A DNA stretch of 64,000 bases from Minisyncoccota bacterium (GTDB lineage: Bacteria > Patescibacteriota > Minisyncoccia > Phycocordibacterales > UBA9973), in NCBI GenBank assembly GCA_017991395.1, contig JAGOQQ010000006.1:66-64065 (forward strand), read 5' to 3'. Within the stretch, counting starts at the first letter, position 1; each line of letters opens with the position of its first letter. Positions 1 to 64,000 of the stretch are shown one piece after another. Below the pieces are notes generated by a model. It was not told where the DNA came from. It ran no database searches and saw nothing but the letters and a program-made list of their open reading frames with translations. Both the position numbers and the translations under genes were made by a program.

Positions 1-70
1 GAGCTATGCGCGCATATTATTTAAAACTAACAGAATAGACTTTACCATAGTATTTGAAAAAAATCCATAG

Positions 71-93
71 AAAAAACCCACTTTCGTGGGCCT
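71..93 (-). terminator. Rho-independent terminator (GC hairpin cccac/gtggg + T-run on minus strand) downstream of RRM gene
   Basis: Read on the minus strand as ggcccacgaaagtgggttttttt, immediately 3' of the minus-strand ORF ending ~106. Confidence 0.55.
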
Positions 94-105
94 TTTCTAA
101 TAGGA

Positions 106-366
106 CTATCGTCGTGGTTCTAGAGGTCGTGCAACGTTCACTGTAAGTGTTCGTCCACCGAAATCTTTACCATTGAATTGGTTGATAGCTTCATCAGCTT
201 TCGCTTCATCTGTCATTTCAACGAATCCAAAGCCTTTTGATCGGCCTGTCATCTTGTCCTTGATAATAGCTACTGAATCCACAGATCCAATAGTTTCGAA
301 GTGAGCTTTGAGGTCATCTTCTGTTGTTGTGTAAGGGAATCCCCCTACGTAGAGCTTTGTTGACAT
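106..366 (-). CDS. RNA-binding protein with RRM domain (glycine-free short RRM protein)
   Basis: Translation has RNP motifs (LYVGGFPY... KGFGFVEM). The likely start is the internal Met (MSTKLYVGG), so the first 22 codons of the ORF-track frame are probably not coding. Confidence 0.8.
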   Translation of the reverse strand: MSTKLYVGGFPYTTTEDDLKAHFETIGSVDSVAIIKDKMTGRSKGFGFVEMTDEAKADEAINQFNGKDFGGRTLTVNVARPLEPRR

Positions 367-500
367 ACTCGTGTGAATGCCGAAACGGCGTAACTTATAA
401 GTGTAATTCCACCGCACGGTATCCACATACACACGCGAGATACGAGAACGTTTGGTAACTACTCTAGCAGTATGGCACAGTTGTCAATAATACGCAAGAC

Positions 501-1472
501 TTACTCTTCGTCTACTTCATCACCCACTTCACCTGCCATTAGTTTCTCAATAATCTTGCCAATATTCCCGGCGAGAATTCCCGGCAAATTTGACCACGAT
601 TGGCGAATTCTGTGATCGGTGATTCGGTCTTGAGGAAAATTGTATGTGCGGATTTTCTCTGAACGGTCTGCGGTACCAATCTGCGCTTTTCTGTCGCCAG
701 AATATTTCTTTGCTTCCTCCTCTTCTTTGAGCTGTTCGAGTTTTGAAATCAAAATAGACAATGCTTTTTCACGATTTTTTAACTGTGTTCTTTCTGAAGT
801 TGATCGTACATCGATACCGGTTGGCTTGTGAATGAGTCTCACTGCTGTTTCAACCTTGTTGACGTTTTGTCCGCCTGCACCACCAGATCGAGAGTATTCC
901 ATTTCGAGATCAGCGGGATTGATTTGAAGTTTTGATTTCTTTCGAATCGGAAGTACCGCTACAGACGCGGTCGATGTGTGAATACGTCCATTCTTTTCGG
1001 TTGAGGGAACACGCTGAACACGATGTACACCTGTTTCAAAACGAAGCTCTTTGTACACATCCTTTCCTCGAATTTCAATTGCTGTTTCTTTGTATCCTCC
1101 AACTTCAGACAATGATTCGTGAATTATTGTATACACCCACCCTTTTTGATCAGAGTAAAGTTTGTACATTTCTGCGAGTTGCCATGCAAAGAGTGATGCT
1201 TCATCACCTCCAGCTCCTGCACGTACTTCGAGTACAACTTCATTTGGAAATTCTTCTTCCTCTTTTTCTGAATTCAAAATGTCAGTGATTTGTTTTTCAA
1301 TTGCGTCTTTTTGAACTCGAGTTGCTGAAAGTTCTTCTTCTGCGAGATCTTTCATTGCAGGATCAGCCTCAATCATACTTAGTGTCTCATTTTCTGATTC
1401 ACAAAGTCGCTCGTACATTTCTGCGAGATATGAAGTCTTGTGATTCTTTTTTAGTTCTTGAATATCAATCAT
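501..1472 (-). CDS. prfA: Peptide chain release factor 1
   Basis: GGQ motif ([11 protein letters not shown]) and a PST tripeptide (RVPSTE) of PxT type, diagnostic of RF1 rather than the SPF of RF2. It is adjacent to rpmE, as in Firmicutes-like gene orders. Confidence 0.85.
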
Positions 1473-1560
1473 TGAGTTCTATGTGAATAGTATACCAAAC
1501 AAAAATCACCCTGCACGTTCTGTTTTGATATCAAAACAGACATACAGAGTGACATGTGAG

Positions 1561-1782
1561 TTATTTCTTTGCTTTCTTTGTTGCAGATGATGAAAGTCGC
1601 TTGAATCGCTCTACTCGTCCTGCGTTGTCCAGAACTTTGTCATTTCCAGTATAAAATGGGTGACACATACTGCAGATTTCTACAGAAAGTGAGTCTTTTG
1701 TTGATCCCACAGCAAACTTTTGTCCACATGCGCATGTGGCGTCTGACTTAATATTGTATGTTGGGTGAATATCTTTTTTCAT
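1561..1782 (-). CDS. rpmE: 50S ribosomal protein L31
   Basis: MKKDIHPTY...C.C...C..FYTG signature and 73 aa length. Confidence 0.9.
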
Positions 1783-1884
1783 ATTTGTGAGGTTATAATA
1801 CTATATTTTCTCTCTGTATGCAAGCCTGGGATTTGAGCTCGCTTTCCCACTATTCCCTATAGGCTATCCCATATTCCCTAGCAT

Positions 1885-3264
1885 TTACAGCCCTTCAAGT
1901 GGATCAATTTGGTTTGTTTGGATTGAAGCTGCTTTGCCCATTACCGAGTTTCCGTACGTCATCGCTTGAGCAAGAGCAGTACACGGTTTACCTGAGTAGT
2001 ATCTACATGCGGCATTTCGTTCTGCTGAGTAAGTTTTTGCGTTTGCACCAAGGTCAGATAGATATGTAGCTGATGCCATAAATGCGTGTTCAGGATTCCA
2101 TGGATCCGGAGCGCTTGTCTCAAGAGACACTTTAAGTCGAGCATTGTACATCATCCACGTTGAAGGGATGAATTGTGCTGGTCCCATCGCTCCTCCCCAT
2201 CCAATAGATTGAGGACATGAGATGAGAGTCTTGTATGGATCACGTCCCACTGCTTTTGTAATTGAAAGAAATGGTGACACATCTCGGTCTGGCTTCATCA
2301 CTTTTAGAAGTGCTGCCCCCGATCGTACAGATGTTCCTGCTCCTGTCAGTGGATCCGACAAGTAACACGATCCGGTGTTTTGCCCGAGGTTAGATTCTTG
2401 AGTCAAAATAGCGAGCAAAAATGCTGGGCGCACTCCGGTTCGTCTTTCGGCCTCAATCGCATACTCAAGTGCTTTTCCAAACGGAATTGCGGCTGAGTCT
2501 CGCACAGAGAAAAGTGCTGCTCGAATCTGTGCTGCTTTTGCACGTCGTTCTTTGAGAATTTGTTCATATTCTTTCTCACGTCCTTTACTCACAGATACAA
2601 GCTTCTTTTTCTCAGCTTCACTCACCTCCACTTTCTTCTTTGCTGATTCAAGTTCTGCTTTTGCATCAAGTTCTTCATCTTGCTTCTTTTCAAGTCCTTT
2701 TTTCTCTTCAAGTGTTTCAGTTTTGACACTCTTTATCTGGTCGACAGAAGATTTCACTGATTGCTTGATAGATGCGAATGTATCAACATCACCATAAAAT
2801 TCTGAGATTTCTTCACTTGAAAGAATAAGATGGACCACGTTTGAATCGTCAATTTCATCTGTCTTACGGATAAGCTGAGCAAGTGACTCTTTTTGCCGAG
2901 TCATTTTTTCTTCCAATGTCTCAATCTTTTCATTTTTCTTTCCAATTTCAGAATTGATTTTTGTAATTGAAATAGTGCGGGCTTTTATTTTGAGCTTTGC
3001 CTGATCTATTTGATTTGTAAGAATACTTACATCTCTTTGAAGTGATCCAGTTTGCTTTTTTTGCTCCGCGAGAATTTTCTCTTTTTCAGCGATTTCTCTT
3101 TCGTACTGTGCGAGCTCTGCCTCAAGTCGTGAACGTCGTTGTTCCGGAGTTTCTTGTGCATGAAGCAACACACTTGGTGCAATAAGTGAGAACACAAAAA
3201 ACACTATAAAAAAATACTTAAGTCGGGTCATGATTGAAATGGCCATATATGTATATTGTATCAA
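1885..3264 (-). CDS. Secreted/membrane coiled-coil protein with C-terminal MltB-like lytic transglycosylase domain
   Basis: N-terminal hydrophobic segment, ~250 aa of E/K-rich heptad-like coiled coil, then LLAILTQESN...GWGGAMGPAQFIPSTW (MltB/SLT-type motifs). The true start may be an internal Met (MTRLKYFF...). Confidence 0.65.
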   Translation of the reverse strand: MIQYTYMAISIMTRLKYFFIVFFVFSLIAPSVLLHAQETPEQRRSRLEAELAQYEREIAEKEKILAEQKKQTGSLQRDVSILTNQIDQAKLKIKARTISITKINSEIGKKNEKIETLEEKMTRQKESLAQLIRKTDEIDDSNVVHLILSSEEISEFYGDVDTFASIKQSVKSSVDQIKSVKTETLEEKKGLEKKQDEELDAKAELESAKKKVEVSEAEKKKLVSVSKGREKEYEQILKERRAKAAQIRAALFSVRDSAAIPFGKALEYAIEAERRTGVRPAFLLAILTQESNLGQNTGSCYLSDPLTGAGTSVRSGAALLKVMKPDRDVSPFLSITKAVGRDPYKTLISCPQSIGWGGAMGPAQFIPSTWMMYNARLKVSLETSAPDPWNPEHAFMASATYLSDLGANAKTYSAERNAACRYYSGKPCTALAQAMTYGNSVMGKAASIQTNQIDPLEGL

Positions 3265-3333
3265 ATATAACGCAAATACAAAGTGTCTGTGACAATATTT
3301 TAGATTGAGATAAAAGAAAAACAGAGTAGATTT

Positions 3334-3975
3334 CTACTCTGTTGTTTCTGCTGTTTCTTCTTCTTGTTTTCCTTTCTTTTCAACTTCGATTGCTGAGAGA
3401 TCTGCAACTGGTGCTTCTTCTTCTTTTTCTTCTTTGATACCAGTGACTGATGCAACCACTTCATCCGCTTCACTTACGAGTGCAACTCCCTTTGGAAGTT
3501 TGATGTCTTTGAGTGTGATTTGATCATCAACATTTTCAAGTGGTGACAAATCTACTTCGAGTGTATGAGGAAGATCTTTTGGAAGCGCTTTTACTTGTAC
3601 TTCATGAAGTGCTTTTACCAATACGCCACGTCCACCTTTCTCAGCTGGTGATTCACCTGTAAACTCAATAGTTACAGAAACTTCAATTTCTTTGTTCATA
3701 TCCACCACAATAAAGTCTGCGTGCATAGGAGTCCCTGTAATCGGGTTTTTGTGGATATCATGAATCAATACATCAAAGTTTCCATCTGGAGTCTTGAGTG
3801 TGATTGTTGAAGATTCTCCTGCTTCTTTGAGCACTTTGATAAAGTCTTTTGTCGATACTGAAATAGATGTCGTTGGTTTGTTGTTACCATAAAAAACCGC
3901 CGGAATCTTCCCTGTCTGACGAATATTATCGAGAGAATCTTTTTTCTCTCTTTTTTCTGCAATAAGTGTAAACAT
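3334..3975 (-). CDS. rplY: 50S ribosomal protein L25 / general stress protein Ctc (long form)
   Basis: L25 N-domain (GKIPAVFYG...) plus Ctc-type C-terminal extension with an acidic tail. Start set at the internal Met (MFTLIAEK); the ORF track extends to 4062. Confidence 0.8.
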   Translation of the reverse strand: MFTLIAEKREKKDSLDNIRQTGKIPAVFYGNNKPTTSISVSTKDFIKVLKEAGESSTITLKTPDGNFDVLIHDIHKNPITGTPMHADFIVVDMNKEIEVSVTIEFTGESPAEKGGRGVLVKALHEVQVKALPKDLPHTLEVDLSPLENVDDQITLKDIKLPKGVALVSEADEVVASVTGIKEEKEEEAPVADLSAIEVEKKGKQEEETAETTE

Positions 3976-4116
3976 AGAGACTATAATAATATATTTTGAT
4001 TCATAAGTAAAGGGACAGGAATTCTCCATCAAAAAAACACGTATACCCCCCTTTATTGCCAATTCTTATACCCTAACAACAAAATAAGCATTTCTTTCCA
4101 ATCCTCCTCATTTGGA

Positions 4117-4140
4117 GCTTTGCATAAGTGTTCCCTTAAC
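4117..4140 (+). repeat. Conserved 24-mer GCTTTGCATAAGTGTTCCCTTAAC (copy 1 of 3 near-identical, plus one degenerate copy)
   Basis: Near-identical copies at 40929-40952 and 56949-56970, and a degenerate copy at 43851-43868. All lie on the plus strand in intergenic DNA. Confidence 0.7.
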
Positions 4141-4276
4141 ACGGATATTTGCCTGCTGGCAAATTCCTATACTCAGACCGTCGTCTTCCGTAATGTTCCA
4201 AATAAAGGAGGATTCTGGTTTTGGAAACCAGATGAATTATACAAACCCATTCCTTCGGCGATTGTTCCAAGAATTT

Positions 4277-4315
4277 TCCGCGTCTTGTCCGCGTTAAGTC
4301 CGCATCTGTCCGCGT
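4277..4315. repeat. 11-bp-periodic TCCGCGT box array in the 3' UTR of the FAD-oxidase gene
   Basis: tccgcgtcttg tccgcgttaag tccgcatctg tccgcgtctaa; the same type of array recurs at four other gene 3' ends. Confidence 0.65.
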
Positions 4316-6061
4316 CTAACTCGAGTGAACCTGACTTGGATGATCCGGCTTTATAAGATACTTCTTGATATCCTCCTTGGTTCCTCCAACTTTCTTTTTT
4401 GGATTGAAGATATTTTTTGGATCAAACACTTGTTTTGTAGATTTGAACAAGTCTACGATGTGTTCACCAAACATCTGTGTCAGAAATGGTGTTCGAATAA
4501 TTCCGTCATTGTGCTCGGCGTCTATTGAACCTTCGTATTTGATAACAAGCTCGTACACTTTTTCAGATAGTGTGAGAATTGTCTCAGTTGTTTTCGGATT
4601 ATTGAAATCCATCAATGGAATGACATGAAAATTTCCATTTCCCGCATGTCCTGCGATCGTATACACAAGCTCTGGGTATTGCTCAAATAGTGTGTATAGT
4701 TTTGGTAAAAACTCTGGAAGAAATTCTGGGCGAACAATAATATCATCAATAAATGGTGCAGTGCGCTTCCCTTTCACGTGTTTGCGAAGAAGTGCAAAGC
4801 TATCACGTCGCATATCCCAATACTTTTTTGCCTCAGTTTCGTCTTCAGTCACACGCACTGTGTGTCCAAATTTGCTTACAAGTGGCACAAGCTCTCTTCC
4901 TCTTTTTTTCGCATTCGCTTCATTGTCTGCCCAGTATTCCACGAGAAGTATTAGTTTTGGTACACCGCCCGTAATCATCATGAAAAATTCTGGAATAAAC
5001 TGAGTTCCAAATTTAAGTGTTCCAAAAAATCCTTTTGCTTTTACAAAATCCTTGAAAAATTTCATCGCAAGCTTAAATGTCTTGTCGTCATATGACTCCA
5101 TACTTTCTGGATGAGTTTTTGAAATCTCATGTACAAGCTCGCCAAGATTGTCGAGTGATTTCATCATAATCACCACGAGTGATGATGCCTTGCGTGGTTC
5201 CACGAGTGCAATTTTCATTTCAGTCACAAGTCCGAGTGTACCCTGCGCGCCGATTATTAGTTGAGACATATCAAACACATCTTCATTTTCTTTGTCTTTT
5301 GAAATTGTGTTCCAAAGATTGTATCCTGATGAATTTTTTGAAACTCTTGGTTTTGCGGCGCGAATCAATTGTTCATTGTCTTTGATGAGATTGTAGATAG
5401 TCTTATAGAGTTCACCTTCAAAATCTATTTGAGCAATTTTTGAATACAATTCTCGTCGTGTGAGTGGCCGTACAATATATTCGTGTCCATCTTTCAATAT
5501 TACTTTAAGCTCTCTCACATAGTCCTCCATTTTTCCGTATCGAAGTGTGAGTTCTCCACCAGAATTGTTTCCCACCATTCCACCAAGTGCATTGATTGAT
5601 TTTGAGGCGGTATAGCAAGGCAAAAGTAACCCTGCTTCCTGGGCTTGTTTTTCAAAATCCCGATACATCACACCAGGCTGAACTATCGCCTCGCCTGTAC
5701 ACACCACCTCTTTTGCACCATAAAAATGCGGGAGAATTGTGAATGGTAAAGATTTCCGAATAGACACAATCTGATTCATAAACTTTGTCGTATCAACAAT
5801 AATTGAGTCGTTGATTGATCCACCAGACATACACGTACCCGCAGCCCGCATAGTGATTGAAAGCTCGGGATCTTCTTTTTTGTGATCATTTACCCATTTG
5901 ACTAGATTTGAAATATCTTCTGCATCTCTCGGAAAAACCACAACCTGTGGTCGAATTTCAAAAACACTTGCGTCGTGCGAGTACGCATCTTTTGTTGCCT
6001 CGGATACATCTACTTCACCTTTTATAAACGCAAGATCTTTTTTGAAATCAATCATGTGCAA
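4316..6061 (-). CDS. FAD-binding oxidoreductase (FAD-linked oxidase / GlcD-D-lactate dehydrogenase superfamily)
   Basis: N-terminal FAD-binding PCMH-type domain (FPRDAEDISNLVKW... RAAGTCMSGGS) and a long C-terminal oxidase domain; 581 aa. Confidence 0.7.
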   Translation of the reverse strand: MHMIDFKKDLAFIKGEVDVSEATKDAYSHDASVFEIRPQVVVFPRDAEDISNLVKWVNDHKKEDPELSITMRAAGTCMSGGSINDSIIVDTTKFMNQIVSIRKSLPFTILPHFYGAKEVVCTGEAIVQPGVMYRDFEKQAQEAGLLLPCYTASKSINALGGMVGNNSGGELTLRYGKMEDYVRELKVILKDGHEYIVRPLTRRELYSKIAQIDFEGELYKTIYNLIKDNEQLIRAAKPRVSKNSSGYNLWNTISKDKENEDVFDMSQLIIGAQGTLGLVTEMKIALVEPRKASSLVVIMMKSLDNLGELVHEISKTHPESMESYDDKTFKLAMKFFKDFVKAKGFFGTLKFGTQFIPEFFMMITGGVPKLILLVEYWADNEANAKKRGRELVPLVSKFGHTVRVTEDETEAKKYWDMRRDSFALLRKHVKGKRTAPFIDDIIVRPEFLPEFLPKLYTLFEQYPELVYTIAGHAGNGNFHVIPLMDFNNPKTTETILTLSEKVYELVIKYEGSIDAEHNDGIIRTPFLTQMFGEHIVDLFKSTKQVFDPKNIFNPKKKVGGTKEDIKKYLIKPDHPSQVHSS

Positions 6062-6076
6062 GTGGTTAAATTAATA

Positions 6077-6946
6077 TTATATATTTGCAAAAAGCTTCAT
6101 TCGCTCTTCGACTACTTTTTGTACTGCAAGCATTCCTGGTTTCAAGAATTTGTATGGTGCTACTTCATCAGGATTTTCGATAAGTGATTGCTTGATTCCA
6201 TCGCGGTATGCAACACGAATCTCAGTATTGATATGCACGATATCCACGCCATTTTTTATACACTCCAAAAAATCTTCGTTCATTGTTCCTGAGCCACCAT
6301 GAAGCACAAGTGGTACTCCACACGCATCACGAATAGCTTTGACTCTCTCTGGGTGAAGTCGCGGATTGCCGCCTTTGACCATTCCGTGAATATTTCCCAC
6401 AGACGGTGCGAGCATGTCTACACCTGTCGCTTCAACAAAAGCTTTTGCATCCTCGGGAGTTGTCATTGATTCATCACTTACACCTTCTGGAATTTCATCA
6501 AGAATTTTTGATGATTGTCCAATAAATCCAAGTTCTGCTTCAACAAGAATATCTCGTCCTGTCGCCTTTGTGACTTCTCGAGCATAGTCAACACATTTTT
6601 TGGTGAGTGCAATATTTTCATCAAGTGGAAGTTTTACTGCATCAATAATCACTGCATCAAATCCAGCGTCTATAGCTTTTTTGACGCGTTCAAAACTATA
6701 GTGATGATCTGCGTTTATAAAAATTGGAAAATTATATGTCTCTCTCATACTTCGCACAAGTGCGACAGCCTGTTCTGTGCCCACAAAGTCTTCTTCGCCT
6801 TCTGATACACCAATAATCACTGGTAGGTCCAGATTTCGCGCTGCATTAAAAATACCCCACAGCACATCGAGACTAGAAATGTTGAAGTGTCCGATCGCCT
6901 TACCGTCTTTATCAAAATCTGAAATATATTCTCGCAATGTTTTCAT
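6077..6946 (-). CDS. fba: Fructose-bisphosphate aldolase, class II
   Basis: HFNISSLD..., VIIGVSEGE, VLHGGSG motifs of class II ketose-bisphosphate aldolases; 289 aa. Confidence 0.85.
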   Translation of the reverse strand: MKTLREYISDFDKDGKAIGHFNISSLDVLWGIFNAARNLDLPVIIGVSEGEEDFVGTEQAVALVRSMRETYNFPIFINADHHYSFERVKKAIDAGFDAVIIDAVKLPLDENIALTKKCVDYAREVTKATGRDILVEAELGFIGQSSKILDEIPEGVSDESMTTPEDAKAFVEATGVDMLAPSVGNIHGMVKGGNPRLHPERVKAIRDACGVPLVLHGGSGTMNEDFLECIKNGVDIVHINTEIRVAYRDGIKQSLIENPDEVAPYKFLKPGMLAVQKVVEERMKLFANI

Positions 6947-7082
6947 CCCGTTAGAAATAGGAAATCAAGATTTCCGTTTAAGTAACTAATAATTTATAGC
7001 ACGCTTTCCATTACACAATTTCTACCAAATAATCCCTCCTCTATTTCACACGGGATTCATATAGTTTTAGTATATCAAACTA

Positions 7083-7091
7083 TGTTACAAT
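7083..7091 (+). promoter_or_regulatory. Candidate extended -10 element (TGnTACAAT) for the PfkB kinase gene in the divergent fba/pfkB intergenic region
   Basis: tgttacaat sits ~70 nt upstream of the ATG at 7161; there is no convincing -35. Confidence 0.3.
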
Positions 7092-7160
7092 CAATGTGAA
7101 AAACATGTGGGTTTTTCGTCTCGATACTTTTCGAGCAATTAGTCAAGCTAACTATATATC

Positions 7161-8177
7161 ATGAGTCTATTCAATTTATTTTCTTCGAACAAAAAGTATG
7201 ACGTAGTTGCTATCGGTGATATTGTCACAGATGCATTTATCAAACTCAAAGATGCAAATGTCCACTGCAAAATCAATCAGGAGGATTGTGAGCTTTGCGT
7301 ACGATTTGGTGACAAGGTACCATTTGAATCTGTCGAAATTGTCAAAGCTGTGGGAAACTGCGCAAACGCCGCAGTGAGTGCATCACGACTTGGACTTTCT
7401 TCTGCCCTCATGTCCACTGTCGGAAATGATCAAAATGGTACAGAGTGTCTCGAAGAGCTCACAAAAAACGGTGTTGCAATAGACTACATGTCTACCAACA
7501 ATGATTACCCAACAAACTACCACTATGTACTTTGGTATGACGTCGAACGAACAATTCTCGTAAATCACGCGCCATTTCCCTATTCACTTCCAAAAAACTT
7601 TGTCGCACCAAAATGGATATATCTCACTTCAATGGGAGAAAACTCAAAGGACTTTCACAAAGTGATTGCCGATTTCGTCAAAGCTCATCCCGAAACAAAA
7701 CTCGCATTTCAGCCTGGAACATTTCAAATGAAGCTTGGCGTAGATGCATTAAAACCAATATACGAATGCGCAGAAATATTTTTCTGCAATATTGAAGAAG
7801 CGAAGCGAATTCTCAAAGTTGAAACACGTGAACCACTCGAGCTCATGAAAGCACTCATGGCACTCGGACCAAAAAACATTGTCCTTACTGATGGAATCAA
7901 CGGCGCATACGCATACGACGGAACTCACGCATGGTTTATGCCAATTTATCCTCACACACCATTTGAGCGTACAGGTGCGGGAGATGCATATGCTTCTACT
8001 ATTGTGTCTGTGCTTGCACTTGGAAAATCACTTGATGAAGCTCTTCGCTGGGCACCAATCAACTCTATGTCTGTTGTGCAACAAGTCGGTGCACAAAAAG
8101 GACTTCTATCTCGTCAAAAACTTGAAGAGTATCTATCGAAAGCACCAGAGGATTATAAGATTAAGCAGATTGCATAA
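7161..8177 (+). CDS. Carbohydrate kinase, PfkB/ribokinase family
   Basis: PfkB signature GAGDAYASTIV near the C-terminus and a ribokinase-like fold pattern. It is divergently adjacent to fba, so a sugar-phosphate kinase role is plausible. Confidence 0.8.
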   Translation: MSLFNLFSSNKKYDVVAIGDIVTDAFIKLKDANVHCKINQEDCELCVRFGDKVPFESVEIVKAVGNCANAAVSASRLGLSSALMSTVGNDQNGTECLEELTKNGVAIDYMSTNNDYPTNYHYVLWYDVERTILVNHAPFPYSLPKNFVAPKWIYLTSMGENSKDFHKVIADFVKAHPETKLAFQPGTFQMKLGVDALKPIYECAEIFFCNIEEAKRILKVETREPLELMKALMALGPKNIVLTDGINGAYAYDGTHAWFMPIYPHTPFERTGAGDAYASTIVSVLALGKSLDEALRWAPINSMSVVQQVGAQKGLLSRQKLEEYLSKAPEDYKIKQIA

Positions 8178-8184
8178 TATATTT

Positions 8185-8655
8185 ATGAAAGAATCTTTTG
8201 AACATGACCCGAATAGAAATTTCGACTGGAAAGAAAACACACCTCTTGACGAAAAAGACAGGATCGTAAATCACATTGAGGGTGATGGATTTTACTCAAT
8301 CAAAGCTGATGAAAGTGTGGAAGATGCAAACACTGCAGACAAAGCACTTCGAAAGAGCAGGATGTCTCTAAATGAAGAAGAGACCAACGCAGTCAAGCAG
8401 CAACTTGAAGCACACAAGATGCATTTCAAAGATGAATACGATGAATTCGTGAAAAATGACGAAGAATTGACCGAGATTAAAAAGGAGTTACATCGAATGA
8501 ATTTAAATATTGAAAGTTTTGATAAAGATATAATATTTAATAACCCTGTTGCCAGAGATCAATTTGAAGAAATGGCACAGACATACAGACATCTCGCTCA
8601 AAGAAACATTGAAATAAAAGATAAAATTAAAACACTCATCAATACTCTAAATTAA
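8185..8655 (+). CDS. Hypothetical coiled-coil protein
   Basis: ATG at 8185 directly after the kinase stop. The ORF-track frame 7879-8655 overlaps the kinase; only the part from MKESFEHD is likely real. No recognisable domain. Confidence 0.45.
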   Translation: MKESFEHDPNRNFDWKENTPLDEKDRIVNHIEGDGFYSIKADESVEDANTADKALRKSRMSLNEEETNAVKQQLEAHKMHFKDEYDEFVKNDEELTEIKKELHRMNLNIESFDKDIIFNNPVARDQFEEMAQTYRHLAQRNIEIKDKIKTLINTLN

Positions 8656-8686
8656 ATAATACCGGACACACGTGTCCGGTATTATT
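8655..8686. terminator. Bidirectional terminator: perfect palindrome AATAATACCGGACACACGTGTCCGGTATTATT between convergent genes
   Basis: Perfect 32-nt palindrome flanked by A/T runs on both sides, between the ends of the 8185-8655 (+) and 8685-9722 (-) genes. Confidence 0.7.
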
Positions 8687-9722
8687 ATATTTTTGAATTC
8701 CCTTTTCTTCCTAACACTTTTTTTACCGCCTCTTTAATATCCTTTTCACCCATTCCATAGTGCTCAATGAGCTCAGCTGGTGTGCCTGATTGGCCAAACG
8801 TATCCTTTACCCCCACAAATTCAATCGGCACAGGATACACACTTGCGAGACATTCTGCCACAGCACTTCCGAGTCCACCTGCGACCTGATGTTCTTCCAC
8901 CACCACTATTGCTTTTGCTTCTCGAGCTAGTTTTTCTACTGCATCAACATCAAGAGGTTTGATTGTGTGAACATTGAGAATTTTTACTTTTATATGATTT
9001 GCAGGTTCTTTTGCAGCAATTAGCTGATATGCCACCATGAGTGCTTTGTGCACCAATGCACCAGTGGCGATAATTCCAACTTGTGCAATTCCTGCTTCTG
9101 GTTGCCACACAAGATTTGCTTTTCCGATTTCAAATGGTGTTTCTTCTGTTGTGATGATGGGAGTTTTTTCTCGTGCGAGACGAAGGTATGCGGGCTTTGC
9201 GATCTTTGCGAGCGCTAGTGTGGCTTTTTTGGCTTCAATAGCATCACACGGAGAAATCACTATCATATTTGGAAGTACACGCATAAGTGCAATGTCCTCG
9301 ACCGCTTGATGTGTTCCGCCGTCTGGTCCCACAGAAATTCCTGCATGACTTCCCACAACAATCACACCTCTATCGTTGTAGCAAATAGTGGTGCGAATTT
9401 GTTCCCAGTTTCGTCCAGGTGAAAACATTGCGTACGACGAACAAAATGGAATTTTTCCCATCGCAGACATTCCACTTGCGACAGTCACGAGATTTTGTTC
9501 AGCCACTCCAATCTCCACAAATCTTTCAGGAAATCGCTCCTTGAATAAGTGCATTTGGGTAGATTCGGTGAGATCAGCACACAGTGCCACCACATTCTTA
9601 TCTTGCTCACCTGCCACAACCAACCCTTGTCCGAAACCTTTTCGGATAGGTACTTGTTCAACATCCTTGCTGAAAACTTGAGTATTAAGTTTTTGGTCTG
9701 GATTGAGCATGAAATAATTCAC
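8685..9722 (-). CDS. tkt: Transketolase, C-terminal (pyrimidine-binding/C-terminal domain) subunit
   Basis: Homology pattern of the transketolase Pyr and C-terminal domains; it pairs with the separate N-terminal subunit at 9920-10813. Confidence 0.9.
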   Translation of the reverse strand: MNYFMLNPDQKLNTQVFSKDVEQVPIRKGFGQGLVVAGEQDKNVVALCADLTESTQMHLFKERFPERFVEIGVAEQNLVTVASGMSAMGKIPFCSSYAMFSPGRNWEQIRTTICYNDRGVIVVGSHAGISVGPDGGTHQAVEDIALMRVLPNMIVISPCDAIEAKKATLALAKIAKPAYLRLAREKTPIITTEETPFEIGKANLVWQPEAGIAQVGIIATGALVHKALMVAYQLIAAKEPANHIKVKILNVHTIKPLDVDAVEKLAREAKAIVVVEEHQVAGGLGSAVAECLASVYPVPIEFVGVKDTFGQSGTPAELIEHYGMGEKDIKEAVKKVLGRKGNSKI

Positions 9723-9916
9723 TAATTATCGCCCTTTAAACAATTTTGATAAAAATCATTTCGAGCTTGTTCGCTTTCAAATCGCATGAGTGCGAGTTTT
9801 TCGTTGCACGAAAATTGTACGTCGGGATCCACGACATCACTTTTTGCAGATTGTATAAAATAATACAATCCGATGACAATACCTATTACCAACAATGTGA
9901 CTAAAAAATTTTTCAT
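9722..9916 (-). CDS. Small membrane protein (64 aa) between the two transketolase subunit genes
   Basis: Single N-terminal TM helix (LVTLLVIGIVIGLYYFI) and two Cys; no homology recognised. Confidence 0.4.
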   Translation of the reverse strand: MKNFLVTLLVIGIVIGLYYFIQSAKSDVVDPDVQFSCNEKLALMRFESEQARNDFYQNCLKGDN

Positions 9917-9919
9917 TCG

Positions 9920-10813
9920 TTATTGATGTTCGCTTGTAATTTGCCCACCGAGTGTTCGAAGTTCTTTGAGTGCCATATCAGCTTCTTCTTTGTTTGGTGG
10001 CTTTCCGTGCCATGTATAATCCCTTTCAAATTCTCTTACACCTTTTCCTGGAATTGTGCGGGCAATAATGACTGAAGGTTTTTCAAAAATTGCTTTTGCT
10101 TGCATGATTGCAGTGTTTACCGCTTCAAAATTGTGTCCATCTACTTCTTGTACATGCCAGTTAAACGCTTCCCATTTTTCTTTGAGTGATTCAAGAGGCA
10201 TTATGTTTTCGGTGTATCCATCGATTTGAATATTGTTTCGGTCGACAATCGCGATGACATTTCTGAGTTTTTCTTTTGATGCAAGCATTATGGCTTCCCA
10301 ATTGTTTCCTTCATCAAGTTCTCCATCTCCGAGCATGCAATACACATATTTGTCAGACTGTAGTCCTTCGTCCATACGTAGGGCAAGCGCCATTCCTACC
10401 GCCTGTGAAAGTCCTGACCCCAGTGGTCCGGAACTTGTCTCAAGCCACGGCATAAATTCGCGGTGTGGATGACCCTGGAGTCGTGATCCAAATTTTCTTA
10501 GAGTCTTCAATTCTTCTATTGGCATATACCCAGCGTGTGCCATTGTCGCGTACATCACAGGGCAAATATGTCCATTCGATAGCACAAGTCTGTCGCGTTC
10601 TGCCCAAGAAGGATTTTTTGGATCATGTCGAAGAATATGAAAATAGAGGAGCGCAAAAATATCTGCCATTCCCAAAGGTCCTGCGGTGTGTCCACTCCCT
10701 GCTTCCACAAGCATAGAAATAATAGACTCACGAATATCGTTTGCCTTCTTTCGAAGTTCAATAATTTTTGAATCAGTAAGTGTCGACATATCTATACATC
10801 TATTATCGCACAC
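9920..10813 (-). CDS. tkt: Transketolase, N-terminal (thiamine-diphosphate-binding) subunit
   Basis: GSGHTAGPLGMADI..., GDGELDEGNNWEA TPP-binding motifs. The likely start is the internal Met (MSTLTDSK). Confidence 0.9.
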   Translation of the reverse strand: MCDNRCIDMSTLTDSKIIELRKKANDIRESIISMLVEAGSGHTAGPLGMADIFALLYFHILRHDPKNPSWAERDRLVLSNGHICPVMYATMAHAGYMPIEELKTLRKFGSRLQGHPHREFMPWLETSSGPLGSGLSQAVGMALALRMDEGLQSDKYVYCMLGDGELDEGNNWEAIMLASKEKLRNVIAIVDRNNIQIDGYTENIMPLESLKEKWEAFNWHVQEVDGHNFEAVNTAIMQAKAIFEKPSVIIARTIPGKGVREFERDYTWHGKPPNKEEADMALKELRTLGGQITSEHQ

Positions 10814-10824
10814 TTTAAAAATAT

Positions 10825-11505
10825 CTAAAGTGATTTAAAGAAATCGAGTTCACCAATTGGATTATCAGAATTGTATATCGCTGATCCAATAACGAGTCTA
10901 TCTGCACCTGCATCAAGAAGTCTTCCTGCTGTTTCTTGATTTACAGAACCATCTACAGAAATCATGAGTTCAGGATATTTTTCTCGAAGTACCGAAATGT
11001 GGTCAAACACACGCTCGTCAAATGGATTTCCTTGATATCCTATTTTTTCGATTCCCATACATTGTACAAACTTCACATGTCCTACATCTACGAGTGGAAA
11101 TACTGAACTAATGTCTGTCGTAGTATTGAGCGCGATTCCAAATTCGATTGTGTCTTTGTAATACTGATCAAGTGATTCAAAAAAAGATACTGGGTTTGCA
11201 AGTGATTCAATATGAAAAATAATTCTTGCGGGACCAATTTGAACAAGTCTCTTAAACTTTTCTTCAGGATCAGAAATCATAAGATCAAGCTCATAGTCCA
11301 CTTTGTCCCAAAATGGCATTCCTTCTTCTTCGTTTTCAATTGCATCAAAAGATACATCTTCGGCAATATATGGCCATGTTGTGCGTTTGGTAAAGACACC
11401 ATCCATAATATCTAGCTGGATAGTATCAACACGCCCCACCATAGGTGTGACTTTTTGTTCTATTTCGTATATTGATTGTGGCATTATTGCGGGAATTATT
11501 TCCAT
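10825..11505 (-). CDS. rpe: Ribulose-phosphate 3-epimerase-like TIM-barrel protein (divergent, with insertions)
   Basis: LDIMDGVF... and ...DGSVNQETAGRLLDAGADRLVIGSAI resemble the Rpe N- and C-terminal motifs. It sits in an operon with the tkt subunits and rpiB. Confidence 0.6.
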   Translation of the reverse strand: MEIIPAIMPQSIYEIEQKVTPMVGRVDTIQLDIMDGVFTKRTTWPYIAEDVSFDAIENEEEGMPFWDKVDYELDLMISDPEEKFKRLVQIGPARIIFHIESLANPVSFFESLDQYYKDTIEFGIALNTTTDISSVFPLVDVGHVKFVQCMGIEKIGYQGNPFDERVFDHISVLREKYPELMISVDGSVNQETAGRLLDAGADRLVIGSAIYNSDNPIGELDFFKSL

Positions 11506-11548
11506 TGGGGTAGTGAGTAGTAAGTAGGTAGTAATAAGTAGGGATTTT

Positions 11549-12214
11549 TTAAGCAAATACGTTGAAATGCTTTAGAGATTCAGATACGGTTAAAACCTTT
11601 ACATTCTTCTGGTGAATATACTCGCAGATTTTCTCAAACATTTCTGGAGTACACCCCCACTTTTGAGGATTGTTTTCAACTTGATGAAATGACAAAATTG
11701 TCCACGTATCATCTTTTTCACAAGTATCAACCCAATCTCTAATTTCTTCAATACTTGTGTCATTATACACATTTTTTGTACTTAATGCGTATGTAAAAAT
11801 ATTCGGCGAAGTAAATTTGCCATCATACACTCTTGCGCTTTTATATCCAGCTTTTCTTAAAAACAAATTTGTAAGAATACTTATGCCTTTCCGCCCGTAT
11901 GGATATGCAAATGTTTCCACTTTTATACCCAATTTTTCTAAATCTTTTTTTGATTCTACAATCTCTTTTTTAACCCTAAGTGGAAATGTCGAATTGAAAT
12001 TTGGATGCGTTTGTGAATGTGAACCGATTTCATGACCTTGGTTATACAAATTCACCCAGTCTTCTTTTGACATTCTTCCCTCTCCTTCTTCGAGCATAAA
12101 CTTTGGCATTTGGGTTATCACATAAAAAGTTGCCTTGAAATTGTACTTATCAAGTGTGGGAAGTGCACGTGTGTATTGATTTTTCCATCCATCATCAAAT
12201 GCAAATGAAATCAT
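11549..12214 (-). CDS. Polysaccharide deacetylase (NodB homology / CE4 family)
   Basis: FAFDDGW... N-terminal motif and His-containing motifs typical of the NodB domain. Confidence 0.7.
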   Translation of the reverse strand: MISFAFDDGWKNQYTRALPTLDKYNFKATFYVITQMPKFMLEEGEGRMSKEDWVNLYNQGHEIGSHSQTHPNFNSTFPLRVKKEIVESKKDLEKLGIKVETFAYPYGRKGISILTNLFLRKAGYKSARVYDGKFTSPNIFTYALSTKNVYNDTSIEEIRDWVDTCEKDDTWTILSFHQVENNPQKWGCTPEMFEKICEYIHQKNVKVLTVSESLKHFNVFA

Positions 12215-12231
12215 AGTTTAAATAAGGAAAA

Positions 12232-12672
12232 TTACAAATCGATCTTGCCAAGTCTACGGACATGTCGTTCCTCTTCAGAAAAAGGTGTCTCAAGCCACAT
12301 TTTGATCGCATACAATGCTTCATCTTCGGGCATCATTCGTGCACCGAGAGAGAGGATGTTTGCGTCGTTGTGTTCACGCGAAAGACGAATGATGTCGATA
12401 TTTCCACCGTAGTAGACTACAGCGCGCGCTTTGGGAGTTCTATTTGCAACAATTGCTTCGCCTTGCCCACTCGCCCCAAAAATAATTCCTTTTGATTCAA
12501 AATCACCTGCCACAGCCTCCGCAACCGGTCTGATAAAATCCGGATAGTCATCATCCATATCAAGTGTAGTCGCCCCAAGATCAACAACTTCATACCCATC
12601 AAGAATGAGTTGGTCTTTTACTTTCTCTTTGAGGTCAAAACCTGCATGATCTGTGCCTAAATATATTTTCAT
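12232..12672 (-). CDS. rpiB: Ribose-5-phosphate isomerase B
   Basis: MKIYLGTDHAGFDLK... RpiB/LacAB family N-terminus; 146 aa. Confidence 0.85.
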   Translation of the reverse strand: MKIYLGTDHAGFDLKEKVKDQLILDGYEVVDLGATTLDMDDDYPDFIRPVAEAVAGDFESKGIIFGASGQGEAIVANRTPKARAVVYYGGNIDIIRLSREHNDANILSLGARMMPEDEALYAIKMWLETPFSEEERHVRRLGKIDL

Positions 12673-12692
12673 AAAATATGTATAAAAAACTT

Positions 12693-12953
12693 TTAACTAG
12701 AGTGTTTAATGTCTTCGTAGCTTAGTGTCGCATTGACTCCATAAGAAAATGTACCGTTGTCTGCTTCTTCTTTTAACACCTTGATGTCATTTATCGAATT
12801 AATCTCCACAATTTTCCCTATGAATACTTTCCCATCCTGCACAAATTCAACAGTGTTTCCAACTTGAAGTTTTTCAAAATCTTGAATTTCAAAATCAGTA
12901 AATGGGTACCCATTTTTCTTTTCCAATACATCTATTTCAGGCATTTTTTCCAT
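12693..12953 (-). CDS. Hypothetical small protein (86 aa)
   Basis: ORF with plausible spacing; no recognisable domain. Confidence 0.4.
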   Translation of the reverse strand: MEKMPEIDVLEKKNGYPFTDFEIQDFEKLQVGNTVEFVQDGKVFIGKIVEINSINDIKVLKEEADNGTFSYGVNATLSYEDIKHSS

Positions 12954-12974
12954 GTCTATATTTTACCTCAAAAC

Positions 12975-13000
12975 AAAAAATACCCGAAATCGGGTATTTT
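12975..13000 (-). terminator. Rho-independent terminator downstream of gap
   Basis: atacccgaaatcgggtat hairpin with flanking A/T runs, just 3' of the minus-strand gap gene. Confidence 0.6.
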
Positions 13001-13004
13001 AATT

Positions 13005-14063
13005 CTAAATTGTCTTCCCTGTCTTAATCACATGATCCACGAGTGTATACGTATATCCCATTTCATTATCATACCAACCCATTACTTTGACCAAGTTACC
13101 ATCTACTACACGAGTCATTTCGAGATCTGCGATTGATGCATGAGATTCACCGAGAATATCAGATGACACGAGAGGTTCTTCGGTGATTGCAAATATCTTT
13201 GACCACTTCGGATCTTGCGCTGCTTTTTTGAGAATTGCATTCACCTCTTGTGCAGTTGTATTTTTCTTTGAAATAAATGTGATGTCCACAATTGATCCCG
13301 CAGGTACAGGCACGCGAATAGAAATACCATCAAATTTGTCTGTGAGTTCTGGAAATGCTTTGGTCACGGCAATCGCTGCACCTGTAGATGAAGGAACAAT
13401 GTTTTGTGCTGCTGCACGTCCTTCACGTAAATCTTTTTTACTTGGACCATCAACAAGAGCTTGCGATGCCGTATATCCGTGGACAGTGTTTAGAATTGCT
13501 TTTTCGATACCGAGAGCTTCGTGGAGAATTGCAATCAAAGGTGACGCCGCGTTTGTAGTACACGATGCGTTTGAAGTGATATCACAAGTACCAAATTTGT
13601 CTTCATTTACACCAAGTAAAATTGTCTCACCTTGGACACTTCCGTCACTACCCTTTGCAGGCGCAGAAATAACAACTTTCTTCGCACCTTGATCGAGATG
13701 GAATTTTGCTTTATCAAATGCAGTGAAAAGTCCTGTTGACTCCACCACTACATCCACACCAAGCTCTTTCCATGGAAGTTTTGTAGAATCTTTTTCAGAT
13801 ACGAAGCGTACTTTTTTGCCATCGATTACGAGATAGTGTTCTGCACTGTCGGGATTGCTCGGATCTGTCGATGTACCGTGGACTTCAACTTTGCGGTGCC
13901 AGTTTCGGTAGACAGTGTCATGACGCAAAAGATACGCCAGGCTTTCGATTGAACCAAGATCATTGATTGCGACAATTTCAATTTCAGGTCGCTCCCATGC
14001 GATCTTAAGAAACGCGCGCCCTATTCGACCAAAACCGTTGATTGCTACTTTGATTGTGTTCAT
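13005..14063 (-). CDS. gap: Glyceraldehyde-3-phosphate dehydrogenase, type I
   Basis: INGFGRIGR Rossmann motif and the SNASCTTN catalytic Cys motif. Start set at MNTIKVAINGFG. Confidence 0.9.
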   Translation of the reverse strand: MNTIKVAINGFGRIGRAFLKIAWERPEIEIVAINDLGSIESLAYLLRHDTVYRNWHRKVEVHGTSTDPSNPDSAEHYLVIDGKKVRFVSEKDSTKLPWKELGVDVVVESTGLFTAFDKAKFHLDQGAKKVVISAPAKGSDGSVQGETILLGVNEDKFGTCDITSNASCTTNAASPLIAILHEALGIEKAILNTVHGYTASQALVDGPSKKDLREGRAAAQNIVPSSTGAAIAVTKAFPELTDKFDGISIRVPVPAGSIVDITFISKKNTTAQEVNAILKKAAQDPKWSKIFAITEEPLVSSDILGESHASIADLEMTRVVDGNLVKVMGWYDNEMGYTYTLVDHVIKTGKTI

Positions 14064-14120
14064 ATTGATATATTGTAGCAAAAAAAATTCCACGCACTAA
14101 ATTTCCGTATAGAATGAATC

Positions 14121-14575
14121 TTTCCCCGCCTGCCAAGGAGGGGCGACGCAAGGCGACGGGGGTGGTTTATTGCCTTTCTTCAAGTACCCTTCTAATATTC
14201 TCCAAAACCGACTCAAGGTTTGTATTTATTTCAGCATTTGTAAAACGAACCACAGAGATACCTTGCGATTGAAAAAATTCACTTCTTACCCTGTCATGCT
14301 CCATTGCTTCTTTGTCAAAATGTTGGACGCCATCAATCTCAACGACTACTCTTTTTTCTGAACAATAAAAATCAGCAATATATCTTCCAATACTGTGCTG
14401 TCTTCTAAGCTTGTAGCCAATTTTTGAATTTTTAATTCTACTCCACATTATCAATTCTTGTGGAGTCATACTATTTCTGAGATTCTTTCTTTGTTCTTTT
14501 AATTTTGTAAGATTATTTATTCTCATACACCACCCCGTCACTTCGTGACACCCCTCCTTGGCAGGTGGGGAAAAA
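14121..14575. mobile_element. DUF559 nuclease gene bracketed by ~46-nt imperfect terminal inverted repeats (candidate miniature selfish element)
   Basis: The upstream arm 14121-14166 and the reverse complement of the downstream arm 14527-14575 are ~85% identical (TTTCCCCnCCTGCCAAGGAGGGG...GACGGGGTGGT). The arms share tcacttcgtg + CCTCC hairpin motifs with other repeats in the window. Confidence 0.35.
14167..14526 (-). CDS. DUF559 domain protein (Vsr/restriction-endonuclease-like fold)
   Basis: LRRQ..IGRYIADF...VVVEIDG.QH......D..R...L...G..V.RF.N.E pattern of DUF559. Start set at the internal Met so the gene does not overlap the inverted repeat. Confidence 0.7.
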   Translation of the reverse strand: MRINNLTKLKEQRKNLRNSMTPQELIMWSRIKNSKIGYKLRRQHSIGRYIADFYCSEKRVVVEIDGVQHFDKEAMEHDRVRSEFFQSQGISVVRFTNAEINTNLESVLENIRRVLEERQ

Positions 14576-14584
14576 ATCAAAAAC

Positions 14585-16072
14585 CTACCCTATCAATTCT
14601 TTCAAAATTTTCTGAGCCAGCTGAGGATTTGCACTTCCCTTTGTCTCTTTCATCACTTGTCCCACAAGCGACATCAGTGCATTTTCTTTTCCGCTCTTGT
14701 ACGTAGCCACAACTGCAGGATTCGCATCAATAATTCTCTGTGCGATTTCTTTGAGGGCGCCTTCGTCGTTTTTCTGAATAAGATCATTCTTTTTTGCATA
14801 CTCAAGTGGATCAACATCATCAGAATAACAACCATTTATAATCTCCTTCATTTGAGGGGCAGAACATTGTCCATCTTTTTTCAAGTTTTGAATGATTTGC
14901 AACTTTGATGGACTTAAAAATCCATACCAATAATTCTGATCTATACTATTATTCTTTTGCTCTGAGATTGGGATTAACACATTTACAACCATGTTTATTG
15001 CAGAAATTAAATCCTCATTAACATTTGAAATTCCATATAGTTCAATTAACTCATCAAGGTACTTACTTTTTTTAATATCAAATACAAAAATATCAATTAT
15101 TTTTTCGATTTCTGCTTTGTCCCATCCAGCTTCATCTTTGTTGTCAAAATAATGACTCCAAATTTTCTGATATCTTGTTCTTATTTGTGATGGCAATTCT
15201 GGCAAGCTTGCTTTAAGTGCATCCATATCAAACACTTCTTTCAAAACAAGCTTTGGCAAATCTGGATCTGGGAAATACCGATAGTCGTGACTATCTTCTT
15301 TTTTTCGCTGAGAAAATGTAGTTTGTTTTGATTCGTCCCATCCGCGAGTTTCCTGAACAATTTCACTTTGTCGTCCCGCCTCATACAAATCTTGCATTCG
15401 AGCAAGTTCGTATTTTATTGCGCGTTCTACGCTTCGAAATGAATTGAGGTTTTTTACTTCTACTTTTGTGCCAAATTTGTCAGGATTGTCAGACAAAGAA
15501 ATATTTGCCTCCACGCGCATTTCACCTTTTTCCATATTTGCTTCTGACACACCGAGATACTGAAGAAGAAGCTGAAGTTCTCGTCCAAAGTTTGCCGCCT
15601 GCTCTGCACTGTGAATCACAGGCTCAGTCACAAGCTCCATGAGTGGCACGCCTGCGCGATTGTAGTCTACAAGTGAATAGTCACCTCTATCGTGTTTTGA
15701 ATTTCCAGTATCTTCTTCGAGGTGTACACGTGTAATTTGCACGCCAGCAAGCTCACCACCACTTACGATGGGAAATTTGTACTGCGAAATCTGATACCCT
15801 TTTGGAATATCTGGGTAGAAATAATTTTTTCGATCAAATTCTGTAAAATCTGTGGCAATAGTTGCATTGACTGCAAGACCTACCTTGATTACATTTTCTA
15901 CCGCTTGTTTGTTGATCACAGGCAGAGTCCCTGGATGCGCCATACATACCGGACAAATATTCACGTTTGGTCGCTCTTCGTTGGGATCATTTTTGCATCC
16001 ACAAAACATCTTTGAGCGAGTACTCATCTCTGCGTGGATTTCAAGACCAATTGTTGGATAGTAGTTTTTCAT
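14585..16072 (-). CDS. gatB: Asp-tRNA(Asn)/Glu-tRNA(Gln) amidotransferase subunit B
   Basis: IGLEIHAEM..SKMFCGC... N-terminus and a YqeY-like C-terminal domain. At 495 aa it is somewhat longer than typical because of an internal insertion. Confidence 0.9.
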   Translation of the reverse strand: MKNYYPTIGLEIHAEMSTRSKMFCGCKNDPNEERPNVNICPVCMAHPGTLPVINKQAVENVIKVGLAVNATIATDFTEFDRKNYFYPDIPKGYQISQYKFPIVSGGELAGVQITRVHLEEDTGNSKHDRGDYSLVDYNRAGVPLMELVTEPVIHSAEQAANFGRELQLLLQYLGVSEANMEKGEMRVEANISLSDNPDKFGTKVEVKNLNSFRSVERAIKYELARMQDLYEAGRQSEIVQETRGWDESKQTTFSQRKKEDSHDYRYFPDPDLPKLVLKEVFDMDALKASLPELPSQIRTRYQKIWSHYFDNKDEAGWDKAEIEKIIDIFVFDIKKSKYLDELIELYGISNVNEDLISAINMVVNVLIPISEQKNNSIDQNYWYGFLSPSKLQIIQNLKKDGQCSAPQMKEIINGCYSDDVDPLEYAKKNDLIQKNDEGALKEIAQRIIDANPAVVATYKSGKENALMSLVGQVMKETKGSANPQLAQKILKELIG

Positions 16073-16122
16073 AATTAAAATTTTGTGTCTTTTGAATATA
16101 TTTCAATCTCTCTCGGTGTGTC

Positions 16123-16182
16123 GTGCTGAATTTATTTCAGCACCTCACAAATCAAGATCCTGAAACAAGTTCAGGATGACAC
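16123..16182 (+). repeat. Hairpin repeat pair: GTGCTGAATTTATTTCAGCAC + GATCCTGAAACAAGTTCAGGATGACAC (family D copy)
   Basis: The same GATCCTGAAAC..AGGATGACAC module occurs at 40766-40790 (and inverted at 40623-40647) and at 55609-55658. Confidence 0.65.
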
Positions 16183-16280
16183 AAAATACGAATATCAGTA
16201 TATCAAAAATAAGGCTTTTTTCTATACTTGACAATAAATTAATAATAGTATTTAATTCATTCAAATATAAAAAACAAAAA

Positions 16281-16580
16281 ATGATAGAAAATGAAATTAT
16301 TGCTTATGTTTGGGTAGGAACGACTTCTGCGAGTCCTACGACTCAATTCTATTTTGAATGCTCTGGTGCAGGAGGGATAATCTCTCCTGGTAAATTTTCA
16401 TTATCAGCAATTGCCACGATAGTCAACCAGATTAAAGAGAATCAGCCAGAAACTATTATTCGAATTAAAACTGTTCCGCAAGAAAGTATTATGTGGATTC
16501 CCTATGAAAAGCAAATTATTGCGTGCAGTGAATTAAGTGCTGACAAAGTTCAAGAATTACTTAAATTACTCAATAGGTAA
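16281..16580 (+). CDS. Hypothetical protein (100 aa)
   Basis: The ORF-track start at 16176 lies inside the AGGATGACAC repeat; ATG 16281 (MIENEII...) is more plausible. No homology recognised. Confidence 0.35.
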   Translation: MIENEIIAYVWVGTTSASPTTQFYFECSGAGGIISPGKFSLSAIATIVNQIKENQPETIIRIKTVPQESIMWIPYEKQIIACSELSADKVQELLKLLNR

Positions 16581-16606
16581 TTTTTGCAAGTTACCGCATT
16601 TTATTA

Positions 16607-16645
16607 AAAACCACCGAAGCTGTTTACTCAGCTTCGGTGTTTTCT
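16607..16645. terminator. Bidirectional terminator between convergent genes (hairpin caccgaagctg/cagcttcggtg)
   Basis: 11-bp stem, 6-nt loop, T-run on the plus strand; overlaps the obg stop. Confidence 0.65.
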
Positions 16646-17709
16646 TTTTCTTCATTTTCAATTTTTTCTGCTTTCTCTTTCTCTTCTTTTTCTCTCAAAA
16701 TTTTTATGAGTTCATCTTGCAATCCTTTGACAGATTCGTCATCAAAAAGAGAGACGCTGAATACTTGTTTGCCGAGTTTTTTAAATTCTTTTGTAGCAGA
16801 GTCTATTTTTGATTTGTCCGTAACATCAGTCTTTGTCAGTACAATCACTTCATCTTTTTCATCCAAGCCATTTCCATAATTTTCAAGTTCTTTGCGAATT
16901 TGCTCATATGTCTTCATCATCCCATTGCAAATTGCAGGATTCTTTGAATCCTGATTTTCAACGGGACTGGTTTCTTCACAGTTTTCAAAAGATATCAGGT
17001 GCGCGAGCATTTTTGTGCGTTTGATGTGTCGGAGAAATTTTGTACCAAGGCCCTTTCCTTCTGATGCGCCTTCGATGATTCCGGGTATGTCGGCAATCAC
17101 ATATCCATAAAACGCTCCAAGGTTTGGATCAAGTGTTGTAAAGGCATAGTCGCCCACTTTTGCTTTTGCGTTTGTAAGAGAATTCAGTAGTGATGATTTC
17201 CCTGCATTTGGTAGTCCTACAAGTCCGACATCCGCAAATAGTTCGAGCTCCACTCTAAATTCGCCTTTGTCGCCTTCACGTCCATCTTTTTGTTCTTGAG
17301 GTGAGACATTGATTGAAGATTTAAAATGTTCATTTCCGTATCCACCAGAACCTCCACGAAGGATTTGAATTTTTTCACCCTCACTATCTAGTCGTACCAC
17401 ATGACCTGTTTCTTTGTTTGTAATCACAGAACCGATTGGCAACTGAATCACCACATCTTCTCCATTTGCTCCATGCTCACTTGAACCACGTCCATCCTCA
17501 CCACGTTCTGCATGAAATTTGTTGTTTCCTTTGTATTTCGCAAGTATATAAATATCGCGGACTGCCTCCACAAACACATCTCCGCCACGACCGCCGTTTC
17601 CACCAGCTGGTCCACCTTTTGGGACAAATTTTTCCTGACGCCAACGAACAACGCCGTTTCCACCAGCGCCTGCTTCTGCATATATAGTTAGTTCGTCTAC
17701 GAAAGCCAT
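16624..17709 (-). CDS. obg: GTPase Obg/CgtA
   Basis: Obg-fold glycine-rich N-terminal domain (AGAGGNGVVRWRQEKF...GGNGGRGGDV), G1-G4 GTPase motifs and an E/K-rich C-terminal tail. Confidence 0.9.
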   Translation of the reverse strand: MAFVDELTIYAEAGAGGNGVVRWRQEKFVPKGGPAGGNGGRGGDVFVEAVRDIYILAKYKGNNKFHAERGEDGRGSSEHGANGEDVVIQLPIGSVITNKETGHVVRLDSEGEKIQILRGGSGGYGNEHFKSSINVSPQEQKDGREGDKGEFRVELELFADVGLVGLPNAGKSSLLNSLTNAKAKVGDYAFTTLDPNLGAFYGYVIADIPGIIEGASEGKGLGTKFLRHIKRTKMLAHLISFENCEETSPVENQDSKNPAICNGMMKTYEQIRKELENYGNGLDEKDEVIVLTKTDVTDKSKIDSATKEFKKLGKQVFSVSLFDDESVKGLQDELIKILREKEEKEKAEKIENEEKENTEAE

Positions 17710-17877
17710 ATAAAAAGTATAAGTATTAAGTATAAGTAGTAAGGTAAATCACGAAATCAAGGGCTTGTTGTTTCTCATGAATTCCTTTATCGCATCTACA
17801 CAGGCACTAACACTACCATATCCGTCGGTTTTTTAAAAATGCTTGACCATAATTTCGCACTGGCTAGCTGCTAGTCG

Positions 17878-18783
17878 CTAGTCGCGAGCAGCCAGCCTCG
17901 CCATCTCTATCGCCCCCTCCTTTGTTTTCGCAACACACAAGAAGCACGCTCTATGACAAAAAACGGCATCATGCACTCCAGAAACTTTTGCGAGTTCTTC
18001 ATCGCGAAGCCCAGACCATTCTTTTGGTAAGTTCTTTCGTATTTCAAATCCTACTTTATTTTTTAGAACGCCTTTAACATTCCAACTTCCATCACTTCGT
18101 GGATACACAACAAAAAGCGGCTCACTGTGAGATTGCATTACCTCTTGCCATGCATAACTTTCTGGTAAGACGATAATTTGTTTGTCTGTCGATTCTTGAT
18201 ATATCTTTTCAACTTTTGAAAGACTATCGACAAACTCTGTAGTCCGCTTAATTTCACGTGCGATAATTTTCTTTGCAAAAGAAACCATTTCCAAAAAGTT
18301 TACATCGTTGACTTCTTCGGATTCTGAAAAGCTCGACGTGAATACTCCTGTCATATCAGAGATCAAATATGGTCGCACACCAAATGAAGTAAGTTCAAAT
18401 GTTGAGACACCATTATCGCCTGCATCGATAGGTTGGACAAGTCTTTCGTCGATACGTTTCCAGACTTCAGCATTCTCGCCAATTAGTTTTTTTCCATATT
18501 CCATCCAGACGAGTCCAAATGATGCGTACGGTATTTTGTTTTCGCGAGTTCCTGCACCTTCTATCTGGTGATGATCAAATCGTCCTTTGCCAGAATCGTA
18601 CATGCCACCAACATCAATTACTATGTCAGATTTACTCAACAATTCTTCGTCACGAGTCCGAATAATTTTATAAGGAATTCCCTGAATATCAAAATATAGT
18701 GTGAGTGTCGCACATGCAAATACATCATCTGAGTGAAAATCACCATTGTGTACTGCTATGGTTTTCTTGTTGAATCCGAGCAT
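17878..18783 (-). CDS. UPF0160 / MYG1-family metal-dependent hydrolase
   Basis: IAVHNGDFHSDDVFACATL N-terminal motif characteristic of the MYG1 family. Confidence 0.65.
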   Translation of the reverse strand: MLGFNKKTIAVHNGDFHSDDVFACATLTLYFDIQGIPYKIIRTRDEELLSKSDIVIDVGGMYDSGKGRFDHHQIEGAGTRENKIPYASFGLVWMEYGKKLIGENAEVWKRIDERLVQPIDAGDNGVSTFELTSFGVRPYLISDMTGVFTSSFSESEEVNDVNFLEMVSFAKKIIAREIKRTTEFVDSLSKVEKIYQESTDKQIIVLPESYAWQEVMQSHSEPLFVVYPRSDGSWNVKGVLKNKVGFEIRKNLPKEWSGLRDEELAKVSGVHDAVFCHRACFLCVAKTKEGAIEMARLAARD

Positions 18784-19127
18784 TAGTCGTCTTTTTTAAG
18801 AATCTTTGATCCTAGCCAGTTTATAACAGATACCACAAGCGCTCCGAGAAACGCTGCTTTGAATCCACTTACATTGAATCCTGTAATCACACTCGCCACG
18901 AGCCAAAAGAATAGTCCGTTTAATATGAGCGAGAAAAGTCCAAGAGTGAGAACATTGAGAGGAAGTGTGAGAATGGTGAGAATTGGTTTGATGATTGTAT
19001 TTATAAAACCCAAAATCGCCGCCACGATAAGCGCGGTGACAAACGATGTAACACTAATCCCGTCTATCACATACGGAGTTGCGAGTACTGCACCTGTGAT
19101 AATGAGCCAATGTAAAATGATTTTCAT
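18783..19127 (-). CDS. Four-TM membrane protein of the YvlD/DUF360 (phage-holin-4 superfamily) type
   Basis: 114 aa with four predicted TM segments and GxxxG-rich helices. Confidence 0.5.
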   Translation of the reverse strand: MKIILHWLIITGAVLATPYVIDGISVTSFVTALIVAAILGFINTIIKPILTILTLPLNVLTLGLFSLILNGLFFWLVASVITGFNVSGFKAAFLGALVVSVINWLGSKILKKDD

Positions 19128-19154
19128 ACTCTTAAATATTAGTTACTAAAAATA

Positions 19155-19472
19155 CTAAATAGCTTTTCTAAATCGATTTGAATCTTCATCTTCGTTCTCT
19201 GGGTTCATCTCTATCACTTTGGCTTCTTGTGTTTTTGAATTAATTGAAGATTGAAATTGTTTGTACATTCTGATTTTTTGACCACTTTCAAGCAACACTT
19301 TACGCAATGCTTCTCGTTGTTCATCATTGAGAGTTGACTGTTCTGGATCGTCATTCTCACGCTCAAGAAGTCTCTTCTGAGCATACTCTAATTGTGCAGA
19401 GTTTATTTCAATCTTTGATTGAATATCGTTATCATTATCATTATTCCCTTCTGGTGAAAATTTTTCAAACAT
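19155..19472 (-). CDS. Hypothetical acidic protein (105 aa)
   Basis: Contiguous ORF with plausible operon spacing; no domain recognised. Confidence 0.4.
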   Translation of the reverse strand: MFEKFSPEGNNDNDNDIQSKIEINSAQLEYAQKRLLERENDDPEQSTLNDEQREALRKVLLESGQKIRMYKQFQSSINSKTQEAKVIEMNPENEDEDSNRFRKAI

Positions 19473-19475
19473 AGT

Positions 19476-19934
19476 TTATGAAAATAGTGAATCGACAACC
19501 TCTTTTACAAGAGTGCCGTCTGCTTTACCTTTTAATTCCTTCATGACATTTGACATAAGCATCCCTGCCTTTGACTTGTCGTCAATACCGAGTTCAGTCT
19601 TTTTGGCCTGTGCAATAGTCATTACTTCTTCACGAGACATCATTTGTGGAAGAAATTGCTGAAGAAACACAAGCTGTGACTCTTCTTCTGCTGCAAGATC
19701 GGGACGTCCACCCTTTGTGAATTGTTCAATAGAATCTTTTCGTTGTTTTGCAAGTCGTACAATCACTGCGAGAGCTTCATCATCTGTCAGTTCTTCTGTA
19801 GGCTTGCGGCCTTTTGCCACTAGTTCATTGGTGAATGCAGATTTGACACCACGAAGTGTATCGAGCCGTACTTGCTCTTTTGCCATCATTGCCTCTTTGA
19901 TTTGAGTTGAAATTTTTGTCTGTAGAGTTTCCAT
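19476..19934 (-). CDS. GatB/YqeY domain protein
   Basis: YqeY-like helical domain pattern; 152 aa. Confidence 0.75.
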   Translation of the reverse strand: METLQTKISTQIKEAMMAKEQVRLDTLRGVKSAFTNELVAKGRKPTEELTDDEALAVIVRLAKQRKDSIEQFTKGGRPDLAAEEESQLVFLQQFLPQMMSREEVMTIAQAKKTELGIDDKSKAGMLMSNVMKELKGKADGTLVKEVVDSLFS

Positions 19935-20008
19935 GACAAAATTATACCATTTATACTTTAAAAATTGAACAGTATACTATTTGCCGAAATACTATTATAC
20001 TAACTTGT

Positions 20009-20731
20009 ATGAGCAAACGATTTATTTTTATTGATACCGAAACTACCGGAAATGGTCCCGACGACGTGTTGTGTCAAATCGCATACAAATACGACGATGC
20101 TGTCTTTGAAGCACTCTACAATCCAATGCGAAAGATTCCACCTGAGGCAAGTGCAGTAACACACATCACAAACAAAATGGTCGCCGATAAACCTGTGTTT
20201 AAAGAGAGCGAAGAGTATATTTCTGTAAAAAAACTTCTGGAAGATGAAGATTCTATTTTTATTGCACACAATGCACGTTTTGATGTAGGAATGTTTGACA
20301 AAGAAGGTGTTCGTCCAAAGAATGTCATCTGTACTCTTCGACTCGCACGACATCTCGACAAAGAAGCAAAAATCCCTCGATACAACCTTCAGTTTCTACG
20401 TTACTATCTTGAAATTGAAATCGAAGCACAGGCACATGACGCACTTGGAGATGTACTCGTGCTTGAACAGCTCTTTCCTCGACTCAAAGATTCACTCAAA
20501 AAAGAACTCGCAACTGATGATGAGGAAATGATAATAAAAGAGATGCTTGCAATATCGGCTCGTCCTTCCATATTAAATGCCTTTAATTTTGGAAAACACA
20601 ATGGTAAAAAAGTATCCGAAGTCGCAAAAATTGATTCAGGATATCTCGACTGGCTTCTCAAACAAAAACTCCAAAACGAAGGAGATGATGAGGATTGGAT
20701 TTATACGTTGAAACATTATCTTGGAAAGTAA
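20009..20731 (+). CDS. DEDDh 3'-5' exonuclease (DnaQ/epsilon-like) with C-terminal extra domain
   Basis: Exo I FIDTETTG, Exo II AHNARFDVGM and Exo III HDALGDVLV motifs, followed by a ~70-aa C-terminal domain (FGKHNGKKVSEV...GYLDWL). Confidence 0.75.
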   Translation: MSKRFIFIDTETTGNGPDDVLCQIAYKYDDAVFEALYNPMRKIPPEASAVTHITNKMVADKPVFKESEEYISVKKLLEDEDSIFIAHNARFDVGMFDKEGVRPKNVICTLRLARHLDKEAKIPRYNLQFLRYYLEIEIEAQAHDALGDVLVLEQLFPRLKDSLKKELATDDEEMIIKEMLAISARPSILNAFNFGKHNGKKVSEVAKIDSGYLDWLLKQKLQNEGDDEDWIYTLKHYLGK

Positions 20732-20849
20732 GTAATAAGTAGATAGTAGTAAATAGGAAAATCAAGATTTCACAAATCAGAAGAGCGGCGCACGTGTGCG
20801 CCGCTCTTCTGATTTTTAAAAATTCTGCATTTCTTGCTACAATATCTCT

Positions 20850-21908
20850 ATGCAAACAGCACTCATAATACTCTCAATAGTAGTTCTCGGGCTGGGAATT
20901 GGACTTGTTATTGTTATTTCTCGCAAAAACAAGCCTGTGGCACAAGACGACCGCGGGATGCAACTTCTCTTGCAACAATTTGATACTCTCACCCGCACTG
21001 TTGATCAAAAGCTCGGTGAATCTCACAAACAAGTCAATGATTCAATTCGTTATCAATCGGGCGAATCACAAAAAATCATTCGTGATATCACTGAAAAGCT
21101 CGTACGCCTCGACGAAACCAACAAACAAGTTGTGTCCTTTGCAGATCAGCTCAAAAACCTCCAAGATATATTAAAAAATCCAAAACAGCGCGGAATCCTC
21201 GGTGAGTACTATCTGGAAACACTTTTGAAAAATGTTCTGCCTCCGGGACAATTTCAGATGCAGTATGCGTTTTCAAACAATGAGATTGTCGATGCAGTAG
21301 TATTTGTAAAAGATAAAATTATTCCAATTGACTCAAAGTTTTCTCTCGAAAATTACAATCGACTTTCTGAAACTGCCGACCCTACAGAAAAAGAACGTTT
21401 AGAAAAACTTTTCGTGAATGATTTGAAAAATAGAATTGTCGAAACGTCAAAGTATATTCGTCCATCTGAAAATACTATGGATTTTGCATTTATGTTTATT
21501 CCTCATGAAGCAATTTATTACGATCTGCTTATTGGAAAAGTCGGTGCAATCACTGAAGACACTGACAATCTCATTCAGCGTGCTGCGGGCAAGTACAAAG
21601 TGATTATTGTCTCACCCACATCATTCCTCGCATATTTACAAACTGTCCTCCAAGGATTGAAGGCAATGCAAATCGAGGAGTCTGCAAAAGAAATTGTGAA
21701 GCGTGTCGAAGAACTCGGAAAGCATGTCAAAGCATACGAAGAGTACAATACAAAACTCGGCAACGCACTTGGCACTACAGTAAATCAATACAACCTCGCA
21801 AACAAAGAACTTAAAAAAATAGACAAGGATGTGATGCGGATTACTGGAAGCACTCCAGGAATCGAAACGCTCATCTTAGAAAAGCCATCACAGGACGAAA
21901 ACGAATAA
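20850..21908 (+). CDS. rmuC: DNA recombination protein RmuC
   Basis: N-terminal TM helix, long coiled coil, and a C-terminal RmuC nuclease-like region (FAFMFIPHEAIYYDLL). Confidence 0.7.
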   Translation: MQTALIILSIVVLGLGIGLVIVISRKNKPVAQDDRGMQLLLQQFDTLTRTVDQKLGESHKQVNDSIRYQSGESQKIIRDITEKLVRLDETNKQVVSFADQLKNLQDILKNPKQRGILGEYYLETLLKNVLPPGQFQMQYAFSNNEIVDAVVFVKDKIIPIDSKFSLENYNRLSETADPTEKERLEKLFVNDLKNRIVETSKYIRPSENTMDFAFMFIPHEAIYYDLLIGKVGAITEDTDNLIQRAAGKYKVIIVSPTSFLAYLQTVLQGLKAMQIEESAKEIVKRVEELGKHVKAYEEYNTKLGNALGTTVNQYNLANKELKKIDKDVMRITGSTPGIETLILEKPSQDENE

Positions 21909-21942
21909 AAAAGCCGGACAAGATTAATTCTTGCCCGGCGTG
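21908..21942. terminator. Bidirectional terminator between rmuC (+) and the sigma-70 gene (-)
   Basis: gccggacaag/cttgcccggc stem (1 mismatch) flanked by A-run and T-run. Confidence 0.55.
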
Positions 21943-21948
21943 TGCGTT

Positions 21949-22821
21949 TTATGATACTGTCAATTTCAAAAGTTTTCTTCCATTGTCTCCTCTTCCGAGT
22001 CTTTTCAAGGATTTCTCCTTAATTTGCCTTACTCTTTCTCTTGTTAGTTCGAAGCGTTCTCCAATCTCTTCCAAATCTAATGGTTCATTGCCGTCCAATC
22101 CAAAGTATAAATTAAGCACCTCAGATTGTCGTGGAGTCAATACTTTCATTGCTTTTTGAATATTAATCTTCTTCGCTTCCTTCATCACAATGTGATCGGT
22201 CGCAGATTCCGGGTGCTGACACGCAAAAGTGTCGACAAAGGAACTACTTTCATCATTTGGCATTGGTGCATCCAATGACACATGGCGTGAACTCATATCT
22301 CGTAGAAACGGAATTTCGTTACTATTGAAATCAACATATTCATTTGCTATTTCTTCCGCCGTCGGCTCTCTCTCAAATTTTTGCTCGAGAACAGAGCTTG
22401 CTTTTTGCATCTTAAGTGCTGTGCTGATCTGATTAAGGGGCAGTCTCACCATTCTTGATTGCTCAGCGAGCGCTTGAAGAATGCTTTGTCTAATCCACCA
22501 CACACCATACGAAATAAATTTGAATCCCCGGGTTTCATCAAATTTTCTTGCAGCTTTGATGAGTCCAAGATTTCCTTCATTGATTAAATCAGAAAGCGGA
22601 AGTCCTTGATTTTGGTATTGTTTTGCAACAGACACCACAAACCTAAGATTTGCTTTTACTAATTTTTCCAAGGCTTGTTCATCGCCTTCTCGTATACGCT
22701 TAGCGAGCTCAATTTCTTCTTTGGGAGTGATCAATTCCACCCTACCTATTTCCTGAAGATACTTGTCGAGAGAACTTACATCTCTGTTTGTTACTTGTTT
22801 TGTGATCTTTAGTTGACGCAT
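21949..22821 (-). CDS. RNA polymerase sigma-70 factor (short RpoD/SigA-like, regions 1.2-4), paralog A
   Basis: MRQLKITK...YLQEIG...[13 protein letters not shown] (region 2), region 3 and a region 4 HTH (LTPRQSEVL...[17 protein letters not shown]). It is ~65% identical to the second copy at 34221-35090. Confidence 0.85.
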   Translation of the reverse strand: MRQLKITKQVTNRDVSSLDKYLQEIGRVELITPKEEIELAKRIREGDEQALEKLVKANLRFVVSVAKQYQNQGLPLSDLINEGNLGLIKAARKFDETRGFKFISYGVWWIRQSILQALAEQSRMVRLPLNQISTALKMQKASSVLEQKFEREPTAEEIANEYVDFNSNEIPFLRDMSSRHVSLDAPMPNDESSSFVDTFACQHPESATDHIVMKEAKKINIQKAMKVLTPRQSEVLNLYFGLDGNEPLDLEEIGERFELTRERVRQIKEKSLKRLGRGDNGRKLLKLTVS

Positions 22822-22880
22822 ATTTATCTTTGTTTAGAACGTTTCCTATATAATAACACATTTTGAATATGAGTCAACTA

Positions 22881-22911
22881 AAAAAGCCGGCTATTTCAAA
22901 TAGCCGGCTTT
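22881..22911 (-). terminator. Rho-independent terminator downstream of the 22925-23551 gene
   Basis: aaaaagccggctatt tcaa atagccggctttt hairpin. Confidence 0.6.
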
Positions 22912-22924
22912 TGGGGGCAGTTTA

Positions 22925-23551
22925 CTAGGTACTTTGTGATACCAAGGTCTTGTCATCCAATTTTGGAGTCGAAACAAGGCCATCAACAGTCGCAAGTAAG
23001 AATGCTTCTTTAATTGAGTCATTAATAGAATTGTGGACTGTAAGGCTCGGACAATTCAAATCTAAATTATTTCGGTAATATCTTTCTTCAGGTGCTCCAT
23101 CTTGGATACAGATTACTACATTCGAATTTTTTAATTTGTAGTTTGTTGAAATCTGTCCAAGTTCAAATGAAGTATGCTTTGCATATCCACGAAGATTATC
23201 GAGTACTTTTCCATGTGATTTTGGAATAATCAGGAGAGTAACTCTTCCTGGGTCTGGTACGCTGTGATATTCGATTTGCCTATTTACCCATTGATCATAT
23301 TCTTTTTCATCCTGTCCTTGCTTGTAGTGCGGATTGAATGTAATTACAAGCTGATCAAGAGATACATGATGTGGAATTCCTTTCATTCTTTCTGCAATTC
23401 CCCTGAGCATATATTCAACATAAGTGTGCAATTCCACGCCTGTGTTCAAAACTGGCCCAAGCAGAAGGATCGATCTGCGTAAAATATCTTCCCTGTTTAA
23501 TTTTTCAGGAAAGTGCACAACTCTGAAGGGTGACTTTTTTTCGTTTTCCAT
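22925..23551 (-). CDS. Hypothetical protein (208 aa), no TM, likely enzymatic
   Basis: Compact, well-spaced ORF with its own terminator; no domain confidently recognised. Confidence 0.45.
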   Translation of the reverse strand: MENEKKSPFRVVHFPEKLNREDILRRSILLLGPVLNTGVELHTYVEYMLRGIAERMKGIPHHVSLDQLVITFNPHYKQGQDEKEYDQWVNRQIEYHSVPDPGRVTLLIIPKSHGKVLDNLRGYAKHTSFELGQISTNYKLKNSNVVICIQDGAPEERYYRNNLDLNCPSLTVHNSINDSIKEAFLLATVDGLVSTPKLDDKTLVSQST

Positions 23552-23597
23552 TGTATTTAGGTGTTTGAGGTTCGTTTGATTTAACCCTACCCTAAAT

Positions 23598-23624
23598 ATA
23601 AATAGAGGTCAAATGACCTCTATT
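23598..23624 (-). terminator. Rho-independent terminator overlapping the stop of the ATP-cone/Mrr gene
   Basis: aaatagaggtc aaat gacctctattt hairpin. Confidence 0.55.
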
Positions 23625-24453
23625 TCATAAGCATTGCTACATCTCGAGCAATCTTCTGTGCACGGTATTCATCTATCATCAAAAGTTTTGAAAGTGCGTG
23701 CGGAGTATATGGGAGCAAGTCTTGTGCGAGAATTATATTTTTTTTCGCCAGCTCCTCAAGCATTGCACCAGAAATTGAAGGCAGTACAGTCACCGGATAG
23801 AGCTTCTTGTATTCAATCATGTTTTCAAGACTATTCCCTGCAGGATAATCCCAACCTGTCAAAATTACGTCTTTGCAATTTGCATATTTGATTGAAGTGT
23901 CGGTAAACTTTGTGTTCGTAATGAGCCACATTTTGTGTTCGTGTGTATCCTTTTCTTTCTTTGCAAGACCATCTGAAATATCAAGCAGACGCGCATATGC
24001 ATACATCACAGTATTGATGTGTGTGCGTATTCCTACTTGATTATGATACTTCATTTCTAGAAAATAATGCACTCCGTCTTTCATTGCCATCACATCGACT
24101 TCGTGCGTCACACACTGACCTTTCATCATGACGTTTCTCTTTGTGGTGAATCCGTATGCTTGCAAAATTGTCTCAACGTATTGTTCAAATACAAACCCTG
24201 CTGGCCCAAGAGCAGCGACACCACGACGAATACTATAACGTGCTGCAAGCTCACGATTTTCTTTTACCAAATATCTCAACGCTTCTCGATAAATTTTACT
24301 TGTAGACGCACCGGGGTTGATATGATCTTCCACTCGCTTACAAATAGTGTCTGCGAGTTTTTTTGGTGCACCTGCATGTTCGAGCGACGCACACAATTTT
24401 TTCTTACTAAATGATTGTTCCTCTCCTGTAGATTTAATAATGGGTATAGACAT
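23620..24453 (-). CDS. ATP-cone domain protein fused to an Mrr-like restriction-endonuclease catalytic domain
   Basis: N-terminal ATP-cone pattern (IIKSTGEEQSFSKKKL...ICKRVEDHI...SKIYREALRYL), then GFVFEQYVETILQAYGF...VDVMAMKDG..YFLEMKYH resembling Mrr_cat. Confidence 0.6.
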   Translation of the reverse strand: MSIPIIKSTGEEQSFSKKKLCASLEHAGAPKKLADTICKRVEDHINPGASTSKIYREALRYLVKENRELAARYSIRRGVAALGPAGFVFEQYVETILQAYGFTTKRNVMMKGQCVTHEVDVMAMKDGVHYFLEMKYHNQVGIRTHINTVMYAYARLLDISDGLAKKEKDTHEHKMWLITNTKFTDTSIKYANCKDVILTGWDYPAGNSLENMIEYKKLYPVTVLPSISGAMLEELAKKNIILAQDLLPYTPHALSKLLMIDEYRAQKIARDVAMLMK

Positions 24454-24589
24454 AGTAGGATTGTAGCATTAAATATAGGGGATGATAAAGTTGCCTTCGG
24501 GTGAAGAGGAATTTCCAATTAATTAGAATTGGAGAATAAACAGTGCTTGAATTTATTGTATAATTAAAGTATTCTACTAGTAGCAAAAA

Positions 24590-24661
24590 GGCCCTATCGT
24601 CTAACGGTTAGGACATCGCCTTCTCAAGGCGGTAATCAGGGTTCGATTCCCTGTAGGGTCA
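24590..24661 (+). tRNA. tRNA-Glu (anticodon CTC)
   Basis: Cloverleaf: acceptor GGCCCTA/TAGGGTC, D arm GTCT..GGAC, anticodon arm TCGCC-TTCTCAA-GGCGG, T arm CAGGG-TTCGATT-CCCTG, discriminator A. CCA is not encoded. Confidence 0.85.
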
Positions 24662-24748
24662 CAACGCTTTTAACCTTATTTATTAAGGTATATTTTTGTA
24701 CCCTTTTAAGAGTTCAGAACTTTTGATAATTTCTGGTATAATCTGAAA

Positions 24749-25273
24749 ATGAATAAAACTTTTATTTGTCTTATCACTGGACCATCTGGTTCTGGTAAAT
24801 CGTCAACATCAAAAGCGTTAGCTAATAAATTTGAACGAAGTGCTGTAATAGAAGTAGATACTCTTCGCCATATGATAAAAGGCGGTTATGTGAGACCTTG
24901 GCCTTATAACGAAGAAGTGGAATTGCAACTTTCACTTAGCGTAAAAAATGCCTGTGATATGGCTAATAATTTTCTAGAAAAAGGTTTTAATGTTTTTATT
25001 GATGATGTTGTAGGTAAAAAAATATTAGAACAATATTCAAATTTCTTTAATGATAAAAATTTCAAAGTATTTATATTAATACCTTCCGTAGATGCTCTCT
25101 TAAAGCGCTTTGATGATAGAGGTGAGGATAAAGAACTTCGTGAGAGAACCATAGAACTTCATAAAATGTTTTTAGAGAAACAAGACCAGCTAAACGGACA
25201 AATAATAAATTCTAGCGACCAGACACTAGAGGAAACTGTAGATGAGGTTTATAAATCAATAGTTTCATTATAA
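24749..25273 (+). CDS. P-loop NTPase / predicted small-molecule kinase (AAA_33 / zeta-toxin / chloramphenicol-phosphotransferase-like fold)
   Basis: Walker A ITGPSGSGKSST at the N-terminus and a Walker B-like hhhhDD motif; 174 aa. Codon usage is more A/T-biased than its neighbours, and it lies directly 3' of tRNA-Glu. Confidence 0.55.
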   Translation: MNKTFICLITGPSGSGKSSTSKALANKFERSAVIEVDTLRHMIKGGYVRPWPYNEEVELQLSLSVKNACDMANNFLEKGFNVFIDDVVGKKILEQYSNFFNDKNFKVFILIPSVDALLKRFDDRGEDKELRERTIELHKMFLEKQDQLNGQIINSSDQTLEETVDEVYKSIVSL

Positions 25274-25366
25274 GAAATCTCAACAATAGCTTTTCAAACT
25301 TCATCCCACATTCTAAACACATTGTGAACTTCGTGAACCTTATCCGAGTATCAAACCCAATTCTTT

Positions 25367-25434
25367 AATCCCTAATTCTATCCATTCTCTATCTCTACTT
25401 AGTTCTGAAAGCCACGCTATGGGTTCACAAAATA
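25367..25434 (+). repeat. Direct repeat DR1 (~65 nt); pairs with DR2 at 26067-26130
   Basis: DR1 ..ATCCCTAATTCTATCCATTCTCTATCTCTACTTAGTTCTGAAAGCCACGCTATGGGTTCACAAAA vs DR2 ATCCCTAATCCATTCCCTATCCTTAGTTAATTCTGAAAGCCACGGGAGTGGGTCGCAAACAAAA, about 80% identity. Confidence 0.6.
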
Positions 25435-25473
25435 AAAAGCCTGTCGCAAGACAGGCTTTTTATTTTGTGAACC
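25422..25473. terminator. Perfect 24/24-bp palindrome (GGTTCACAAAATAAAAAGCCTGTC gcaa GACAGGCTTTTTATTTTGTGAACC); likely bidirectional terminator
   Basis: Perfect inverted arms with an AAAAA/TTTTT-flanked GC core. Confidence 0.5.
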
Positions 25474-25686
25474 TAAGCAAGCAAACTGCTTTGCTTGCGT
25501 CAGGGAATCGAAAAGCTTTTCCATGTTTTGAGGATTTACTAATCCGACAAAACAGGAAAAGGTGTACTGAAACTGTAAGTTTCGATAAGGCTTGCCGGTC
25601 CCTGTAATGAAGTACACCCAATTTGACAAATATGGTTTACATAGTAATATAAATAAAAACTGAACTAACAAAAAAACTAAATAAAC

Positions 25687-25986
25687 ATGAAAAAAAAGAA
25701 GATCAAACAATACGAAAAATCAATAATGTATCGAACTGTTATTGGTTCAATTTGCGATGGAAAAATTGCCGAAGCATTCTCTTTTCTAGCCATCCCCACA
25801 ACAAAAAAAGAGAGTACTACTGTTTCGCTTATTGAAATACTAAAACAAGCTTTTGAGCAGGGGGCGGTATCAGATGAGTTTACAGAAACATTACAAGGAG
25901 TAGTTCGTATGTATTTCCAAGAACTGTGCGATGAAGGATTAATCAATCAATTTAAATTTGGGAATATTACTGAGATTAAACCATAA
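25687..25986 (+). CDS. Hypothetical protein (99 aa) inside the DR1-DR2 segment
   Basis: ORF followed by its own hairpin terminator (aaagcaatca tttt gattgcttt at ~25999-26025). No homology recognised. Confidence 0.3.
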   Translation: MKKKKIKQYEKSIMYRTVIGSICDGKIAEAFSFLAIPTTKKESTTVSLIEILKQAFEQGAVSDEFTETLQGVVRMYFQELCDEGLINQFKFGNITEIKP

Positions 25987-26066
25987 ACTTCTAAAATTAA
26001 GAGAAAGCAATCATTTTGATTGCTTTTTTATTTAACCTTAACAACCAATCCTAACTCTTCAATTCC

Positions 26067-26130
26067 ATCCCTAATCCATTCCCTATCCTTAGTTAATTCT
26101 GAAAGCCACGGGAGTGGGTCGCAAACAAAA
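26067..26130 (+). repeat. Direct repeat DR2 (partner of DR1)
   Basis: See DR1; followed by an AACAAAACAAC/GTTGTTTTTGTT hairpin. Confidence 0.6.
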
Positions 26131-26191
26131 CAACTCCGTTTGGCGTTGTTTTTGTTTGTGATGCCGGAGCGCGCCGGGATCGCGAAATTTT

Positions 26192-26233
26192 TCCGCGTCA
26201 TCATCCGCGTAAGTTCCGCGTTTATCCGCGTCC
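26192..26233. repeat. 11-bp-periodic TCCGCGT box array in the 3' UTR of ftsI
   Basis: tccgcgtcatca tccgcgtaagt tccgcgtttat ccgcgtcctg immediately after the stop of the minus-strand PBP gene. Confidence 0.65.
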
Positions 26234-26235
26234 TG

Positions 26236-27948
26236 TTAGCGATCAGGCGCAACATCATAATAACTCAGCAAGTACTTAGAGAGGTCAAAAAATGGTTCGG
26301 CGAGTGTGGCAGTGGCGTATTGAACACCACGAGGATTTTTTACATACATCAAGACGAGAAATTGTGGGTTGTATGCAGGATAGTATCCAAACAGTGAGTG
26401 GAGGTATTGGTCGGCATGATACCCACGTCCATTTTCAAGTGCAATCTGTGCCGTACCAGTTTTGGCAGCGACACTATAATGCTCGTTTTTGTATTGCCCT
26501 GCACCCAGACCTTTGTCTACCACAGTTACGAGCATTTTTGTGATATCCTCGGAAGCTTTGGCTGATATTACTTGCGTACCACCTCCAAATTCCAGTGGAG
26601 TGATTTCGCCATCTTTTGTTTTTACTGCTTTTGCCACATGTGGGGTGACCGTCATACCACCATTTGCAAGTGCTGAAAACGCACGTATTACTTCCACGGG
26701 CGTCATTGCTATTCCCTGTCCGAATGCCGCGTTTGCATACTCAATTTCTCGATTACTTTTTAGGTTTGAAGTAATTCCCGAAACTTCACCCGGCAAGTCT
26801 ATTCCTGTTTTTTCTCCAATCCCATATGCAAGCATATAATTTTTGAAGTTTTCCTTTCCCATTTGTTGCATTACAAATACCATTCCGGTATTGAGTGATT
26901 GAGTAAGTACGTCTTGCATCGTTGCTTTACCACGAGCTTTTTTGTCGAAGTTGTGGATTTTTTCGGTGTTTATCGTGAGTTCACCTTTGTCGATATATGT
27001 CGTATCTGGACGAACCGCATTTGTATCAAGACCAGCCGCCATCACAAGTGGCTTCACAATAGACCCAAACTCGTACACACTTTCTACAAGTGGATTGTTG
27101 TAGGTAGAAACAGAATCAACATCGGAAAAATTGTTCAGATCAAATGTGGGCAAATATGTCATTGCATATATTTCACCATTTCTTGGATTCATGATTATAG
27201 CCCCTGCTCCTTCTGCACTATACTTGTCTAATGTTTTTGATAAAAGCTTTTCAACGTATTGAGTCACCGATGGTTCAAGTGAAGTGATGACATCTCCATT
27301 TGTACTATTTTCATTGAACACTGAATCATGCAACGTTGAAAATACTTCTGTGAAGAAGTTGCTGTACAGAGGATTTTTGTTCAATGTCAAAGTATCATTA
27401 TAAAAACGTTCAAGTCCATATCTTCCCACAATTTCATTGCCTTTAAACGCCACAAAACCAATTGTGCGTGCTGACATCTGTCCGCCTGGATAAAACCTCC
27501 AATGATCCTTTTTGAATGCTAAACCACTGTTTTTGAGTGCATTGATAGCTTCATATTCGGATTGTGTGACATGCATCACTGCATCTACGTGTGTACCGCC
27601 TTTTTGTACTCTGTTGTTATAAAAATCTACATCCATGTCAGGAATAATTTCTTTGAGCTTTTGAAGTAACTCTGCTGTGTCACCAGCCTTATCCTTGTTT
27701 ATAGTGAGCATGTACCCAGATACACTTGTACCGGCACTCACAAGAGTCCCGTCCTTTTTTTGAGAAAATATTGTTCCACGTTCAAATTTTTGAAATTCGG
27801 AACTTGTCAGCTTACTACTCACCTGCTGGCTAAATTCATCTCCACGGAGCACTTGCAGATAAAAAAGTCTTGCAATAAGCACTCCTGTAACAATGCACAA
27901 GATTAGTGAAATTCCTGTAATTCGTGTAAAAGATTTGTTAGAGCTCAT
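26236..27948 (-). CDS. ftsI: Peptidoglycan D,D-transpeptidase, class B PBP (FtsI-type, in dcw cluster)
   Basis: N-terminal TM, PBP dimerisation region and transpeptidase domain (SxxK, SxN, KTG motifs); downstream of mraZ-rsmH-ftsL. Confidence 0.85.
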   Translation of the reverse strand: MSSNKSFTRITGISLILCIVTGVLIARLFYLQVLRGDEFSQQVSSKLTSSEFQKFERGTIFSQKKDGTLVSAGTSVSGYMLTINKDKAGDTAELLQKLKEIIPDMDVDFYNNRVQKGGTHVDAVMHVTQSEYEAINALKNSGLAFKKDHWRFYPGGQMSARTIGFVAFKGNEIVGRYGLERFYNDTLTLNKNPLYSNFFTEVFSTLHDSVFNENSTNGDVITSLEPSVTQYVEKLLSKTLDKYSAEGAGAIIMNPRNGEIYAMTYLPTFDLNNFSDVDSVSTYNNPLVESVYEFGSIVKPLVMAAGLDTNAVRPDTTYIDKGELTINTEKIHNFDKKARGKATMQDVLTQSLNTGMVFVMQQMGKENFKNYMLAYGIGEKTGIDLPGEVSGITSNLKSNREIEYANAAFGQGIAMTPVEVIRAFSALANGGMTVTPHVAKAVKTKDGEITPLEFGGGTQVISAKASEDITKMLVTVVDKGLGAGQYKNEHYSVAAKTGTAQIALENGRGYHADQYLHSLFGYYPAYNPQFLVLMYVKNPRGVQYATATLAEPFFDLSKYLLSYYDVAPDR

Positions 27949-28282
27949 TGTTCAATAGCATTGCCTGTGTGACACTTGCATCTTTGTTCACATAGAAGAC
28001 TTCTGATGCATTGTCAAAACCAGACGCACGTGCAACATCCATTGTAACATTACCAGAGAGTGCGAGATATTCTACTTCGATTTCTCCGATTCTTGAAAGT
28101 AAATGATTCTTTTCTTGAGTATATGTTTTTCGAGCAACAACATTGAAAGTAATGTTGCCAATAATATACACATACAGTGCACACAACATAACAAATGCAA
28201 TAACAACAACTTTAAACACTTTTTTGTTGAGTGTTGAGTCTTGCATTGTATTTTTTGATTGTGAAAAGTATGTTGCGTACAT
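27938..28282 (-). CDS. ftsL: Cell division protein FtsL-like (small bitopic membrane protein)
   Basis: Single TM and a short coiled-coil periplasmic part; positioned between rsmH and ftsI. Confidence 0.55.
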   Translation of the reverse strand: MYATYFSQSKNTMQDSTLNKKVFKVVVIAFVMLCALYVYIIGNITFNVVARKTYTQEKNHLLSRIGEIEVEYLALSGNVTMDVARASGFDNASEVFYVNKDASVTQAMLLNNEL

Positions 28283-28293
28283 AATATTTATTG

Positions 28294-29184
28294 TTAAAGT
28301 TTTTGAATTACTCTTAATTTTGAACTTCGAGAGCGAGGATTTGATTTGATTTCCTCTTCGGTTGGTATAAGTGGTTTTTTGTTCACAAGAACGGCATTTG
28401 ATTCTTTGACGAGCTTTTGGAAATAGTGCTTTGCGATTCTATCTTCGAGACTATGAAATGTGATGACCGCTATTCTTCCATGTGGTGACAAAATTTTCCA
28501 CGCACCTTCTAGCCCTTCCTTGATTGCGTCGAGTTCACCGTTGACTGCAATGCGGATTGCTTGAAAAGTTCGTGTCGCTGGGTGAATCTTTCCGTGTACG
28601 TATGACATTGGAACTGATTTCTTGATCACATCCACAAGTTCAAATGTCGTCTTGATCGGCTGTACTTCGCGTGATGCGACAATTCCTTTTGCAATTCGAT
28701 ACGCATACTTTTCTTCTCCAAAGCCGCGGATTATGTCTGTGAGACTCTGTAGTGACCATGTGTTGACCACATCGTATGCAGTAACATCATCGTCAGTCAG
28801 ATTTTTCTTCATTGTCATCAGAAGAGGTTCGTCCCTTTGAAATGAAAATCCTCGTTCAGAATCATCGATCTGAAATGAACTCACTCCAAAATCAAACAGG
28901 ACTCTGTCAGCTTGAGCAAATGGAAGTCGCGCAAATAATGTATCAATCTCTCGGAAGTTTCCATGGACAAGGTGCGGTTCGCATCCTGCAGACTCGAGGC
29001 GAAGAAGTGATCGAGTGAGTGCGTCTTCATCTCTATCGATACCAATCAATGTGATTGTTCTACCGAATCGAGAACAGAGCGCTTCACTATGTCCACCTCC
29101 ACCAAGAGTTCCATCAATCACAACATCACCCTGCTTTACATCGAGCAATTCAAGCGTTTCTTTAAGTAGTACGGGAATATGCAT
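28294..29184 (-). CDS. rsmH: 16S rRNA (cytosine1402-N4)-methyltransferase RsmH (MraW)
   Basis: MHIPVLLKE...DGTLGGGGHS SAM-binding N-terminus. Confidence 0.9.
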   Translation of the reverse strand: MHIPVLLKETLELLDVKQGDVVIDGTLGGGGHSEALCSRFGRTITLIGIDRDEDALTRSLLRLESAGCEPHLVHGNFREIDTLFARLPFAQADRVLFDFGVSSFQIDDSERGFSFQRDEPLLMTMKKNLTDDDVTAYDVVNTWSLQSLTDIIRGFGEEKYAYRIAKGIVASREVQPIKTTFELVDVIKKSVPMSYVHGKIHPATRTFQAIRIAVNGELDAIKEGLEGAWKILSPHGRIAVITFHSLEDRIAKHYFQKLVKESNAVLVNKKPLIPTEEEIKSNPRSRSSKLRVIQKL

Positions 29185-29189
29185 ACAAA

Positions 29190-29624
29190 TTACATCAATC
29201 CGATATGACCAAGCTTTTCAGCGAGACTATCAGCTTCTTTGTCGACAGATTTCTTGTAATTTGCCCATACTTTGTCATTCCATACTTCAAGGTGATCTTG
29301 AACTCCGATAACAACTGTTTTGACCGCAAGCTTTGCTCTTTCTTTGAGAAAATCTGGAATCAAAATTCTTCCGAGCGAATCGACTTCTACCTCTGTAGCT
29401 TGTCCGTACATAAATCGCTGGAAACTACGATTGTCAGCTTTGAATGTTGAAAATTCTGAAAGCTTTGTTGATACACGTTGCCATTCTTTTTCTGTGAAGA
29501 TCGATATACATCCATCAAGCCCTGGAGCCACCACAACTGTCTTCCCCATTTCTTTTCGAAATTTGGCCGGGAGTGACAAACGATTTTTGTCGTCCAATGT
29601 ATGTGTGTACTCTCCGATAAGCAT
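29190..29624 (-). CDS. mraZ: Transcriptional regulator MraZ
   Basis: Duplicated DxxxR motifs (TLDDKNRLSLP...). Confidence 0.9.
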   Translation of the reverse strand: MLIGEYTHTLDDKNRLSLPAKFRKEMGKTVVVAPGLDGCISIFTEKEWQRVSTKLSEFSTFKADNRSFQRFMYGQATEVEVDSLGRILIPDFLKERAKLAVKTVVIGVQDHLEVWNDKVWANYKKSVDKEADSLAEKLGHIGLM

Positions 29625-29788
29625 GGTGTGTTCCGTGATCTGATAAATGTTTTTTGTGAGATTTTATAATTTACCACTTCATCCCACTTGAATAAAGTAT
29701 ACCCCACTTTATCCCACTATCAAAACAAAAATCCCACTTTAACTGTGGAAATCTTTTTTGGCTTTACATATTATTTTTTTGATGTATT

Positions 29789-30025
29789 ATGAAGAAAAAC
29801 AAGCACATGAAAGAATCGACAGAATCAGGCAAAAAGCCTTTGAAACCAAGAAATATTGATATCCCAAAAGAACCAGGGAGACCACTTGACCACCCTGCGT
29901 GGGACACATCAGTAATCAAGCCGGGCATTACACAGTATTCAGAAAATGAAGACACGCTTCAAGTGTCTACATTGTTACTAGGCGAAATGGCGTTAGTAAA
30001 AAATTTGAATAGTACAATTAAATAA
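29789..30025 (+). CDS. Hypothetical small basic protein (78 aa)
   Basis: ORF between mraZ and lysS with a terminator immediately after it; no homology. Confidence 0.3.
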   Translation: MKKNKHMKESTESGKKPLKPRNIDIPKEPGRPLDHPAWDTSVIKPGITQYSENEDTLQVSTLLLGEMALVKNLNSTIK

Positions 30026-30051
30026 TGATTGCACTTAAAATGTTCACGAAC

Positions 30052-30084
30052 AAAAATCCCGTCGCTTTAAAGCGACGGGATTTC
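30052..30084. terminator. Bidirectional terminator (aaatcccgtcgc tttaaa gcgacgggattt)
   Basis: 12-bp stem between convergent genes; overlaps the lysS stop. Confidence 0.65.
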
Positions 30085-31563
30085 TTATTCAACTATATGT
30101 TCATCATGCTTTGGTCTCATGAGTGGAAACAATTGTGTTTCGCGAACTGGCTTATCTACAAGAAAAGCAAACAATCTTTCTCCGAATCCAAATCCACACG
30201 TTGGAGGCATTCCATGTTCGAGCATTTCGACAAATTCCCATTCAGGCATCATTGCTTCTTCGTCGCCACGCTCAATGAGCTTTTGTTGGAGTTCAAATCG
30301 CGCACGCTGGTCAATAGGATCGTTCAATTCCGAAAATCCATTCCCTACTTCACTTCCTGCAATGAGTGGCTGAAAACGTTCTGTCTTTCGTGGATCAGAT
30401 TTCAATACCTTAGAAAGTGGTGACACGAGCAATGGATGGTGTACGAGAAATACTGGACCACTGATTTGCTTTCGACAATGTTTCCAGAGTGTGTCAGTAA
30501 GTCGTTCACGATTTGCACCCACATATTCTACGCCGAGTTCTTCGAGCTTCTTTTTCATTTCGTCTTCAGTCGCTTCGAGCACATCGACACCAGTGACCCG
30601 CTTTACTTCATCAACATAATCAACTCGTGGCCATGGTCTCTTTGAAAAATCAAATGTATGCCCGCGAGTAGTAAACTCAGTTTTTCCAAATACTTCTTTC
30701 GCAATTTTTTCATAAAGTTCTTCAACAAGCGTCATTCCGTCTTCGTAGTTTGCAAATGACCAATAAAATTCCATATTGGTAAATTCTTGCAAATGATCAG
30801 GACTTGTACCCTCATTTCGATACACACGTCCAATTTCAAATGTCTTATCAAATCCAGCTGACATCAATCTTTTTTGCCATAGCTCGCCCACTGAAATACG
30901 TAGGAATACATCAATATCAAAATCCTTGTGATGAGTCTTAAATGGATTTGCTTCTGCGCCACCAGTAGTGACTTCAAGTGTAGGAGTCTCCACGTCAGTA
31001 AACCCTTTTTCTTTCATAAATGTTCGTGTGACATCCCAAAACTTTGCCTTCAGTTCAAACATTGCGCGAAGTTCGGGATTCATCAAGATATCAAGATAGC
31101 GTTTTCGAAATCGCTCATCTGGGTCAGTGATGCCGTGCCATTTTTCTGGAAGCGGTGACAAAGATTTTGTGGCGAGAACCCATTCTTTTGCCAAAAGACT
31201 TTTTTCTCCTCTTTGTGTTTCAAACACTTTTCCAGTGACCGAAATAAAATCCCCAATATCGATTCCGTCAACAAAAAGTCCAAATAGAGTTTCGTCCATA
31301 TCATCTTTTTTGAACACGATTTGAAAAGTATCAGTACCGTCATACAGCGGGACAAAAAGTATTGCACCTTGTCCTCGGACCGACATAACTCTTCCCGCAA
31401 CAGAAATATTCTCTTCTTTTTTTACAAGTACATCAAAATCCTCACGCGCGTTTTTTAGTGAGTGAGTTTTTGGAACTTTTGATGGAAATGCTTCCATTCC
31501 TGCATCACGCAGGATGTTCATTTTTTTGAGACGTGAATCTCGTAATTCTTCAAGTGATGCCAT
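30085..31563 (-). CDS. lysS: Lysine--tRNA ligase, class II
   Basis: N-terminal OB anticodon-binding domain and class II motifs (FRNEGTSPDHLQEFTNMEFYWSFANYEDGM). Confidence 0.9.
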   Translation of the reverse strand: MASLEELRDSRLKKMNILRDAGMEAFPSKVPKTHSLKNAREDFDVLVKKEENISVAGRVMSVRGQGAILFVPLYDGTDTFQIVFKKDDMDETLFGLFVDGIDIGDFISVTGKVFETQRGEKSLLAKEWVLATKSLSPLPEKWHGITDPDERFRKRYLDILMNPELRAMFELKAKFWDVTRTFMKEKGFTDVETPTLEVTTGGAEANPFKTHHKDFDIDVFLRISVGELWQKRLMSAGFDKTFEIGRVYRNEGTSPDHLQEFTNMEFYWSFANYEDGMTLVEELYEKIAKEVFGKTEFTTRGHTFDFSKRPWPRVDYVDEVKRVTGVDVLEATEDEMKKKLEELGVEYVGANRERLTDTLWKHCRKQISGPVFLVHHPLLVSPLSKVLKSDPRKTERFQPLIAGSEVGNGFSELNDPIDQRARFELQQKLIERGDEEAMMPEWEFVEMLEHGMPPTCGFGFGERLFAFLVDKPVRETQLFPLMRPKHDEHIVE

Positions 31564-31641
31564 AAAAGAAGTATAAATTAAAAAGGTTAAAGTTGAAAGT
31601 TAAAAGGCCCACACCGTAGGCGCAGACCTTTCACCGAGATA

Positions 31642-32109
31642 CTATTCAATATCTACAATTGTGTAGCTGAATGTTGCTTTTGGTGTTGTAAATGAGACAG
31701 TGTCTCCTTTTTTGTGACCAAAAAGTGCTTCTCCGAGCGGAGATTTGTGTGAAATTTTTCCAGTTGCCATATCGGCTTCTTCTTGTCCAACGATTTGATA
31801 TGTCTGTGTCTCTTTTGCGCCTTCTTTTTTTACTTTGACAGTAGATCCAACTTCAACATTTGTACTGTGGTGCTTTTTCATTACAACAGAGTCCTTCAAA
31901 ATTTGTTCAATTTTCAAAATTCTTTCTTCAAGCTTTCCCTGTTCTTCGCGTGCCTGGTGATACTCTGCATTTTCAGAAAGATCTCCAAGTGATTTCGCGT
32001 ATTCAAGTGCGTCAAGAATTTCTTTTCGCTTAACTGACTTGAGTTCAAGAAGCTCTTGCTCGAGTGCAATTTTCTTCTCTTGTGTTATATATGTTGCTTC
32101 TTTATCCAT
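31642..32109 (-). CDS. greA: Transcription elongation factor GreA
   Basis: Coiled-coil N-domain with GDLSENAEYHQAREEQ and an FKBP-like C-domain. Start set at an internal Met (MDKEATY). Confidence 0.85.
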   Translation of the reverse strand: MDKEATYITQEKKIALEQELLELKSVKRKEILDALEYAKSLGDLSENAEYHQAREEQGKLEERILKIEQILKDSVVMKKHHSTNVEVGSTVKVKKEGAKETQTYQIVGQEEADMATGKISHKSPLGEALFGHKKGDTVSFTTPKATFSYTIVDIE

Positions 32110-32150
32110 GACGCCCATTATACTTGATTTTAAGGCTAGGGTCAACGAAG

Positions 32151-33854
32151 CTATTCGAAGTACTCTGGCGCATACAATGCCATCCAGCGGGCTAATTCCC
32201 CCATTGCCTGTGCGGCTCCAATCTTGTTTGAAGATGGTGAATTCTCCATTAAGACGGTAAATGCATACCGTGGCTTATCATACGGAAAAAATCCGATGAC
32301 CCAGGAATTTATTGCTTTCTTTGACAATCCAACTTGAGCAGTACCAGTTTTTGCAGCAATCTCAACATTTGAAATATTTAGTGCCCCACCTGTACCACTT
32401 GTTACCACCATACGCATTCCTTCATGTATTATTGAATAATTTGAATCTTTAATTTGAAGTGATTCGTTTGATAATTTTGATGGATCAATATCTTTGTATA
32501 CATGTGGTGTAACCAACCTACCCCTAGAAGCAACTGCACCAACTGCTCTGACCATCTGTACAGGTGTAACCTGAAAACCATACTGACCAATAGCTGTATG
32601 ATACGTATCTCCGAGTCGCCATGGATCACCAGGAAATTTTTTTGATTTCCATTCCACGCTAGGAATATTTCCAATCTTCTCACCTTCTATATCTATTCCT
32701 GTTTTTGATGCAATACCAAACATTCTTGTGTACTTTTCTATGTTAGCAATACCTATTCCTTTTTGATCCTGATATCCTCCACTAATAATATAAAAGTACG
32801 TGTTCACTGATTCAGATAGTGCTTTCTTCATATCGGTGTATCCATGTCCTTCTTCTTTCCAATCTTTAAAAACAGACTTTAACTCTGGGTGATATGGGTT
32901 TGGAATAATCAGCGCACCTGAGCTGTAAAAATTTCTATATGGATCAACAACACTTTCCTGTAACGCACCAATTGCAACAAAAGGTTTAACAATAGATCCT
33001 GGAGTATAAACTCCAGATATAGCACGATTAATAAAAGGTTTTTTGAAAGTATCAAGCAAATATGATTGTATTGCCTCTTTATCTTCTCCTGTTGCCAAAA
33101 TATTTGGATCATACTCAGGATAGCTAGTCATTGCAATCAATTCTCCATTTTGAATATCCATAATTAACCCTGCTCCTCCTCGATATCCAGCACGTTCAGC
33201 TAATCCTACAATCGCTTCATATAATTTCGACTGAATTCTTGAATCAACAGTGAGGGTTAGGTTTGCTCCATGAACAGGTGGGTTAAGTGCACTTCCTGCT
33301 TTTGTGTTACCCAGAGCATCTGTTTCAAATAACCTCGCTCCATTTTTTCCGGCAATAATTTCATCATACTCATCCTCAACTCCGTCTTTTCCAATGTATT
33401 CAGTTTGCCAATAATGTCCGTCGCTATCTTTTTCTGGATAACTTACATAACCAAGTAAATGCGCAAATCCTGGACTATTGATATACCTACGGAGTAGGTA
33501 TGGTTCACCTTTATCATGTACAACATTCCAAGCGAGCTCTATACCGTTTCTATCATAAATAACACCTCTGTCTGCAAAAAGCGGCTCTGATTTTAAACTG
33601 TTCTTTTCACTTATTTCAAAATAGGCACTACCTTTATTTAACTGCAACACTGCAAGTCTTGAAATAAATACTATGCCGGCAAAAAGAAAAACCACTCCTA
33701 AAAAAACCACACTCCCTTTACCGATTGGCTTTTCGAGTCTGCCTTCAAACTGCTGTGTATCAAACTCAGGAATATTCTGAGCATCCATAAATATTTCATC
33801 CGGTTCAATCTCAGCGTTAAATCTATTTTTCTTGAATCTTCTACGAATGATCAT
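32151..33854 (-). CDS. mrdA: Peptidoglycan D,D-transpeptidase, class B PBP (PBP2/MrdA-type, elongasome)
   Basis: N-terminal TM, PBP dimer domain and a transpeptidase domain with GSIVKP (SxxK). It is preceded by a small polytopic membrane gene, as in mreD-mrdA arrangements. Confidence 0.8.
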   Translation of the reverse strand: MIIRRRFKKNRFNAEIEPDEIFMDAQNIPEFDTQQFEGRLEKPIGKGSVVFLGVVFLFAGIVFISRLAVLQLNKGSAYFEISEKNSLKSEPLFADRGVIYDRNGIELAWNVVHDKGEPYLLRRYINSPGFAHLLGYVSYPEKDSDGHYWQTEYIGKDGVEDEYDEIIAGKNGARLFETDALGNTKAGSALNPPVHGANLTLTVDSRIQSKLYEAIVGLAERAGYRGGAGLIMDIQNGELIAMTSYPEYDPNILATGEDKEAIQSYLLDTFKKPFINRAISGVYTPGSIVKPFVAIGALQESVVDPYRNFYSSGALIIPNPYHPELKSVFKDWKEEGHGYTDMKKALSESVNTYFYIISGGYQDQKGIGIANIEKYTRMFGIASKTGIDIEGEKIGNIPSVEWKSKKFPGDPWRLGDTYHTAIGQYGFQVTPVQMVRAVGAVASRGRLVTPHVYKDIDPSKLSNESLQIKDSNYSIIHEGMRMVVTSGTGGALNISNVEIAAKTGTAQVGLSKKAINSWVIGFFPYDKPRYAFTVLMENSPSSNKIGAAQAMGELARWMALYAPEYFE

Positions 33855-34218
33855 ATATAAATCTTAATTTGTCTCGAAGCACCAAACTTACCATAAAAAA
33901 ACATCCCGTAATCAGTGTTGTCGAATAGCTTAAGTGCATGAATCCACCACTTTTATATCCAAACAACATATCAGAAATTACAGCAAGAATAACTCCTTCA
34001 GTGTACTTTTTAAAAACAAACATAGACAGCACTATCAAACCAACATAGTAATACCAAGGCAAAAAAATCACACATAAAAAAATAAAAAATGTTGTGAGAT
34101 TTCTTTTGGCTTGGTTCGACATAATCTCATTATAAAGGAAAAGTTCTACTTTTGTAAGTGTTTGACCTTTTTGTATAAAAGTGGTATTATTTTTTAAATC
34201 GAACATAAACAACTTCAT
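33841..34218 (-). CDS. Small polytopic membrane protein, possibly MreD-like
   Basis: Three hydrophobic segments and a position directly upstream of the PBP2 gene; no sequence motif confirmed. Confidence 0.35.
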
Positions 34219-34220
34219 AT

Positions 34221-35090
34221 ATGAGACAGCTCAAGATAGTCAAATCAATTACAAACCGCGAATCAGCGAGTTTTGAAAAATATCTCCAAGAGATTGGAAA
34301 GGAAGAACTAATAACCGCACAACAAGAAATTGATCTTGCACGAAGAATTAGAGCCAACGATCAACAAGCACTAGAAAAGCTGACCAGAGCAAATCTTCGA
34401 TTTGTTGTATCTGTAGCAAAGCAGTATCAAAATCAAGGACTCGCACTTCCTGATTTAATCAATGAAGGAAACATTGGTCTGATAAAAGCCGCAAAACGCT
34501 TTGATGAAACGCGTGGGTTCAAATTTATTTCATACGCCGTGTGGTGGATTCGCCAATCAATCTTGCAAGCAATTGCAGAACAAGCACGCATTGTGCGATT
34601 GCCATTAAATCAACTCGGCTTTAAAAACAAGGTAAAAAAAGCACTTCTCGATCTTGAGCAAAAACTTGAGAGAGAACCTTCTGGTGACGAAATTGCAGAA
34701 GTGCTCGACACGACACGTGATGCGATTAGTGATACTCTACGTGTATCAATTAAGCATACATCGCTTGATGCACCGTTGTCTGACCATGAAGAATCAACTC
34801 TTTATGACTTAATCCAAGACACGGAATCACCATCCCCAATGGATCTGCTTGATATTGAATCATTACAAAAGGAAGTGGAGCGTTGCCTTTCAATTCTAGA
34901 AAACAGAGAAAAGGATGTAATCAAGATGTCATTTGGATTAACAGAAGATGGATATTCAATGACACTGGAAGAGATTGGAGAACGTTTTGATCTTACAAGA
35001 GAAAGAGTGAGGCAAATAAGAGAGAAAGCGCTGAGAAGACTTCGACACAGTCACGGAAGTCGACTTCTCAAAAAATTTCTCCTGCAGTAA
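34221..35090 (+). CDS. RNA polymerase sigma-70 factor (short RpoD/SigA-like), paralog B
   Basis: Same architecture as 21949-22821: MRQLKIVK...YLQEIG...[13 protein letters not shown], region 4 [18 protein letters not shown]. Confidence 0.85.
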
Positions 35091-35094
35091 TGCA

Positions 35095-35124
35095 CAATGG
35101 TGCCCCGTCAGGGGCACCATTTTT
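35095..35124. terminator. Bidirectional terminator (atggtgcccc gtca ggggcaccat + T7)
   Basis: Perfect 10-bp GC-rich stem with a T-run, between convergent genes. Confidence 0.75.
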
Positions 35125-36009
35125 TTAATTTCTCACACTTCTATAAATTGTACGCAGTATCAAAAATACAATCAGAATTCCAAGACCGTAAAACACAAAC
35201 ATATTTCCTAGAATAAATGCGAGGAGTGAGTAGAAAAAAATTGAAATATAATGTAATGGCTTTTTCAATATATTTTCACCACTTGAATCAACATATGTTT
35301 GTTTTACATAATTGTCGACATCAGCTTCTTCTTTTGCGCGAAGTCTGTTTTCATAATACTCATTGAGTGCGTCGAGCAACACCTTTTCGTCTTCTTTCTT
35401 TTCTTCAAAATGTTCTTCCCACGTTTCTCTAAAATTTTCAATTCCTACTGTAGTACTTGAAATCTTTTCTTCGATATTGTCAGGCGTTTTATCTTTGAGA
35501 AAATCAGTAGCTTTTGAAACTTCGGCGCCCAAAGAATCCTTATTTACTGAAACATCAGAGACAAGAATGGTGTTATCCTCACTTGATTCATCTGCTTTCA
35601 CTACAGCTTTTTTTACATACACATTGTCTTTTTTTGTCTCCGGACTCGTAGGAACTACGCTTATCTTTTTGCCACCAGCTTCGACTTGCGACACCTGTGA
35701 AAATCGTGCTGAAAACTGATGCTCACCTTCGGTAACTTTCCAATCTAGTGATACGACTTTTGCGTCGTTTTTTTCTATAGTGACCTTTTTTTCTCCCAGC
35801 ACTACATCTCTGTCCAAAAATTGCACTACTCCGGATAGTGTCACATTTTCGCTGTTTAAGACAAGAGTTGAAATTGTGACAACTTCACCAGCAACGAATT
35901 CATTTTTTGAATACCACATTTCCTTTTCTGGAAATCCAATCTGCTCTGCACCGACAATGTGCGGAGCAGAGAAAATAAACAACATCACAAAAAATACAAT
36001 ACACTTTTT
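35125..36009 (-). CDS. Hypothetical exported protein with N-terminal signal peptide and C-terminal TM anchor
   Basis: MKKCIVFFVMLFIFSAPHIVGA signal-like N-terminus and a C-terminal hydrophobic stretch (LLAFILGNMFVFYGLGILIVFLIL). Confidence 0.5.
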   Translation of the reverse strand, partial: KKCIVFFVMLFIFSAPHIVGAEQIGFPEKEMWYSKNEFVAGEVVTISTLVLNSENVTLSGVVQFLDRDVVLGEKKVTIEKNDAKVVSLDWKVTEGEHQFSARFSQVSQVEAGGKKISVVPTSPETKKDNVYVKKAVVKADESSEDNTILVSDVSVNKDSLGAEVSKATDFLKDKTPDNIEEKISSTTVGIENFRETWEEHFEEKKEDEKVLLDALNEYYENRLRAKEEADVDNYVKQTYVDSSGENILKKPLHYISIFFYSLLAFILGNMFVFYGLGILIVFLILRTIYRSVRN

Positions 36010-36070
36010 CATATACTTAAAGAATAGCACACCACCGCACAGTTTCCTGTGCGGTGGTGTGAATTTTGAA

Positions 36071-36805
36071 CTATTTTACAGAAAATGTGGCTTTGACTGT
36101 CACCATAATTTCCTTTTGAATTTTTGAGGTGTCGTATGAACCATAATCAGAAACTTCTGTTGAGTTTGGAGTGAGTACCTGCACTACACCAGAAGATGCT
36201 GATTTGAGTGTTCCAACCTTTCCACCGGTAGATTCTGCAAGCTTAGCTGCACGATTCTTTGCATCAACCAAGGCATCTGAAAGCAATTCGACGCGCATTT
36301 CAGGAAGTTTTGAATAATAATATTCTGGAGAATTACTCTGGAATATTATTCCTTTGTTGATAACAGTTTGAATGTTTTTTGATACATCAGTAATCTTGAC
36401 CACGTCGTCAGACTGAATCTCAAACGTTTGAGTAAGGTTGTACTCTTTTGTTTCGGCTGTAGCGTATTGCTGCCAATTTTCATTCATGAAAACCGGTGAT
36501 GTAATAATTGCCTCAGCTGGAATACCTTTCTCTTTGAAAAATGCTTGAACTTCCTCCAGATCTCGAGAAAGCTGTGCGTACCCTCCTTTGAGTGCAGAAA
36601 TCTTTACAGTACGAGTAATGCTTGATGTCCATTTCACTCTGTCTGATGTGACTTCTCGCTTTGCTGATCCAGTCACCGAGAGATCATTGTCGTAAGACTT
36701 AATTTTGTACAAAATACCCGCTCCAATCAATGCGCTCGTTATCATACTTGCGCCTAGAATGATTCCAAATATAGTCAATGCTCTTGTTCGTGTATCTGTT
36801 TCCAT
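36071..36805 (-). CDS. SIMPL/DUF541-family periplasmic protein
   Basis: N-terminal TM and a C-terminal ...KIQKEIMVTVKATFSVK pattern typical of SIMPL domain proteins. Confidence 0.55.
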   Translation of the reverse strand: METDTRTRALTIFGIILGASMITSALIGAGILYKIKSYDNDLSVTGSAKREVTSDRVKWTSSITRTVKISALKGGYAQLSRDLEEVQAFFKEKGIPAEAIITSPVFMNENWQQYATAETKEYNLTQTFEIQSDDVVKITDVSKNIQTVINKGIIFQSNSPEYYYSKLPEMRVELLSDALVDAKNRAAKLAESTGGKVGTLKSASSGVVQVLTPNSTEVSDYGSYDTSKIQKEIMVTVKATFSVK

Positions 36806-36860
36806 AAAAAATAGGTTGATGAGTAATACTCAAAGTATACCACAAATTACTGTCTAATTT

Positions 36861-37352
36861 TTATCCAAAAAGATACGTTGCAAAAATTCCTATAAACACA
36901 AATGCGAGTGCAAAATTTACCATAATTCCAACCACCACGCCGAGCACTGCACCTGTTGCGGCACGAATCGCTTTGTGATGGTCTTTGTAGGTAAGAATCT
37001 CAGAGAGCACTACTCCTGCAAAAAGCCCAAGGAGTGAGCCAAACGGTGGCATAATCAAAGTTCCAAGAAGCATACCAACAAATCCGTAGATGAGTGATTT
37101 CTTCCCTGCACCTCCATATTTTGCTCCAATAATTCCTGCAAGAAAATCAACAAAAATTGAAACTATCATTATGACCGCAAACACCAACAAATTCTCTACA
37201 GAAAGTGTTGTGAATTTTGTCACCACTGCATAGCCAAATACTGTGAGAAACATAAACGGAATTGCAGGCAACGCCGGTATGAGCGTCATAAACATACTTC
37301 CAACTAGAAGTAAAAATGTCACAAATAGTAATGCAAATTCTCCCATTCCCAT
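36861..37352 (-). CDS. DUF456-like small polytopic membrane protein
   Basis: Four TM segments with GxxGAxxGG-type glycine motifs. Confidence 0.5.
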   Translation of the reverse strand: MGMGEFALLFVTFLLLVGSMFMTLIPALPAIPFMFLTVFGYAVVTKFTTLSVENLLVFAVIMIVSIFVDFLAGIIGAKYGGAGKKSLIYGFVGMLLGTLIMPPFGSLLGLFAGVVLSEILTYKDHHKAIRAATGAVLGVVVGIMVNFALAFVFIGIFATYLFG

Positions 37353-37364
37353 AATAATTTTAGA

Positions 37365-38024
37365 TTAGCGTAATAAATTTGGTACAACAAAAAATCCATA
37401 GAGTACCGCCGTAAAATTGAAGATTGCGTGAGCAATCGAAATCAAAATCAAATTTGGGTATCTTAAGTACATCATAGCAAACGCAAGCCCACCCAAAAAC
37501 GCGAGTGGCAAACTGATTAATGCATCAGGATAAATTATGTGCATGAATGCAAACAAGAGTGCAGTAATAAATACAATTCGCACAGGAGACTTGTACACCC
37601 TGTGTAGTACTGGAATCAAGAAACCTTGGTATGCAAATTGTTGAAATGCTGAAACTGGTATAAACAAGAGGAACAAATGGAGCGCGTTGTCTGTTGAAAT
37701 TTTTGGCGACATTCCATTGAGTCCCGCAGAGCCTATAATAAAAAATATTCCAATGAGTGCAAATATAATATACGGCTTGAGTTCTTTTTCTGTATGAAAT
37801 TCTCGAATACCAAGCATTTCCATATTCCATTTTTCTTTTCGCACAATTCCATAAATCATCAGTGCACAGAAAGCGAGTACAAAAAATCTCGCTTCAATCG
37901 GTATAATATTGAAATAGAGTAATGTAACAGGAGCAACAAAAAGCATAAATACCTGATACAACCCAAAAGGCAAATTTTTTAGGGATGATGATTTAAATGA
38001 AAGATCGAAGTGTGTTTTATTCAT
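37365..38024 (-). CDS. CPBP-family intramembrane metalloprotease (CAAX protease / Abi)
   Basis: FAFMH and IAHAIFN motifs (CPBP motifs 2 and 3) in a polytopic membrane protein. Confidence 0.7.
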   Translation of the reverse strand: MNKTHFDLSFKSSSLKNLPFGLYQVFMLFVAPVTLLYFNIIPIEARFFVLAFCALMIYGIVRKEKWNMEMLGIREFHTEKELKPYIIFALIGIFFIIGSAGLNGMSPKISTDNALHLFLLFIPVSAFQQFAYQGFLIPVLHRVYKSPVRIVFITALLFAFMHIIYPDALISLPLAFLGGLAFAMMYLRYPNLILISIAHAIFNFTAVLYGFFVVPNLLR

Positions 38025-38027
38025 AGA

Positions 38028-38687
38028 TTATTTTTCCTCATCTGACACACCGAGAGTGCGGTCGATTACCTCTTGTACAATTTGGGTGCTTGTATGAGAT
38101 AGATTAAAAATAATTGCAAACGTATAGAACGCGAGTGAAATTTTGACACTGTAAAAGCTCACAAGTATCGCAACAAGTGCTGAAAAAAGCGGCAAAAGCG
38201 TGCGCAATGTACCATTTCGAAGCTCCTTCTTGGTGACACGCGGATTTTTGATTTCTGGTGAGTGTATAACATAACTTCGCATCCACAACACACAAAGACT
38301 AATCAGTATCATATGCACACCAAAAATCACTACAGCTGCCTGAGTCTCACTGTATTGCCCCAAAAGCTGACTTGAAAACGGGACCAGCCCTATCAACAAA
38401 AAGAATAGTGCATTGATATTTGTCAGTTTTGAATCTATATTCTTTGCGTACACAGACACAATATAATGATGCGCGCGCCAATACGTAAAAAGAAGTGCGA
38501 ACGAAAGTAGATAACTTAGAAAATTTGGAATTACTTCAAACAGCGCCACAATCAAATCAACGTTCTCTGGAATTCCACTAAGCTGTGGCACTCTGATCTC
38601 CAACACCAAAAGTGTCATTACGATTGCAAAAATACCATCAGACAATTCGTCAAGACGTGATTGCTTAATTGTATTTGAAGTTGCCAT
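38028..38687 (-). CDS. DUF1211 / TMEM175-family putative potassium channel
   Basis: RLDELSDGIFAIVMTLLVLEI signature in TM1 and six predicted TMs. Confidence 0.7.
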   Translation of the reverse strand: MATSNTIKQSRLDELSDGIFAIVMTLLVLEIRVPQLSGIPENVDLIVALFEVIPNFLSYLLSFALLFTYWRAHHYIVSVYAKNIDSKLTNINALFFLLIGLVPFSSQLLGQYSETQAAVVIFGVHMILISLCVLWMRSYVIHSPEIKNPRVTKKELRNGTLRTLLPLFSALVAILVSFYSVKISLAFYTFAIIFNLSHTSTQIVQEVIDRTLGVSDEEK

Positions 38688-38771
38688 ACTTATTTCAGTA
38701 TATAAGAAATTTTAAAATTGTACTGTGCAAAAAAATTGTTACGAGATTTATTTCAAAATCATCACGATGTA

Positions 38772-39785
38772 TTACAGCTTGAAATGTTCTTTGTAGATTG
38801 TAAGTAGAGTGTATAGAAGTGACACGAGGAGTGGCCCGATAAGGACACCAACAGCACCCATCAAAGAAATTCCTCCGAGAACAGAGAATAGTATGATCAG
38901 CGGATGCAGATCAATCTTTTTCCCAACCACCACTGGATTAAGAATGTTGTCGATAGTTCCGACAAGTACAAGTGCCCAAAGTGACAAACCAACCATACCA
39001 AATGTGTCACCGACTAGCGCAAGATACCCGATCGCAGGCAACGCAACGAGTGCGGTACCAACAGAGGGCACCATTGATGCAATACCTGCAAAAATTCCCC
39101 ACAGTGCTGGATTTGGTACACCAAAAATCCACAGCCCGACTCCCATCAACAACCCCTGGACGAGCGCAATGAGCAAATACCCTTTCATCACACCGTTTAC
39201 TGCACGTGAAAGCTTGGTGAGGATTTTCTCATCATACTCGTCTGAAAGTGGTGAGATTTCCATTAATGTTCCTCTCCAGTGATGTCCGTCTTTTAAAAAG
39301 TAAAAAAGTGAAAGAAGCACAAGAAGGAATCCTAGAAGCGTGCTAATTGTTGAAGTGAAAATTGTTGCGACGTTTTTTGAAAGTGAGGTGACTGCGTTTG
39401 CCAACTTTTCTTCAAGCCCAGATACCATTTCGATTGGAACAACTTTTGAAAGAGTGGTAGACAATTGAGCAATGTACGGTTGTGAGCCTCCGTGAGAAGT
39501 AAATGTCGCGTACAATTCTTGAGCTTGGTCAAACACCATTCCACCAATAAAAAATGCGGGCACTCCGAGTACTATTACAAAACATACAATAGTAAGAAGT
39601 GACGAGAGCCACGGAGTGTTATTTGTAACTTTGTTATTGAAAAAAGTATATATAGGATAGAGAACCACAGACAGAGAGATACTCACTATAAGAGTAGTGA
39701 GAAATGGCCAAAAAACCACACTGCACAAAATTCCCACCAAAATGAGTAGTGAATAAAAAAAGTTTTTCTCCATTACGCGTGCTTT
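38772..39785 (-). CDS. AI-2E family transporter (UPF0118/PerM)
   Basis: Eight TMs with a conserved C-terminal half (GIFAGIASMVPSVGTALVALP). The likely start is an internal Met (MKARVMEKNFF). Confidence 0.7.
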   Translation of the reverse strand, partial: KARVMEKNFFYSLLILVGILCSVVFWPFLTTLIVSISLSVVLYPIYTFFNNKVTNNTPWLSSLLTIVCFVIVLGVPAFFIGGMVFDQAQELYATFTSHGGSQPYIAQLSTTLSKVVPIEMVSGLEEKLANAVTSLSKNVATIFTSTISTLLGFLLVLLSLFYFLKDGHHWRGTLMEISPLSDEYDEKILTKLSRAVNGVMKGYLLIALVQGLLMGVGLWIFGVPNPALWGIFAGIASMVPSVGTALVALPAIGYLALVGDTFGMVGLSLWALVLVGTIDNILNPVVVGKKIDLHPLIILFSVLGGISLMGAVGVLIGPLLVSLLYTLLTIYKEHFKL

Positions 39786-39865
39786 CATAAAATATATTAT
39801 ACCACAATTTAGTCGACAAAATGTGTAAAATAAAAACACGCACATAGTTGTGCGTGTTTTTATTT

Positions 39866-40120
39866 TTATGAAAGATGCTTAGAAACGAGCTTTGTCATTT
39901 CAAACATTGACACTGTTCCCTTTCCTCCGAAAACTTTGTTAAGAGCTTCGTCTGGAACGATATTTCGCTTGTTTTTTGGATCTTGAAGATCGTGCTTTTT
40001 GATGTACACCCAGAGAGCTTTGACCACTTCACTTCGTGGCATAGGTCCCTTTCCTACTACGGCTTCGAGTTCTGCACTCAATGTCATAGGCTTCATAAAT
40101 GCTGAGTTTGCTGTTGGCAT
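39866..40120 (-). CDS. SWIB/MDM2 domain protein (84 aa)
   Basis: LSAELEAVVGKGPMPRSEVVKALWVYIKKHDLQDPKNKRNIVPDEAL matches the SWIB domain pattern. Confidence 0.8.
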   Translation of the reverse strand: MPTANSAFMKPMTLSAELEAVVGKGPMPRSEVVKALWVYIKKHDLQDPKNKRNIVPDEALNKVFGGKGTVSMFEMTKLVSKHLS

Positions 40121-40266
40121 AATTTAATTATTACTATAGTAATGCCTTATATGGTAGCACATAATCCAATAAATTCCCAGCAAGTCTATACGACAAACGG
40201 GGAAAACGAAAAAACGGCACCCGAAGGTGCCATTTATATATCTAGTCAACATATGACATATTTCTG

Positions 40267-40515
40267 CTATTTTATACTCTTTATTAGCTCCAATTTTTCT
40301 GACCGTGACATTGATTTTATCCTTGCTTCTGCTTTTGACGAAGTTGATCGATTTTTGAATTTTTTAGAATATACCAACGCGACTGGACGACGAACTCGAG
40401 TATACTTTGCTCCCTTTGAAGAAGAATTGTGCTCGTTTACTCGACGATTAATATCGGTGGTGATTCCGGTATAGAGTGTGCCGTCTTTGCACTTGAGGAT
40501 GTAGAGGAAATACAT
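40267..40515 (-). CDS. GIY-YIG nuclease-domain protein (UPF0213/YhbQ-like), copy 1
   Basis: YFLYILKCKDGTLYTGITTDINRRVNEHN GIY-YIG motifs; 82 aa. Confidence 0.75.
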   Translation of the reverse strand: MYFLYILKCKDGTLYTGITTDINRRVNEHNSSSKGAKYTRVRRPVALVYSKKFKNRSTSSKAEARIKSMSRSEKLELIKSIK

Positions 40516-40622
40516 AAATTAACTATAACAGAAGAAGGTAGTACGTGGATCGTAGAACGCGGAACGTTAAACGCAAAAGTACTAAACACAGGAACACTAA
40601 AACACGACATCATAGCATTCGC

Positions 40623-40790
40623 GTCATCCTGAACTCGTTTCAGGATCTCAAGAATTTTTTCCCCTCCTTGTTGAGGAGGGGTGCCTGAAAGGCGGGGTGG
40701 TGTGCCTCCCCTTGAGGGGAGGTGTCCGAAGGACGGAGGGGTAAGAATGAATTGAATGAATTTTAGATCCTGAAACGAGTTCAGGATGAC
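40623..40790. mobile_element. MITE-like 168-bp element with perfect 25-bp terminal inverted repeats (GTCATCCTGAACTCGTTTCAGGATC ... GATCCTGAAACGAGTTCAGGATGAC)
   Basis: The TIRs are exact reverse complements. The interior carries two GC-rich hairpins (CCCCTCCTtgttgAGGAGGGG; CCTCCCCttgaGGGGAGG) in an otherwise AT-rich context, with no ORF. TIR-like half-sites recur at 16156-16182 and 55609-55658. Confidence 0.45.
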
Positions 40791-40846
40791 ACGGGATTCT
40801 GCATTTCACTATCGCCTATAAACTATTCGCCATCACCTTTATTCTT

Positions 40847-40907
40847 TTACCCCTCCTCACATTCACTTCGTGTAATGTCGTCCTCCCCTCTAGGAGAGGC
40901 TTGAATT
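40847..40907 (+). repeat. 60-nt repeat (family C) copy 1: TTACCCCTCCTCACATTCACTTCGTGTAATGTCGTCCTCCCCTCTAGGAGAGGCTTGAAT
   Basis: 58/60 identical to 57921-57980. It shares the TCACTTCGTG + CCTCC hairpin architecture with 14541-14575 and 40976-41020. Confidence 0.7.
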
Positions 40908-40928
40908 CTGAATTCCCTACCCGCTATA

Positions 40929-40952
40929 GCTTTTCATAAGTGTTCCCTTAAC
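40929..40952 (+). repeat. Conserved 24-mer GCTTTTCATAAGTGTTCCCTTAAC (copy 2)
   Basis: See 4117-4140. Confidence 0.7.
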
Positions 40953-41020
40953 CTATCACCTATTTCAACCTCACCAGTCACTTCGTGTCCTCCTCTCCTG
41001 TCTGGGAGAGGAGGGATTCT

Positions 41021-41062
41021 TTCGGCGTTTGTCCGCGTTAAGTCTGCGCACAGTCAGCGTCT
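41021..41062. repeat. TCCGCGT-type box array in the 3' UTR of the ABC-F gene
   Basis: ttcggcgtttg tccgcgttaag tctgcgcacag tcagcgtct directly after the ABC-F stop. Confidence 0.55.
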
Positions 41063-42574
41063 CTACCCTTTCATTTCCTCCAACAATTCCCCAAGCTCCT
41101 TGTGTCTCGGAAGCACTGTCTGATTGTGAACCACCCAAAACATAGTTGGTGCAAATGCTTCGATAAATTCGTAATCATGACTCACAAGTAGAATTGTACT
41201 TTTTGATGTCTTACACGCTTCAAGTAGGATTTCCCAAGTAACTTCATCAATATGGTTTGTAGGCTCGTCGAGAATTATCAAATCTGGTCGCTGTCCAAAC
41301 ACAATCGCAAATCGAAGTCGCATTCTCTCCCCTCCTGAAAGATTTTTAATCGGTGAAATCATTCTTGGTGTATCAAATTTCATCATACCTAGAACTGAGC
41401 GCGCTTCTTGATCAATCATATTGAGCTTCTGACACACAATATCCACCGCGCGAAGTTCTGGATCAAATTGTGCATGCTGATCAAAGTAGGCATAGCTGAT
41501 TCCATTTCCAAATGTCGCCTCTCCTTTTGTAAATGGAAGTTCTCCTGTGAGACATTTTAGGAATGTTGATTTACCTGAACCATTTCGTCCAAGAAGTACC
41601 ACCTTGTCACCTGTACGAATTTCCAAATCCACATTATCAAAAATCCTTTTCTTCGGCTCTGGAAATTCAAACATTCCCTTCACTACTTTCAATACGAGCT
41701 TTCCTCCGTGCAAGCCTTGTTCTGTACTTGCGATTTTGATTTTGTTTTGAGCTTCATCTGGTCTACCGTTTTCTTTTGCTTCTTTCTTAAGTTGTGCGAG
41801 TTCTTCCTTTGCACGTTTGTAAGCCGATACTTCTTTTCCACGAAATGCTTTCTGTTGCAAAATTACAATCGCCGAAGAAAGCTGTTTGATTCTTTTTGAA
41901 CGCACATCATGATCACGCTGTAGTCCAGCAATTCTCTCTACTTTCGTTTGAATATAATCATCGTAGTCACCTTCAGAAATAAATATTTTTCCTTGCACTA
42001 TTTCGCCAATTTTTGTCGCAACACCATCGATAAGCAATCTATCGTGAGAAATAAAAATAATAGCCCCACGAAATTCTTCTAGAAGTCGCACGAGTTCCAC
42101 ACGACTCACAATGTCGAGATGGTTTTCTGGTTCATCGAGAAGTAGGAAGTCCGGCGCGAGTGCAAACGCACACGAAAGCGCAAGAATCTTTTGTTGTCCT
42201 CCTGAGAGTCTCCCACACTTTGTATCTTTGTGCTTTTCAACATGAAATCCGAGCATCTTGGCAAACATATGTACTTTTTTTGAAAGTGTTTCTCCTGCTT
42301 TTTCTTTGATGAATTCTTCAATCAAAAGATCCTGATGTGAGTGGTCAAACTCCTGAGGAACAAACACAAATCGTATATGTCCTTGCTTTTCTACTCTTCC
42401 TGAATCTGGCTCAAGTTCACCACAGATAATTTTCAACAGCGTTGATTTCCCTGCTCCGTTTTCTCCGAAGATACAAATTCGCTCATCTTCCGCACAACGA
42501 AAAGAAACGCCCTGTAAAATGGGCTTTTCATTGACTGCGTATTCAACATTTTTGACTGATATAGTCTTTTGCAT
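41063..42574 (-). CDS. ABC-F family ATPase (two ABC domains, no TMD; translation-associated EttA/Uup-like)
   Basis: Two Walker A (GENGAGKST; GRNGSGKST) and two LSGG signature motifs with an inter-domain linker; 503 aa. Confidence 0.85.
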   Translation of the reverse strand: MQKTISVKNVEYAVNEKPILQGVSFRCAEDERICIFGENGAGKSTLLKIICGELEPDSGRVEKQGHIRFVFVPQEFDHSHQDLLIEEFIKEKAGETLSKKVHMFAKMLGFHVEKHKDTKCGRLSGGQQKILALSCAFALAPDFLLLDEPENHLDIVSRVELVRLLEEFRGAIIFISHDRLLIDGVATKIGEIVQGKIFISEGDYDDYIQTKVERIAGLQRDHDVRSKRIKQLSSAIVILQQKAFRGKEVSAYKRAKEELAQLKKEAKENGRPDEAQNKIKIASTEQGLHGGKLVLKVVKGMFEFPEPKKRIFDNVDLEIRTGDKVVLLGRNGSGKSTFLKCLTGELPFTKGEATFGNGISYAYFDQHAQFDPELRAVDIVCQKLNMIDQEARSVLGMMKFDTPRMISPIKNLSGGERMRLRFAIVFGQRPDLIILDEPTNHIDEVTWEILLEACKTSKSTILLVSHDYEFIEAFAPTMFWVVHNQTVLPRHKELGELLEEMKG

Positions 42575-42652
42575 TTAGAAACACACTTTAACACGGAATA
42601 GCGGTTTTGGCGAAAAATGGCACTGCGCTGGATTGAATTAAAAATTTCTCTT

Positions 42653-43282
42653 TTACCCAGAAATTACCGGTAGCTTACCAACGTATTGTTTGTTATCAAT
42701 CAAATCAACTAAAACTTTTGCAACCTTCTTTCTACTTGTGTGCAACTCTGCCGGACCTCCGTCAGAAAGTCTATAGTCGCTCACTTCGCCGACACTATTA
42801 CTTAATTTAAGCACCCTTACCACTGTCCAATCTAAGTTTGAATTTTTGAGTACATTCACGTGTTCTATTCCATCGTTAATCCGATCCGGATCAATGAGCT
42901 TTACAAAAAAATTCAACACACTGTCTATCACCGAAGGATGATCATTTTTTTCACGTGCTCCAGTCCCGGTCATACTAAGTACTCTTTTGACATTCAATTC
43001 ATTCATCGCCTTGGTGATATTAATCATTCCTTTTGTTTGCATAAGTGGATCAGAACCTTTGATGTGGCCGAGTGCACTAATCACTGCATCCGATCCCCTA
43101 ATAGCATCTATTACAGATGTATAGTCAATAACATTTCCGACCTTGATTTCTACACCGCTTGGAAAGTATTTATTCGAATTGGGACTAAAGACAGATGCCA
43201 CGACATCAAGACCACGCATTTTTGCATAGCGCACAATTTCAACACCAGTTCTTCCATCGGCACCAAAGATAGTTACTTTCAT
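42653..43282 (-). CDS. NAD(P)H-binding protein, NmrA/atypical-SDR-like
   Basis: MKVTIFGADGRTG Rossmann N-terminus; 209 aa. Confidence 0.65.
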   Translation of the reverse strand: MKVTIFGADGRTGVEIVRYAKMRGLDVVASVFSPNSNKYFPSGVEIKVGNVIDYTSVIDAIRGSDAVISALGHIKGSDPLMQTKGMINITKAMNELNVKRVLSMTGTGAREKNDHPSVIDSVLNFFVKLIDPDRINDGIEHVNVLKNSNLDWTVVRVLKLSNSVGEVSDYRLSDGGPAELHTSRKKVAKVLVDLIDNKQYVGKLPVISG

Positions 43283-43314
43283 ACTTATTTATACATTTTC
43301 ATATTACTTATAAA

Positions 43315-43719
43315 TTACATATTGAGATACGTTATTCGGAGCTGTAGCACAGTCGCAAATGTGACCCACAACAAATACGGAATGTTTATATATACAATCC
43401 AATGCAAGCTGGGTGAAGTTTTCCATAAAAGTACTAGTGCCCAAATGAGAGTTCCGAGAACAAGGACAATATCAATAGATGCAAGCAAATTATTTTTGAG
43501 TCCAAATTGAAGTGGTGTAAACAAAAAATTAAACACTAGATTAAGAACAAAAGGCAATGCAACAATTGAAGGAATTTGCTTGTTGAAGGCTTTATAAAAT
43601 ACGATTGTAAAAGTAACCGCGATTATCGCATACAGAAATGTCCATACTGGACCAAAAATCCAACTTGGTGGTGCCCATGTGGGTTTGATTATTTGAGAGT
43701 ACCAATTGTATGTGTTCAT
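43315..43719 (-). CDS. TspO/MBR-family (tryptophan-rich sensory protein)-like membrane protein
   Basis: W-rich TM helices (KPTWAPPSWIFGPVWTFLY); shorter than canonical TspO (134 aa). Confidence 0.55.
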   Translation of the reverse strand: MNTYNWYSQIIKPTWAPPSWIFGPVWTFLYAIIAVTFTIVFYKAFNKQIPSIVALPFVLNLVFNFLFTPLQFGLKNNLLASIDIVLVLGTLIWALVLLWKTSPSLHWIVYINIPYLLWVTFATVLQLRITYLNM

Positions 43720-43850
43720 ATAAAAAGTATAGCATTGCTACGTATCATTTATGTTCTTTGTATTTCATAAAAAGATCTTTTGTTAATATTACTCTGTGTT
43801 TACAGCGTCAATAATAAAATATATAGTGAATGAAATGCTCCCCAAAAACC

Positions 43851-43868
43851 CATAAGTGTCCCCTCACC
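43851..43868 (+). repeat. Degenerate copy of the CATAAGTGTTCCCTTA motif (CATAAGTGTCCCCTCACC) 20 nt upstream of the ECF sigma start
   Basis: 13/16 match to the core of the 24-mer family, directly upstream of ATG 43888. Confidence 0.4.
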
Positions 43869-43887
43869 AAATCAAATCATTGTCAAA

Positions 43888-44526
43888 ATGAAAAACAAAC
43901 AATTAGTTTCCCGAAAAGAAACCCAAACTGAGTCTAAGTACATTTTGGCATTTGAGAATTTGATTAAAAAAGATTACTGCAAGTTCAAACATTTTCTAAA
44001 TCAAAAGACGCACTGCGATCAGCTCTCAGATGACATATTGCAAGAAGCAAGTATAAAAGCACTCAAGGCACTGAGAGAGCCTGGAAAGTATGATGAAACC
44101 GGAAATATGAAAAGTTGGTTTTTAAGAATAGTTAATAATGCATTTATTGATTATTTAAGATTTAGCAAAAATATTCCCACACACAATGCGATCAACATTT
44201 CACCAACAGACAAGAGCGCAGAAGATGGGTGGACTACAGCAGTTGCTGACACAAGTGAAATCTTTATGGATTTCCCTGATGATACATCTGACAAATTAGA
44301 TGAAATTATGCAGGATGAACTTTCCAACAAAGTATTGACTGCGATTTCAAAACTACCGAAAGCTCAGCGAGAAGTCATATTCTATCGACACGTGAGACAG
44401 CTTAGTTTCAAAGAAATTGCCGAAATAACGGGAGTTTCAATTAACACATGTTTAGGCAGAATGCGATATGCGCTGATAAACATCAGAAAGACACTTGGGC
44501 TTGATAGGATACTTATAAAAGAATAG
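43888..44526 (+). CDS. ECF-type RNA polymerase sigma factor (sigma-70 regions 2 and 4)
   Basis: Region 2 (...FLRIVNNAFIDYLR) and a region 4 HTH (LPKAQREVIFYRHVRQLSFKEIAEITGVSINTCLGRMRYAL). Confidence 0.75.
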   Translation: MKNKQLVSRKETQTESKYILAFENLIKKDYCKFKHFLNQKTHCDQLSDDILQEASIKALKALREPGKYDETGNMKSWFLRIVNNAFIDYLRFSKNIPTHNAINISPTDKSAEDGWTTAVADTSEIFMDFPDDTSDKLDEIMQDELSNKVLTAISKLPKAQREVIFYRHVRQLSFKEIAEITGVSINTCLGRMRYALINIRKTLGLDRILIKE

Positions 44527-44538
44527 AAATTTAAAGCA

Positions 44539-44567
44539 AAAAGACTGCGGTGTACGCAGTCTTTTTT
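44539..44567 (+). terminator. Rho-independent terminator after the ECF sigma gene
   Basis: aagactgcg gtgta cgcagtctt + T7. Confidence 0.75.
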
Positions 44568-44595
44568 TGTTACTTGCAAAACACTATTATAAAAC

Positions 44596-44656
44596 TTCCG
44601 CGTGATGTCCGCGTCTGTCTGCGACTATTGCTGGGGTCTTTGAGCTAGAACCGTGG
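44596..44656. repeat. TCCGCGT boxes followed by the block TTGCTGGGGT-CTTTGAGCTAG-AACCGTGG shared with the tRNA-Gln 3' flank
   Basis: TTGCTGGGGT (10 nt) and CTTTGAGCTAG (11 nt) also occur within 30 nt of each other at 53389-53417, where TTGCTGGGGT is the 3' end of tRNA-Gln. Confidence 0.55.
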
Positions 44657-44776
44657 ACAACCAAGCCCTGTAAGATTAATTACCAAGGTTCGTATATTAA
44701 ATTATGAGAAGCGGGATTTATTGCTCTGTTTGAAGAGTAAAATTTTATTGAAGAATAAAATTATATTATTGACGAA

Positions 44777-45358
44777 TTAGTACTGATCAAATTGTGAAAG
44801 ATCAACATCACTTGCACTCGCAGTACCGCCAGTCACTTCATTCAATGTTACTTCCCATCCTGCTGACTGCGTAGCTGTCGTCTCAAACTCAAATGTCTCA
44901 TCGAATGCAGAGGCGTGAGCATTTCGATTGAATTTCTGCGTAGATGCATTCCAATCTGTACCTTGTGCAAATGCAAGCCAATATGTACCGTCATCTATAT
45001 TTTCCATCGTGTAAGTACTGTTAGCTTTGATATATACAGTAAGTACTGAGGCGCCGTCACGAATCAATTTTGCCACCGCGTCATAGCTAGTTCCATTACT
45101 AATTTGCAATTGTCCCTCACCTTGCAAGTACGCACTTTGTTTCTTCAAGACAGTACCAGTCGGAAGCGAATTTCCTGGCGTAAGATCTGGAACCTGTACT
45201 GTCTCTTGTTGTGATTGTGTTACTGTCGAAGGAGTTGGCAAAGGTGATGATATGTCGGTGTCTTCCATGGCACCCCAAATAATCAAACCAACAACAATTA
45301 GCCAGAACCACCAGCGAGCCACAAACCGTAGAACGTCTTTTATTGATAAGTTTTGCAT
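44777..45358 (-). CDS. Hypothetical exported/membrane-anchored protein (193 aa)
   Basis: N-terminal TM (WWFWLIVVGLIIWGA), then a S/T/Q-rich linker and a beta-rich domain; no homology. Confidence 0.45.
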   Translation of the reverse strand: MQNLSIKDVLRFVARWWFWLIVVGLIIWGAMEDTDISSPLPTPSTVTQSQQETVQVPDLTPGNSLPTGTVLKKQSAYLQGEGQLQISNGTSYDAVAKLIRDGASVLTVYIKANSTYTMENIDDGTYWLAFAQGTDWNASTQKFNRNAHASAFDETFEFETTATQSAGWEVTLNEVTGGTASASDVDLSQFDQY

Positions 45359-45364
45359 AAAATA

Positions 45365-45685
45365 TTAATCATTATTCTTATAATGTTTTGGCGACCTAAA
45401 AAACAGAACAGCCGCTACGATATCTACAACGGACCAAAGGAAATAACCAAAATATAGTGGATTGATTGGATTAAAAACAATAGCAATACCGATCATAATC
45501 AACATCCATCTCTTATTCTTTTCTTTATGATAAAGATACACAGAGAATACAGCCGATCCAAAAACCACAAGCTTCAACGCTTGGTAAAAGAAATAAGGCC
45601 AGATTGGAATTACAGCAACAAGCAAAACAATAGCCGCAATTTTTGAGAATAATATTCGATATTCGCTTTGCTCCTTAGTTACCAT
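45365..45685 (-). CDS. Small three-TM membrane protein (106 aa)
   Basis: Three hydrophobic helices; no homology. Confidence 0.4.
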   Translation of the reverse strand: MVTKEQSEYRILFSKIAAIVLLVAVIPIWPYFFYQALKLVVFGSAVFSVYLYHKEKNKRWMLIMIGIAIVFNPINPLYFGYFLWSVVDIVAAVLFFRSPKHYKNND

Positions 45686-45690
45686 ATAAT

Positions 45691-46770
45691 TTACGATCGT
45701 TCTAAATCACCAAATTGACTATAGTAGGCAATTTCCTCGATTGAAATCGAAGGAGTAAACTTTTTGATTGCATTAATCAACATTTTTTCATTGACCATTT
45801 GCTCATCCTCTAATACTGCCGCACGAGCCGCTTCGGTTACGATAAGCTCAATATCTGACCCTACGTAGTTATCAGACATCTTAGCGAGCTTTTCAAAATC
45901 AATTTTTTTATCATACGGTCGACCTGAAAGACAGATTTTAAACAAGTCTCTCCTTGCTTCTAGATCTGGTGGTCCAACAAATATACGCTTGTCCATTCGT
46001 CCAGATCGTAAGATTGCCGTGTCGATCATGTGAGGACGGTTTGTAGCTCCCACAACTAAGATTTTACTACTACCAGCATTGTTAAGCTGAAGGAGAAACT
46101 CGTTGATTTCTTCTTTCTTAATATCTGCGGATGAACTGAGTTCTTCTCGCTTTGGGATAAGACCCTCGATCTCATCAATAAAGACAATGGATGGTGCCTG
46201 CAGTCTTGCCATCTCAAAGACTTTGCCAATATTTCCAACGGCACCGTGCACATATGATGTGGCGACCGAAGATGGGTTCATTTCTATAAAACTGTACCCA
46301 AGTTGTTCAGCCAACTTTTTAACAATAAAGGTCTTTCCACATCCAGGAGGTCCGAACAACAAGATACCGTTAGGGATACCTAGCTTAAATTTCTTATACT
46401 TCTCTGGATTCATGAGTGGTTCAATTACATCATTCATAAGCATTGCTTTGAGGGGTCTCATTCCAGCAACACAATCAAAACCCCGCAAGACAGTAAGGTC
46501 ATCGATGATTGCGGTAATCTTGTCGTGAGAATGTTCGTCAGTTATAACACCAAGGTATTTTTTACCGCTTATTTCGAGATGTACGAGATCGTACTTTTGA
46601 CTACGATCAATAATCTCATCCTGTTGGATGTTGGTAAATAAATAGAGGAACTTATCATTTGAAAGCGAATACACCTCAGTGAAAAAAATCTTTTCTACAC
46701 GAGCAACCACACTCAATTTATCTTTGAGTTTGTAACCTGGGTGTAAAAGTGGTTTTGTTGTATTTGTCAT
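45691..46770 (-). CDS. Classic-clade AAA ATPase (single AAA domain, Cdc48/FtsH-ATPase-like) with ~150-aa N-terminal domain
   Basis: Walker A LLFGPPGCGKTF, Walker B IVFIDEIE, SRH ILVVGATNRPHMIDTAILRSGRMDKRIF. Start set at MTNTT so that the 46781-47650 gene is not overlapped. Confidence 0.8.
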   Translation of the reverse strand: MTNTTKPLLHPGYKLKDKLSVVARVEKIFFTEVYSLSNDKFLYLFTNIQQDEIIDRSQKYDLVHLEISGKKYLGVITDEHSHDKITAIIDDLTVLRGFDCVAGMRPLKAMLMNDVIEPLMNPEKYKKFKLGIPNGILLFGPPGCGKTFIVKKLAEQLGYSFIEMNPSSVATSYVHGAVGNIGKVFEMARLQAPSIVFIDEIEGLIPKREELSSSADIKKEEINEFLLQLNNAGSSKILVVGATNRPHMIDTAILRSGRMDKRIFVGPPDLEARRDLFKICLSGRPYDKKIDFEKLAKMSDNYVGSDIELIVTEAARAAVLEDEQMVNEKMLINAIKKFTPSISIEEIAYYSQFGDLERS

Positions 46771-46780
46771 ATATTTATAT

Positions 46781-47650
46781 TTAATAAGGTTCTGTACATA
46801 TGTATTTACCGCCCTCGACGTAACCGGCATATCTACTATTTCGACCCACATCCTTTTCGCATATTGCATTTATTGATGCTGTACTAACACACGAGTTTCC
46901 CTCAATGTCCCAGTCATATCCATATCCACAATCGCACACTCGTTTTCCATCTTCCGTAGTCGAATAAGCACCAGTTCCGTAACTATTCACACACGACTGA
47001 TTGAACGAGCTAAGGGAATAACATGCAGTTCGCCCGTTATCCCAATAAGAACCAACTTCACAATCACATATGTTTTTTCCTTCAGTAAGATCTACTTTAA
47101 GGAAACTTGTCCCTGGCCACTGTGAAGCACAGCTTTCATCACGTGCAACTGTAAATTTTACGCACTGTTGCGAGGTAGCACCTAAAGAATATCCAGCTGC
47201 ACAACCGCAAGAGTTCGTGGCACTATCATATGTTGCGTTGTATCCATTACGCTCCTGGCAAATTTCTAGAGGAGTTTGAACCGCGGGAGTTGTTTGTGTC
47301 TTTTCGGCTACTGGAACGTAGGAATTTGTATTTGTATCTGTCTCTACTTCGACATCTGTTTCTGAAGTATCAAAAATATCATTCAATGATTCGCTATTTG
47401 AGGGTGGAGGCAAAGTATTAGTCGTTGCTGTGCTATTACTATCTCCACTACTGGCGCTTACAGCAATAATAATTATTAAAACTCCAAGAGCAATCGCTCC
47501 TTGTGTCCATTTAACACCATCTGACATTGTTGACTCATCAACCGTCGATTTATGTGACGGTTGATGAGACCACTTCTTTTCTGATTTTTTAGGAGCACCT
47601 TCCCCAAGGAAGTCCAAATCAAGTTTTAGTTTTTTATCTTTATGCTCCAT
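46781..47650 (-). CDS. Single-pass membrane protein with extracytoplasmic Cys-rich repeats (C-x-C-x2-GY-x-W motif x3)
   Basis: N-terminal cytoplasmic K..L.LDFLGEG motif, TM (AIALGVLIIIIAV), S/T-rich linker, then repeats CGCAAGYSL.., CDCEVGSYWDNGRTAC, CDCGYGYDWDIEGNSC. Confidence 0.5.
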   Translation of the reverse strand: MEHKDKKLKLDLDFLGEGAPKKSEKKWSHQPSHKSTVDESTMSDGVKWTQGAIALGVLIIIIAVSASSGDSNSTATTNTLPPPSNSESLNDIFDTSETDVEVETDTNTNSYVPVAEKTQTTPAVQTPLEICQERNGYNATYDSATNSCGCAAGYSLGATSQQCVKFTVARDESCASQWPGTSFLKVDLTEGKNICDCEVGSYWDNGRTACYSLSSFNQSCVNSYGTGAYSTTEDGKRVCDCGYGYDWDIEGNSCVSTASINAICEKDVGRNSRYAGYVEGGKYICTEPY

Positions 47651-47655
47651 AGTTT

Positions 47656-48369
47656 TTATTCAAATAATCCACTGGCAATGACCAATACGTAGAAAATTGC
47701 AGGCGCAACAACGAACCAGAATATACCCCGACCATTCTGCACATGCATGACTTTTTTCACACCCTGATAACTAATATAAATTGAGTAGATGATTGCCAAG
47801 AGAGAAAGAATTCCAAAGATAACATCCACACTGGATGCTTCTGAATAATAGAAATAAAAATAATCACTGCCGTAAGCAATGTGATTAAGGAGTAGAGAAC
47901 CAATAGCTGTCACTGAAATTGGGAGAGAAGAAAAAGTATAGATATTTCGGGCTGTGTCGATAGTGCCAGATCCTTTTGACCATCCAACTCGAACATGATA
48001 GAACCAACCACCGATGTAATAAGCAATTGCTCCAGATAAGATACCTCCAAATAGAGCAATCGCCCAAACTTCACCCCAACTAGAGGATTCAGAGCTAGTA
48101 AATCGATCCGCTGCACTTCCAATACCGAGAATCCAAATCGCCAAAAGTAGGTATTTTGGATTAGACGTAACCAGATGTTTCTGTGCGAATTCGCTAAAGT
48201 TTGTAAAGCAGTCTTTAAAATACTCAAAGAATTTAACTCTATCTGAACGAGGAACAGGCATATGCTTTGGGGTTACGATTGGAATACTAGTTTGCTCCCC
48301 AGCTTTTTGTGGACTTTTGTCTAAGAAATCAAAATTTAAAGATTTTTTCTCGTTCATATATTTATCCAA
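47656..48369 (-). CDS. Polytopic membrane protein (5 predicted TMs) with N-terminal SLNFDFLDKS motif
   Basis: Hydrophobicity pattern; the N-terminal motif resembles that of the neighbouring 46781-47650 protein. Confidence 0.45.
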   Translation of the reverse strand: MDKYMNEKKSLNFDFLDKSPQKAGEQTSIPIVTPKHMPVPRSDRVKFFEYFKDCFTNFSEFAQKHLVTSNPKYLLLAIWILGIGSAADRFTSSESSSWGEVWAIALFGGILSGAIAYYIGGWFYHVRVGWSKGSGTIDTARNIYTFSSLPISVTAIGSLLLNHIAYGSDYFYFYYSEASSVDVIFGILSLLAIIYSIYISYQGVKKVMHVQNGRGIFWFVVAPAIFYVLVIASGLFE

Positions 48370-49957
48370 AGATTGCTCCTAAAACAATTATAATAATGAT
48401 CCGTACAACCCAGCCGATTACACTCGACCTTGTGTTCTCTGCTTTTTTATTTTTGATCACTTCACCAAGCCCTACGTAATAGTAGGAATTGAGAAGGATC
48501 TTAATTGCCATCTGCTCCCAGCGTTCATCGAATGCCTCATCGATTTTCTTCAACATCTTATTTTGAACCTCATCCACTTCACTTGCATTATCCGCAGTAA
48601 GAACCTTAACGTTGTTTTTAATCAAATCTAGCCAGGAGTCGATTACGCTCTTGTCTACATCATAAATTTCAATGTGTTCATACACAATCGATGCTGATTT
48701 TTGAAGTCCAGGTCGAGCCTCGTCGTATTTATCAGCTTCAAATAGCTTCTTCGCCTCAACGAACTCGACCACAGCATACATCGTAACAGCTTCCTTTTTC
48801 TTGCTATCCATCGCATTTTTAAATTCTGAATCTTTGCTCTCAGCCTTCTTTTGGTCTATCAGTGCTATCGCTTCTTGGAACTTCTTCTCATTCATGAGTT
48901 CCATGATTGGAGCTGTTGCACTCAAAAACTTTTTATTTTCTTCAAATTGGTCGAGATCCTGCTTAAGCTTGTTTTCCATCCCAGATGTACCAACAAACTG
49001 CATGGCAATCTTTAGAAGTTGCTCAGCTTTGGGCATATCGTCCAAATTATTGTGGATATCAAGAACAACAGAACGTATCGCACCCGCCGCTCGGTCACGT
49101 ATCGTTTTTGATTGACTGTCATCATATAGACCCAGATCGATCAGCTTGTTGCAACAATCTTGGATTTTTCCGATATGTTCTTTGATATCTGAAGCTTCTT
49201 GTGCATCAAGGTCACCATCCTCTGAAACCTTCATTGCCTCGAGCTTCTCGACTGCTTCTGTAATCTCCTGAAATATAGGAGCCATTACAACTTTCTCAGT
49301 CTTTTCTCCACGAAGATCAAATACTTTAGTAAATTCAGCTATGTAACTTCCATCCTCTCGAGAATGGCTAATCTCTGTATAAAGATCAGATAGAAATGAG
49401 GGCACCTGTTTATGAAAATCAGAGATGACTTCTTGATCGGTATCAAGCTCATCGTTATGTTTATATACTTTTGTGAAAGCTGTCCAGAATTTTGATGAGT
49501 TAGTAAGCTCATGCCAGATTTTTAAAGACTCTTTTAGATATCGCTTATTGTCTTCTTTGAAAAGTAGGATGCAATACAAAAGCGCTAGATTCTTTTTATA
49601 AAACATCGCCTTTGTAGTATCACTTTCGGAATTATGTTCCCAAACCCTTATAGCTCCTTCTGGATCTTTCTTACGAAGAATACCAACCGCCTGTTCGTCT
49701 ATGTCATCAGAAATATGAAACCAGAAGAAATAATCCTTAATCTGCTTCTTTGGTGAAGAGAGTTTTTGAACAGCGTCCTTTATCGCACCTTCCGTTCGAA
49801 AGTTATCGAACACGCACATATCTAGGTCGTATTCTGGAGTATCATCAATTTGGAGAAACTTTACAATTTCCTTTGCCCGTTTCTGCGTATCTCGTTGTGA
49901 GGCCGACGTGTCGAGACCGAGAATGTGATATGCATTATTTTTTAGTAGGTTTGACAT
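48362..49957 (-). CDS. Tail-anchored protein with degenerate J-like N-terminus (no HPD) and a large helical domain
   Basis: NAYHILGLDTSASQRDTQKRAKEI resembles J-domain helices I-II, but the HPD tripeptide is absent. C-terminal TM VVRIIIIIVLGAIFG; 531 aa. Confidence 0.45.
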   Translation of the reverse strand: MSNLLKNNAYHILGLDTSASQRDTQKRAKEIVKFLQIDDTPEYDLDMCVFDNFRTEGAIKDAVQKLSSPKKQIKDYFFWFHISDDIDEQAVGILRKKDPEGAIRVWEHNSESDTTKAMFYKKNLALLYCILLFKEDNKRYLKESLKIWHELTNSSKFWTAFTKVYKHNDELDTDQEVISDFHKQVPSFLSDLYTEISHSREDGSYIAEFTKVFDLRGEKTEKVVMAPIFQEITEAVEKLEAMKVSEDGDLDAQEASDIKEHIGKIQDCCNKLIDLGLYDDSQSKTIRDRAAGAIRSVVLDIHNNLDDMPKAEQLLKIAMQFVGTSGMENKLKQDLDQFEENKKFLSATAPIMELMNEKKFQEAIALIDQKKAESKDSEFKNAMDSKKKEAVTMYAVVEFVEAKKLFEADKYDEARPGLQKSASIVYEHIEIYDVDKSVIDSWLDLIKNNVKVLTADNASEVDEVQNKMLKKIDEAFDERWEQMAIKILLNSYYYVGLGEVIKNKKAENTRSSVIGWVVRIIIIIVLGAIFG

Positions 49958-49960
49958 AAA

Positions 49961-52474
49961 TTATTTAGTAATACCAGACATGTTACCTTGTATCATTTTC
50001 TGCTCGCTCGGTGGAAGAAGGAGCATCAGGTTGTGTACCGACCTTTTAAGTTCTTCAACATCGCCAAGCTCAAGGGCACGCTGTCCTTTATTCATGTAGT
50101 ATTCAGCCTCTTTCGGACTTGTCCAAGTATGACTTGTTTCCTTTATCTTATTGAACATATAGACCCATGATGCAGGATTTGAGAAAAGTGCCTTGTGATT
50201 GAGTTCTTGAAGCTGTTCCAATGAACGGCTGAGCATTACCTTATCCTCTTTACCAATAGCTAGATCAGCTTCATCCTTGATCACACGTAACTGGTCTTCG
50301 TACATTGTTTTTTCTGTCTGTTCACTCCATTCACTAATAATTCCTTCTACACTTTTTACCTTCTCTTCGTATTCTGATTTAAGCTGTGGAAACTCTTTCA
50401 TCTTTTCGAGACCATCAAGCCGGATTTTAAGATCTTTAAGTTGCTTATCAGCCTTTCGTTTTTCATCCTCATCCACTTTTGCAGTTGATAGACTTCCTTC
50501 AAGAGATTGCACTAGATTCTGAATTTTACCTTTCTCTTCTGGAGTACATGATTGCTCGACTTTTTTCGCGCGCTCGCTCTGCTCCTTGAGCTGTGTCTCC
50601 ATTTCTTCGACACTCAAATTTTCTGCATGGATTGTCGCACGTGCACTAAATGTGAGATCAATCGACGGAATAAACGCCTCTGCCCTAACTTCACGAGATT
50701 CGTTCACCTCGATTGTAAGTGCAATTTCTGTACCTTCTGGTAGATCATATGGGAGTTTTTCTCCTGTCACTTTGAGGTCACAAATGAATTGATTCTGATC
50801 TGGCACAGCTGATTCACCTTCACGGATTTTGATTGGGAGCGCGTTCTCCTTTTCACCCTTGGCAAGCGGTTTAAGTGTCTTATATGTATGTGTAGCTTTG
50901 AGGGGAAGAATACTATTTTTCTCAAAAATCACTTCAAACTCCTCGGTCATAGCAAAGCTAGCACCACTGAATCCACGCTTTACAACTCCCACTCCTATGG
51001 AGTGTGGTATCGGTGCACCAGATACTGAAAGACCGTGCGTTATAGAGAACGCCTCTGGTTCGGTTTTGATCGGGTTCCCTTCTGCGTCAAACATATAAAT
51101 CCAAAAGAGAGTAGTTTTGTTTTTATCGAGATTTACAGTTTCAATAAATTTACCGTTCTTGAGTTTAATTTTCTTTCCGCTAAAGAGTCCTCCTTCGCTC
51201 TGTATTTGAATAAAGTATTCTTCTTCTGTATCCTTAAGCTCTTCTACGACTCCGGTTATAGTCTCTTCGGTTTCAGAAGTTAGTGATTCATAGTTGAGAC
51301 GCAAGGTTTTAATTGAGGAATCAGTTAACTTTTTTGACTCAAGAAATTCCTTTGGAATCTTCTGACTCACGGCATAGATACATGCACCACGCGCAACAAC
51401 TGTTAATGGATCAGACGAAGTGTCTACTTCTATCTTCAAGTCTTTTTCCAAACGATCTTTTACGTACGGAATCATAGTAGGTCCGCCAACAAGTACAATC
51501 CTTGAGATGGATGATTGCTTCACTCCAGCCTCCTTAATGGTCTCCTTACTCAATTCAACAGTTTTATCGACAAACGGTTTAATCAGCTTTTCGAAATCTT
51601 TACGGGTAAAAGGTATAGTAAGATATATTTCCTTGCCATTGTCATCATCACCAATCTTTTCAACCTCGATAATTATTTCATCAGTTTGAGAAAGTGAAAT
51701 CTTTGCCGTCTCTGCATAGTATTTTAGCTTTGCAAACACACTACGATATTTTTTACTACTACGAGTAAAGTCTTCGATTTCATACTTTTCTAGAATAGCT
51801 GGTACGATGACCTTATCCACAACAGTCCAATCGAAATCTTTACCACCAAGAAAGTTGTCTCCATTATGTCCTAGTACAGAAAGTGCACCGTCTTTTGACG
51901 AAATGAGGGCCACATCAAACGTACCACCTCCTAAGTCATACACGAGCCAGTTTTCATTCTGAGAATTCATAAAACCGTAAGCTATCGCCGCCGCTATCGG
52001 TTCTTGTATCAAAACCACATGCTTGAAACCTGCGACATTACCCGCACGCTTAGTGGCTTCCGCCTGAAGGGTTGAGAAATATGCAGGTATTGTAATAACG
52101 ACACCAGTAGTTGGTGTGCCAGGATATTTCCGCAAAACATCCTCCTTGAGACTCTTTAAAATCTCCCCGGAGATTTCTTCTGGGGACATATCTTCGCCAA
52201 GGCGATCGAAATGAACAGTGTCCGAAGTTCCCATCAAGCGCTTTACCTCTGCCTTGTTATTTGAAAATTCTTCTTCCGATGCGTCCTTATAGAGACGCTC
52301 ATAAGATCGTTTACCAACGATCTTGTTTTTTGCTTTGTCTACGCCAAAAACCGATGGTGTGTACTCGTCATTAAAAATATTTTTAACAACCTCCACATGG
52401 TCTTTATTGTTTGCTGCAACTTCGGAATTTGTTGTTCCTAAGTCGATGCCAATCTGTATGTTTTGGTTGTTCAT
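49961..52474 (-). CDS. Atypical Hsp70-family ATPase (837 aa): canonical NBD, ~100-aa insertion, SBD-beta-like domain, extended helical/coiled-coil C-terminus
   Basis: Phosphate-1 IGIDLGTTNSEVA, phosphate-2 VYDLGGGTFDVALIS and adenosine IVLVGGPTMIPYV motifs. The SBD-beta-like segment (IPHSIGVGVV...ILPLKATHTYKT...EIALTIEVNESREVRAEAF) follows an insertion after ARGACIYAVSQ. There is no EEVD tail. Confidence 0.8.
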   Translation of the reverse strand: MNNQNIQIGIDLGTTNSEVAANNKDHVEVVKNIFNDEYTPSVFGVDKAKNKIVGKRSYERLYKDASEEEFSNNKAEVKRLMGTSDTVHFDRLGEDMSPEEISGEILKSLKEDVLRKYPGTPTTGVVITIPAYFSTLQAEATKRAGNVAGFKHVVLIQEPIAAAIAYGFMNSQNENWLVYDLGGGTFDVALISSKDGALSVLGHNGDNFLGGKDFDWTVVDKVIVPAILEKYEIEDFTRSSKKYRSVFAKLKYYAETAKISLSQTDEIIIEVEKIGDDDNGKEIYLTIPFTRKDFEKLIKPFVDKTVELSKETIKEAGVKQSSISRIVLVGGPTMIPYVKDRLEKDLKIEVDTSSDPLTVVARGACIYAVSQKIPKEFLESKKLTDSSIKTLRLNYESLTSETEETITGVVEELKDTEEEYFIQIQSEGGLFSGKKIKLKNGKFIETVNLDKNKTTLFWIYMFDAEGNPIKTEPEAFSITHGLSVSGAPIPHSIGVGVVKRGFSGASFAMTEEFEVIFEKNSILPLKATHTYKTLKPLAKGEKENALPIKIREGESAVPDQNQFICDLKVTGEKLPYDLPEGTEIALTIEVNESREVRAEAFIPSIDLTFSARATIHAENLSVEEMETQLKEQSERAKKVEQSCTPEEKGKIQNLVQSLEGSLSTAKVDEDEKRKADKQLKDLKIRLDGLEKMKEFPQLKSEYEEKVKSVEGIISEWSEQTEKTMYEDQLRVIKDEADLAIGKEDKVMLSRSLEQLQELNHKALFSNPASWVYMFNKIKETSHTWTSPKEAEYYMNKGQRALELGDVEELKRSVHNLMLLLPPSEQKMIQGNMSGITK

Positions 52475-52486
52475 AAAATATATTTC

Positions 52487-53008
52487 TTAGTTACTTAATA
52501 ATATAATCTTGGCCTTTTTTACGACCTGACCTTTAACCAAAATCGTTGGCTCAACAGTTTCCTTTACCATAGGCATTGTCACAGCAGTGTCTTTCTCCAC
52601 CGAGAGAACATCAAGATTCAATCCGTCATTGAATTTCTGATTGGTATAATCAACAATCTCAATGTCATAATTAGAGATATACCGTCTAAACTTGAGAACG
52701 GAATTCTCTAGACCTTTTCGTTGGTTTTCTTGAAGACTGTCGGCAATTTTTAATAATCGTTGTTCAACGCGCCATACTTCTGTTGCGAGTTCAACAAGCT
52801 CAGTAACACTTGTTGAAAGATTTATAGACTTGGGAGCTACTGCATATTTAATTTCATCGCTAATCTTTTTGTAAAGTTCATCAAATTTATCTGAACCTTC
52901 TGTACTCTTACCTGATTTACGGCTAAGTACATAGAGAAATGCAAAAAGAAAAAAGATCGCAATTACGAGGACGAGTATAAATATTGGATTTAAAAATATG
53001 GTATTCAT
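52487..53008 (-). CDS. Membrane-anchored GrpE-like protein
   Basis: N-terminal TM (ILVLVIAIFFLFAFLYVL), helical segment ELATEVWRVEQRLLKIADSLQEN (cf. GrpE ...LLPVIDSLERAL) and a C-terminal beta-domain-like DIEIVDYTNQKFNDGLNLDVLSVE...VKGQVVKKAKIIL. Weaker than a canonical GrpE match. Confidence 0.45.
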   Translation of the reverse strand: MNTIFLNPIFILVLVIAIFFLFAFLYVLSRKSGKSTEGSDKFDELYKKISDEIKYAVAPKSINLSTSVTELVELATEVWRVEQRLLKIADSLQENQRKGLENSVLKFRRYISNYDIEIVDYTNQKFNDGLNLDVLSVEKDTAVTMPMVKETVEPTILVKGQVVKKAKIILLSN

Positions 53009-53009
53009 T

Positions 53010-53282
53010 TTATTTCATCAACTCGTCAGTAGGAACATCTACCACTTTAGCTAATTTAGCAATGGTTGCGAGAGTGGTATTTGTCTTACCATTCTCAATA
53101 TTACTTATGAAGCTTCGACTAACCTCAAGTTCCCGAGCAATATCACCCTGAGAGATATTCTTTGCTATTCGGATATGCTTAAGGTTATTACCTAATTTTT
53201 CTGAATCACTTTTCATGATCTCACTATACGCTCTGTTATAGTTTAACACAACAGTATCGTATAGTGTACTACTGTCTATCAA
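53010..53282 (-). CDS. XRE-family helix-turn-helix transcriptional regulator
   Basis: HTH_XRE pattern LKHIRIAKNISQGDIARELEVSRSFISNIENGK; first gene of the co-directional block. Confidence 0.8.
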   Translation of the reverse strand: MIDSSTLYDTVVLNYNRAYSEIMKSDSEKLGNNLKHIRIAKNISQGDIARELEVSRSFISNIENGKTNTTLATIAKLAKVVDVPTDELMK

Positions 53283-53299
53283 TCAATATAGACACGAAC

Positions 53300-53328
53300 A
53301 AAAACGCACCCAATCGGGTGCGTTTTTG
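53300..53328 (-). terminator. Hairpin terminator between tRNA-Gln and the XRE gene (aaaacgcaccc aatc gggtgcgtttt)
   Basis: 10-bp stem with T/A runs on both sides; it could end the tRNA-Gln transcript. Confidence 0.55.
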
Positions 53329-53388
53329 TTCTGGATACTGCTCTCAGCAGGTATGCAATTTCAGTATGGATTTTCCTGATTAGTTCTA

Positions 53389-53417
53389 TCTTTGAGCTAG
53401 CTCAACTTTGCTGGGGT
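53389..53417. repeat. Block TCTTTGAGCTAG..TTTGCTGGGGT at the tRNA-Gln 3' end (partner of 44628-44656)
   Basis: See 44596-44656; TTGCTGGGGT forms the acceptor 3' strand plus flank of tRNA-Gln. Confidence 0.55.
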
Positions 53418-53481
53418 ACATGGATTCGAACCACGATTAAAGGCTTCAAAGGCCTCTGTCCTACCATTAGACGATACCCCA
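53411..53481 (-). tRNA. tRNA-Gln (anticodon TTG)
   Basis: The reverse complement gives TGGGGTATCGTCTAATGGTAGGACAGAGGCCTTTGAAGCCTTTAATCGTGGTTCGAATCCATGTACCCCAG. U1-A72 acceptor pair, anticodon loop CTTTGAA. Closely resembles E. coli tRNA-Gln. CCA is not encoded. Confidence 0.85.
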
Positions 53482-53532
53482 ATAAACACGAGAAAACTAT
53501 AGCAAATATTTAGGAATTTTTCCAGTCATAAA

Positions 53533-53557
53533 CAAAAGCCTGAGGATACGGGCTTTT
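53533..53557. repeat. Hairpin ACAAAAGCCTGAGGATACGGGCTTTT, directly repeated (25/26 nt) at 54086-54110; the two copies flank the transglutaminase-like gene
   Basis: Both copies are terminator-like hairpins (AAAGCC..GGCTTT). One lies 25 nt upstream of the start and one immediately after the stop of the 53583-54086 gene. Confidence 0.6.
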
Positions 53558-53582
53558 GTTTTCTTTTGTTATAATTACAATT

Positions 53583-54086
53583 ATGGAAAAAACACCTTTA
53601 GAAAATGATTCTATCGTAACACTCAACGACGCAATCAGGTCACTTCAAAATAAAAACCTTGAGATGTATGATGCGGTCAACGAAACACGAAATCTTATTT
53701 ATTCTCACCGTCAATCACTCGGGCACACTGTTCAACCAAAATCGATCATGGAATCACGCTTCATGCCAGCCAAAGAAGCATTTGAAAAAGGAATGGCAAG
53801 CTGTGGTGTAACTGCAAATATCTCAGCAACGATTCTTCGAGAACTCGGGTTTCAAGTAAAATTGATTCATGGTGAATCAGAGGATTCTGTTGATCACGCA
53901 TGGATTGCTGTACTCAACAAAGACACAAACGAGTGGGACCAATTTGATCTGACACGAGAAGACCTCAGTATTCCAGAAACTCACAAAGTAAAAGAAATGG
54001 TTTACTCATTCGAAGATATCAGAGAACAAATTGAAAACGACCACAAAACTCTTCGTCAAAGAAGAAAAGAAAGAGGTTTTGAATAA
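53583..54086 (+). CDS. Transglutaminase-like (papain-fold Cys-His-Asp) protein
   Basis: GMASCGVTANISATILRELGF (Cys), DHAWIAV (His) and WDQFDLT (Asp) in the order and spacing of transglutaminase-like domains. Start set at ATG 53583; the track uses an upstream alternative start. Confidence 0.5.
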   Translation: MEKTPLENDSIVTLNDAIRSLQNKNLEMYDAVNETRNLIYSHRQSLGHTVQPKSIMESRFMPAKEAFEKGMASCGVTANISATILRELGFQVKLIHGESEDSVDHAWIAVLNKDTNEWDQFDLTREDLSIPETHKVKEMVYSFEDIREQIENDHKTLRQRRKERGFE

Positions 54087-54110
54087 CAAAAGCCCGAGGA
54101 TACGGGCTTT
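54086..54110. terminator. Bidirectional hairpin terminator (second copy of the 53533 hairpin) between the transglutaminase-like gene and dnaX
   Basis: aaagcccg aggata cgggcttt. Confidence 0.6.
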
Positions 54111-54111
54111 A

Positions 54112-55149
54112 CTATTCTTCCCTGCTCGAAATCTTGAGTGCGAGGATTTCGAGTGGGAGCGTGGGGATGAATGCATCAGAAAATTCTTCATACACACGAA
54201 GCATTGTGACGAGAGTTTTTGAGGCGAGAATTCCCTCTTTCTCTTTTGCGATTCCTTCGAGAAAGATTTTGTCACTTTCAGACAGCACACTTTCGATTTC
54301 CTTTTTCATTGTTGGTGCAAATCGTACGAGAAGACCTTGGCGAAATGTATGCATTACGAGTTTCAAAAAAAGCTTCATATCTACTTGTGCATCGTGTGCT
54401 TTGTGAACTACTTTCAAACATTTTTCTGCATCACGAAGTACCAATCCTTGGATATATTCATTGACCAACGTAGATTTAGGCGCTCCTGTTACTTTTTCGA
54501 TTTCATCCGCAGAAATTTTCTTGTCCGTCGAATAATTGAGTACTTTTTGCAAAATTCCAAGCGTATCGCGAAATGATCCATCGCCAGCGATAGCAATTAT
54601 TTCCGCACCCATTGGCTCAAGCACTATTCCCTCCTTCTTTGCAATATCAATCACCACATCTTTTAAAATATGTTCTGATGGTTTTTTGAATGTAAACACC
54701 TGACAGCGTGAGACGATAGTTTCTGGAAGTTTTTCTGGGTCGGTGGTCGCGAGTATAAAAATCACATGCTTTGGTGGTTCTTCGAGAGTTTTGAGAAATG
54801 CATTTGCGGCAGATTTTGAAAGCATGTGCACTTCGTCGAGAATATATACTTTGAATTTTGAAGAGAAAGGAAGTGAGTGTACACCTTCGGTGAGTTCGCG
54901 AATATCGTCAACGCCATTGTTTGACGCGGCGTCGAGTTCATAAATATCTTCTGGTGCACATCCGAGATTGCGTGAAAAAATTCTCGCCACAGAAGTCTTA
55001 CCAGTACCACGTGTACCTACAAAAAGGTACGCGTGTCCTACTGCACCTTTTTTCAGTGCCCCTTCAAGTACGGAAACAACATGGTCTTGCCCGACCACTT
55101 CTTTGAAATCCTTTGGTCTGTATTTTCGATAAAGTGAAAGCTCTGACAT
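54112..55149 (-). CDS. dnaX: DNA polymerase III subunit gamma/tau (short form)
   Basis: YRPKDFKEVVGQ..., Walker A GTRGTGKTS, ...ILDEVHML; start set at MSELSLYRKYRP. Confidence 0.8.
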   Translation of the reverse strand: MSELSLYRKYRPKDFKEVVGQDHVVSVLEGALKKGAVGHAYLFVGTRGTGKTSVARIFSRNLGCAPEDIYELDAASNNGVDDIRELTEGVHSLPFSSKFKVYILDEVHMLSKSAANAFLKTLEEPPKHVIFILATTDPEKLPETIVSRCQVFTFKKPSEHILKDVVIDIAKKEGIVLEPMGAEIIAIAGDGSFRDTLGILQKVLNYSTDKKISADEIEKVTGAPKSTLVNEYIQGLVLRDAEKCLKVVHKAHDAQVDMKLFLKLVMHTFRQGLLVRFAPTMKKEIESVLSESDKIFLEGIAKEKEGILASKTLVTMLRVYEEFSDAFIPTLPLEILALKISSREE

Positions 55150-55292
55150 AAAATAGTATGAGTATAAGAAGTTAGTATAAGTGGGGGAAAAGTATAAGTT
55201 GTTAGTATAAGCACAATACAAGAATCAATACGAAAAAAATACTAACTTTAGTTAGTATATCACAGTGAACTTATAGGAAAATGAGGAATTCA

Positions 55293-55323
55293 AAAGGGCG
55301 ACGGCATAGCCGTCGCCCTTTTG
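55293..55323 (-). terminator. Rho-independent terminator (aaaagggcgacgg cata gccgtcgcccttttg)
   Basis: Perfect 13-bp stem; downstream of the small acidic ORF on the minus strand. Confidence 0.7.
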
Positions 55324-55332
55324 AATTGTAGC

Positions 55333-55482
55333 TTATTCAGCTGAAGATTCTTCAGTCGCTTCTTCAGTAGCCATTTCAGCTTCTTCAGCAGCAACTTCTT
55401 CTGCCTTTACTGTCGCTTCTTCTGTAGCTTGTACTTCTACAGTTGCATCATCAGTCTTGATGATTGTGTCGTCGTTGTTCAT
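55333..55482 (-). CDS. Small highly acidic peptide (~49 aa; MNNDDTIIKTDDATVEVQATEEA...)
   Basis: Hand-translated ORF below the 60-aa cutoff of the ORF track. It has its own strong terminator, but its low complexity makes it uncertain. Confidence 0.3.
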   Translation of the reverse strand: MNNDDTIIKTDDATVEVQATEEATVKAEEVAAEEAEMATEEATEESSAE

Positions 55483-55608
55483 AGTATTTTTTGTTTAAGA
55501 TTTAAAAATGCGACCAGGAGTTCAACCATAACACACTTTTTATAAAATACCTACTACGCGGAACTATGCAGACTAGACGCTGACAAATTTCGCGGAAAGA
55601 ATGCAAGA

Positions 55609-55658
55609 GATCCTGAAACAATACTGAAATAAATTCAGCACAAGGCACAGGATGACAC
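55609..55658 (+). repeat. Family D repeat copy (GATCCTGAAACA..CTGAAATAAATTCAGCAC..AGGATGACAC)
   Basis: Same modules as 16123-16182 but arranged with the small hairpin nested inside. Confidence 0.6.
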
Positions 55659-55696
55659 AACACAAAACCGGGACAACACGGAATTCTGTATTTTAC

Positions 55697-55724
55697 GTTC
55701 TGCGTTCTACGCTCTACGTTTTCT
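55697..55724. repeat. GTTCTAC-type heptad tandem repeat (x4) straddling the dus stop codon, followed by 11-nt-periodic GTTCGCGTA boxes inside the dus 3' end
   Basis: gttctgc gttctac gctctac gttttct; the same heptad family occurs at 57985-58041. Confidence 0.55.
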
Positions 55725-56832
55725 TTGTTTGCGTCTGTTCGCGTAAAGTTCGCATATGTTCGCGTATGGCTTTTTCTACTTTTTGCGCATTATCCCCTTC
55801 CTCCATCAATCTCACTCGAAGTTCCTTTGATCCGCGAAATCCGTGCACATACGCCTTGAAATGTTTTTTCATTATCGCAAAGTGCTTTACATCACCAAGA
55901 AGTTTTTCAAAAAGTTCTGAGTGTTCAACAAGCACATTCAATCTGTCTTGTATTGGTACATCCATTTGAGTATATCGCTTGTCACCGACAATTCGCTTTG
56001 CCAAATCTTTCGGCAAAAGCCATGTGAGAAATCGATGCCACGAAGAAGGTTTGGACACTACATTTCGATGTGTATCAAAAAGCCACGGATTCCCAAAAAG
56101 CGCTCGCCCTATCATCACTCCATCACATCCAGATTCTTTTGCCTTGCTCAACCCATCAGAAATATCGGTGACATCACCATTTCCAATAATCACAGTATCA
56201 ACTCCAAGTGTGTTGCGAATACCTACCACCTCCTTTATATGCTCCCATCGTGCAGGAACTTTTGACATTTCTTTGCGAGTTCGTGCGTGAATCGTAAGTG
56301 CAGAAATATTTTGCTTCAACAAAAGCGGAATCCACGCATCAATTTCATTTGTGTTGTATCCAATACGAGTTTTCACTGATACAGGAATATCCTTTCCTGC
56401 GAGTGCGATACCATCTTTCACTGCTTGGATTATTTCCACTGCTTTATCTGGTGTCTTGATCATCGCTGAGCCACATCCTTGCTTTTCGATTGCCCTGTCC
56501 GGACAACCCATATTGATATCAATCCCATCAAATCCCATCTCTGCACACATTCGTGATGCTTCTTTCATATTATCTCTATTCGAAGAAAAAAGTTGCGCCA
56601 CAATTGGTCTCTCATTTTCTGAAAACATCAAATCCTTCATTAGTGCCTCACGCCCACGTGACACCAGTCCATCAGCCGACACAAACTCTGTCCACACTAC
56701 ATCTGGGCCACCACCAACTTGTCCATGACGAGAATATTTACAAATGATTTGACGAAAAGCAGCGTCGGTGACATCTGCCATTGGAGCTATTGCAAAAAAA
56801 GGTTTTGGTAATTGTTTCCAAAAATTAGACAT
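55714..56832 (-). CDS. dus: tRNA-dihydrouridine synthase (Dus family) with C-terminal extension
   Basis: FMN-binding TIM barrel motifs (FAIAPMADVTD..., DINMGCP, catalytic Cys region); 372 aa. Confidence 0.85.
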   Translation of the reverse strand: MSNFWKQLPKPFFAIAPMADVTDAAFRQIICKYSRHGQVGGGPDVVWTEFVSADGLVSRGREALMKDLMFSENERPIVAQLFSSNRDNMKEASRMCAEMGFDGIDINMGCPDRAIEKQGCGSAMIKTPDKAVEIIQAVKDGIALAGKDIPVSVKTRIGYNTNEIDAWIPLLLKQNISALTIHARTRKEMSKVPARWEHIKEVVGIRNTLGVDTVIIGNGDVTDISDGLSKAKESGCDGVMIGRALFGNPWLFDTHRNVVSKPSSWHRFLTWLLPKDLAKRIVGDKRYTQMDVPIQDRLNVLVEHSELFEKLLGDVKHFAIMKKHFKAYVHGFRGSKELRVRLMEEGDNAQKVEKAIREHMRTLREQTQTKKT

Positions 56833-56937
56833 AAATAAATAGTGAGTAGGTAGTAGTAAGTAAATAGTAGGAAAGTAAAGTTGAAAGTTAAAAGCTTAAA
56901 GCTAAAAGAAGAAAAGGTGCAGTCTTTAAATTACACA

Positions 56938-57000
56938 TCCGCGTCTAAGCTTTGCATAAGTGTTCCCTTATCCGCGACTGTCCGCGTTTATTCCGCGTTC
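56938..57000. repeat. Composite: TCCGCGT box + 24-mer GCTTTGCATAAGTGTTCCCTTA (copy 3, 56949-56970) + three further TCCGCGT boxes at 10-11-nt spacing
   Basis: catccgcgtctaa GCTTTGCATAAGTGTTCCCTTA tccgcgactg tccgcgtttat tccgcgttc; lies between the ftsQ-like 3' end and the dus 5' end. Confidence 0.65.
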
Positions 57001-57884
57001 TCTGACTCTTTAAACTTAAAAAATACTTTGTTATCAAATCGTGCATCAAGATACAAAAGTGATGAATATTTTTCCTTGAAGTCAGTTTTGAGTGGTTCAT
57101 TTTCAAGTGCTGAAATCAGATTGCTTGCGATTTCAGAAAAATCACTCTTCTTTGAAAAGAATATTTTTGGCCTATCAGAGCTTTCATTGCTCGGACGTGA
57201 GAGCCAAAATTCATAATCACCGTCTTCTTTCAAATAGAGAATGGTTGCGTGCATATCGTTTTCATAAAGTATCGCTCTTAGATTTACCACGTTCTTAAAA
57301 TCTTCTTCAGAAAGAATTTTGCTCCCAATAATTTCCTCAATACTCGACACTCGCGTACCATATATTTTCAAATATACATTGTCAGAGAAGTATGGTGCTT
57401 TGTCAAAAATGTATCCTCTTCCATCGGTAAAATAACACTGCTCATCTACATCTTTATCAGTCGGCACATCTCCACACCAAAGGAATCTCCCTCCGCGTTC
57501 TTTCATTTCAATCACAAGTTTCTGCCCTTCGAGTTTTGGATTTATATATTCAGCTCGCGGAAATGTTGTCTCAAGAATACCAAGCAACTCACGACTTGGA
57601 TAAATAAGAAAATTGTCTTTCGGAAATACAAAAAAATATTTTCCAGAGAGTGTCTGTGTGACTGTATCTTTGACATCATTTGAATCAATCACCTTGTTTC
57701 CCTCTACTTCAATTGATGAAATTTTTAAAGATGGAATTCTTGATACATATACCACACCTCCAACCACTAAAAGAAGAGTAAGAAAAACAAAAAATGCCAT
57801 ACGCTTTGCTTTCTTGCGTTTCCTTTCAACAATATGTGTTGGACGAAAGTCGTCCCGCATAAGTCTTCTTCCTTGTGGAGGCAT
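56988..57884 (-). CDS. ftsQ: Cell division protein FtsQ/DivIB-like (bitopic, POTRA-containing)
   Basis: Basic cytoplasmic N-terminus, single TM (FFVFLTLLLVVGGVVYV), then a POTRA-like SSIEVEGNKVIDSNDV segment. Located apart from the dcw cluster. Confidence 0.55.
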   Translation of the reverse strand: MPPQGRRLMRDDFRPTHIVERKRKKAKRMAFFVFLTLLLVVGGVVYVSRIPSLKISSIEVEGNKVIDSNDVKDTVTQTLSGKYFFVFPKDNFLIYPSRELLGILETTFPRAEYINPKLEGQKLVIEMKERGGRFLWCGDVPTDKDVDEQCYFTDGRGYIFDKAPYFSDNVYLKIYGTRVSSIEEIIGSKILSEEDFKNVVNLRAILYENDMHATILYLKEDGDYEFWLSRPSNESSDRPKIFFSKKSDFSEIASNLISALENEPLKTDFKEKYSSLLYLDARFDNKVFFKFKESENAE

Positions 57885-57920
57885 ATAAATGAGCTGAAAG
57901 TATAAACTTATAATTAAAAC

Positions 57921-57980
57921 TTACCCCTCCTCGCATTCACTTCGTGTAATGTCGTCCTCCCCTCTAGGGGAGGCTTGAAT
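57921..57980 (+). repeat. 60-nt repeat (family C) copy 2
   Basis: 58/60 identical to 40847-40907. Confidence 0.7.
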
Positions 57981-57984
57981 CAAT

Positions 57985-58041
57985 GTTCTAGTGTTCTACG
58001 TTCTACGCTTTACGATCTACGTTCTACGTTATACGTCTTAC
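57985..58041. repeat. GTTCTAC heptad tandem repeat (x8, degenerate) running into the serS stop codon
   Basis: gttctag t gttctac gttctac gctttac gatctac gttctac gttatac gtcttac. Confidence 0.65.
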
Positions 58042-59303
58042 CGTATTACTTCTTTCCCTCCCATATACGGACGGAGGACTTCAGGAATTTTGATTGTGCC
58101 GTCTTCTTGCTGGAAATTTTCTACAAGTGATACGAGAATACGCGGAGTCGGAATCGCAGTTGCATTTAGTGAGTGTGCATAATGTATCTTGCCTTGTTCG
58201 TCACGATAACGAATATTAAAACGACGAGTCTGGAAATCATGATAATATGACGTTGATCCAATTTCACGATATTTACCTTCTTTAGGAACCCACAACTCTG
58301 TATCATAGGATTTAACATGAGCATTTTTCAAATCACCCCCACAGATTGATAGTTGTCGATATGGAAGACCAAATGATTCAATAAACTCCTCAATATTTCG
58401 ATTGAGCTCCTCGTGATACTTTACAGATTCTTCATGACTAGCTCGACAGAGAATAAGCTGTTCCCATTTATAGAATTCATGAACTCGAATTAAACCTTTC
58501 ATATCTTTACCATGAGAACCAGCCTCACGACGATAACATGGCGAAAATGCCAAGTAACGTTTTGGTAACTCTTCAGCAGACAATATTTCGTTTGAATGGT
58601 ATGCCATCATTGGAACTTCAGCGGTTCCTGCTAAGTATTGGTCATCTTGTGTTTGAAAAATATCTTCAGCATCTCCGGGTAAATGCCCTGTTCCTATAAA
58701 ATACTCTTTGTTGACAATTGAAGGAGCAACGAAAGGATTAAAATTTTTGTCTGAAAAAAAATTTAGCGCATAATTCCAAATTGCCATTGAGAGACGAGCC
58801 CCATCCCCCATTAAAAAATATCCTCGAAATCCATGTACTTTTGTTCCTCTCTCGAAATCTGCCATTTTAAGATTTGTCATGAGTTCAATATGGTCTTTTG
58901 GCTCAAAAGAAAATTCTGGTTTTTCTCCCCACGTTTTTACCTCCTGATTGTCGTTTTCACTCTCACCCTCTGGCACAGAAATATCTGGAACATTTGGAAC
59001 TTGAAGCATTAGAGCTTGCCATTCGTGCATGACTTCTTTCAAATCTTCTTCAAGTTTTTTTAAGTCTTCTTTGAGTTCCCCCATGTCAGCAAGAATTTGT
59101 GCGCGCTTTTCTGGGGCGAGTGTGCCACCAAGATCAACAGATGCTTTATTTTGTTCAAAACGAAGATTTTCAACAGTTTTCAAAAGCCCCATTCTTTTGT
59201 CGTCTACTTCGATAAGTTTTGACACATCAAAAGTCATGTGCTTTTTAAGAACACCGGCTTCAATAATTTCTTTATTTTCTCGGATGAATTTTATGTCCAA
59301 CAT
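58038..59303 (-). CDS. serS: Serine--tRNA ligase
   Basis: N-terminal coiled-coil tRNA-binding arm (MLDIKFIREN...) and class II core motifs; 421 aa. Confidence 0.9.
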   Translation of the reverse strand: MLDIKFIRENKEIIEAGVLKKHMTFDVSKLIEVDDKRMGLLKTVENLRFEQNKASVDLGGTLAPEKRAQILADMGELKEDLKKLEEDLKEVMHEWQALMLQVPNVPDISVPEGESENDNQEVKTWGEKPEFSFEPKDHIELMTNLKMADFERGTKVHGFRGYFLMGDGARLSMAIWNYALNFFSDKNFNPFVAPSIVNKEYFIGTGHLPGDAEDIFQTQDDQYLAGTAEVPMMAYHSNEILSAEELPKRYLAFSPCYRREAGSHGKDMKGLIRVHEFYKWEQLILCRASHEESVKYHEELNRNIEEFIESFGLPYRQLSICGGDLKNAHVKSYDTELWVPKEGKYREIGSTSYYHDFQTRRFNIRYRDEQGKIHYAHSLNATAIPTPRILVSLVENFQQEDGTIKIPEVLRPYMGGKEVIR

Positions 59304-59436
59304 ATAAATATAACGCTAGGAGTTAGTAGCTAGCAATAAAACAATATTACCAAATTTGAGTTTGTTTTCAAAATTACATAAAACTCAAATATACTTTCCC
59401 CTTTTAGCTTTAGACTTTCAGCTTTAGACTTAGCAT

Positions 59437-60300
59437 ATGCGTATTCTTCATCAAGACGAATTCCCTCCACAGCTTCTTGAAATCCCTCAAGTCCCTGATC
59501 ATCTTTACATCAAGGGTGAACTACCTTCACCAGATGACTATATATATGTATCAGTAGTCGGATCACGAAAGCACACAAGCTACGGCAAGGACGCGTGTGA
59601 AAAAATAATTCGTGGACTCAAGGGCTATCCGTTTGTGATTGTATCTGGACTGGCACTTGGTATCGACAGTATTGCACACAAGACTGCGCTCGAAGTCGGC
59701 CTTCCTACTATCGCTATTCCGGGATCAGGACTGGATGACAAAGTACTTTATCCTTCGGCAAATCGCGGACTCGCTGATCTGATCTTGAGAAAAGGCGGGT
59801 GTATACTTTCTGAATTTGAACCAGACTTCCGTGCAACACTGTGGAGCTTCCCAAAGCGCAACAGGATTGTTGCAGGAATTTCTCGCGCAGTGATTGTGAT
59901 TGAAGCACCCGAGAAATCTGGTGCACTCATTACGGTACGAATGGCGGTGGATTACAATCGTGATGTCTTTGCAGTTCCCGGATCAATATTTTCAGATACA
60001 TCAAAAGGTACGAATAAATTTATAAAACTTGGCGCCACGCCTTTGACCTGTGCAGAAGATATTTTGAATGCATTTGGATTGATTGATCCACTCATACCCA
60101 CTCAGCAAACATTTGCCGAACTTGAAGATATAAGTGAGGACGAGAAAAAACTCCTCGAACTTCTTGATGAGCCACTTTCTCGCGATGAACTCATTGGACT
60201 CTCACAAATGTCTTCGTCAAATGCGAATGCAATTATTTCCCTTCTTGAAATAAAAGGACTCATCTCCGAATCACTCGGAAAAATACGAAAGATTATGTAA
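59437..60300 (+). CDS. dprA: DNA-processing protein DprA (Smf)
   Basis: Rossmann-like DprA core (VVGSRKHTSYG...VSGLALGIDSIAH...AVPGSIFS) and a C-terminal winged-helix-like tail. Confidence 0.85.
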   Translation: MRILHQDEFPPQLLEIPQVPDHLYIKGELPSPDDYIYVSVVGSRKHTSYGKDACEKIIRGLKGYPFVIVSGLALGIDSIAHKTALEVGLPTIAIPGSGLDDKVLYPSANRGLADLILRKGGCILSEFEPDFRATLWSFPKRNRIVAGISRAVIVIEAPEKSGALITVRMAVDYNRDVFAVPGSIFSDTSKGTNKFIKLGATPLTCAEDILNAFGLIDPLIPTQQTFAELEDISEDEKKLLELLDEPLSRDELIGLSQMSSSNANAIISLLEIKGLISESLGKIRKIM

Positions 60301-60407
60301 TCTTTTATCTTCTAAGTTTGCAAAAAATTTCTAACTATAGTATTACTTAGCAAGTAATTGCGAACTCACAGATATATTTCGTACGAGCTCGTGTATACTA
60401 TTTGTGT

Positions 60408-60692
60408 ATGAATCCCGTTAGAGACAACAAGTATTACTATGTCTATGTGTTAAGAAGTATTACTCTTAAGTTGTTTTATACTGGCTATACAAGTGATTTA
60501 CGGAAGCGCTTGAAAGAGCATAACGACAAAAAGTCTACATGGACAAAAAGTCGTGGTCCGTTTGCCTTAATTTATTATGAAGCGTGCATTAATGAAAAAG
60601 ACGCAAGGTCTAGAGAATTATATTTAAAAACAGGAATGGGCAAACGGTATATAAAAAATCGTTTAAAGCGCTTCCTGTCTCTAACGGGATGA
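60408..60692 (+). CDS. GIY-YIG nuclease-domain protein (UPF0213/YhbQ-like), copy 2
   Basis: YYVYVLRS...LFYTGYTSDLRKRLKEHN motifs; start set at ATG 60408. Confidence 0.7.
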   Translation: MNPVRDNKYYYVYVLRSITLKLFYTGYTSDLRKRLKEHNDKKSTWTKSRGPFALIYYEACINEKDARSRELYLKTGMGKRYIKNRLKRFLSLTG

Positions 60693-62944
60693 AACTTTTA
60701 ATTGTAGAATCACCATCAAAAGCAAAAACAATCGAGAAATATCTCGATGGAAAATATACTGTCCGCGCATCTGTCGGGCATGTTCGTGATTTGCCAAAGT
60801 CCAACAAAAAAGCCATTGATATCCCTGCGGGATTTGTTCCTCACTATGAAATTTCAAAAGGTAAAGAAAAAGTTGTAGATGAGCTTCGAGCACTTGGACA
60901 CAAGGCGACTGAAATCCTTCTTGCAACTGACCCCGACCGCGAAGGAGAAGCTATCTCGTGGCACCTCGAGCAAATCCTTGAAGAGGATAAAAAAATCAAA
61001 GCGCCAATCAAGCGTGTGACTTTTCATGAAATCACAAAGGAAGCGGTGGAAGAAGCATTGAAGTCACCCCGAGATATTGATAACAAGCTCGTCAAAGCCC
61101 AAGAAGCGAGACGTGTTCTCGACAGACTTGTGGGATACGATCTCTCAGGACTTATCTGGAAAAAAGTTCGCTATGGACTTTCTGCGGGACGAGTACAATC
61201 TCCTGCACTACGAATCATCATGGAACGTGAGCGAGAAATCCGAGCGTTTGTTCCTGAAAAATATTGGGTGCTTGAAGGAATGTTTCAAACTCCAAAAAAA
61301 GTAGACATAAAACTCACCGCAAACGAAGAACCTCGCGACAAAGATTTTGTCGATGAAGTAATTTCATTTGGAAAGAAAAATCCTTGGGAAGTGGTTGAAG
61401 TAAAAACTGGTGAACAAAAGCGATCGCCTCGCGCACCGTTTACCACCTCAACACTCCAACAAGTCGCAAGTACACGACTCGGTTTTTCACCGTCTCGCAC
61501 AATGCAAGTCGCACAAAAACTCTACGAATCTGGACATATCACCTATATGCGTACGGACTCTACAAATCTCTCAGCAGTTTCTGTGACTCAAATTTTGGCA
61601 CTCATACAAAAAAAGTATGGTAAGGAATACGCAGAAGCTCACACCTATAAAACAAAATCAAAAAATGCTCAAGAAGCACACGAAGCTATTCGTCCGACAC
61701 ATTTCGAGGTACTTTCAGTTGGTTCTACAGACGAACAGAAAAAATTGTACAAACTGATTTGGGAGCGAGCTGTATCATCACAAATGACTGATGCAAAATT
61801 GATGAAGACCAAAATCTCTGCTCTTCCTACCAAAACTTCCCTTTCAAACTGGAAGCACAAAAATGAATATCCTGCATTTTCTACAAATGGTTCACGGATG
61901 CTTTTCCCTGGATGGCTCCTTGTGGACAGTGATGCACGCGGTGAAGACGTAGAACTTCCAGAAATAAGTGAAGGTGATGTACTCAAAGTCCTTGAGCTTG
62001 GGAGTCTTGAAAAAGAAACTCAGCCACCATTTCGATATTCTGAAGCGGGACTCGTCAAAGAACTTGAAGCACGAGGAATTGGACGTCCGTCTACATATGC
62101 GTCTATTATGCGAACAATCGAAGAACGTGGCTATGTGACAAAAGAAGGTCGCACACTCTTCCCCACAGACACAGGTGATGTAGTGTCTACATTTCTTGAA
62201 AACAATTTCATGGAATATATTTCTGATACATTTACTGCGGAAATGGAAGATGAGCTCGATGATATTGCAGATGGAAAACGTGAATACGTAAAAACACTTA
62301 AAGATTTTTATGGACCGTTTTCAAAAGATGTAAAAGCAAAAGACAAAATCGACAAGATCACAAATCTCGGTGATGCACCTGCCGAATTCAAATGTCCAAC
62401 ATGTGGCAAAGATATGATTGTGAAGCTTGGAAAAAATGGGAAATTTCTCTCATGTAGTACATATCCAGAATGTACTGGTGGACGAACAATCGATGGCAAA
62501 GTCATGGAAGGTCCAAAAGAAATCGGCGAAATGTGCCCACTGTGCGGAGTCGACAAAGACGGAAACCCAAAAGAATTGACCAAAAGTGGTGGCGGAAAAC
62601 TCGTACTGCGTGAAGGAAAATTTGGAGTATTTATTTCTTGTTCGCGATATCCAAAATGTAAATTCATAAAGGAAGACGAAGAAGAGAAGAAAAAGAAAAT
62701 GACTGGTGTGAAATGTCCAATGTGCAACAATGGCGAAATGATGGAACGACGTGGACGATTTGGAATATTCTATTCGTGTTCAAATTATCCGGATTGTAAA
62801 AATGCAATCAAGGCAAAGCCAACTGGAAATATTTGTAAAATGTGCGGAAGTCTAATGATGGAAGGCACCAAGACGATACCTGAACGATGTAGTAACACAA
62901 AGTGTCCCAACCATCGCCCAGATAAATTGAATAAGATGCAATAA
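60689..62944 (+). CDS. topA: DNA topoisomerase I
   Basis: TOPRIM N-terminus (LLIVESPSKAKTIEKYLDGKYTVRASVGHVRDLP), catalytic Tyr region and C-terminal C4 zinc-ribbon repeats; 751 aa. Confidence 0.9.
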   Translation: MKLLIVESPSKAKTIEKYLDGKYTVRASVGHVRDLPKSNKKAIDIPAGFVPHYEISKGKEKVVDELRALGHKATEILLATDPDREGEAISWHLEQILEEDKKIKAPIKRVTFHEITKEAVEEALKSPRDIDNKLVKAQEARRVLDRLVGYDLSGLIWKKVRYGLSAGRVQSPALRIIMEREREIRAFVPEKYWVLEGMFQTPKKVDIKLTANEEPRDKDFVDEVISFGKKNPWEVVEVKTGEQKRSPRAPFTTSTLQQVASTRLGFSPSRTMQVAQKLYESGHITYMRTDSTNLSAVSVTQILALIQKKYGKEYAEAHTYKTKSKNAQEAHEAIRPTHFEVLSVGSTDEQKKLYKLIWERAVSSQMTDAKLMKTKISALPTKTSLSNWKHKNEYPAFSTNGSRMLFPGWLLVDSDARGEDVELPEISEGDVLKVLELGSLEKETQPPFRYSEAGLVKELEARGIGRPSTYASIMRTIEERGYVTKEGRTLFPTDTGDVVSTFLENNFMEYISDTFTAEMEDELDDIADGKREYVKTLKDFYGPFSKDVKAKDKIDKITNLGDAPAEFKCPTCGKDMIVKLGKNGKFLSCSTYPECTGGRTIDGKVMEGPKEIGEMCPLCGVDKDGNPKELTKSGGGKLVLREGKFGVFISCSRYPKCKFIKEDEEEKKKKMTGVKCPMCNNGEMMERRGRFGIFYSCSNYPDCKNAIKAKPTGNICKMCGSLMMEGTKTIPERCSNTKCPNHRPDKLNKMQ

Positions 62945-62945
62945 A

Positions 62946-62980
62946 AAAGCACTGCTAAACTTGCAGTGCTTTGTGCTATT
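62946..62980. terminator. Bidirectional terminator (aagcactgc taaactt gcagtgctt)
   Basis: 9-bp stem with A-run/T-run flanks, between topA and the convergent 62987-63355 gene. Confidence 0.65.
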
Positions 62981-62986
62981 TTGAAC

Positions 62987-63355
62987 CTATCCCGCGTTGT
63001 TTCGTACAACATGTCGCTCAATATTCAAACCTTTTCCTTGTGCTAAATATTCTCCTTCATTTAAAAAATCTTCATCTGGAGAGACTAATAGTATTCTCAC
63101 TTTGGGCACAGCGAGTCTTGAAAGAACAGGAAGGATATTGTAAGGAATATAATATGTTCTTTCTACTTCCCTCATATCCACACTTTCACCGATAATAATT
63201 ATTTGCTGGAATGCTTTTTTTCGTAGCCACGTTTCAGCTGCCTCAACTGACTCGGCAAAATCACACTCCAATAAATCAAAGTCAAAGTCAGGTGCAAAAT
63301 TCTTTAGACAATCCAGAGTTCTTTTGGTCCCATCGTGAATAATTAAGATTTTCAT
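62987..63355 (-). CDS. Receiver-domain-like (CheY-fold?) protein, divergent
   Basis: MKILIIHDG... start and an alternating beta/alpha pattern, but the canonical acidic pocket and Lys are not clearly present. Confidence 0.35.
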   Translation of the reverse strand: MKILIIHDGTKRTLDCLKNFAPDFDFDLLECDFAESVEAAETWLRKKAFQQIIIIGESVDMREVERTYYIPYNILPVLSRLAVPKVRILLVSPDEDFLNEGEYLAQGKGLNIERHVVRNNAG

Positions 63356-63399
63356 ATGAATATTTTTTTAAGTTTCCCCCAGTCTACTTTTCTGTGAGG

Positions 63400-64000
63400 T
63401 TTTGTCAAATGACACTCAATTTCCTTGAGCTTTCAGCTTTGGGCGTTTGGCTTTATACTGTGTATATGAATATCGATGAAATCTATACCCTTATGAACGG
63501 CACACCTAAAACGGAATCCGACAAAGCCCTTATACAAAAGGCTTATCTTTTCGCGCAAAAAGCTCATGAAGGTCAAAAACGCGCGTCAGGCGATCCATAT
63601 TTCCTTCATGTGTTTGAGACTGCAAAGAATCTCGCACGCTTTGGCATGGACGCAACCACAATCTCTGCGGGACTCCTTCACGACACCATAGAAGACACTG
63701 AGGTGACCGAAGAAGACATTGAGCGTGAATTTGGTAAAGATATTCTATTTCTTGTGAATGGCGTAACCAAACTCGGAAAACTAAAGTACCAGGGACGAGA
63801 ACGACATGTGGAATCTCTCCGAAAATTTTTCCTTGCAGTCGCAGAAGACTTCAGGGTGTTTATCATCAAACTCGCTGACAGACTTCACAATCTTCGCACA
63901 CTCGAGTACGTTAAACCAGAAAAACAAAAGCGAATTGCAATTGAAGCGATTGAAGTCTACGCACCACTTGCAAACAGACTTGGTATTGGAAAAGTGAAAG
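63400..64000 (+). CDS. (p)ppGpp synthetase/hydrolase RelA/SpoT family, N-terminal HD domain (partial; continues beyond the window)
   Basis: Hand translation gives ...LIQKAYLFAQKAHEGQKRASGDPYFLHVFETAKNL...LLHDTIEDT...FIIKLADRLHNLRTL, the HD hydrolase motif set. The open frame runs off the 3' end of the window. Confidence 0.8.

Follow-up and report, generated by a model that had tools for sequence, protein, structure and literature searches.

A block of nine genes adjoins the 3' end of a tRNA-Gln gene in a Minisyncoccota bacterium (CPR/Patescibacteria), which raises the question of whether this block is a genomic island inserted at the tRNA and, if so, what kind of recombinase inserted it. The window, i.e. 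the whole stretch of DNA that was analysed, comprises 64,000 nt (GCA_017991395.1 JAGOQQ010000006.1:66-64065); positions are counted from its first letter, and L-numbers are labels of the loci and contigs compared with it. The segment at 44638-53417 is probably an integrative island that derives from a phage with a large serine recombinase (LSR). It is most likely a remnant left by deletion and may still be mobilisable in trans. An earlier note on this DNA had described an immobilised or remnant island; a remnant is indeed judged most likely, but both attachment sites are intact and mobilisation in trans is possible. The type of element is textbook, its setting (a serine recombinase, a tRNA target and a CPR host) is unusual. 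The features of the locus are summarized in Table 1.

Table 1. Features of the tRNA-Gln locus, from the tRNA gene to the distal host flank
Feature	Position	Strand	Basis or remark
tRNA-Gln(UUG), intact	53410-53481	-	ARAGORN (ttg); Rfam gives 53411-53481
attL copy of the 10-bp common core TTGCTGGGGT, tRNA-sense ACCCCAGCAA	53408-53417		L012 comparison
P' arm, island side of attL: CTTTGAGCTAGCTCAACT	53390-53407		homologous att arms
Hairpin, 16-bp perfect (GAACAAAAACGCACCC/GGGTGCGTTTTTGTTC), terminator-like in both directions	53296-53331		between attL and operon
Promoter-like site and inverted repeat CACTATACG...CGTATAGTG	53230-53282	-	candidate operator
g1, XRE/Cro-type HTH regulator, 90 aa from TTG start	53010-53282	-	ORF
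g2, 173 aa, hydrophobic N-terminal stretch, no family match	52487-53008	-	profile searches
g3, 837 aa, Hsp70/DnaK-type nucleotide-binding domain (aa 7-368)	49961-52474	-	Pfam E = 1e-81
g4, 531 aa, hydrophobic C-terminal stretch, no family match	48362-49957	-	profile searches
g5, Yip1-domain membrane protein	47656-48369	-	domain match
g6, 289 aa, one hydrophobic stretch then Cys-rich region, no family match	46781-47650	-	profile searches
g7, classic-clade AAA+ ATPase, PAN/Cdc48/FtsH-like, ORF 392 aa	45691-46869	-	domain match
g8, DUF6804 small protein	45365-45685	-	domain match
g9, 193 aa, hydrophobic N-terminal stretch, no confident family match	44777-45358	-	last cassette gene
P arm, island side of attR: CTTTGAGCTAGAACCGTGGACAACCAAGCCCTG..., tRNA-sense ...AGGGCTTGGTTGTCCACGGTTCTAGCTCAAAG	44638-44700		homologous att arms
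attR copy of the 10-bp common core TTGCTGGGGT	44628-44637		L012 comparison
Host flank, B' side	44538-44627		ECF-sigma terminator hairpin at 44538-44566

Limits of the block and the empty site

As the earlier note described, nine co-directional genes, all minus-strand ORFs within 44777-53282, adjoin tRNA-Gln, and the upper boundary is the tRNA 3' end, which points toward the block. The 8,780-bp insertion that holds these genes starts precisely at that end. An empty site, which the note had proposed looking for in a related genome, is found in L012 (JAHZTE010004374.1; ~94% identical to the window), where tRNA-Gln(UUG) runs straight into the ECF-sigma flank and the flanks are 87-95% identical to those of the window. 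L012 11752-11881 aligns with window 53538-53408 at 98.5% identity and L012 11872-12556 with window 44637-43953 at 93.1% identity, and the two alignments overlap by exactly 10 nt, the repeat TTGCTGGGGT. The empty site with this overlap defines the block as a discrete unit of insertion or excision at the tRNA 3' end: its presence or absence distinguishes close relatives precisely, and a direct repeat of the tRNA end lies at the distal boundary, the two copies being spaced 8,780 bp apart. The host flank beyond the distal copy includes 36 nt (97% identical) that directly succeed the tRNA in the empty site. The tRNA-Gln gene is identical along the alignment in L012 and in the more distant relative L007, and the integration core consists of its last 8 nt and 2 nt of trailer. 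The event was presumably an insertion rather than a loss; had the site been occupied ancestrally, excision in the L012 lineage would give the same picture.

The earlier note had argued from two words shared by both ends, the 10-mer TTGCTGGGGT and the 11-mer CTTTGAGCTAG, and had considered their joint occurrence very unlikely by chance. Each word does occur exactly twice in the window, at the ends of the block (the 11-mer at 44638-44648 and 53390-53400), and neither is a member of a dispersed repeat family. Their order, however, is opposite at the two ends (10-mer, 11-mer at 44.6 kb; 11-mer, 7 nt, 10-mer at 53.4 kb), so that they do not form one 21-nt direct repeat; the exact repeat is the 10 bp of the tRNA 3' end, and the 11-mer falls outside it. 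As a gapless repeat, the pair spans only 25 nt at 72% identity, which is not above chance repeats, and 56 of 300 dinucleotide shuffles (~19%) of the 20 kb on the 3' side of the tRNA hold a 10-nt stretch matching part of the final 28 nt of the tRNA region. The 10-mer alone is therefore not significant and the argument from chance does not hold; support for the island comes from comparative data rather than repeat statistics. The compositional contrast with the flanks, another check that the note had suggested, appears in part: the tetranucleotide distance between the island and the rest of the window (0.0164) is a clear outlier against 38 control windows (0.0096 +/- 0.0009, maximum 0.0120), whereas GC (0.392 in the island vs 0.3915) and GC3, which is similar to that of the flanks, are unremarkable.

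Attachment sites and the recombinase

Joining the island ends gives a dyad-symmetric attP, CTAGCTCAA-AG-ACCCCAGCAA-AG-TTGAGCTAG, with perfect 9-bp arms. Its CTAGC-N22-GCTAG spacing and CC|AG centre are the same in L007, where a 1.4-kb two-gene islet with homologous ends (joined: CTAGCTCGAG-ACGGCCAGCCAA-CTCGTGCTAG) occupies the same tRNA-Gln site. The two copies of the 11-mer mark the two arms of this attP, split between the island ends. The word looks like a direct repeat only because of a perfect palindrome, TTGAGCTAGCTCAA, which makes up the tRNA-proximal arm (53392-53405 in the P' arm). Inverted-repeat half-sites around a central dinucleotide and a short core shared by attP and attB are both features of LSR attachment sites. 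The common core is 10 bp in the window, CCAGC in L007 and L045 and CAGCAA in L056, with CAGC common to all; the crossover dinucleotide would be CA, and an LSR would perform the catalytic step. A common core of 5-10 bp is characteristic of serine integrases (5-8 bp in the Int-S systems of Mycobacterium abscessus), whereas tRNA sites of tyrosine integrases share 25-76 bp (PMC8092301). The short core, the dyad-symmetric attP and the linkage to LSR genes together mark the attachment sites as being of the serine-recombinase type. The classic tRNA 3'-end signature reported in the earlier note is thus right as to an island and site-specific insertion, as the empty site attests, but not as to the type of attachment site.

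The P' arm is homologous to attL of L094 and L007 and to attP of the phage contig L056, and the P arm to attR of L007 and attP of the LSR phage contig L045. At equal distance from the core, 10 of 21 positions of the P arm are like those of the tRNA T-arm. The likeness to the T-stem that had been noted for AACCGTGG (44649-44656) is borne out to this extent, and this word lies within a 15-nt block, CCACGGTTCTAGCTC on the tRNA-sense strand, that is conserved in L007 and L045.

The island has no integrase or recombinase gene of its own, as had been noted: no recombinase-like domain was found in the nine island proteins (Pfam, PADLOC, PHROGs, NCBIfam). A recombinase search of the wider contig had also been suggested; its LSR part was run, and an LSR profile HMM has no match across the whole 64-kb window, nor in L007 or L012. 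The link between the attachment sites and an LSR therefore rests on homologous arms in other contigs. Both arms adjoin each other, as attP, in the viral contigs L045 and L056, which carry LSR, terminase and methylase genes. In L045 the attP reads CCACGGTTCTAGCTCGAGGAAGCCAGC-TATTGACAGCTAACACGAG, and the LSR, encoded along with methylase(s) and a terminase, is 72-75% identical to that of L018. In L056 the attP (...CAGCAA-CTGACAGCTAGCACGAG) is followed by the ATCCAGAACAAAAA-hairpin segment as at window 53296-53345, a segment that L094 shares as well, and the LSR has Resolvase, Recombinase and Zn_ribbon_recom domains. One arm of each contig matches the window well and the other in part; a phage attP identical to the window's arms was not found in the viral collection, nor was an excised, circular or attP form of the island.

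LSR prophages are found at the same tRNA-Gln in L104 (tRNA-Gln, two genes, then a convergent LSR) and in L091, where the tRNA adjoins the LSR gene directly. Of 41 LSR viral loci found, 40 were scanned, and 15 of these have a minus-strand tRNA gene downstream of the plus-strand LSR; in L053, L072 and L086 the tRNA is at most ~150 nt from the LSR 3' end. Linkage of an LSR to the attachment sites is thus seen with attP in L045 and L056 and at tRNA-Gln in L104 and L091, and is absent in the window itself. From this linkage, the recombinase responsible would be an LSR of a CPR temperate-phage family. Comparison of the related loci shows insertion of the island at tRNA-Gln, by what can be read from the sequences as attP x attB recombination.

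The cargo operon and its distribution

The inverted repeat upstream is a candidate operator of the HTH regulator g1, for which the identical contigs L005/L006 have a shorter call of 79 aa (53010-53249). The Hsp70-like g3 is conserved together with its partner g2 at all related loci. Although g3 shares the Hsp70 nucleotide-binding domain with the DnaK/DnaJ/GrpE system, only aa 7-368 match, its score is far below the DnaK equivalog cut-off (267 vs 648 bits, NCBIfam), and its C-terminal ~470 aa have no match in profile searches; it was rejected as a DnaK chaperone. The hydrophobic termini of g2 and g4 suggest membrane anchors. A weak GrpE-like register in g2 and a weak likeness of the g4 N-terminus to J-domain helices I-II, without the HPD motif, are both statistically inconclusive. 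The most variable member of the cassette is g6. The g7 product, with a called length of 359 aa (45691-46770), belongs to the classic AAA+ ATPases and is similar to IetA/IteA of the IetAS anti-phage system (PADLOC IetA model E = 8e-35); the IetAS (IteA) assignment was rejected, as g7 matches IetA at the AAA core only (NCBIfam, 114 vs 510-bit cut-off) and the operon holds no IetS-like protease. Unlike both known systems, the operon adds membrane proteins (the Yip1 protein and, by assumption, the DUF6804 protein g8), and it matches no PADLOC system. Since it is carried on phages and next to defence-type genes, the operon is suggested to be a phage-exclusion or envelope-associated protein-remodelling system.

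The Hsp70-like/AAA+ cargo recurs in one viral contig and at 13 further MAG loci of CPR bacteria and Omnitrophota, which carry the labels Uhrbacteria, Saccharibacteria, Paceibacterota, Yanofskybacteria, Gracilibacteria and Omnitrophota; most of these loci conserve g2-g4, g7 and g8. Identity of the Hsp70-like protein across the other cargo loci is 57-98%, whereas that of the host DnaX to any named CPR relative does not exceed 61%. At eight loci the cargo has an LSR gene within 10 kb, and the LSR gene abuts a tRNA in L019, L022 and L023. To judge from these occurrences, the cargo is evidently mobile.

According to the earlier note, the same block in a non-tRNA context would count against an island. 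This is literally the case in L015, which matches window 44765-53272 at 94.7% nucleotide identity and has neither a tRNA nor att ends. The island reading nevertheless stands, since the L015 cargo lies ~9 kb from an LSR-terminase-methylase gene block, which makes the operon phage-borne cargo. The homology begins at 53272 and ends ~12 nt past the g9 stop codon; similarity running 12-16 nt past this stop enters the start of a Peptidase_S49 gene in L015, a thin hint (~15 nt) of a possible deletion endpoint. The cassette lies outside the slot next to attL in L015, L014, L021 and L023, so more than one rearrangement may be needed.

Origin of the island

In the proposed history, a phage-type attP would first have undergone conservative site-specific recombination with an attB formed by the last 8 nt of tRNA-Gln(UUG) and 2 nt of trailer, catalysed by an LSR from a family on temperate phages of CPR bacteria. 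Read in the tRNA-sense direction, the accessory cargo of such phages occupies the interval that separates attP from the LSR gene's 3' end. In the window's lineage this slot holds a self-contained nine-gene operon (HTH regulator, an Hsp70-like ATPase accompanied by two conserved partners, membrane proteins and AAA+ ATPase) with its own promoter, and the terminator would insulate it from the tRNA. The LSR and all other phage genes would then have been lost, most probably by deletion distal to the cargo; the island keeps attL, the terminator, the cargo operon and attR, without an LSR or any other phage gene. With an LSR and a directionality factor in trans, it is predicted that the island could in principle excise and restore the complete attP.

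It is also conceivable, though unlikely, that the island was never a whole phage and is instead a minimal element of attP and cargo, similar to a cis-mobilisable element (CIME) or satellite, whose integration and excision depend on a co-resident or infecting phage that supplies the LSR (and directionality factor) in trans. Integration by serine integrases requires only attP, attB and the enzyme, and the island has intact attL and attR, with both arms, the core and the perfect 9-bp inverted repeat, and no recombinase of its own. The L007 islet would be a second member of this class: the two elements are independent, both lack a recombinase, and they occupy the same tRNA-Gln in different species, their ends being homologous and their cargo unrelated; the closest relative of the window has a precise empty site. 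Against this reading, the viral collection yielded no circular or attP form, the LSR HMM found no helper in the window, and the S49-like nucleotides past g9 suggest truncation. Two remnants could, moreover, both keep their att ends by chance, as the tRNA limits the deletions on one side and host flank limits them on the other.

That the block is ancestral, with no insertion, and was lost from the L012 lineage by illegitimate recombination between two chance 10-nt microhomologies is very improbable. A 10-mer match alone is expected in ~19% of shuffles and a deletion between short repeats always leaves exactly one copy, but such a loss does not explain the dyad just inside both repeats, which is contiguous in LSR phage contigs, the presence of homologous ends with different cargo in L007, the complete operon with its own promoter and terminator, the foreign tetranucleotide usage, or the cassette next to LSR genes in distant CPR classes. 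Least probable of all is a transposon-like insertion, in which TTGAGCTAG would form terminal inverted repeats of 9-11 bp and the 10-bp repeat would be a target-site duplication, or a tyrosine-integrase tRNA island minus its integrase gene. The short inverted termini and 10-bp flanking duplication are formally compatible with transposition, and tyrosine integrases usually target tRNA 3' ends, although the core is far below their typical 25-76 bp (PMC8092301). Both candidates were rejected: Pfam searches found neither a transposase nor a tyrosine-integrase (Phage_integrase) domain in the nine island proteins or in selected neighbour ORFs of related loci, the same nucleotide of the same tRNA is reused across several genomes, and the ends exist joined, as attP, in LSR phage contigs.

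As an LSR-phage derivative, the island can be compared with several known systems. With tyrosine-integrase tRNA islands (P4-like, pathogenicity islands) it shares insertion at a tRNA 3' end, a direct repeat of this end at the far boundary, presence/absence polymorphism among relatives and a foreign oligonucleotide signature; unlike them, it has a core that does not rebuild the tRNA 3' segment, no tyrosine integrase, and att arms linked to serine recombinases. Like defective ('grounded') prophages and CIMEs, it is flanked by attL and attR, lacks recombination and replication genes and keeps accessory cargo. CIMEs are cis-mobilisable elements derived from integrative elements and have been described for tyrosine-recombinase ICEs of Firmicutes, whereas the att sites here are of the LSR-phage type and mobilisation in trans is a prediction. 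With serine-integrase temperate phages and prophages (Bxb1, phiC31, Mycobacterium abscessus Int-S) the island shares a short common core, a dyad-symmetric attP of ~50 bp, accessory cargo close to the att site and, in related contigs, an LSR with Resolvase, Recombinase and Zn-ribbon domains. It differs from these phages in its CPR/Patescibacteria hosts, in the absence of the recombinase gene from the window, in its target, since it sits at the very 3' end of a tRNA gene, which remains intact, and not within a protein-coding gene, and in a P arm that mimics the tRNA T-arm.

Insertion unit and empty site at tRNA-Gln

The nine-gene block adjoins tRNA-Gln(ttg), which lies on the minus strand, so the 3' end of the tRNA faces into the block. 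Homologues of the neighbouring dnaX gene are found in Paceibacterota, Parcubacteria and Minisyncoccia MAGs, with at most 61% identity for any named relative, and exact matches to the window are short metagenomic contigs from a few samples only. Source samples are SRR11088409, SRR11088410, SRR11088448 and SRR11088468, together with the read sets of GCA_020054605.1 and GCA_020050275.1. On sequence grounds, the source is an uncultured CPR/Patescibacteria bacterium. Relatives were chosen via the contigs encoding the closest DnaX homologues (L012, L007 and L010), and all three carry tRNA-Gln(ttg) downstream of dnaX. Across the aligned stretch, the window, L012 and L007 have identical tRNA-Gln sequences.

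The earlier note had proposed a genomic island at this tRNA and had named an empty site in a related genome as a check. L012 (NCBI JAHZTE010004374.1), the closest available relative, with flanks 87-95% identical to the window, is decisive in this respect, as it joins tRNA-Gln straight to the ECF-sigma side. L012 11752-11881 aligns with window 53538-53408 at 98.5% identity and L012 11872-12556 with window 44637-43953 at 93.1% identity. The two alignments overlap by exactly 10 nt, so that the window differs from L012 by one 8,780-bp unit (44638-53417). The core duplicated on its flanks consists of the last 8 nt of the tRNA and 2 nt of trailer. Alignment therefore shows the island as a discrete unit that occupies the tRNA-Gln 3' end in the window and is lacking in L012, with a duplicated core of 10 bp. 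Exact-protein look-ups of flanking genes for a strain-level empty site returned only identical occupied contigs or contigs breaking inside the tRNA. Independent Logan assemblies of the same organism (L002, L003, L005 and L006) all end between 53357 and 53436/53456, in attL (the tRNA-side end of the island) and the 3' half of the tRNA. Such breaks would be expected from graph branching, caused either by a shared tRNA or by co-existing occupied and differently occupied sites.

Two words had been reported as shared by both ends. Both are real, with exactly two copies each in the window, but their order is reversed between the island ends and repeat statistics alone are insufficient. The gapless repeat at the boundaries (repeat D10) is just 25 nt at 72% identity, ranking with ordinary chance repeats, and 56 of 300 shuffles (19%) of the adjacent 20 kb contained 10 nt matching the final 28 nt of the tRNA region. 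Repeat statistics were therefore set aside as evidence for the island. Composition gave a mixed picture. The tetranucleotide distance of the island from the rest of the window is an outlier (0.0164, against a mean of 0.0096, SD 0.0009 and maximum of 0.0120 in 38 leave-one-out control windows), whereas GC content (0.392 vs 0.3915), GC skew and GC3 do not deviate and were rejected as signs of foreign origin. These values fit an origin in a foreign donor whose GC content is similar.

The remark that no integrase is visible agrees with protein-level searches. The nine island proteins have no recombinase or transposase match in Pfam, PADLOC, PHROGs or NCBIfam, and g4 and g6 have no sequence relative in the PDB, so that a recombinase identity is not supported for them. 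A profile HMM built from 53 large serine recombinase (LSR) ORFs, with a reporting limit of E <= 10, has no match in the 64-kb window, L007, L012 or L010.

Features of the island, its attachment sites and its surroundings (window coordinates unless a locus is named; slashes separate sequence blocks)
Feature	Position	Sequence or content
tRNA-Gln(ttg)	53410-53481 (ARAGORN); 53411-53481 (Rfam)	
Nine ORFs, g1-g9	44777-53282	minus strand
10-mer, two copies	44628-44637; 53408-53417	TTGCTGGGGT
11-mer, two copies	44638-44648; 53390-53400	CTTTGAGCTAG
Palindrome around tRNA-proximal arm	53392-53405	TTGAGCTAGCTCAA
Hairpin (repeat I18)	53296-53331	16 bp, perfect
Empty site, L012 (alignment A2)		tRNA...ACCCCAGCAA/TAGTCGCAGACAG
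Occupied site, window (alignment A2)		...ACCCCAGCAA/AGTTGAGCTAGCTCAAAG...(8.78 kb)...CTAGCTCAAAG/ACCCCAGCAA/TAGTCGCAGACAG
attB junction, reconstructed		tRNA...ACCCCAGCAA/TAGTCGCAGACAGACGCGG
attP, reconstructed from window ends		...CCACGGTTCTAGCTCAAAG/ACCCCAGCAA/AGTTGAGCTAGCTCAAAGATAG
L007 islet, tRNA side		tRNA-Gln then CCAGCCAACTCGTGCTAGCACGAAG
L007 islet, genes	L007 5548-6783	two: 164 aa and 244 aa
L007 islet, far end	~1.4 kb from tRNA	AGGGCTTGGCCGACCACGGTTCTAGCTCGAGACGGCCAGCATAT
g1		XRE-type HTH regulator
g3		Hsp70 nucleotide-binding domain aa 7-368, E = 1e-81; ~470 aa C-terminal unmatched
g5		Yip1 domain
g7		classic AAA+ ATPase, PAN/Cdc48/FtsH-like, IetA-like core
g8		DUF6804
g2, g4, g6, g9		no family match; one hydrophobic stretch each, membrane-anchor-like (translations judged by eye)
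Terminator-like hairpin repeats	53531-53565; 54085-54119	35 nt, 89% identical
Transglutaminase-core-like gene	53583-54086	167 aa
Variable stretch, window	~40300-44630	ECF sigma, TspO, NAD-binding protein, ABC-F protein
Variable stretch, L007	L007 6870-12620	PMSR, GT2 glycosyltransferase, polysaccharide deacetylase, DUF2726
Dispersed intergenic repeats	40847-40906 and 57921-57980; 40620-40651 / 40762-40793 (inverted); 16155-16182	28-60 nt, 94-97% identical
Inverted pair	22345-22767; 34275-34697	~420 nt, 72% identical

Attachment sites and their counterparts in relatives and phages

When the ends of the island are joined, they read CTAGCTCAA-AG-ACCCCAGCAA-AG-TTGAGCTAG, with perfect 9-bp inverted repeats around a 14-bp centre; in this reconstruction both ends together are shown to form a dyad site. 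The 11-mer of the earlier note is indeed present at both ends, but it does not make one direct repeat with the 10-mer and instead represents two inverted attP arms. It looks like a direct repeat because the tRNA-proximal arm sits in a perfect palindrome. The distal arm continues ...AGGGCTTGGTTGTCCACGGTTCTAGCTCAAAG and agrees with the T-arm region of the tRNA at 10 of 21 positions at equal distance from the core (GGTTC.A....CA), which accounts for the degenerate T-stem match that had been seen at the lower boundary. The perfect hairpin separates attL from the operon. Next, upstream of the HTH gene, come a promoter-like site and an inverted repeat. Rfam returned no family in the att regions besides the tRNA.

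L007, a more distant relative with a dnaX ~81% nucleotide-identical to that of the window, carries a small islet at the same tRNA. The ends of the islet are homologous to those of the window and its cargo is unrelated. In the attP reconstructed from L007, the CTAGC-N22-GCTAG spacing is that of the window, centred on CC/AG, and the LSR HMM finds no recombinase in the islet. The 164-aa protein has a sub-threshold AbiEi-antitoxin-like match (E = 0.008) and the 244-aa protein carries the precomputed Pfam annotation AF_1680; the pair may be toxin-antitoxin or abortive-infection genes as att-flanked cargo.

By sequence similarity, both arms are also shown to be joined in LSR-encoding phage contigs. 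Among 19 IMG/VR matches to the distal-arm 15-mer CCACGGTTCTAGCTC, only the viral contig L045 has extended att similarity together with gene-level homology to LSR elements (gene homology was tested on 4 of the 19); the other viral matches, with no extended att similarity, were rejected. L045 carries CCACGGTTCTAGCTCGAGGAAGCCAGC-TATTGACAGCTAACACGAG and encodes a methylase, a terminase and an LSR homologous to the LSRs of L018 and L015, two MAG loci with the cassette. A metagenome scan with the tRNA-Gln 3' 23-mer gave 35 loci, with a window-type attL in L094 and L125, and next to its attL, L094 has sequence homologous to a site in the LSR phage contig L056. This site reads ...GACCACGACAGT-CAGCAA-CTGACAGCTAGCACGAG..., followed by the ATCCAGAACAAAAA-hairpin segment common to window 53296-53345, and is an attP, since it has no tRNA. 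The LSR encoded by L056 contains Resolvase, Recombinase and Zn_ribbon_recom domains, and two of the four genes between attP and LSR are methylases. Across all fetched loci, the att-family motif was found only in the window (and L004, the same sequence), L007, L094, L045 and L056. Queries for an excised or attP form gave three chance matches in GC-rich unrelated contexts (GCTCAAAGACCCCAGCAA) and a single match within the sigma-factor gene of a large phage contig (AGTTGAGCTAGCTCAAAG), and the tRNA 3' 23-mer has no match in the viral collection.

At least 41 viral contigs encode an LSR of this family. Of the 40 that were scanned for tRNA genes, 15 have one on the minus strand, downstream of the LSR, and a tRNA lies within ~150 nt of the LSR 3' end in L053, L072 and L086. 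L104 and L091 are LSR prophages at the same tRNA-Gln as the island; the order in L104 is tRNA, a 255-aa gene, a 425-aa gene and a convergent LSR. The layout common to these elements is therefore tRNA, attL, cargo in the tRNA-sense direction, convergent LSR, terminase and methylases. Compared with this layout, the window holds attL, the terminator, the nine-gene cargo and attR (the ECF-sigma-side end), and nothing more.

Catalysis, rival histories and classification

Integration would have been catalysed by an LSR, and the crossover probably fell on the central CA of CCAGC, because CAGC is the sole core common to all members. A core of 5-10 bp fits serine integrases. Tyrosine-integrase sites at tRNA genes have 25-76 bp in common and rebuild the tRNA end (PMC8092301). 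A tyrosine-integrase island, a transposon and a chance microhomology deletion in L012 are very improbable even when taken together, as each leaves the phage attP homology unexplained. The island might also never have had an LSR and have moved in trans. Both of its att sites are intact and L007 offers a second recombinase-less islet, in keeping with such a unit, though we consider this history unlikely. A broader proposal, to which we give similarly little credence, is that the tRNA-Gln 3' end of these CPR bacteria serves as a cassette-exchange site, where units made of attP and cargo but devoid of a recombinase (8.8 kb here and 1.4 kb in L007) would enter and leave through the trans action of LSRs from temperate phages with the same attB. 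Such exchange would let phage cargo, the Hsp70-like/AAA+ operon among it, pass between CPR lineages as free-standing cassettes. In function this would be comparable to integron cassettes or CIMEs, with serine integrases as the driving enzymes.

Given an ancestor with the layout of L018, L056 or L104, in which cargo lies next to attL and the LSR follows, the most economical history is a deletion that removed the LSR together with the phage body. In L015 the similarity extends 12-16 nt beyond the g9 stop, into the start-codon region of its Peptidase_S49 gene, which hints at a deletion. The island belongs with tRNA-linked integrative islands or prophage remnants, a well-known textbook kind of element. 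It is unusual in its serine-recombinase-type att at a tRNA 3' end, its T-arm-mimicking attP arm and its CPR host. A self-mobile island is defined by its own integrase; since the window island has none, it is classed as an LSR-phage-derived integrase-less island (remnant or CIME-like) and not as an active integrative element.

The mobile elements and phages of Candidate Phyla Radiation bacteria are poorly known and their genetic manipulation is hard. For these bacteria, a guess made by eye has become a defined integration system. Its attB is now nucleotide-precise at the 3' end of tRNA-Gln(UUG), and attL, attR, two natural attP sites and at least 41 viral contigs with a candidate serine integrase make it directly testable and a potential source of tools. 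Serine integrases are usually described as inserting within protein-coding genes, whereas those considered here would insert at tRNA 3' ends by means of a T-arm-mimicking attP arm. In the library searched, no paper joins serine recombinases, Patescibacteria and prophages.

Cargo, its relatives and the neighbouring regions

The g3 protein scores far under the DnaK equivalog cut-offs, and deposited phage genomes show only DnaK-level similarity to it (~35% identity, nucleotide-binding domain only). With approximate DnaJ and GrpE queries, hhalign probabilities were 31% for g4 against the J-domain and 3% for g2 against GrpE. PADLOC matched the operon to none of its known defence systems. The Hsp70-like components of CoCoNuT systems differ in being McrB-linked, in an architecture unlike that of the cargo operon. 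No paper mentioning DUF6804 was found in a literature search.

A scan of GTDB genomes with the Hsp70-like protein found 13 cassette loci (L013-L025, 57-98% protein identity) in MAGs labelled Uhrbacteria, Saccharibacteria, Paceibacterota, Parcubacteria, Yanofskybacteria, Harrisonbacteria, Staskawiczbacteria, Gracilibacteria and Omnitrophota, and IMG/VR holds one cassette-bearing contig, L028 (IMGVR_UViG_3300037483_001825, 62 kb, of which 22 kb were covered). Most loci keep g2, g3, g4, g7 and g8, with g5, g6 and g9 more variable. LSR homologues occur within 10 kb of the cassette by tblastn in L014, L015, L018, L019, L021, L022, L023 and L025, and the LSR adjoins a tRNA in L019, L022 and L023. 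These matches show the cargo in distant CPR lineages, often near predicted LSR genes. In L022 a 584-aa Resolvase+Recombinase protein adjoins tRNA-Gln(ctg), followed by a primase-polymerase/helicase gene; no direct repeat of the tRNA end is visible there, as expected for a serine integrase. L015, covered over 22 kb of the 186.8-kb contig JBBTRC010000008.1, is 94.7% identical in nucleotides over 44765-53272 only, without att ends or a tRNA. Among its neighbours are a terminase, two DNA methylases, a reverse transcriptase and Peptidase_S49, with an LSR at the locus edge. Because the operon occupies phage cargo slots beside restriction-modification-like genes (L056) or a reverse transcriptase and methylases (L015), a role in phage-host conflict is suggested. 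The Hsp70-like/AAA+ operon would be phage-borne, horizontally transferred cargo and not a housekeeping chaperone system, which focuses hypotheses of its function on phage-host conflict or envelope remodelling.

A Peptidase_S49/NfeD-like gene directly follows the cassette in L015 (4-nt spacing) and in L013 and L016 (within ~45 nt). In L017 and L022 this gene sits further on, and the window has no copy of it; the complete operon may exceed nine genes. Contig L018 begins with a tRNA T-arm-like fragment (GGTTCGAGTCCTAG; L018 1-110) ~320 nt upstream of the cassette, with no ARAGORN tRNA, possibly an attP or attL belonging to a phage that has the cassette beside its att site. L023 and L024 are the same cassette-bearing sequence (identical BLAST statistics), binned in one Gracilibacteria and one 'Bacteroidales' MAG of the same study, and represent either a mis-binned mobile element or a shared phage.

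The stretch from the tRNA-Gln attB to the conserved GIY-YIG and SWIB genes differs entirely between the window and L007 lineages, and L012 sequence covers only part of the ECF-sigma gene; in this comparison the region downstream of tRNA-Gln is a variable hot spot. On the other side, between dnaX and tRNA-Gln, the terminator-like hairpin repeats bracket the transglutaminase-core-like gene. L012 and L007 have peptide deformylase (def) in this interval instead, and def has no significant match in the window, so this looks like a second, independent gene replacement beside tRNA-Gln. The short dispersed intergenic repeats occur also in intergenic regions of L012 and are unrelated to the att sites, and the inverted pair of ~420 nt is probably two paralogous genes.

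Follow-up and report, generated by a model that had tools for sequence, protein, structure and literature searches.

Can a J-domain that has lost its HPD tripeptide still serve an Hsp70? The tripeptide is regarded as the defining and indispensable feature of J-domains, and large J-domain censuses drop sequences without it (PMC10410713). All natural HPD substitutions tested to date abolish ATPase stimulation, HPE being the sole tolerated variant, and a designed J-domain analogue without HPD stimulates Hsc70; a 2026 review described as 'enigmatic' whether J-domains without HPD arose by evolutionary accident or through positive selection (PMC13254874). The question is raised here by an open reading frame within a stretch of DNA of 64,000 nucleotides (the window), read in an initial annotation as a tail-anchored J-like protein without HPD next to an Hsp70. 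The features of the locus are collected in table 1.

Table 1. Features of the J-like gene and its neighbours (positions in the window).
Feature	Position	Strand	Basis and details
J-like co-chaperone ORF	48362..49957	minus	531 aa, ATG start, stop codon counted; AF2 mean pLDDT 88.7
N-terminal J-domain fold, residues 1-82	49712..49957	minus	AF2 models, PDB profile, PF00226, Foldseek
HPD-equivalent region and extended loop, residues 36-54 QIDDTPEYDLDMCVFDNFR	49796..49852	minus	HMMER alignments, residue frequencies
All-helical TPR-like body, residues ~84-505	48443..49708	minus	DSSP of AF2 model
C-terminal TM tail anchor, residues 512-531	48365..48424	minus	Hydropathy; preceded by basic KNKKAENTR
Atypical Hsp70, 837 aa	49961..52474	minus	PF00012 E=1e-81; upstream of the J-like gene, 3-nt spacer
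Membrane-anchored GrpE homologue, 173 aa, N-terminal TM helix	52487..53008	minus	PF01025 E=0.037 (window copy)
XRE-type HTH regulator heading the operon	53010..53282	minus	PF01381 E=9e-16
Classical-clade AAA+ ATPase	45691..46770	minus	PF00004 E=2e-33; PAN/CDC48/FtsH-type NCBIfam matches
Yip1-domain membrane protein, variable accessory between J-like and AAA+ genes	47656..48369	minus	PF04893 E=1.2e-12
Cys-rich protein with one TM segment, variable accessory	46781..47650	minus	ORF; patchy homologues across loci
DUF6804 small membrane protein	45365..45685	minus	PF20619 E=1.9e-19

The J-like protein is composed of an N-terminal J-domain fold of ~80 residues, a TPR-like helical body of ~420 residues and a C-terminal TM tail. 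Homologues numbered more than 476 in a database clustered at 90% and, among representatives at 50% identity, 1,889 (E<=1e-3); the reading frame is therefore a real gene and not a chance one. Conservation along the protein is best in the N-terminal ~80 residues. The strings quoted in the initial annotation were located in the 531-aa ORF, the helix I/II string NAYHILGLDTSASQRDTQKRAKEIVKFL at residues 9-35, QIDDTPEYD at residues 36-44 and the TM string SVIGWVVRIIIIIVLGAIFG at residues 512-531, the extreme C-terminus.

On the evidence of family profiles and predicted structure, the N-terminal ~80 residues were shown to represent a true J-domain homologue. Searches with the full-length protein against Pfam, NCBIfam, PADLOC, PHROGs and the PDB, whether run with the single sequence or with a profile of 26 sequences, returned no J-domain; the signal emerged only when the N-terminal 84 residues were searched alone. 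With the profile of this isolated region, ~20 of 25 PDB matches were J-domains aligned in the helix I/II register (best E=0.02). PF00226 matched 19 of 46 family N-termini (best E=8.6e-4), all under the curated cut-off and with the window copy unmatched, and any other family gave at most two matches. Reversed-sequence controls gave no PF00226 match (0 of 46) in Pfam and a single, unrelated match in the PDB. The AF2 models contain a four-helix J fold with the helix II-loop-helix III hairpin (short helix I, 9-13; long helix II, 21-36; long loop, 37-55; helix III, 56-67; helix IV, 69-80), ending in an invariant FFWF motif, and the helix pattern was identical for the full-length protein and the isolated domain. 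When the domain model was compared with the PDB using Foldseek, the top 23 matches were all J-domains (probability up to 1.0, TM 0.45-0.67). The initial annotation had made its J-domain reading depend on similarity in profile searches; such similarity was recovered from the isolated N-terminus and agrees with the structural matches and the clean controls. The reading draws on the profile of the family and on the predicted structure; the window copy taken alone lies under Pfam detection.

The HPD tripeptide aligns gap-free to Q36-I37-D38 (HMMER against DNAJC5, DNAJB8 and DnaJ), where the family consensus is K/Q-I-D/G. Only two of 154 non-redundant members contain HPD, at a shifted position (40-42 of the family alignment), in keeping with the claimed absence of the motif; HPE was not found in the residue frequencies of the 154 members. 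HP[DE] variants at three loci (L024, L044 and L043) were considered as relict functional motifs and rejected, as position 167 of the partner Hsp70 is still V or A. A survey of the degenerate region in orthologues, proposed with the original claim, was run on the same 154 members and found the loop conserved with invariants of its own: the 19 residues that follow helix II carry I37 (kept in 138), P41 (132), Y43 (130), D46 (148) and R54 (153). Since this loop is the most conserved part of the protein, a specific, selected function is indicated rather than a relic, and the residue pattern argues that the loss of HPD is probably under selection. A type IV or pseudo-J-domain protein is defined by a clear J-domain with a non-conservative HPD replacement (PMC13254874), and both properties were found in the J-like family.

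The gene is part of a cassette with the conserved order TM-anchored GrpE homologue, 837-aa Hsp70, J-like protein and AAA+ ATPase, found in Patescibacteria, Woesearchaeota and Nitrosopumilaceae. In 46 of 48 loci the Hsp70 gene directly precedes the J-like gene, the two exceptions being cut by contig ends; a GrpE-like gene is present in 40, and the AAA+ gene follows the J-like gene in 41. Spacers in the window's cassette are 1-12 nt. PF01025 (GrpE) matched 20 of 23 members of the GrpE-like family (best E=2.8e-9), and the hydropathy of the N-terminal TM segment is 2-3.4 in bacterial members. In some of the loci, at least nine, an HTH homologue directly precedes the cassette. The AAA+ product is likely to be 359 aa long, starting from Met34 of a 392-aa ORF (~359 aa is typical across loci), and its Walker A (GPPGCGKT) and Walker B (IVFIDE) motifs are intact, as are the arginine fingers of the SRH. 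As for the accessory genes, the Yip1-domain gene occurs in the clade of the window and elsewhere in a few loci only, the Cys-rich protein gave no significant family match, and the DUF6804 gene recurs in many loci, often downstream of the AAA+ gene. No HPD J-domain was detected among the nine cassette ORFs scanned with PF00226, and no canonical DnaJ or DnaK was found in the window, an E. coli DnaJ query having matched no window ORF. No earlier account of the cassette was found in the literature on Hsp70/GrpE/AAA, J-like and CPR/DPANN proteins; the nearest published case is Hsp70-GrpE-DnaJ with GAP1-N2 GTPases, which has a different architecture (PMC7159879).

The adjoining Hsp70 had been called atypical, and its layout and residues bear this out. 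It consists of an NBD (8-367), an insert of ~140 aa (370-512) in the place of the usual short interdomain linker, an SBD-beta (~513-640), a long helical lid and a C-terminal SGIT-x tail that is invariant in the family. Judged by its residues, it was shown to retain all predicted ATPase catalytic positions (D8, K70, E171, D194, T199 and D201, each kept in 22 of 22 sequences) together with a substrate-binding domain (PDB E=0.004; PF00012 on the C-terminal part, E=3.5e-6). The elements of an Hsp70-GrpE-J triad were thus found, namely a competent NBD (E=1e-81, residues 22/22), an SBD and a co-encoded GrpE-family factor. In the canonical pair, D35 of DnaJ hydrogen-bonds R167 and Q378 of DnaK, and D148 relays the substrate signal (PMC8215388). 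In the partner Hsp70, R167 is replaced by V/I and Q378 by F/Y in all 22 sequences; of the relay positions, D481 is S in 21 of 22, D148 is V/T/I, and R151 has become A or S in 19 sequences and K, C or N in the remainder. The two residues that hydrogen-bond the HPD aspartate, and several relay residues, were thus shown by alignment to be replaced by hydrophobic or small ones. The altered sites include family invariants (V167, Q170, I173 and F/Y378), which suggests a new constrained interface rather than decay. The acidic patch with which DnaK binds helix II (E206, D208, E209, D211 and E217) is also absent from the NBD; with R167 and Q378 missing as well, the entire canonical docking surface is gone, and binding may be elsewhere or nil.

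The body of the J-like protein, described beforehand as a helical domain of ~450 aa, was predicted by AF2 to be all-helical from residue ~84 to ~505 (mean pLDDT 88.7 for the model). TPR_2 gave weak matches in five of 26 family members, some longer relatives carry fused canonical TPR repeats, and Foldseek with the full-length model returned TPR/solenoid matches only, which were non-specific (TM<0.2). Over the final 19 residues the Kyte-Doolittle hydropathy averages 2.64, and this stretch is the sole TM-grade segment, as expected of a protein with a single C-terminal anchor; the AF2 terminal helix has low pLDDT. Because basic residues precede this helix, a cytoplasmic orientation is predicted. 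TM segments are predicted in both the J-like and the GrpE-like co-chaperone of the window's clade. Both lack TM anchors in archaeal members, and membrane tethering is therefore not essential to the core mechanism.

Taken together, the ORF probably codes for a J-type co-chaperone dedicated to a divergent Hsp70 system that is complete in itself and in which the J-Hsp70 interface has co-evolved to an HPD-independent form. A single operon would supply the HTH regulator, the TM-anchored GrpE-like exchange factor, the atypical Hsp70, the J-like protein and the classical AAA+ ATPase. The docking partner of the J-like domain would still be its cognate Hsp70 rather than canonical DnaK, and the domain would either speed ATP hydrolysis through new contacts or only tether and regulate the Hsp70. 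Together with the membrane-anchored GrpE-like factor, the J-like protein would keep the cycling Hsp70 at the cytoplasmic side of the membrane; its helical body might pick clients or bind the invariant SGIT tail of the Hsp70, and the AAA+ unfoldase could work on the same clients, for instance in membrane-protein extraction, remodelling or quality control. This putative biological role is read from domain content. A bolder reading, which is possible though rather doubtful, is that the cassette represents a kind of prokaryotic Hsp70 machine not described before, beside DnaK, HscA and HscC, in which a J-domain drives or gates its Hsp70 by way of a co-evolved, HPD-independent hydrophobic interface. 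Held at the membrane by its anchored J-like and GrpE-like factors and coupled to a PAN/Cdc48-like AAA+ unfoldase, such a machine would serve ultra-small episymbiotic bacteria and archaea in pulling, extracting or remodelling membrane-associated proteins.

The cassette provides a natural test case for the question posed above, as it combines a large family, a strongly conserved replacement loop and strict linkage to an Hsp70 of its own. In this partner the very residues that recognise the HPD aspartate have disappeared, yet a competent ATPase site and the SBD appear from the sequence to be kept. The choice between accident and selection is therefore open to a direct test on four purifiable proteins. 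The unusual part is that HPD and its receptor on the Hsp70 were lost together, probably by co-evolution; the conserved operon, present in ultra-small bacteria and some archaea, is apparently undescribed. The cassette may be an unrecognised membrane-proximal proteostasis or transport module, and its hosts, Patescibacteria and DPANN, are organisms whose cell biology is almost unknown.

The strongest alternative is that the N-terminus is a J-domain relic unable to stimulate ATPase activity, the protein having no role beyond that of a membrane scaffold, an adaptor or a negative regulator, in the manner of Pam16. The TPR-like body would then hold the Hsp70 or its clients, and hydrolysis would be triggered by substrate, by the AAA+ ATPase or by an unlinked canonical J-protein. 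The absence of HPD from the family and of the R167/Q378 receptor and acidic patch from the Hsp70 would fit such a role, as would the published behaviour of HPD substitutions and of type IV proteins such as Pam16, which are non-stimulatory (PMC13254874); the invariant Hsp70 tail and the TPR-like body also offer a possible J-independent docking. A relic would, however, not be expected to have its strongest conservation in the replacement loop, nor its partner to have invariant replacements (V167, Q170, I173 and F/Y378), and the cassette encodes no HPD J-domain partner, unlike the Pam16-Pam18 pair. This alternative was judged possible but clearly the less probable. Pam16/Tim16 and DNAJB13 share with the J-like family a recognisable J fold in which HPD is non-conservatively replaced, and Pam16 also operates in an Hsp70 motor bound to a membrane, in which Mge1 is the GrpE homologue (PMC13254874). 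Pam16, however, forms a heterodimer with a genuine J-protein, Pam18, whereas no bona fide HPD J-protein was found in the cassette or the window; its partner mtHsp70 is canonical, whereas the Hsp70 here itself lacks the HPD receptor. The J-like family further differs from Pam16 and DNAJB13 in being prokaryotic and tail-anchored, and in its much longer helix II-III loop with its own invariants.

It is unlikely, though compatible with the proposed molecular role of the J-like protein, that the HTH-GrpE-Hsp70-J-like-AAA+ cassette is a horizontally moving anti-virus or inter-cell conflict system, in which the chaperones sense or regulate and the AAA+ ATPase or the membrane proteins act as effectors. 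Such mobility would account for a patchy distribution across domains with conserved gene order, for the same cassette in unrelated flanks of a genome with a core ~80% nucleotide-identical, and for the tRNA-Gln directly upstream in the window and the large serine recombinase directly upstream in L052; the flanking genes are nevertheless mostly housekeeping. An XRE-type HTH heads the operon, and Hsp70-GrpE-DnaJ modules are known in GTPase-centred conflict systems (PMC7159879), but the core contains no nuclease or toxin-type effector. The AAA+ protein scores against PADLOC IetA models (E=8e-35); this IetA/TRIP13 match is generic AAA similarity, PAN, CDC48 and FtsH models scoring higher, and no PADLOC-DB v2 model matches the Hsp70, J-like or GrpE-like proteins. 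PHROGs likewise gave no match for the J-like, GrpE-like, Yip1 and DUF6804 proteins, and the gene is present on only one of 2.9 million IMG/VR contigs, flanked by cellular-type genes. A viral origin of the cassette was considered separately and is not supported, given the cellular-type flanks of that sole contig.

Divergent orthology with the enterobacterial DjlB/DjlC-HscC system was considered very improbable. These proteins also combine an N-terminal J-type domain, a long middle and a C-terminal tail anchor with an adjoining non-DnaK Hsp70, and DjlC is experimentally membrane-inserted and stimulates HscC (PMC8215388). They thus form a precedent for the arrangement seen here, a J-type N-terminus and a C-terminal tail anchor beside a specialised Hsp70; the arrangement proposed in the initial annotation was confirmed, whereas its description as unusual was not. 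Unusual here are the missing HPD, the corresponding alterations of the Hsp70 and the conservation of a four-gene cassette. DjlB and DjlC depart from HPD as well, with HPE, but they retain H and P whereas the J-like family replaces the whole triad. The hhalign comparison put the J-like N-terminus in register with the DjlB J-domain, but the profile-profile match covered the J region only (E=0.09). Orthology was rejected, none of the hhalign values being significant (E=0.25 for DjlC, 0.068 for DjlB and 0.09 for a 30-sequence DjlB/C profile). Neither the PF27158 middle domain (0 of 26 members at E<=10) nor the HPE motif was found in the family, and the partner Hsp70 is not of the HscC type. E. coli HscC retains R167, Q378, D148 and R151 and has a short, normal linker in contrast to the ~140-aa NBD-SBD insert here, its locus lacks GrpE and AAA+ genes, and DjlB/C are limited to Enterobacterales, whereas the J-like family occurs in CPR, DPANN and Thaumarchaeota. 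Chance resemblance of a generic helical bundle to J-domains, for which the negative full-length Pfam, NCBIfam and PDB searches and the marginal single E-values might speak, is more improbable still, as J-domains in the correct register dominate three independent tests (PDB profile, Foldseek and PF00226), the reversed controls are clean and the gene is strictly linked to Hsp70 and GrpE homologues.

The J-like protein, read as a dedicated co-chaperone, was further compared with systems of similar composition. DNAJC3/p58IPK and DNAJC7 also combine a J-type domain with TPR-like helical repeats, and the TPR domains of p58IPK and Tom70/71 are among the weak Foldseek matches to the body; the domain order of p58IPK is, however, the reverse of that found here, and unlike TPR co-chaperones, which bind the EEVD tail of Hsp70, the body matches TPR models weakly. 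As in eukaryotic Hsp70, the extreme C-terminus of the partner carries an invariant motif, here SGIT-x and not EEVD. The set of an Hsp70 with NBD and SBD, a J-type co-chaperone, a GrpE-type factor and an AAA+ unfoldase resembles DnaK-DnaJ-GrpE with ClpB, from which it differs in the membrane anchoring of both co-chaperones and in an Hsp70 that has the ~140-aa insert and no HPD receptor. The AAA+ protein is a single-ring member of the classical clade (PAN/CDC48/FtsH-like, SRH present) and not a ClpB/Hsp100 protein. The proposed membrane-tethered machine was also likened to the mitochondrial PAM import motor and to ERAD-type extraction.

The 531-aa open reading frame of the initial annotation was found to be real and to contain all three peptide strings quoted for it. 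It lies in a co-directional row headed by an HTH_3 regulator gene, with spacers of 1, 12 and 3 nt among the first four genes, and the window copy is ~98% identical to one from a Patescibacteria MAG. More than 476 matches were obtained in a 90%-clustered database; their labels are 'hypothetical' or 'TPR repeat protein', and no Pfam domains are precomputed for them. An exhaustive profile search gave 1,889 representatives (50% identity) at E ≤ 1e-3. By sequence, the J-like protein is assigned to a large unannotated family.

Coordinates of features in the window and in compared loci (L-numbers, loci from other genomes; L001, E. coli K-12).
Feature	Sequence	Position	Strand
tRNA-Gln(ttg)	window	53410-53481	-
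HTH_3 regulator	window	53010-53282	-
173-aa protein with N-terminal TM helix (GrpE homologue)	window	52487-53008	-
Hsp70, 837 aa	window	49961-52474	-
Hsp70 insert, residues 370-512	window	50939-51367	-
Hsp70 C-terminal SGITK, last five codons	window	49964-49978	-
J-like protein, 531 aa	window	48362-49957	-
Yip1-domain protein	window	47656-48369	-
Cys-rich protein	window	46781-47650	-
AAA+ ATPase, longest ORF 392 aa	window	45691-46869	-
AAA+ ATPase, proposed start Met34	window	46770	-
DUF6804 protein	window	45365-45685	-
193-aa protein	window	44777-45358	-
Large serine recombinase	L052	5551-6870	
Trypsin-like serine peptidase (PF13365)	L052	4543-5406	
Trypsin-like serine peptidase (PF13365)	L053	12376-13659	
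djlB/djlC region	L001	676000-690000	

The J-domain similarity proposed for the N-terminus was recovered at the level of the family. The full-length protein gave no J-domain match in Pfam, NCBIfam or the PDB, and the window's own N-terminus lies below single-sequence detection as a J-domain. An 84-column alignment of 46 diverse family N-termini was searched against all PDB sequences with hmmsearch, giving 25 matches at E ≤ 10, of which ~20 were J-domains (DNAJC5, E = 0.02; DNAJB8, E. coli and Thermus DnaJ, DNAJA3, ERdj5, Sec63 and DNAJB6), all with alignments spanning helices I and II. When the 46 fragments were scanned individually against Pfam, 19 matched PF00226 (DnaJ; best E = 8.6e-4) and no other family was matched more than twice; the same N-termini in reverse gave no DnaJ match (0/46) and one unrelated PDB match. 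The domain was also modelled in isolation with AlphaFold2 (pLDDT 80) and compared with the PDB using Foldseek, and the top 23 matches were all J-domains, with probabilities up to 1.0, TM-scores of 0.45-0.67 and E-values that were weak because the domain is short. From profiles and model together, the N-terminus is judged to be a genuine, highly divergent J-domain.

HMMER alignments ran without gaps from helix I up to where helix II ends and placed H33-P34-D35 of DnaJ on Q36-I37-D38; the models also end helix II here. Residue frequencies were taken from 154 non-redundant family members: position 36 was K in 73 and Q in 39, position 37 was I in 138, and position 38 was D in 87, G in 36 and E in 17. 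The reported lack of HPD held across the family, the motif being present in two of the 154 (HP[DE] in four) and at positions 40-42 rather than 36-38. These sporadic variants were ruled out as functional relics, since the partner Hsp70 still lacks Arg167 in the loci that carry them. The degenerate region was conserved among orthologues, and the family's own near-invariant set consists of N8, L13-G14-L15, R27, I37, P41, Y43, D46, R54 (153/154) and F77-F78-W79; the loop replacing HPD is under strong purifying selection.

The nucleotide-binding domain of the partner Hsp70 (residues 8-367) aligned with DnaK (E ~ 1e-58). A substrate-binding β-domain was placed at residues ~513-640, followed by lid helices, with support from a profile match to DnaK/Hsc70 substrate-binding domains (E = 0.004) and a PF00012 match on the C-terminal fragment (E = 3.5e-6). 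Between the two domains, at the usual place of the short interdomain linker (VLLLD in DnaK), sits a conserved, apparently β-rich insert of ~140 residues, for which no family match was found in Pfam or PDB sequences. Key residues (DnaK numbering) were compared after aligning E. coli DnaK and HscC to 22 members of the family. The catalytic and nucleotide residues D8, T11, N13, K70, R71, E171, D194, G197, G198, T199 and D201 were kept in 22/22 and T12 in 21/22 (S in L049), as were P143, K414, P419 and I438 (21-22/22), and the protein is predicted to be a competent ATPase that keeps its substrate-binding domain. R167 was replaced by V or I, Q378 by F or Y, D148 by V, T or I, N170 by Q and T173 by I in all 22 members, D481 by S in 21, and R151 by A or S in 19 (K, C or N in the other three); the acidic patch E206-E217 was missing family-wide. 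HscC keeps R167, Q378, D148, R151, N170 and T173. DnaJ D35 hydrogen-bonds DnaK R167 and Q378, H33 touches linker residue L391 and P34 touches P419, and DnaK itself supplies D481, which clamps onto R167/I168, and D148, which relays the substrate signal (PMC8215388). Read against these contacts, the changes indicate loss of the HPD-aspartate receptor and of part of the allosteric relay. As the replacement residues are themselves invariant, they point to a new constrained surface rather than decay. On this reading, both sides of the J-Hsp70 interface would have left the HPD/R167 solution in concert. The Hsp70 C-terminus was an invariant [SA]-G-I-[TSI]-x-COOH in 22/22 bacterial and archaeal members, reminiscent of the EEVD tail on which TPR co-chaperones dock; it could bind the AAA+ N-domain or, in the J-like protein, the TPR-like body.

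The AlphaFold2 model of the whole J-like protein (26-sequence alignment, mean pLDDT 88.7) was all-helical. Within its first ~80 residues a short helix is followed by one of 16 residues, and a 19-residue loop then leads to two more helices; after these come ~420 residues of helical repeats and a low-confidence terminal helix. TPR signals in the helical body were weak, and canonical TPR repeats are added at either end in some longer relatives. The sole TM-grade segment was the last 19 residues (hydropathy 2.64), and the basic stretch KNKKAENTR directly before it indicates a tail-anchored protein with its bulk in the cytoplasm. Some family proteins (P0152, P0156, P0162 and P0205) have an N-terminal Cys-x2-Cys zinc-ribbon-like extension ahead of the J-like domain. 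In a ~487-aa subfamily (485-490 aa; e.g. P0082, P0088 and P0104) the last ~150 residues are exchanged for a different module plus TM segment, with the conserved motif YGDT..YFV..IP..PI.RW.

The ~175-aa protein family matched PF01025 in 20/23 members (best E = 2.8e-9) and is homologous to GrpE. Its N-terminal TM helix was strong in bacterial members and missing in archaeal ones, as was the C-terminal anchor of the J-like protein (archaeal loci L035, L036, L038 and L043), so that membrane tethering appears confined to the system as it occurs in bacteria (CPR). In the AAA+ protein, Walker A, Walker B and SRH were intact, with best matches to PAN, CDC48 and FtsH-type models; in the pore-loop region, SYVHG stands where an aromatic-hydrophobic-Gly motif is usual. 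The longest AAA+ ORF and the Cys-rich gene upstream of it share 89 nt; as homologues are ~359 aa, the true start was placed at Met34, 10 nt past the upstream stop codon.

Six-frame ORFs from 48 loci of a genome scan were searched with the window proteins. The ~837-aa Hsp70 gene was immediately upstream of the J-like gene in 46/48 (the two exceptions begin at a contig end), the ~175-aa protein upstream of the Hsp70 in 40/48, and the ~359-aa AAA+ downstream in 41/48 (five of the seven exceptions cut by contig ends); the small membrane proteins around the AAA+ gene varied (Yip1, Cys-rich, DUF6804). Hosts comprised many Patescibacteria lineages, Woesearchaeota (L035, L038), Thaumarchaeota/Nitrosopumilaceae (L036, L043, L047) and otherwise-labelled MAGs. 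At L025, L045 and L047, one of them in a Nitrosopumilus MAG, Hsp70 and/or J-like genes were truncated or split into several ORFs, apparently as degraded cassettes or assembly frameshifts.

Tail-anchored J-proteins beside a specialised Hsp70 are known from E. coli DjlB/DjlC and HscC, the closest architecture (PMC8215388); the arrangement described in the initial annotation is therefore present, but not unprecedented in bacteria. Homology to DjlB/DjlC was undetectable outside the J region, the partner Hsp70 is not HscC-like, and the HscC locus lacks a GrpE or AAA+ gene. In E. coli K-12 a DUF1266 gene precedes each of djlB and djlC (ybeR, ybeU), and the Sel1/TPR-like repeat genes ybeQ and ybeT are close by. 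The HscC system thus has its TPR-like modules in genes of their own, whereas in the present family one polypeptide combines the J-like domain with a TPR-like body. The protein falls within the operational definition of a type IV/pseudo-JDP. A large JDP census left out sequences without HPD (PMC10410713). Three points are regarded as new: J-domain proteins without HPD form a large, conserved family in prokaryotes, their dedicated Hsp70 has reciprocally lost the HPD receptor, and the GrpE-Hsp70-J-AAA+ cassette is conserved; no description of the cassette was found in the full-text literature searched, coverage of which was incomplete, so an earlier one is possible.

Most economically, the genes are read as a self-contained triad of Hsp70, J-type co-chaperone and GrpE-type exchange factor, coupled to a classical AAA+ ATPase. 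In bacteria both co-chaperones would be membrane-anchored with cytoplasmic domains, concentrating the Hsp70 cycle at the membrane's inner face. Judged from domain content alone, the cassette could serve in membrane-protein quality control or extraction, as a translocation motor, or as a conflict system. The last reading is kept open by signs of horizontal movement. L053 carries the whole cassette at ~80% nucleotide identity across a 4.6-kb core, in flanks unrelated to the window (UvrD helicase, Cas4/DUF2779 nuclease and trypsin-like peptidase); in the window, a tRNA-Gln(ttg) abuts the operon immediately upstream of the HTH gene, and L052 has a large serine recombinase at the equivalent position. 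Together with the cross-domain distribution, these features suggest that the genes of the cassette may be transferred together. Against a conflict role, no defence-system model matched the cassette, and PADLOC and PHROGs gave no match for the J-like, GrpE-like or accessory proteins. A Pam16/Pam18-type pair is disfavoured, as neither the cassette nor the window showed a second J-domain with an HPD; Pam16 differs in having a linked genuine J-protein. Within the triad, the J-like domain may either stimulate hydrolysis or act purely as a tether: natural HPD substitutions abolish stimulation, with the exception of HPE in DjlB/DjlC, and a designed HPD-less J analogue is reported to be functional (PMC13254874). 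The PF13365 peptidase lies near the cassette in both L052 and L053, in otherwise different contexts, and could be a coincidence or an accessory protease.
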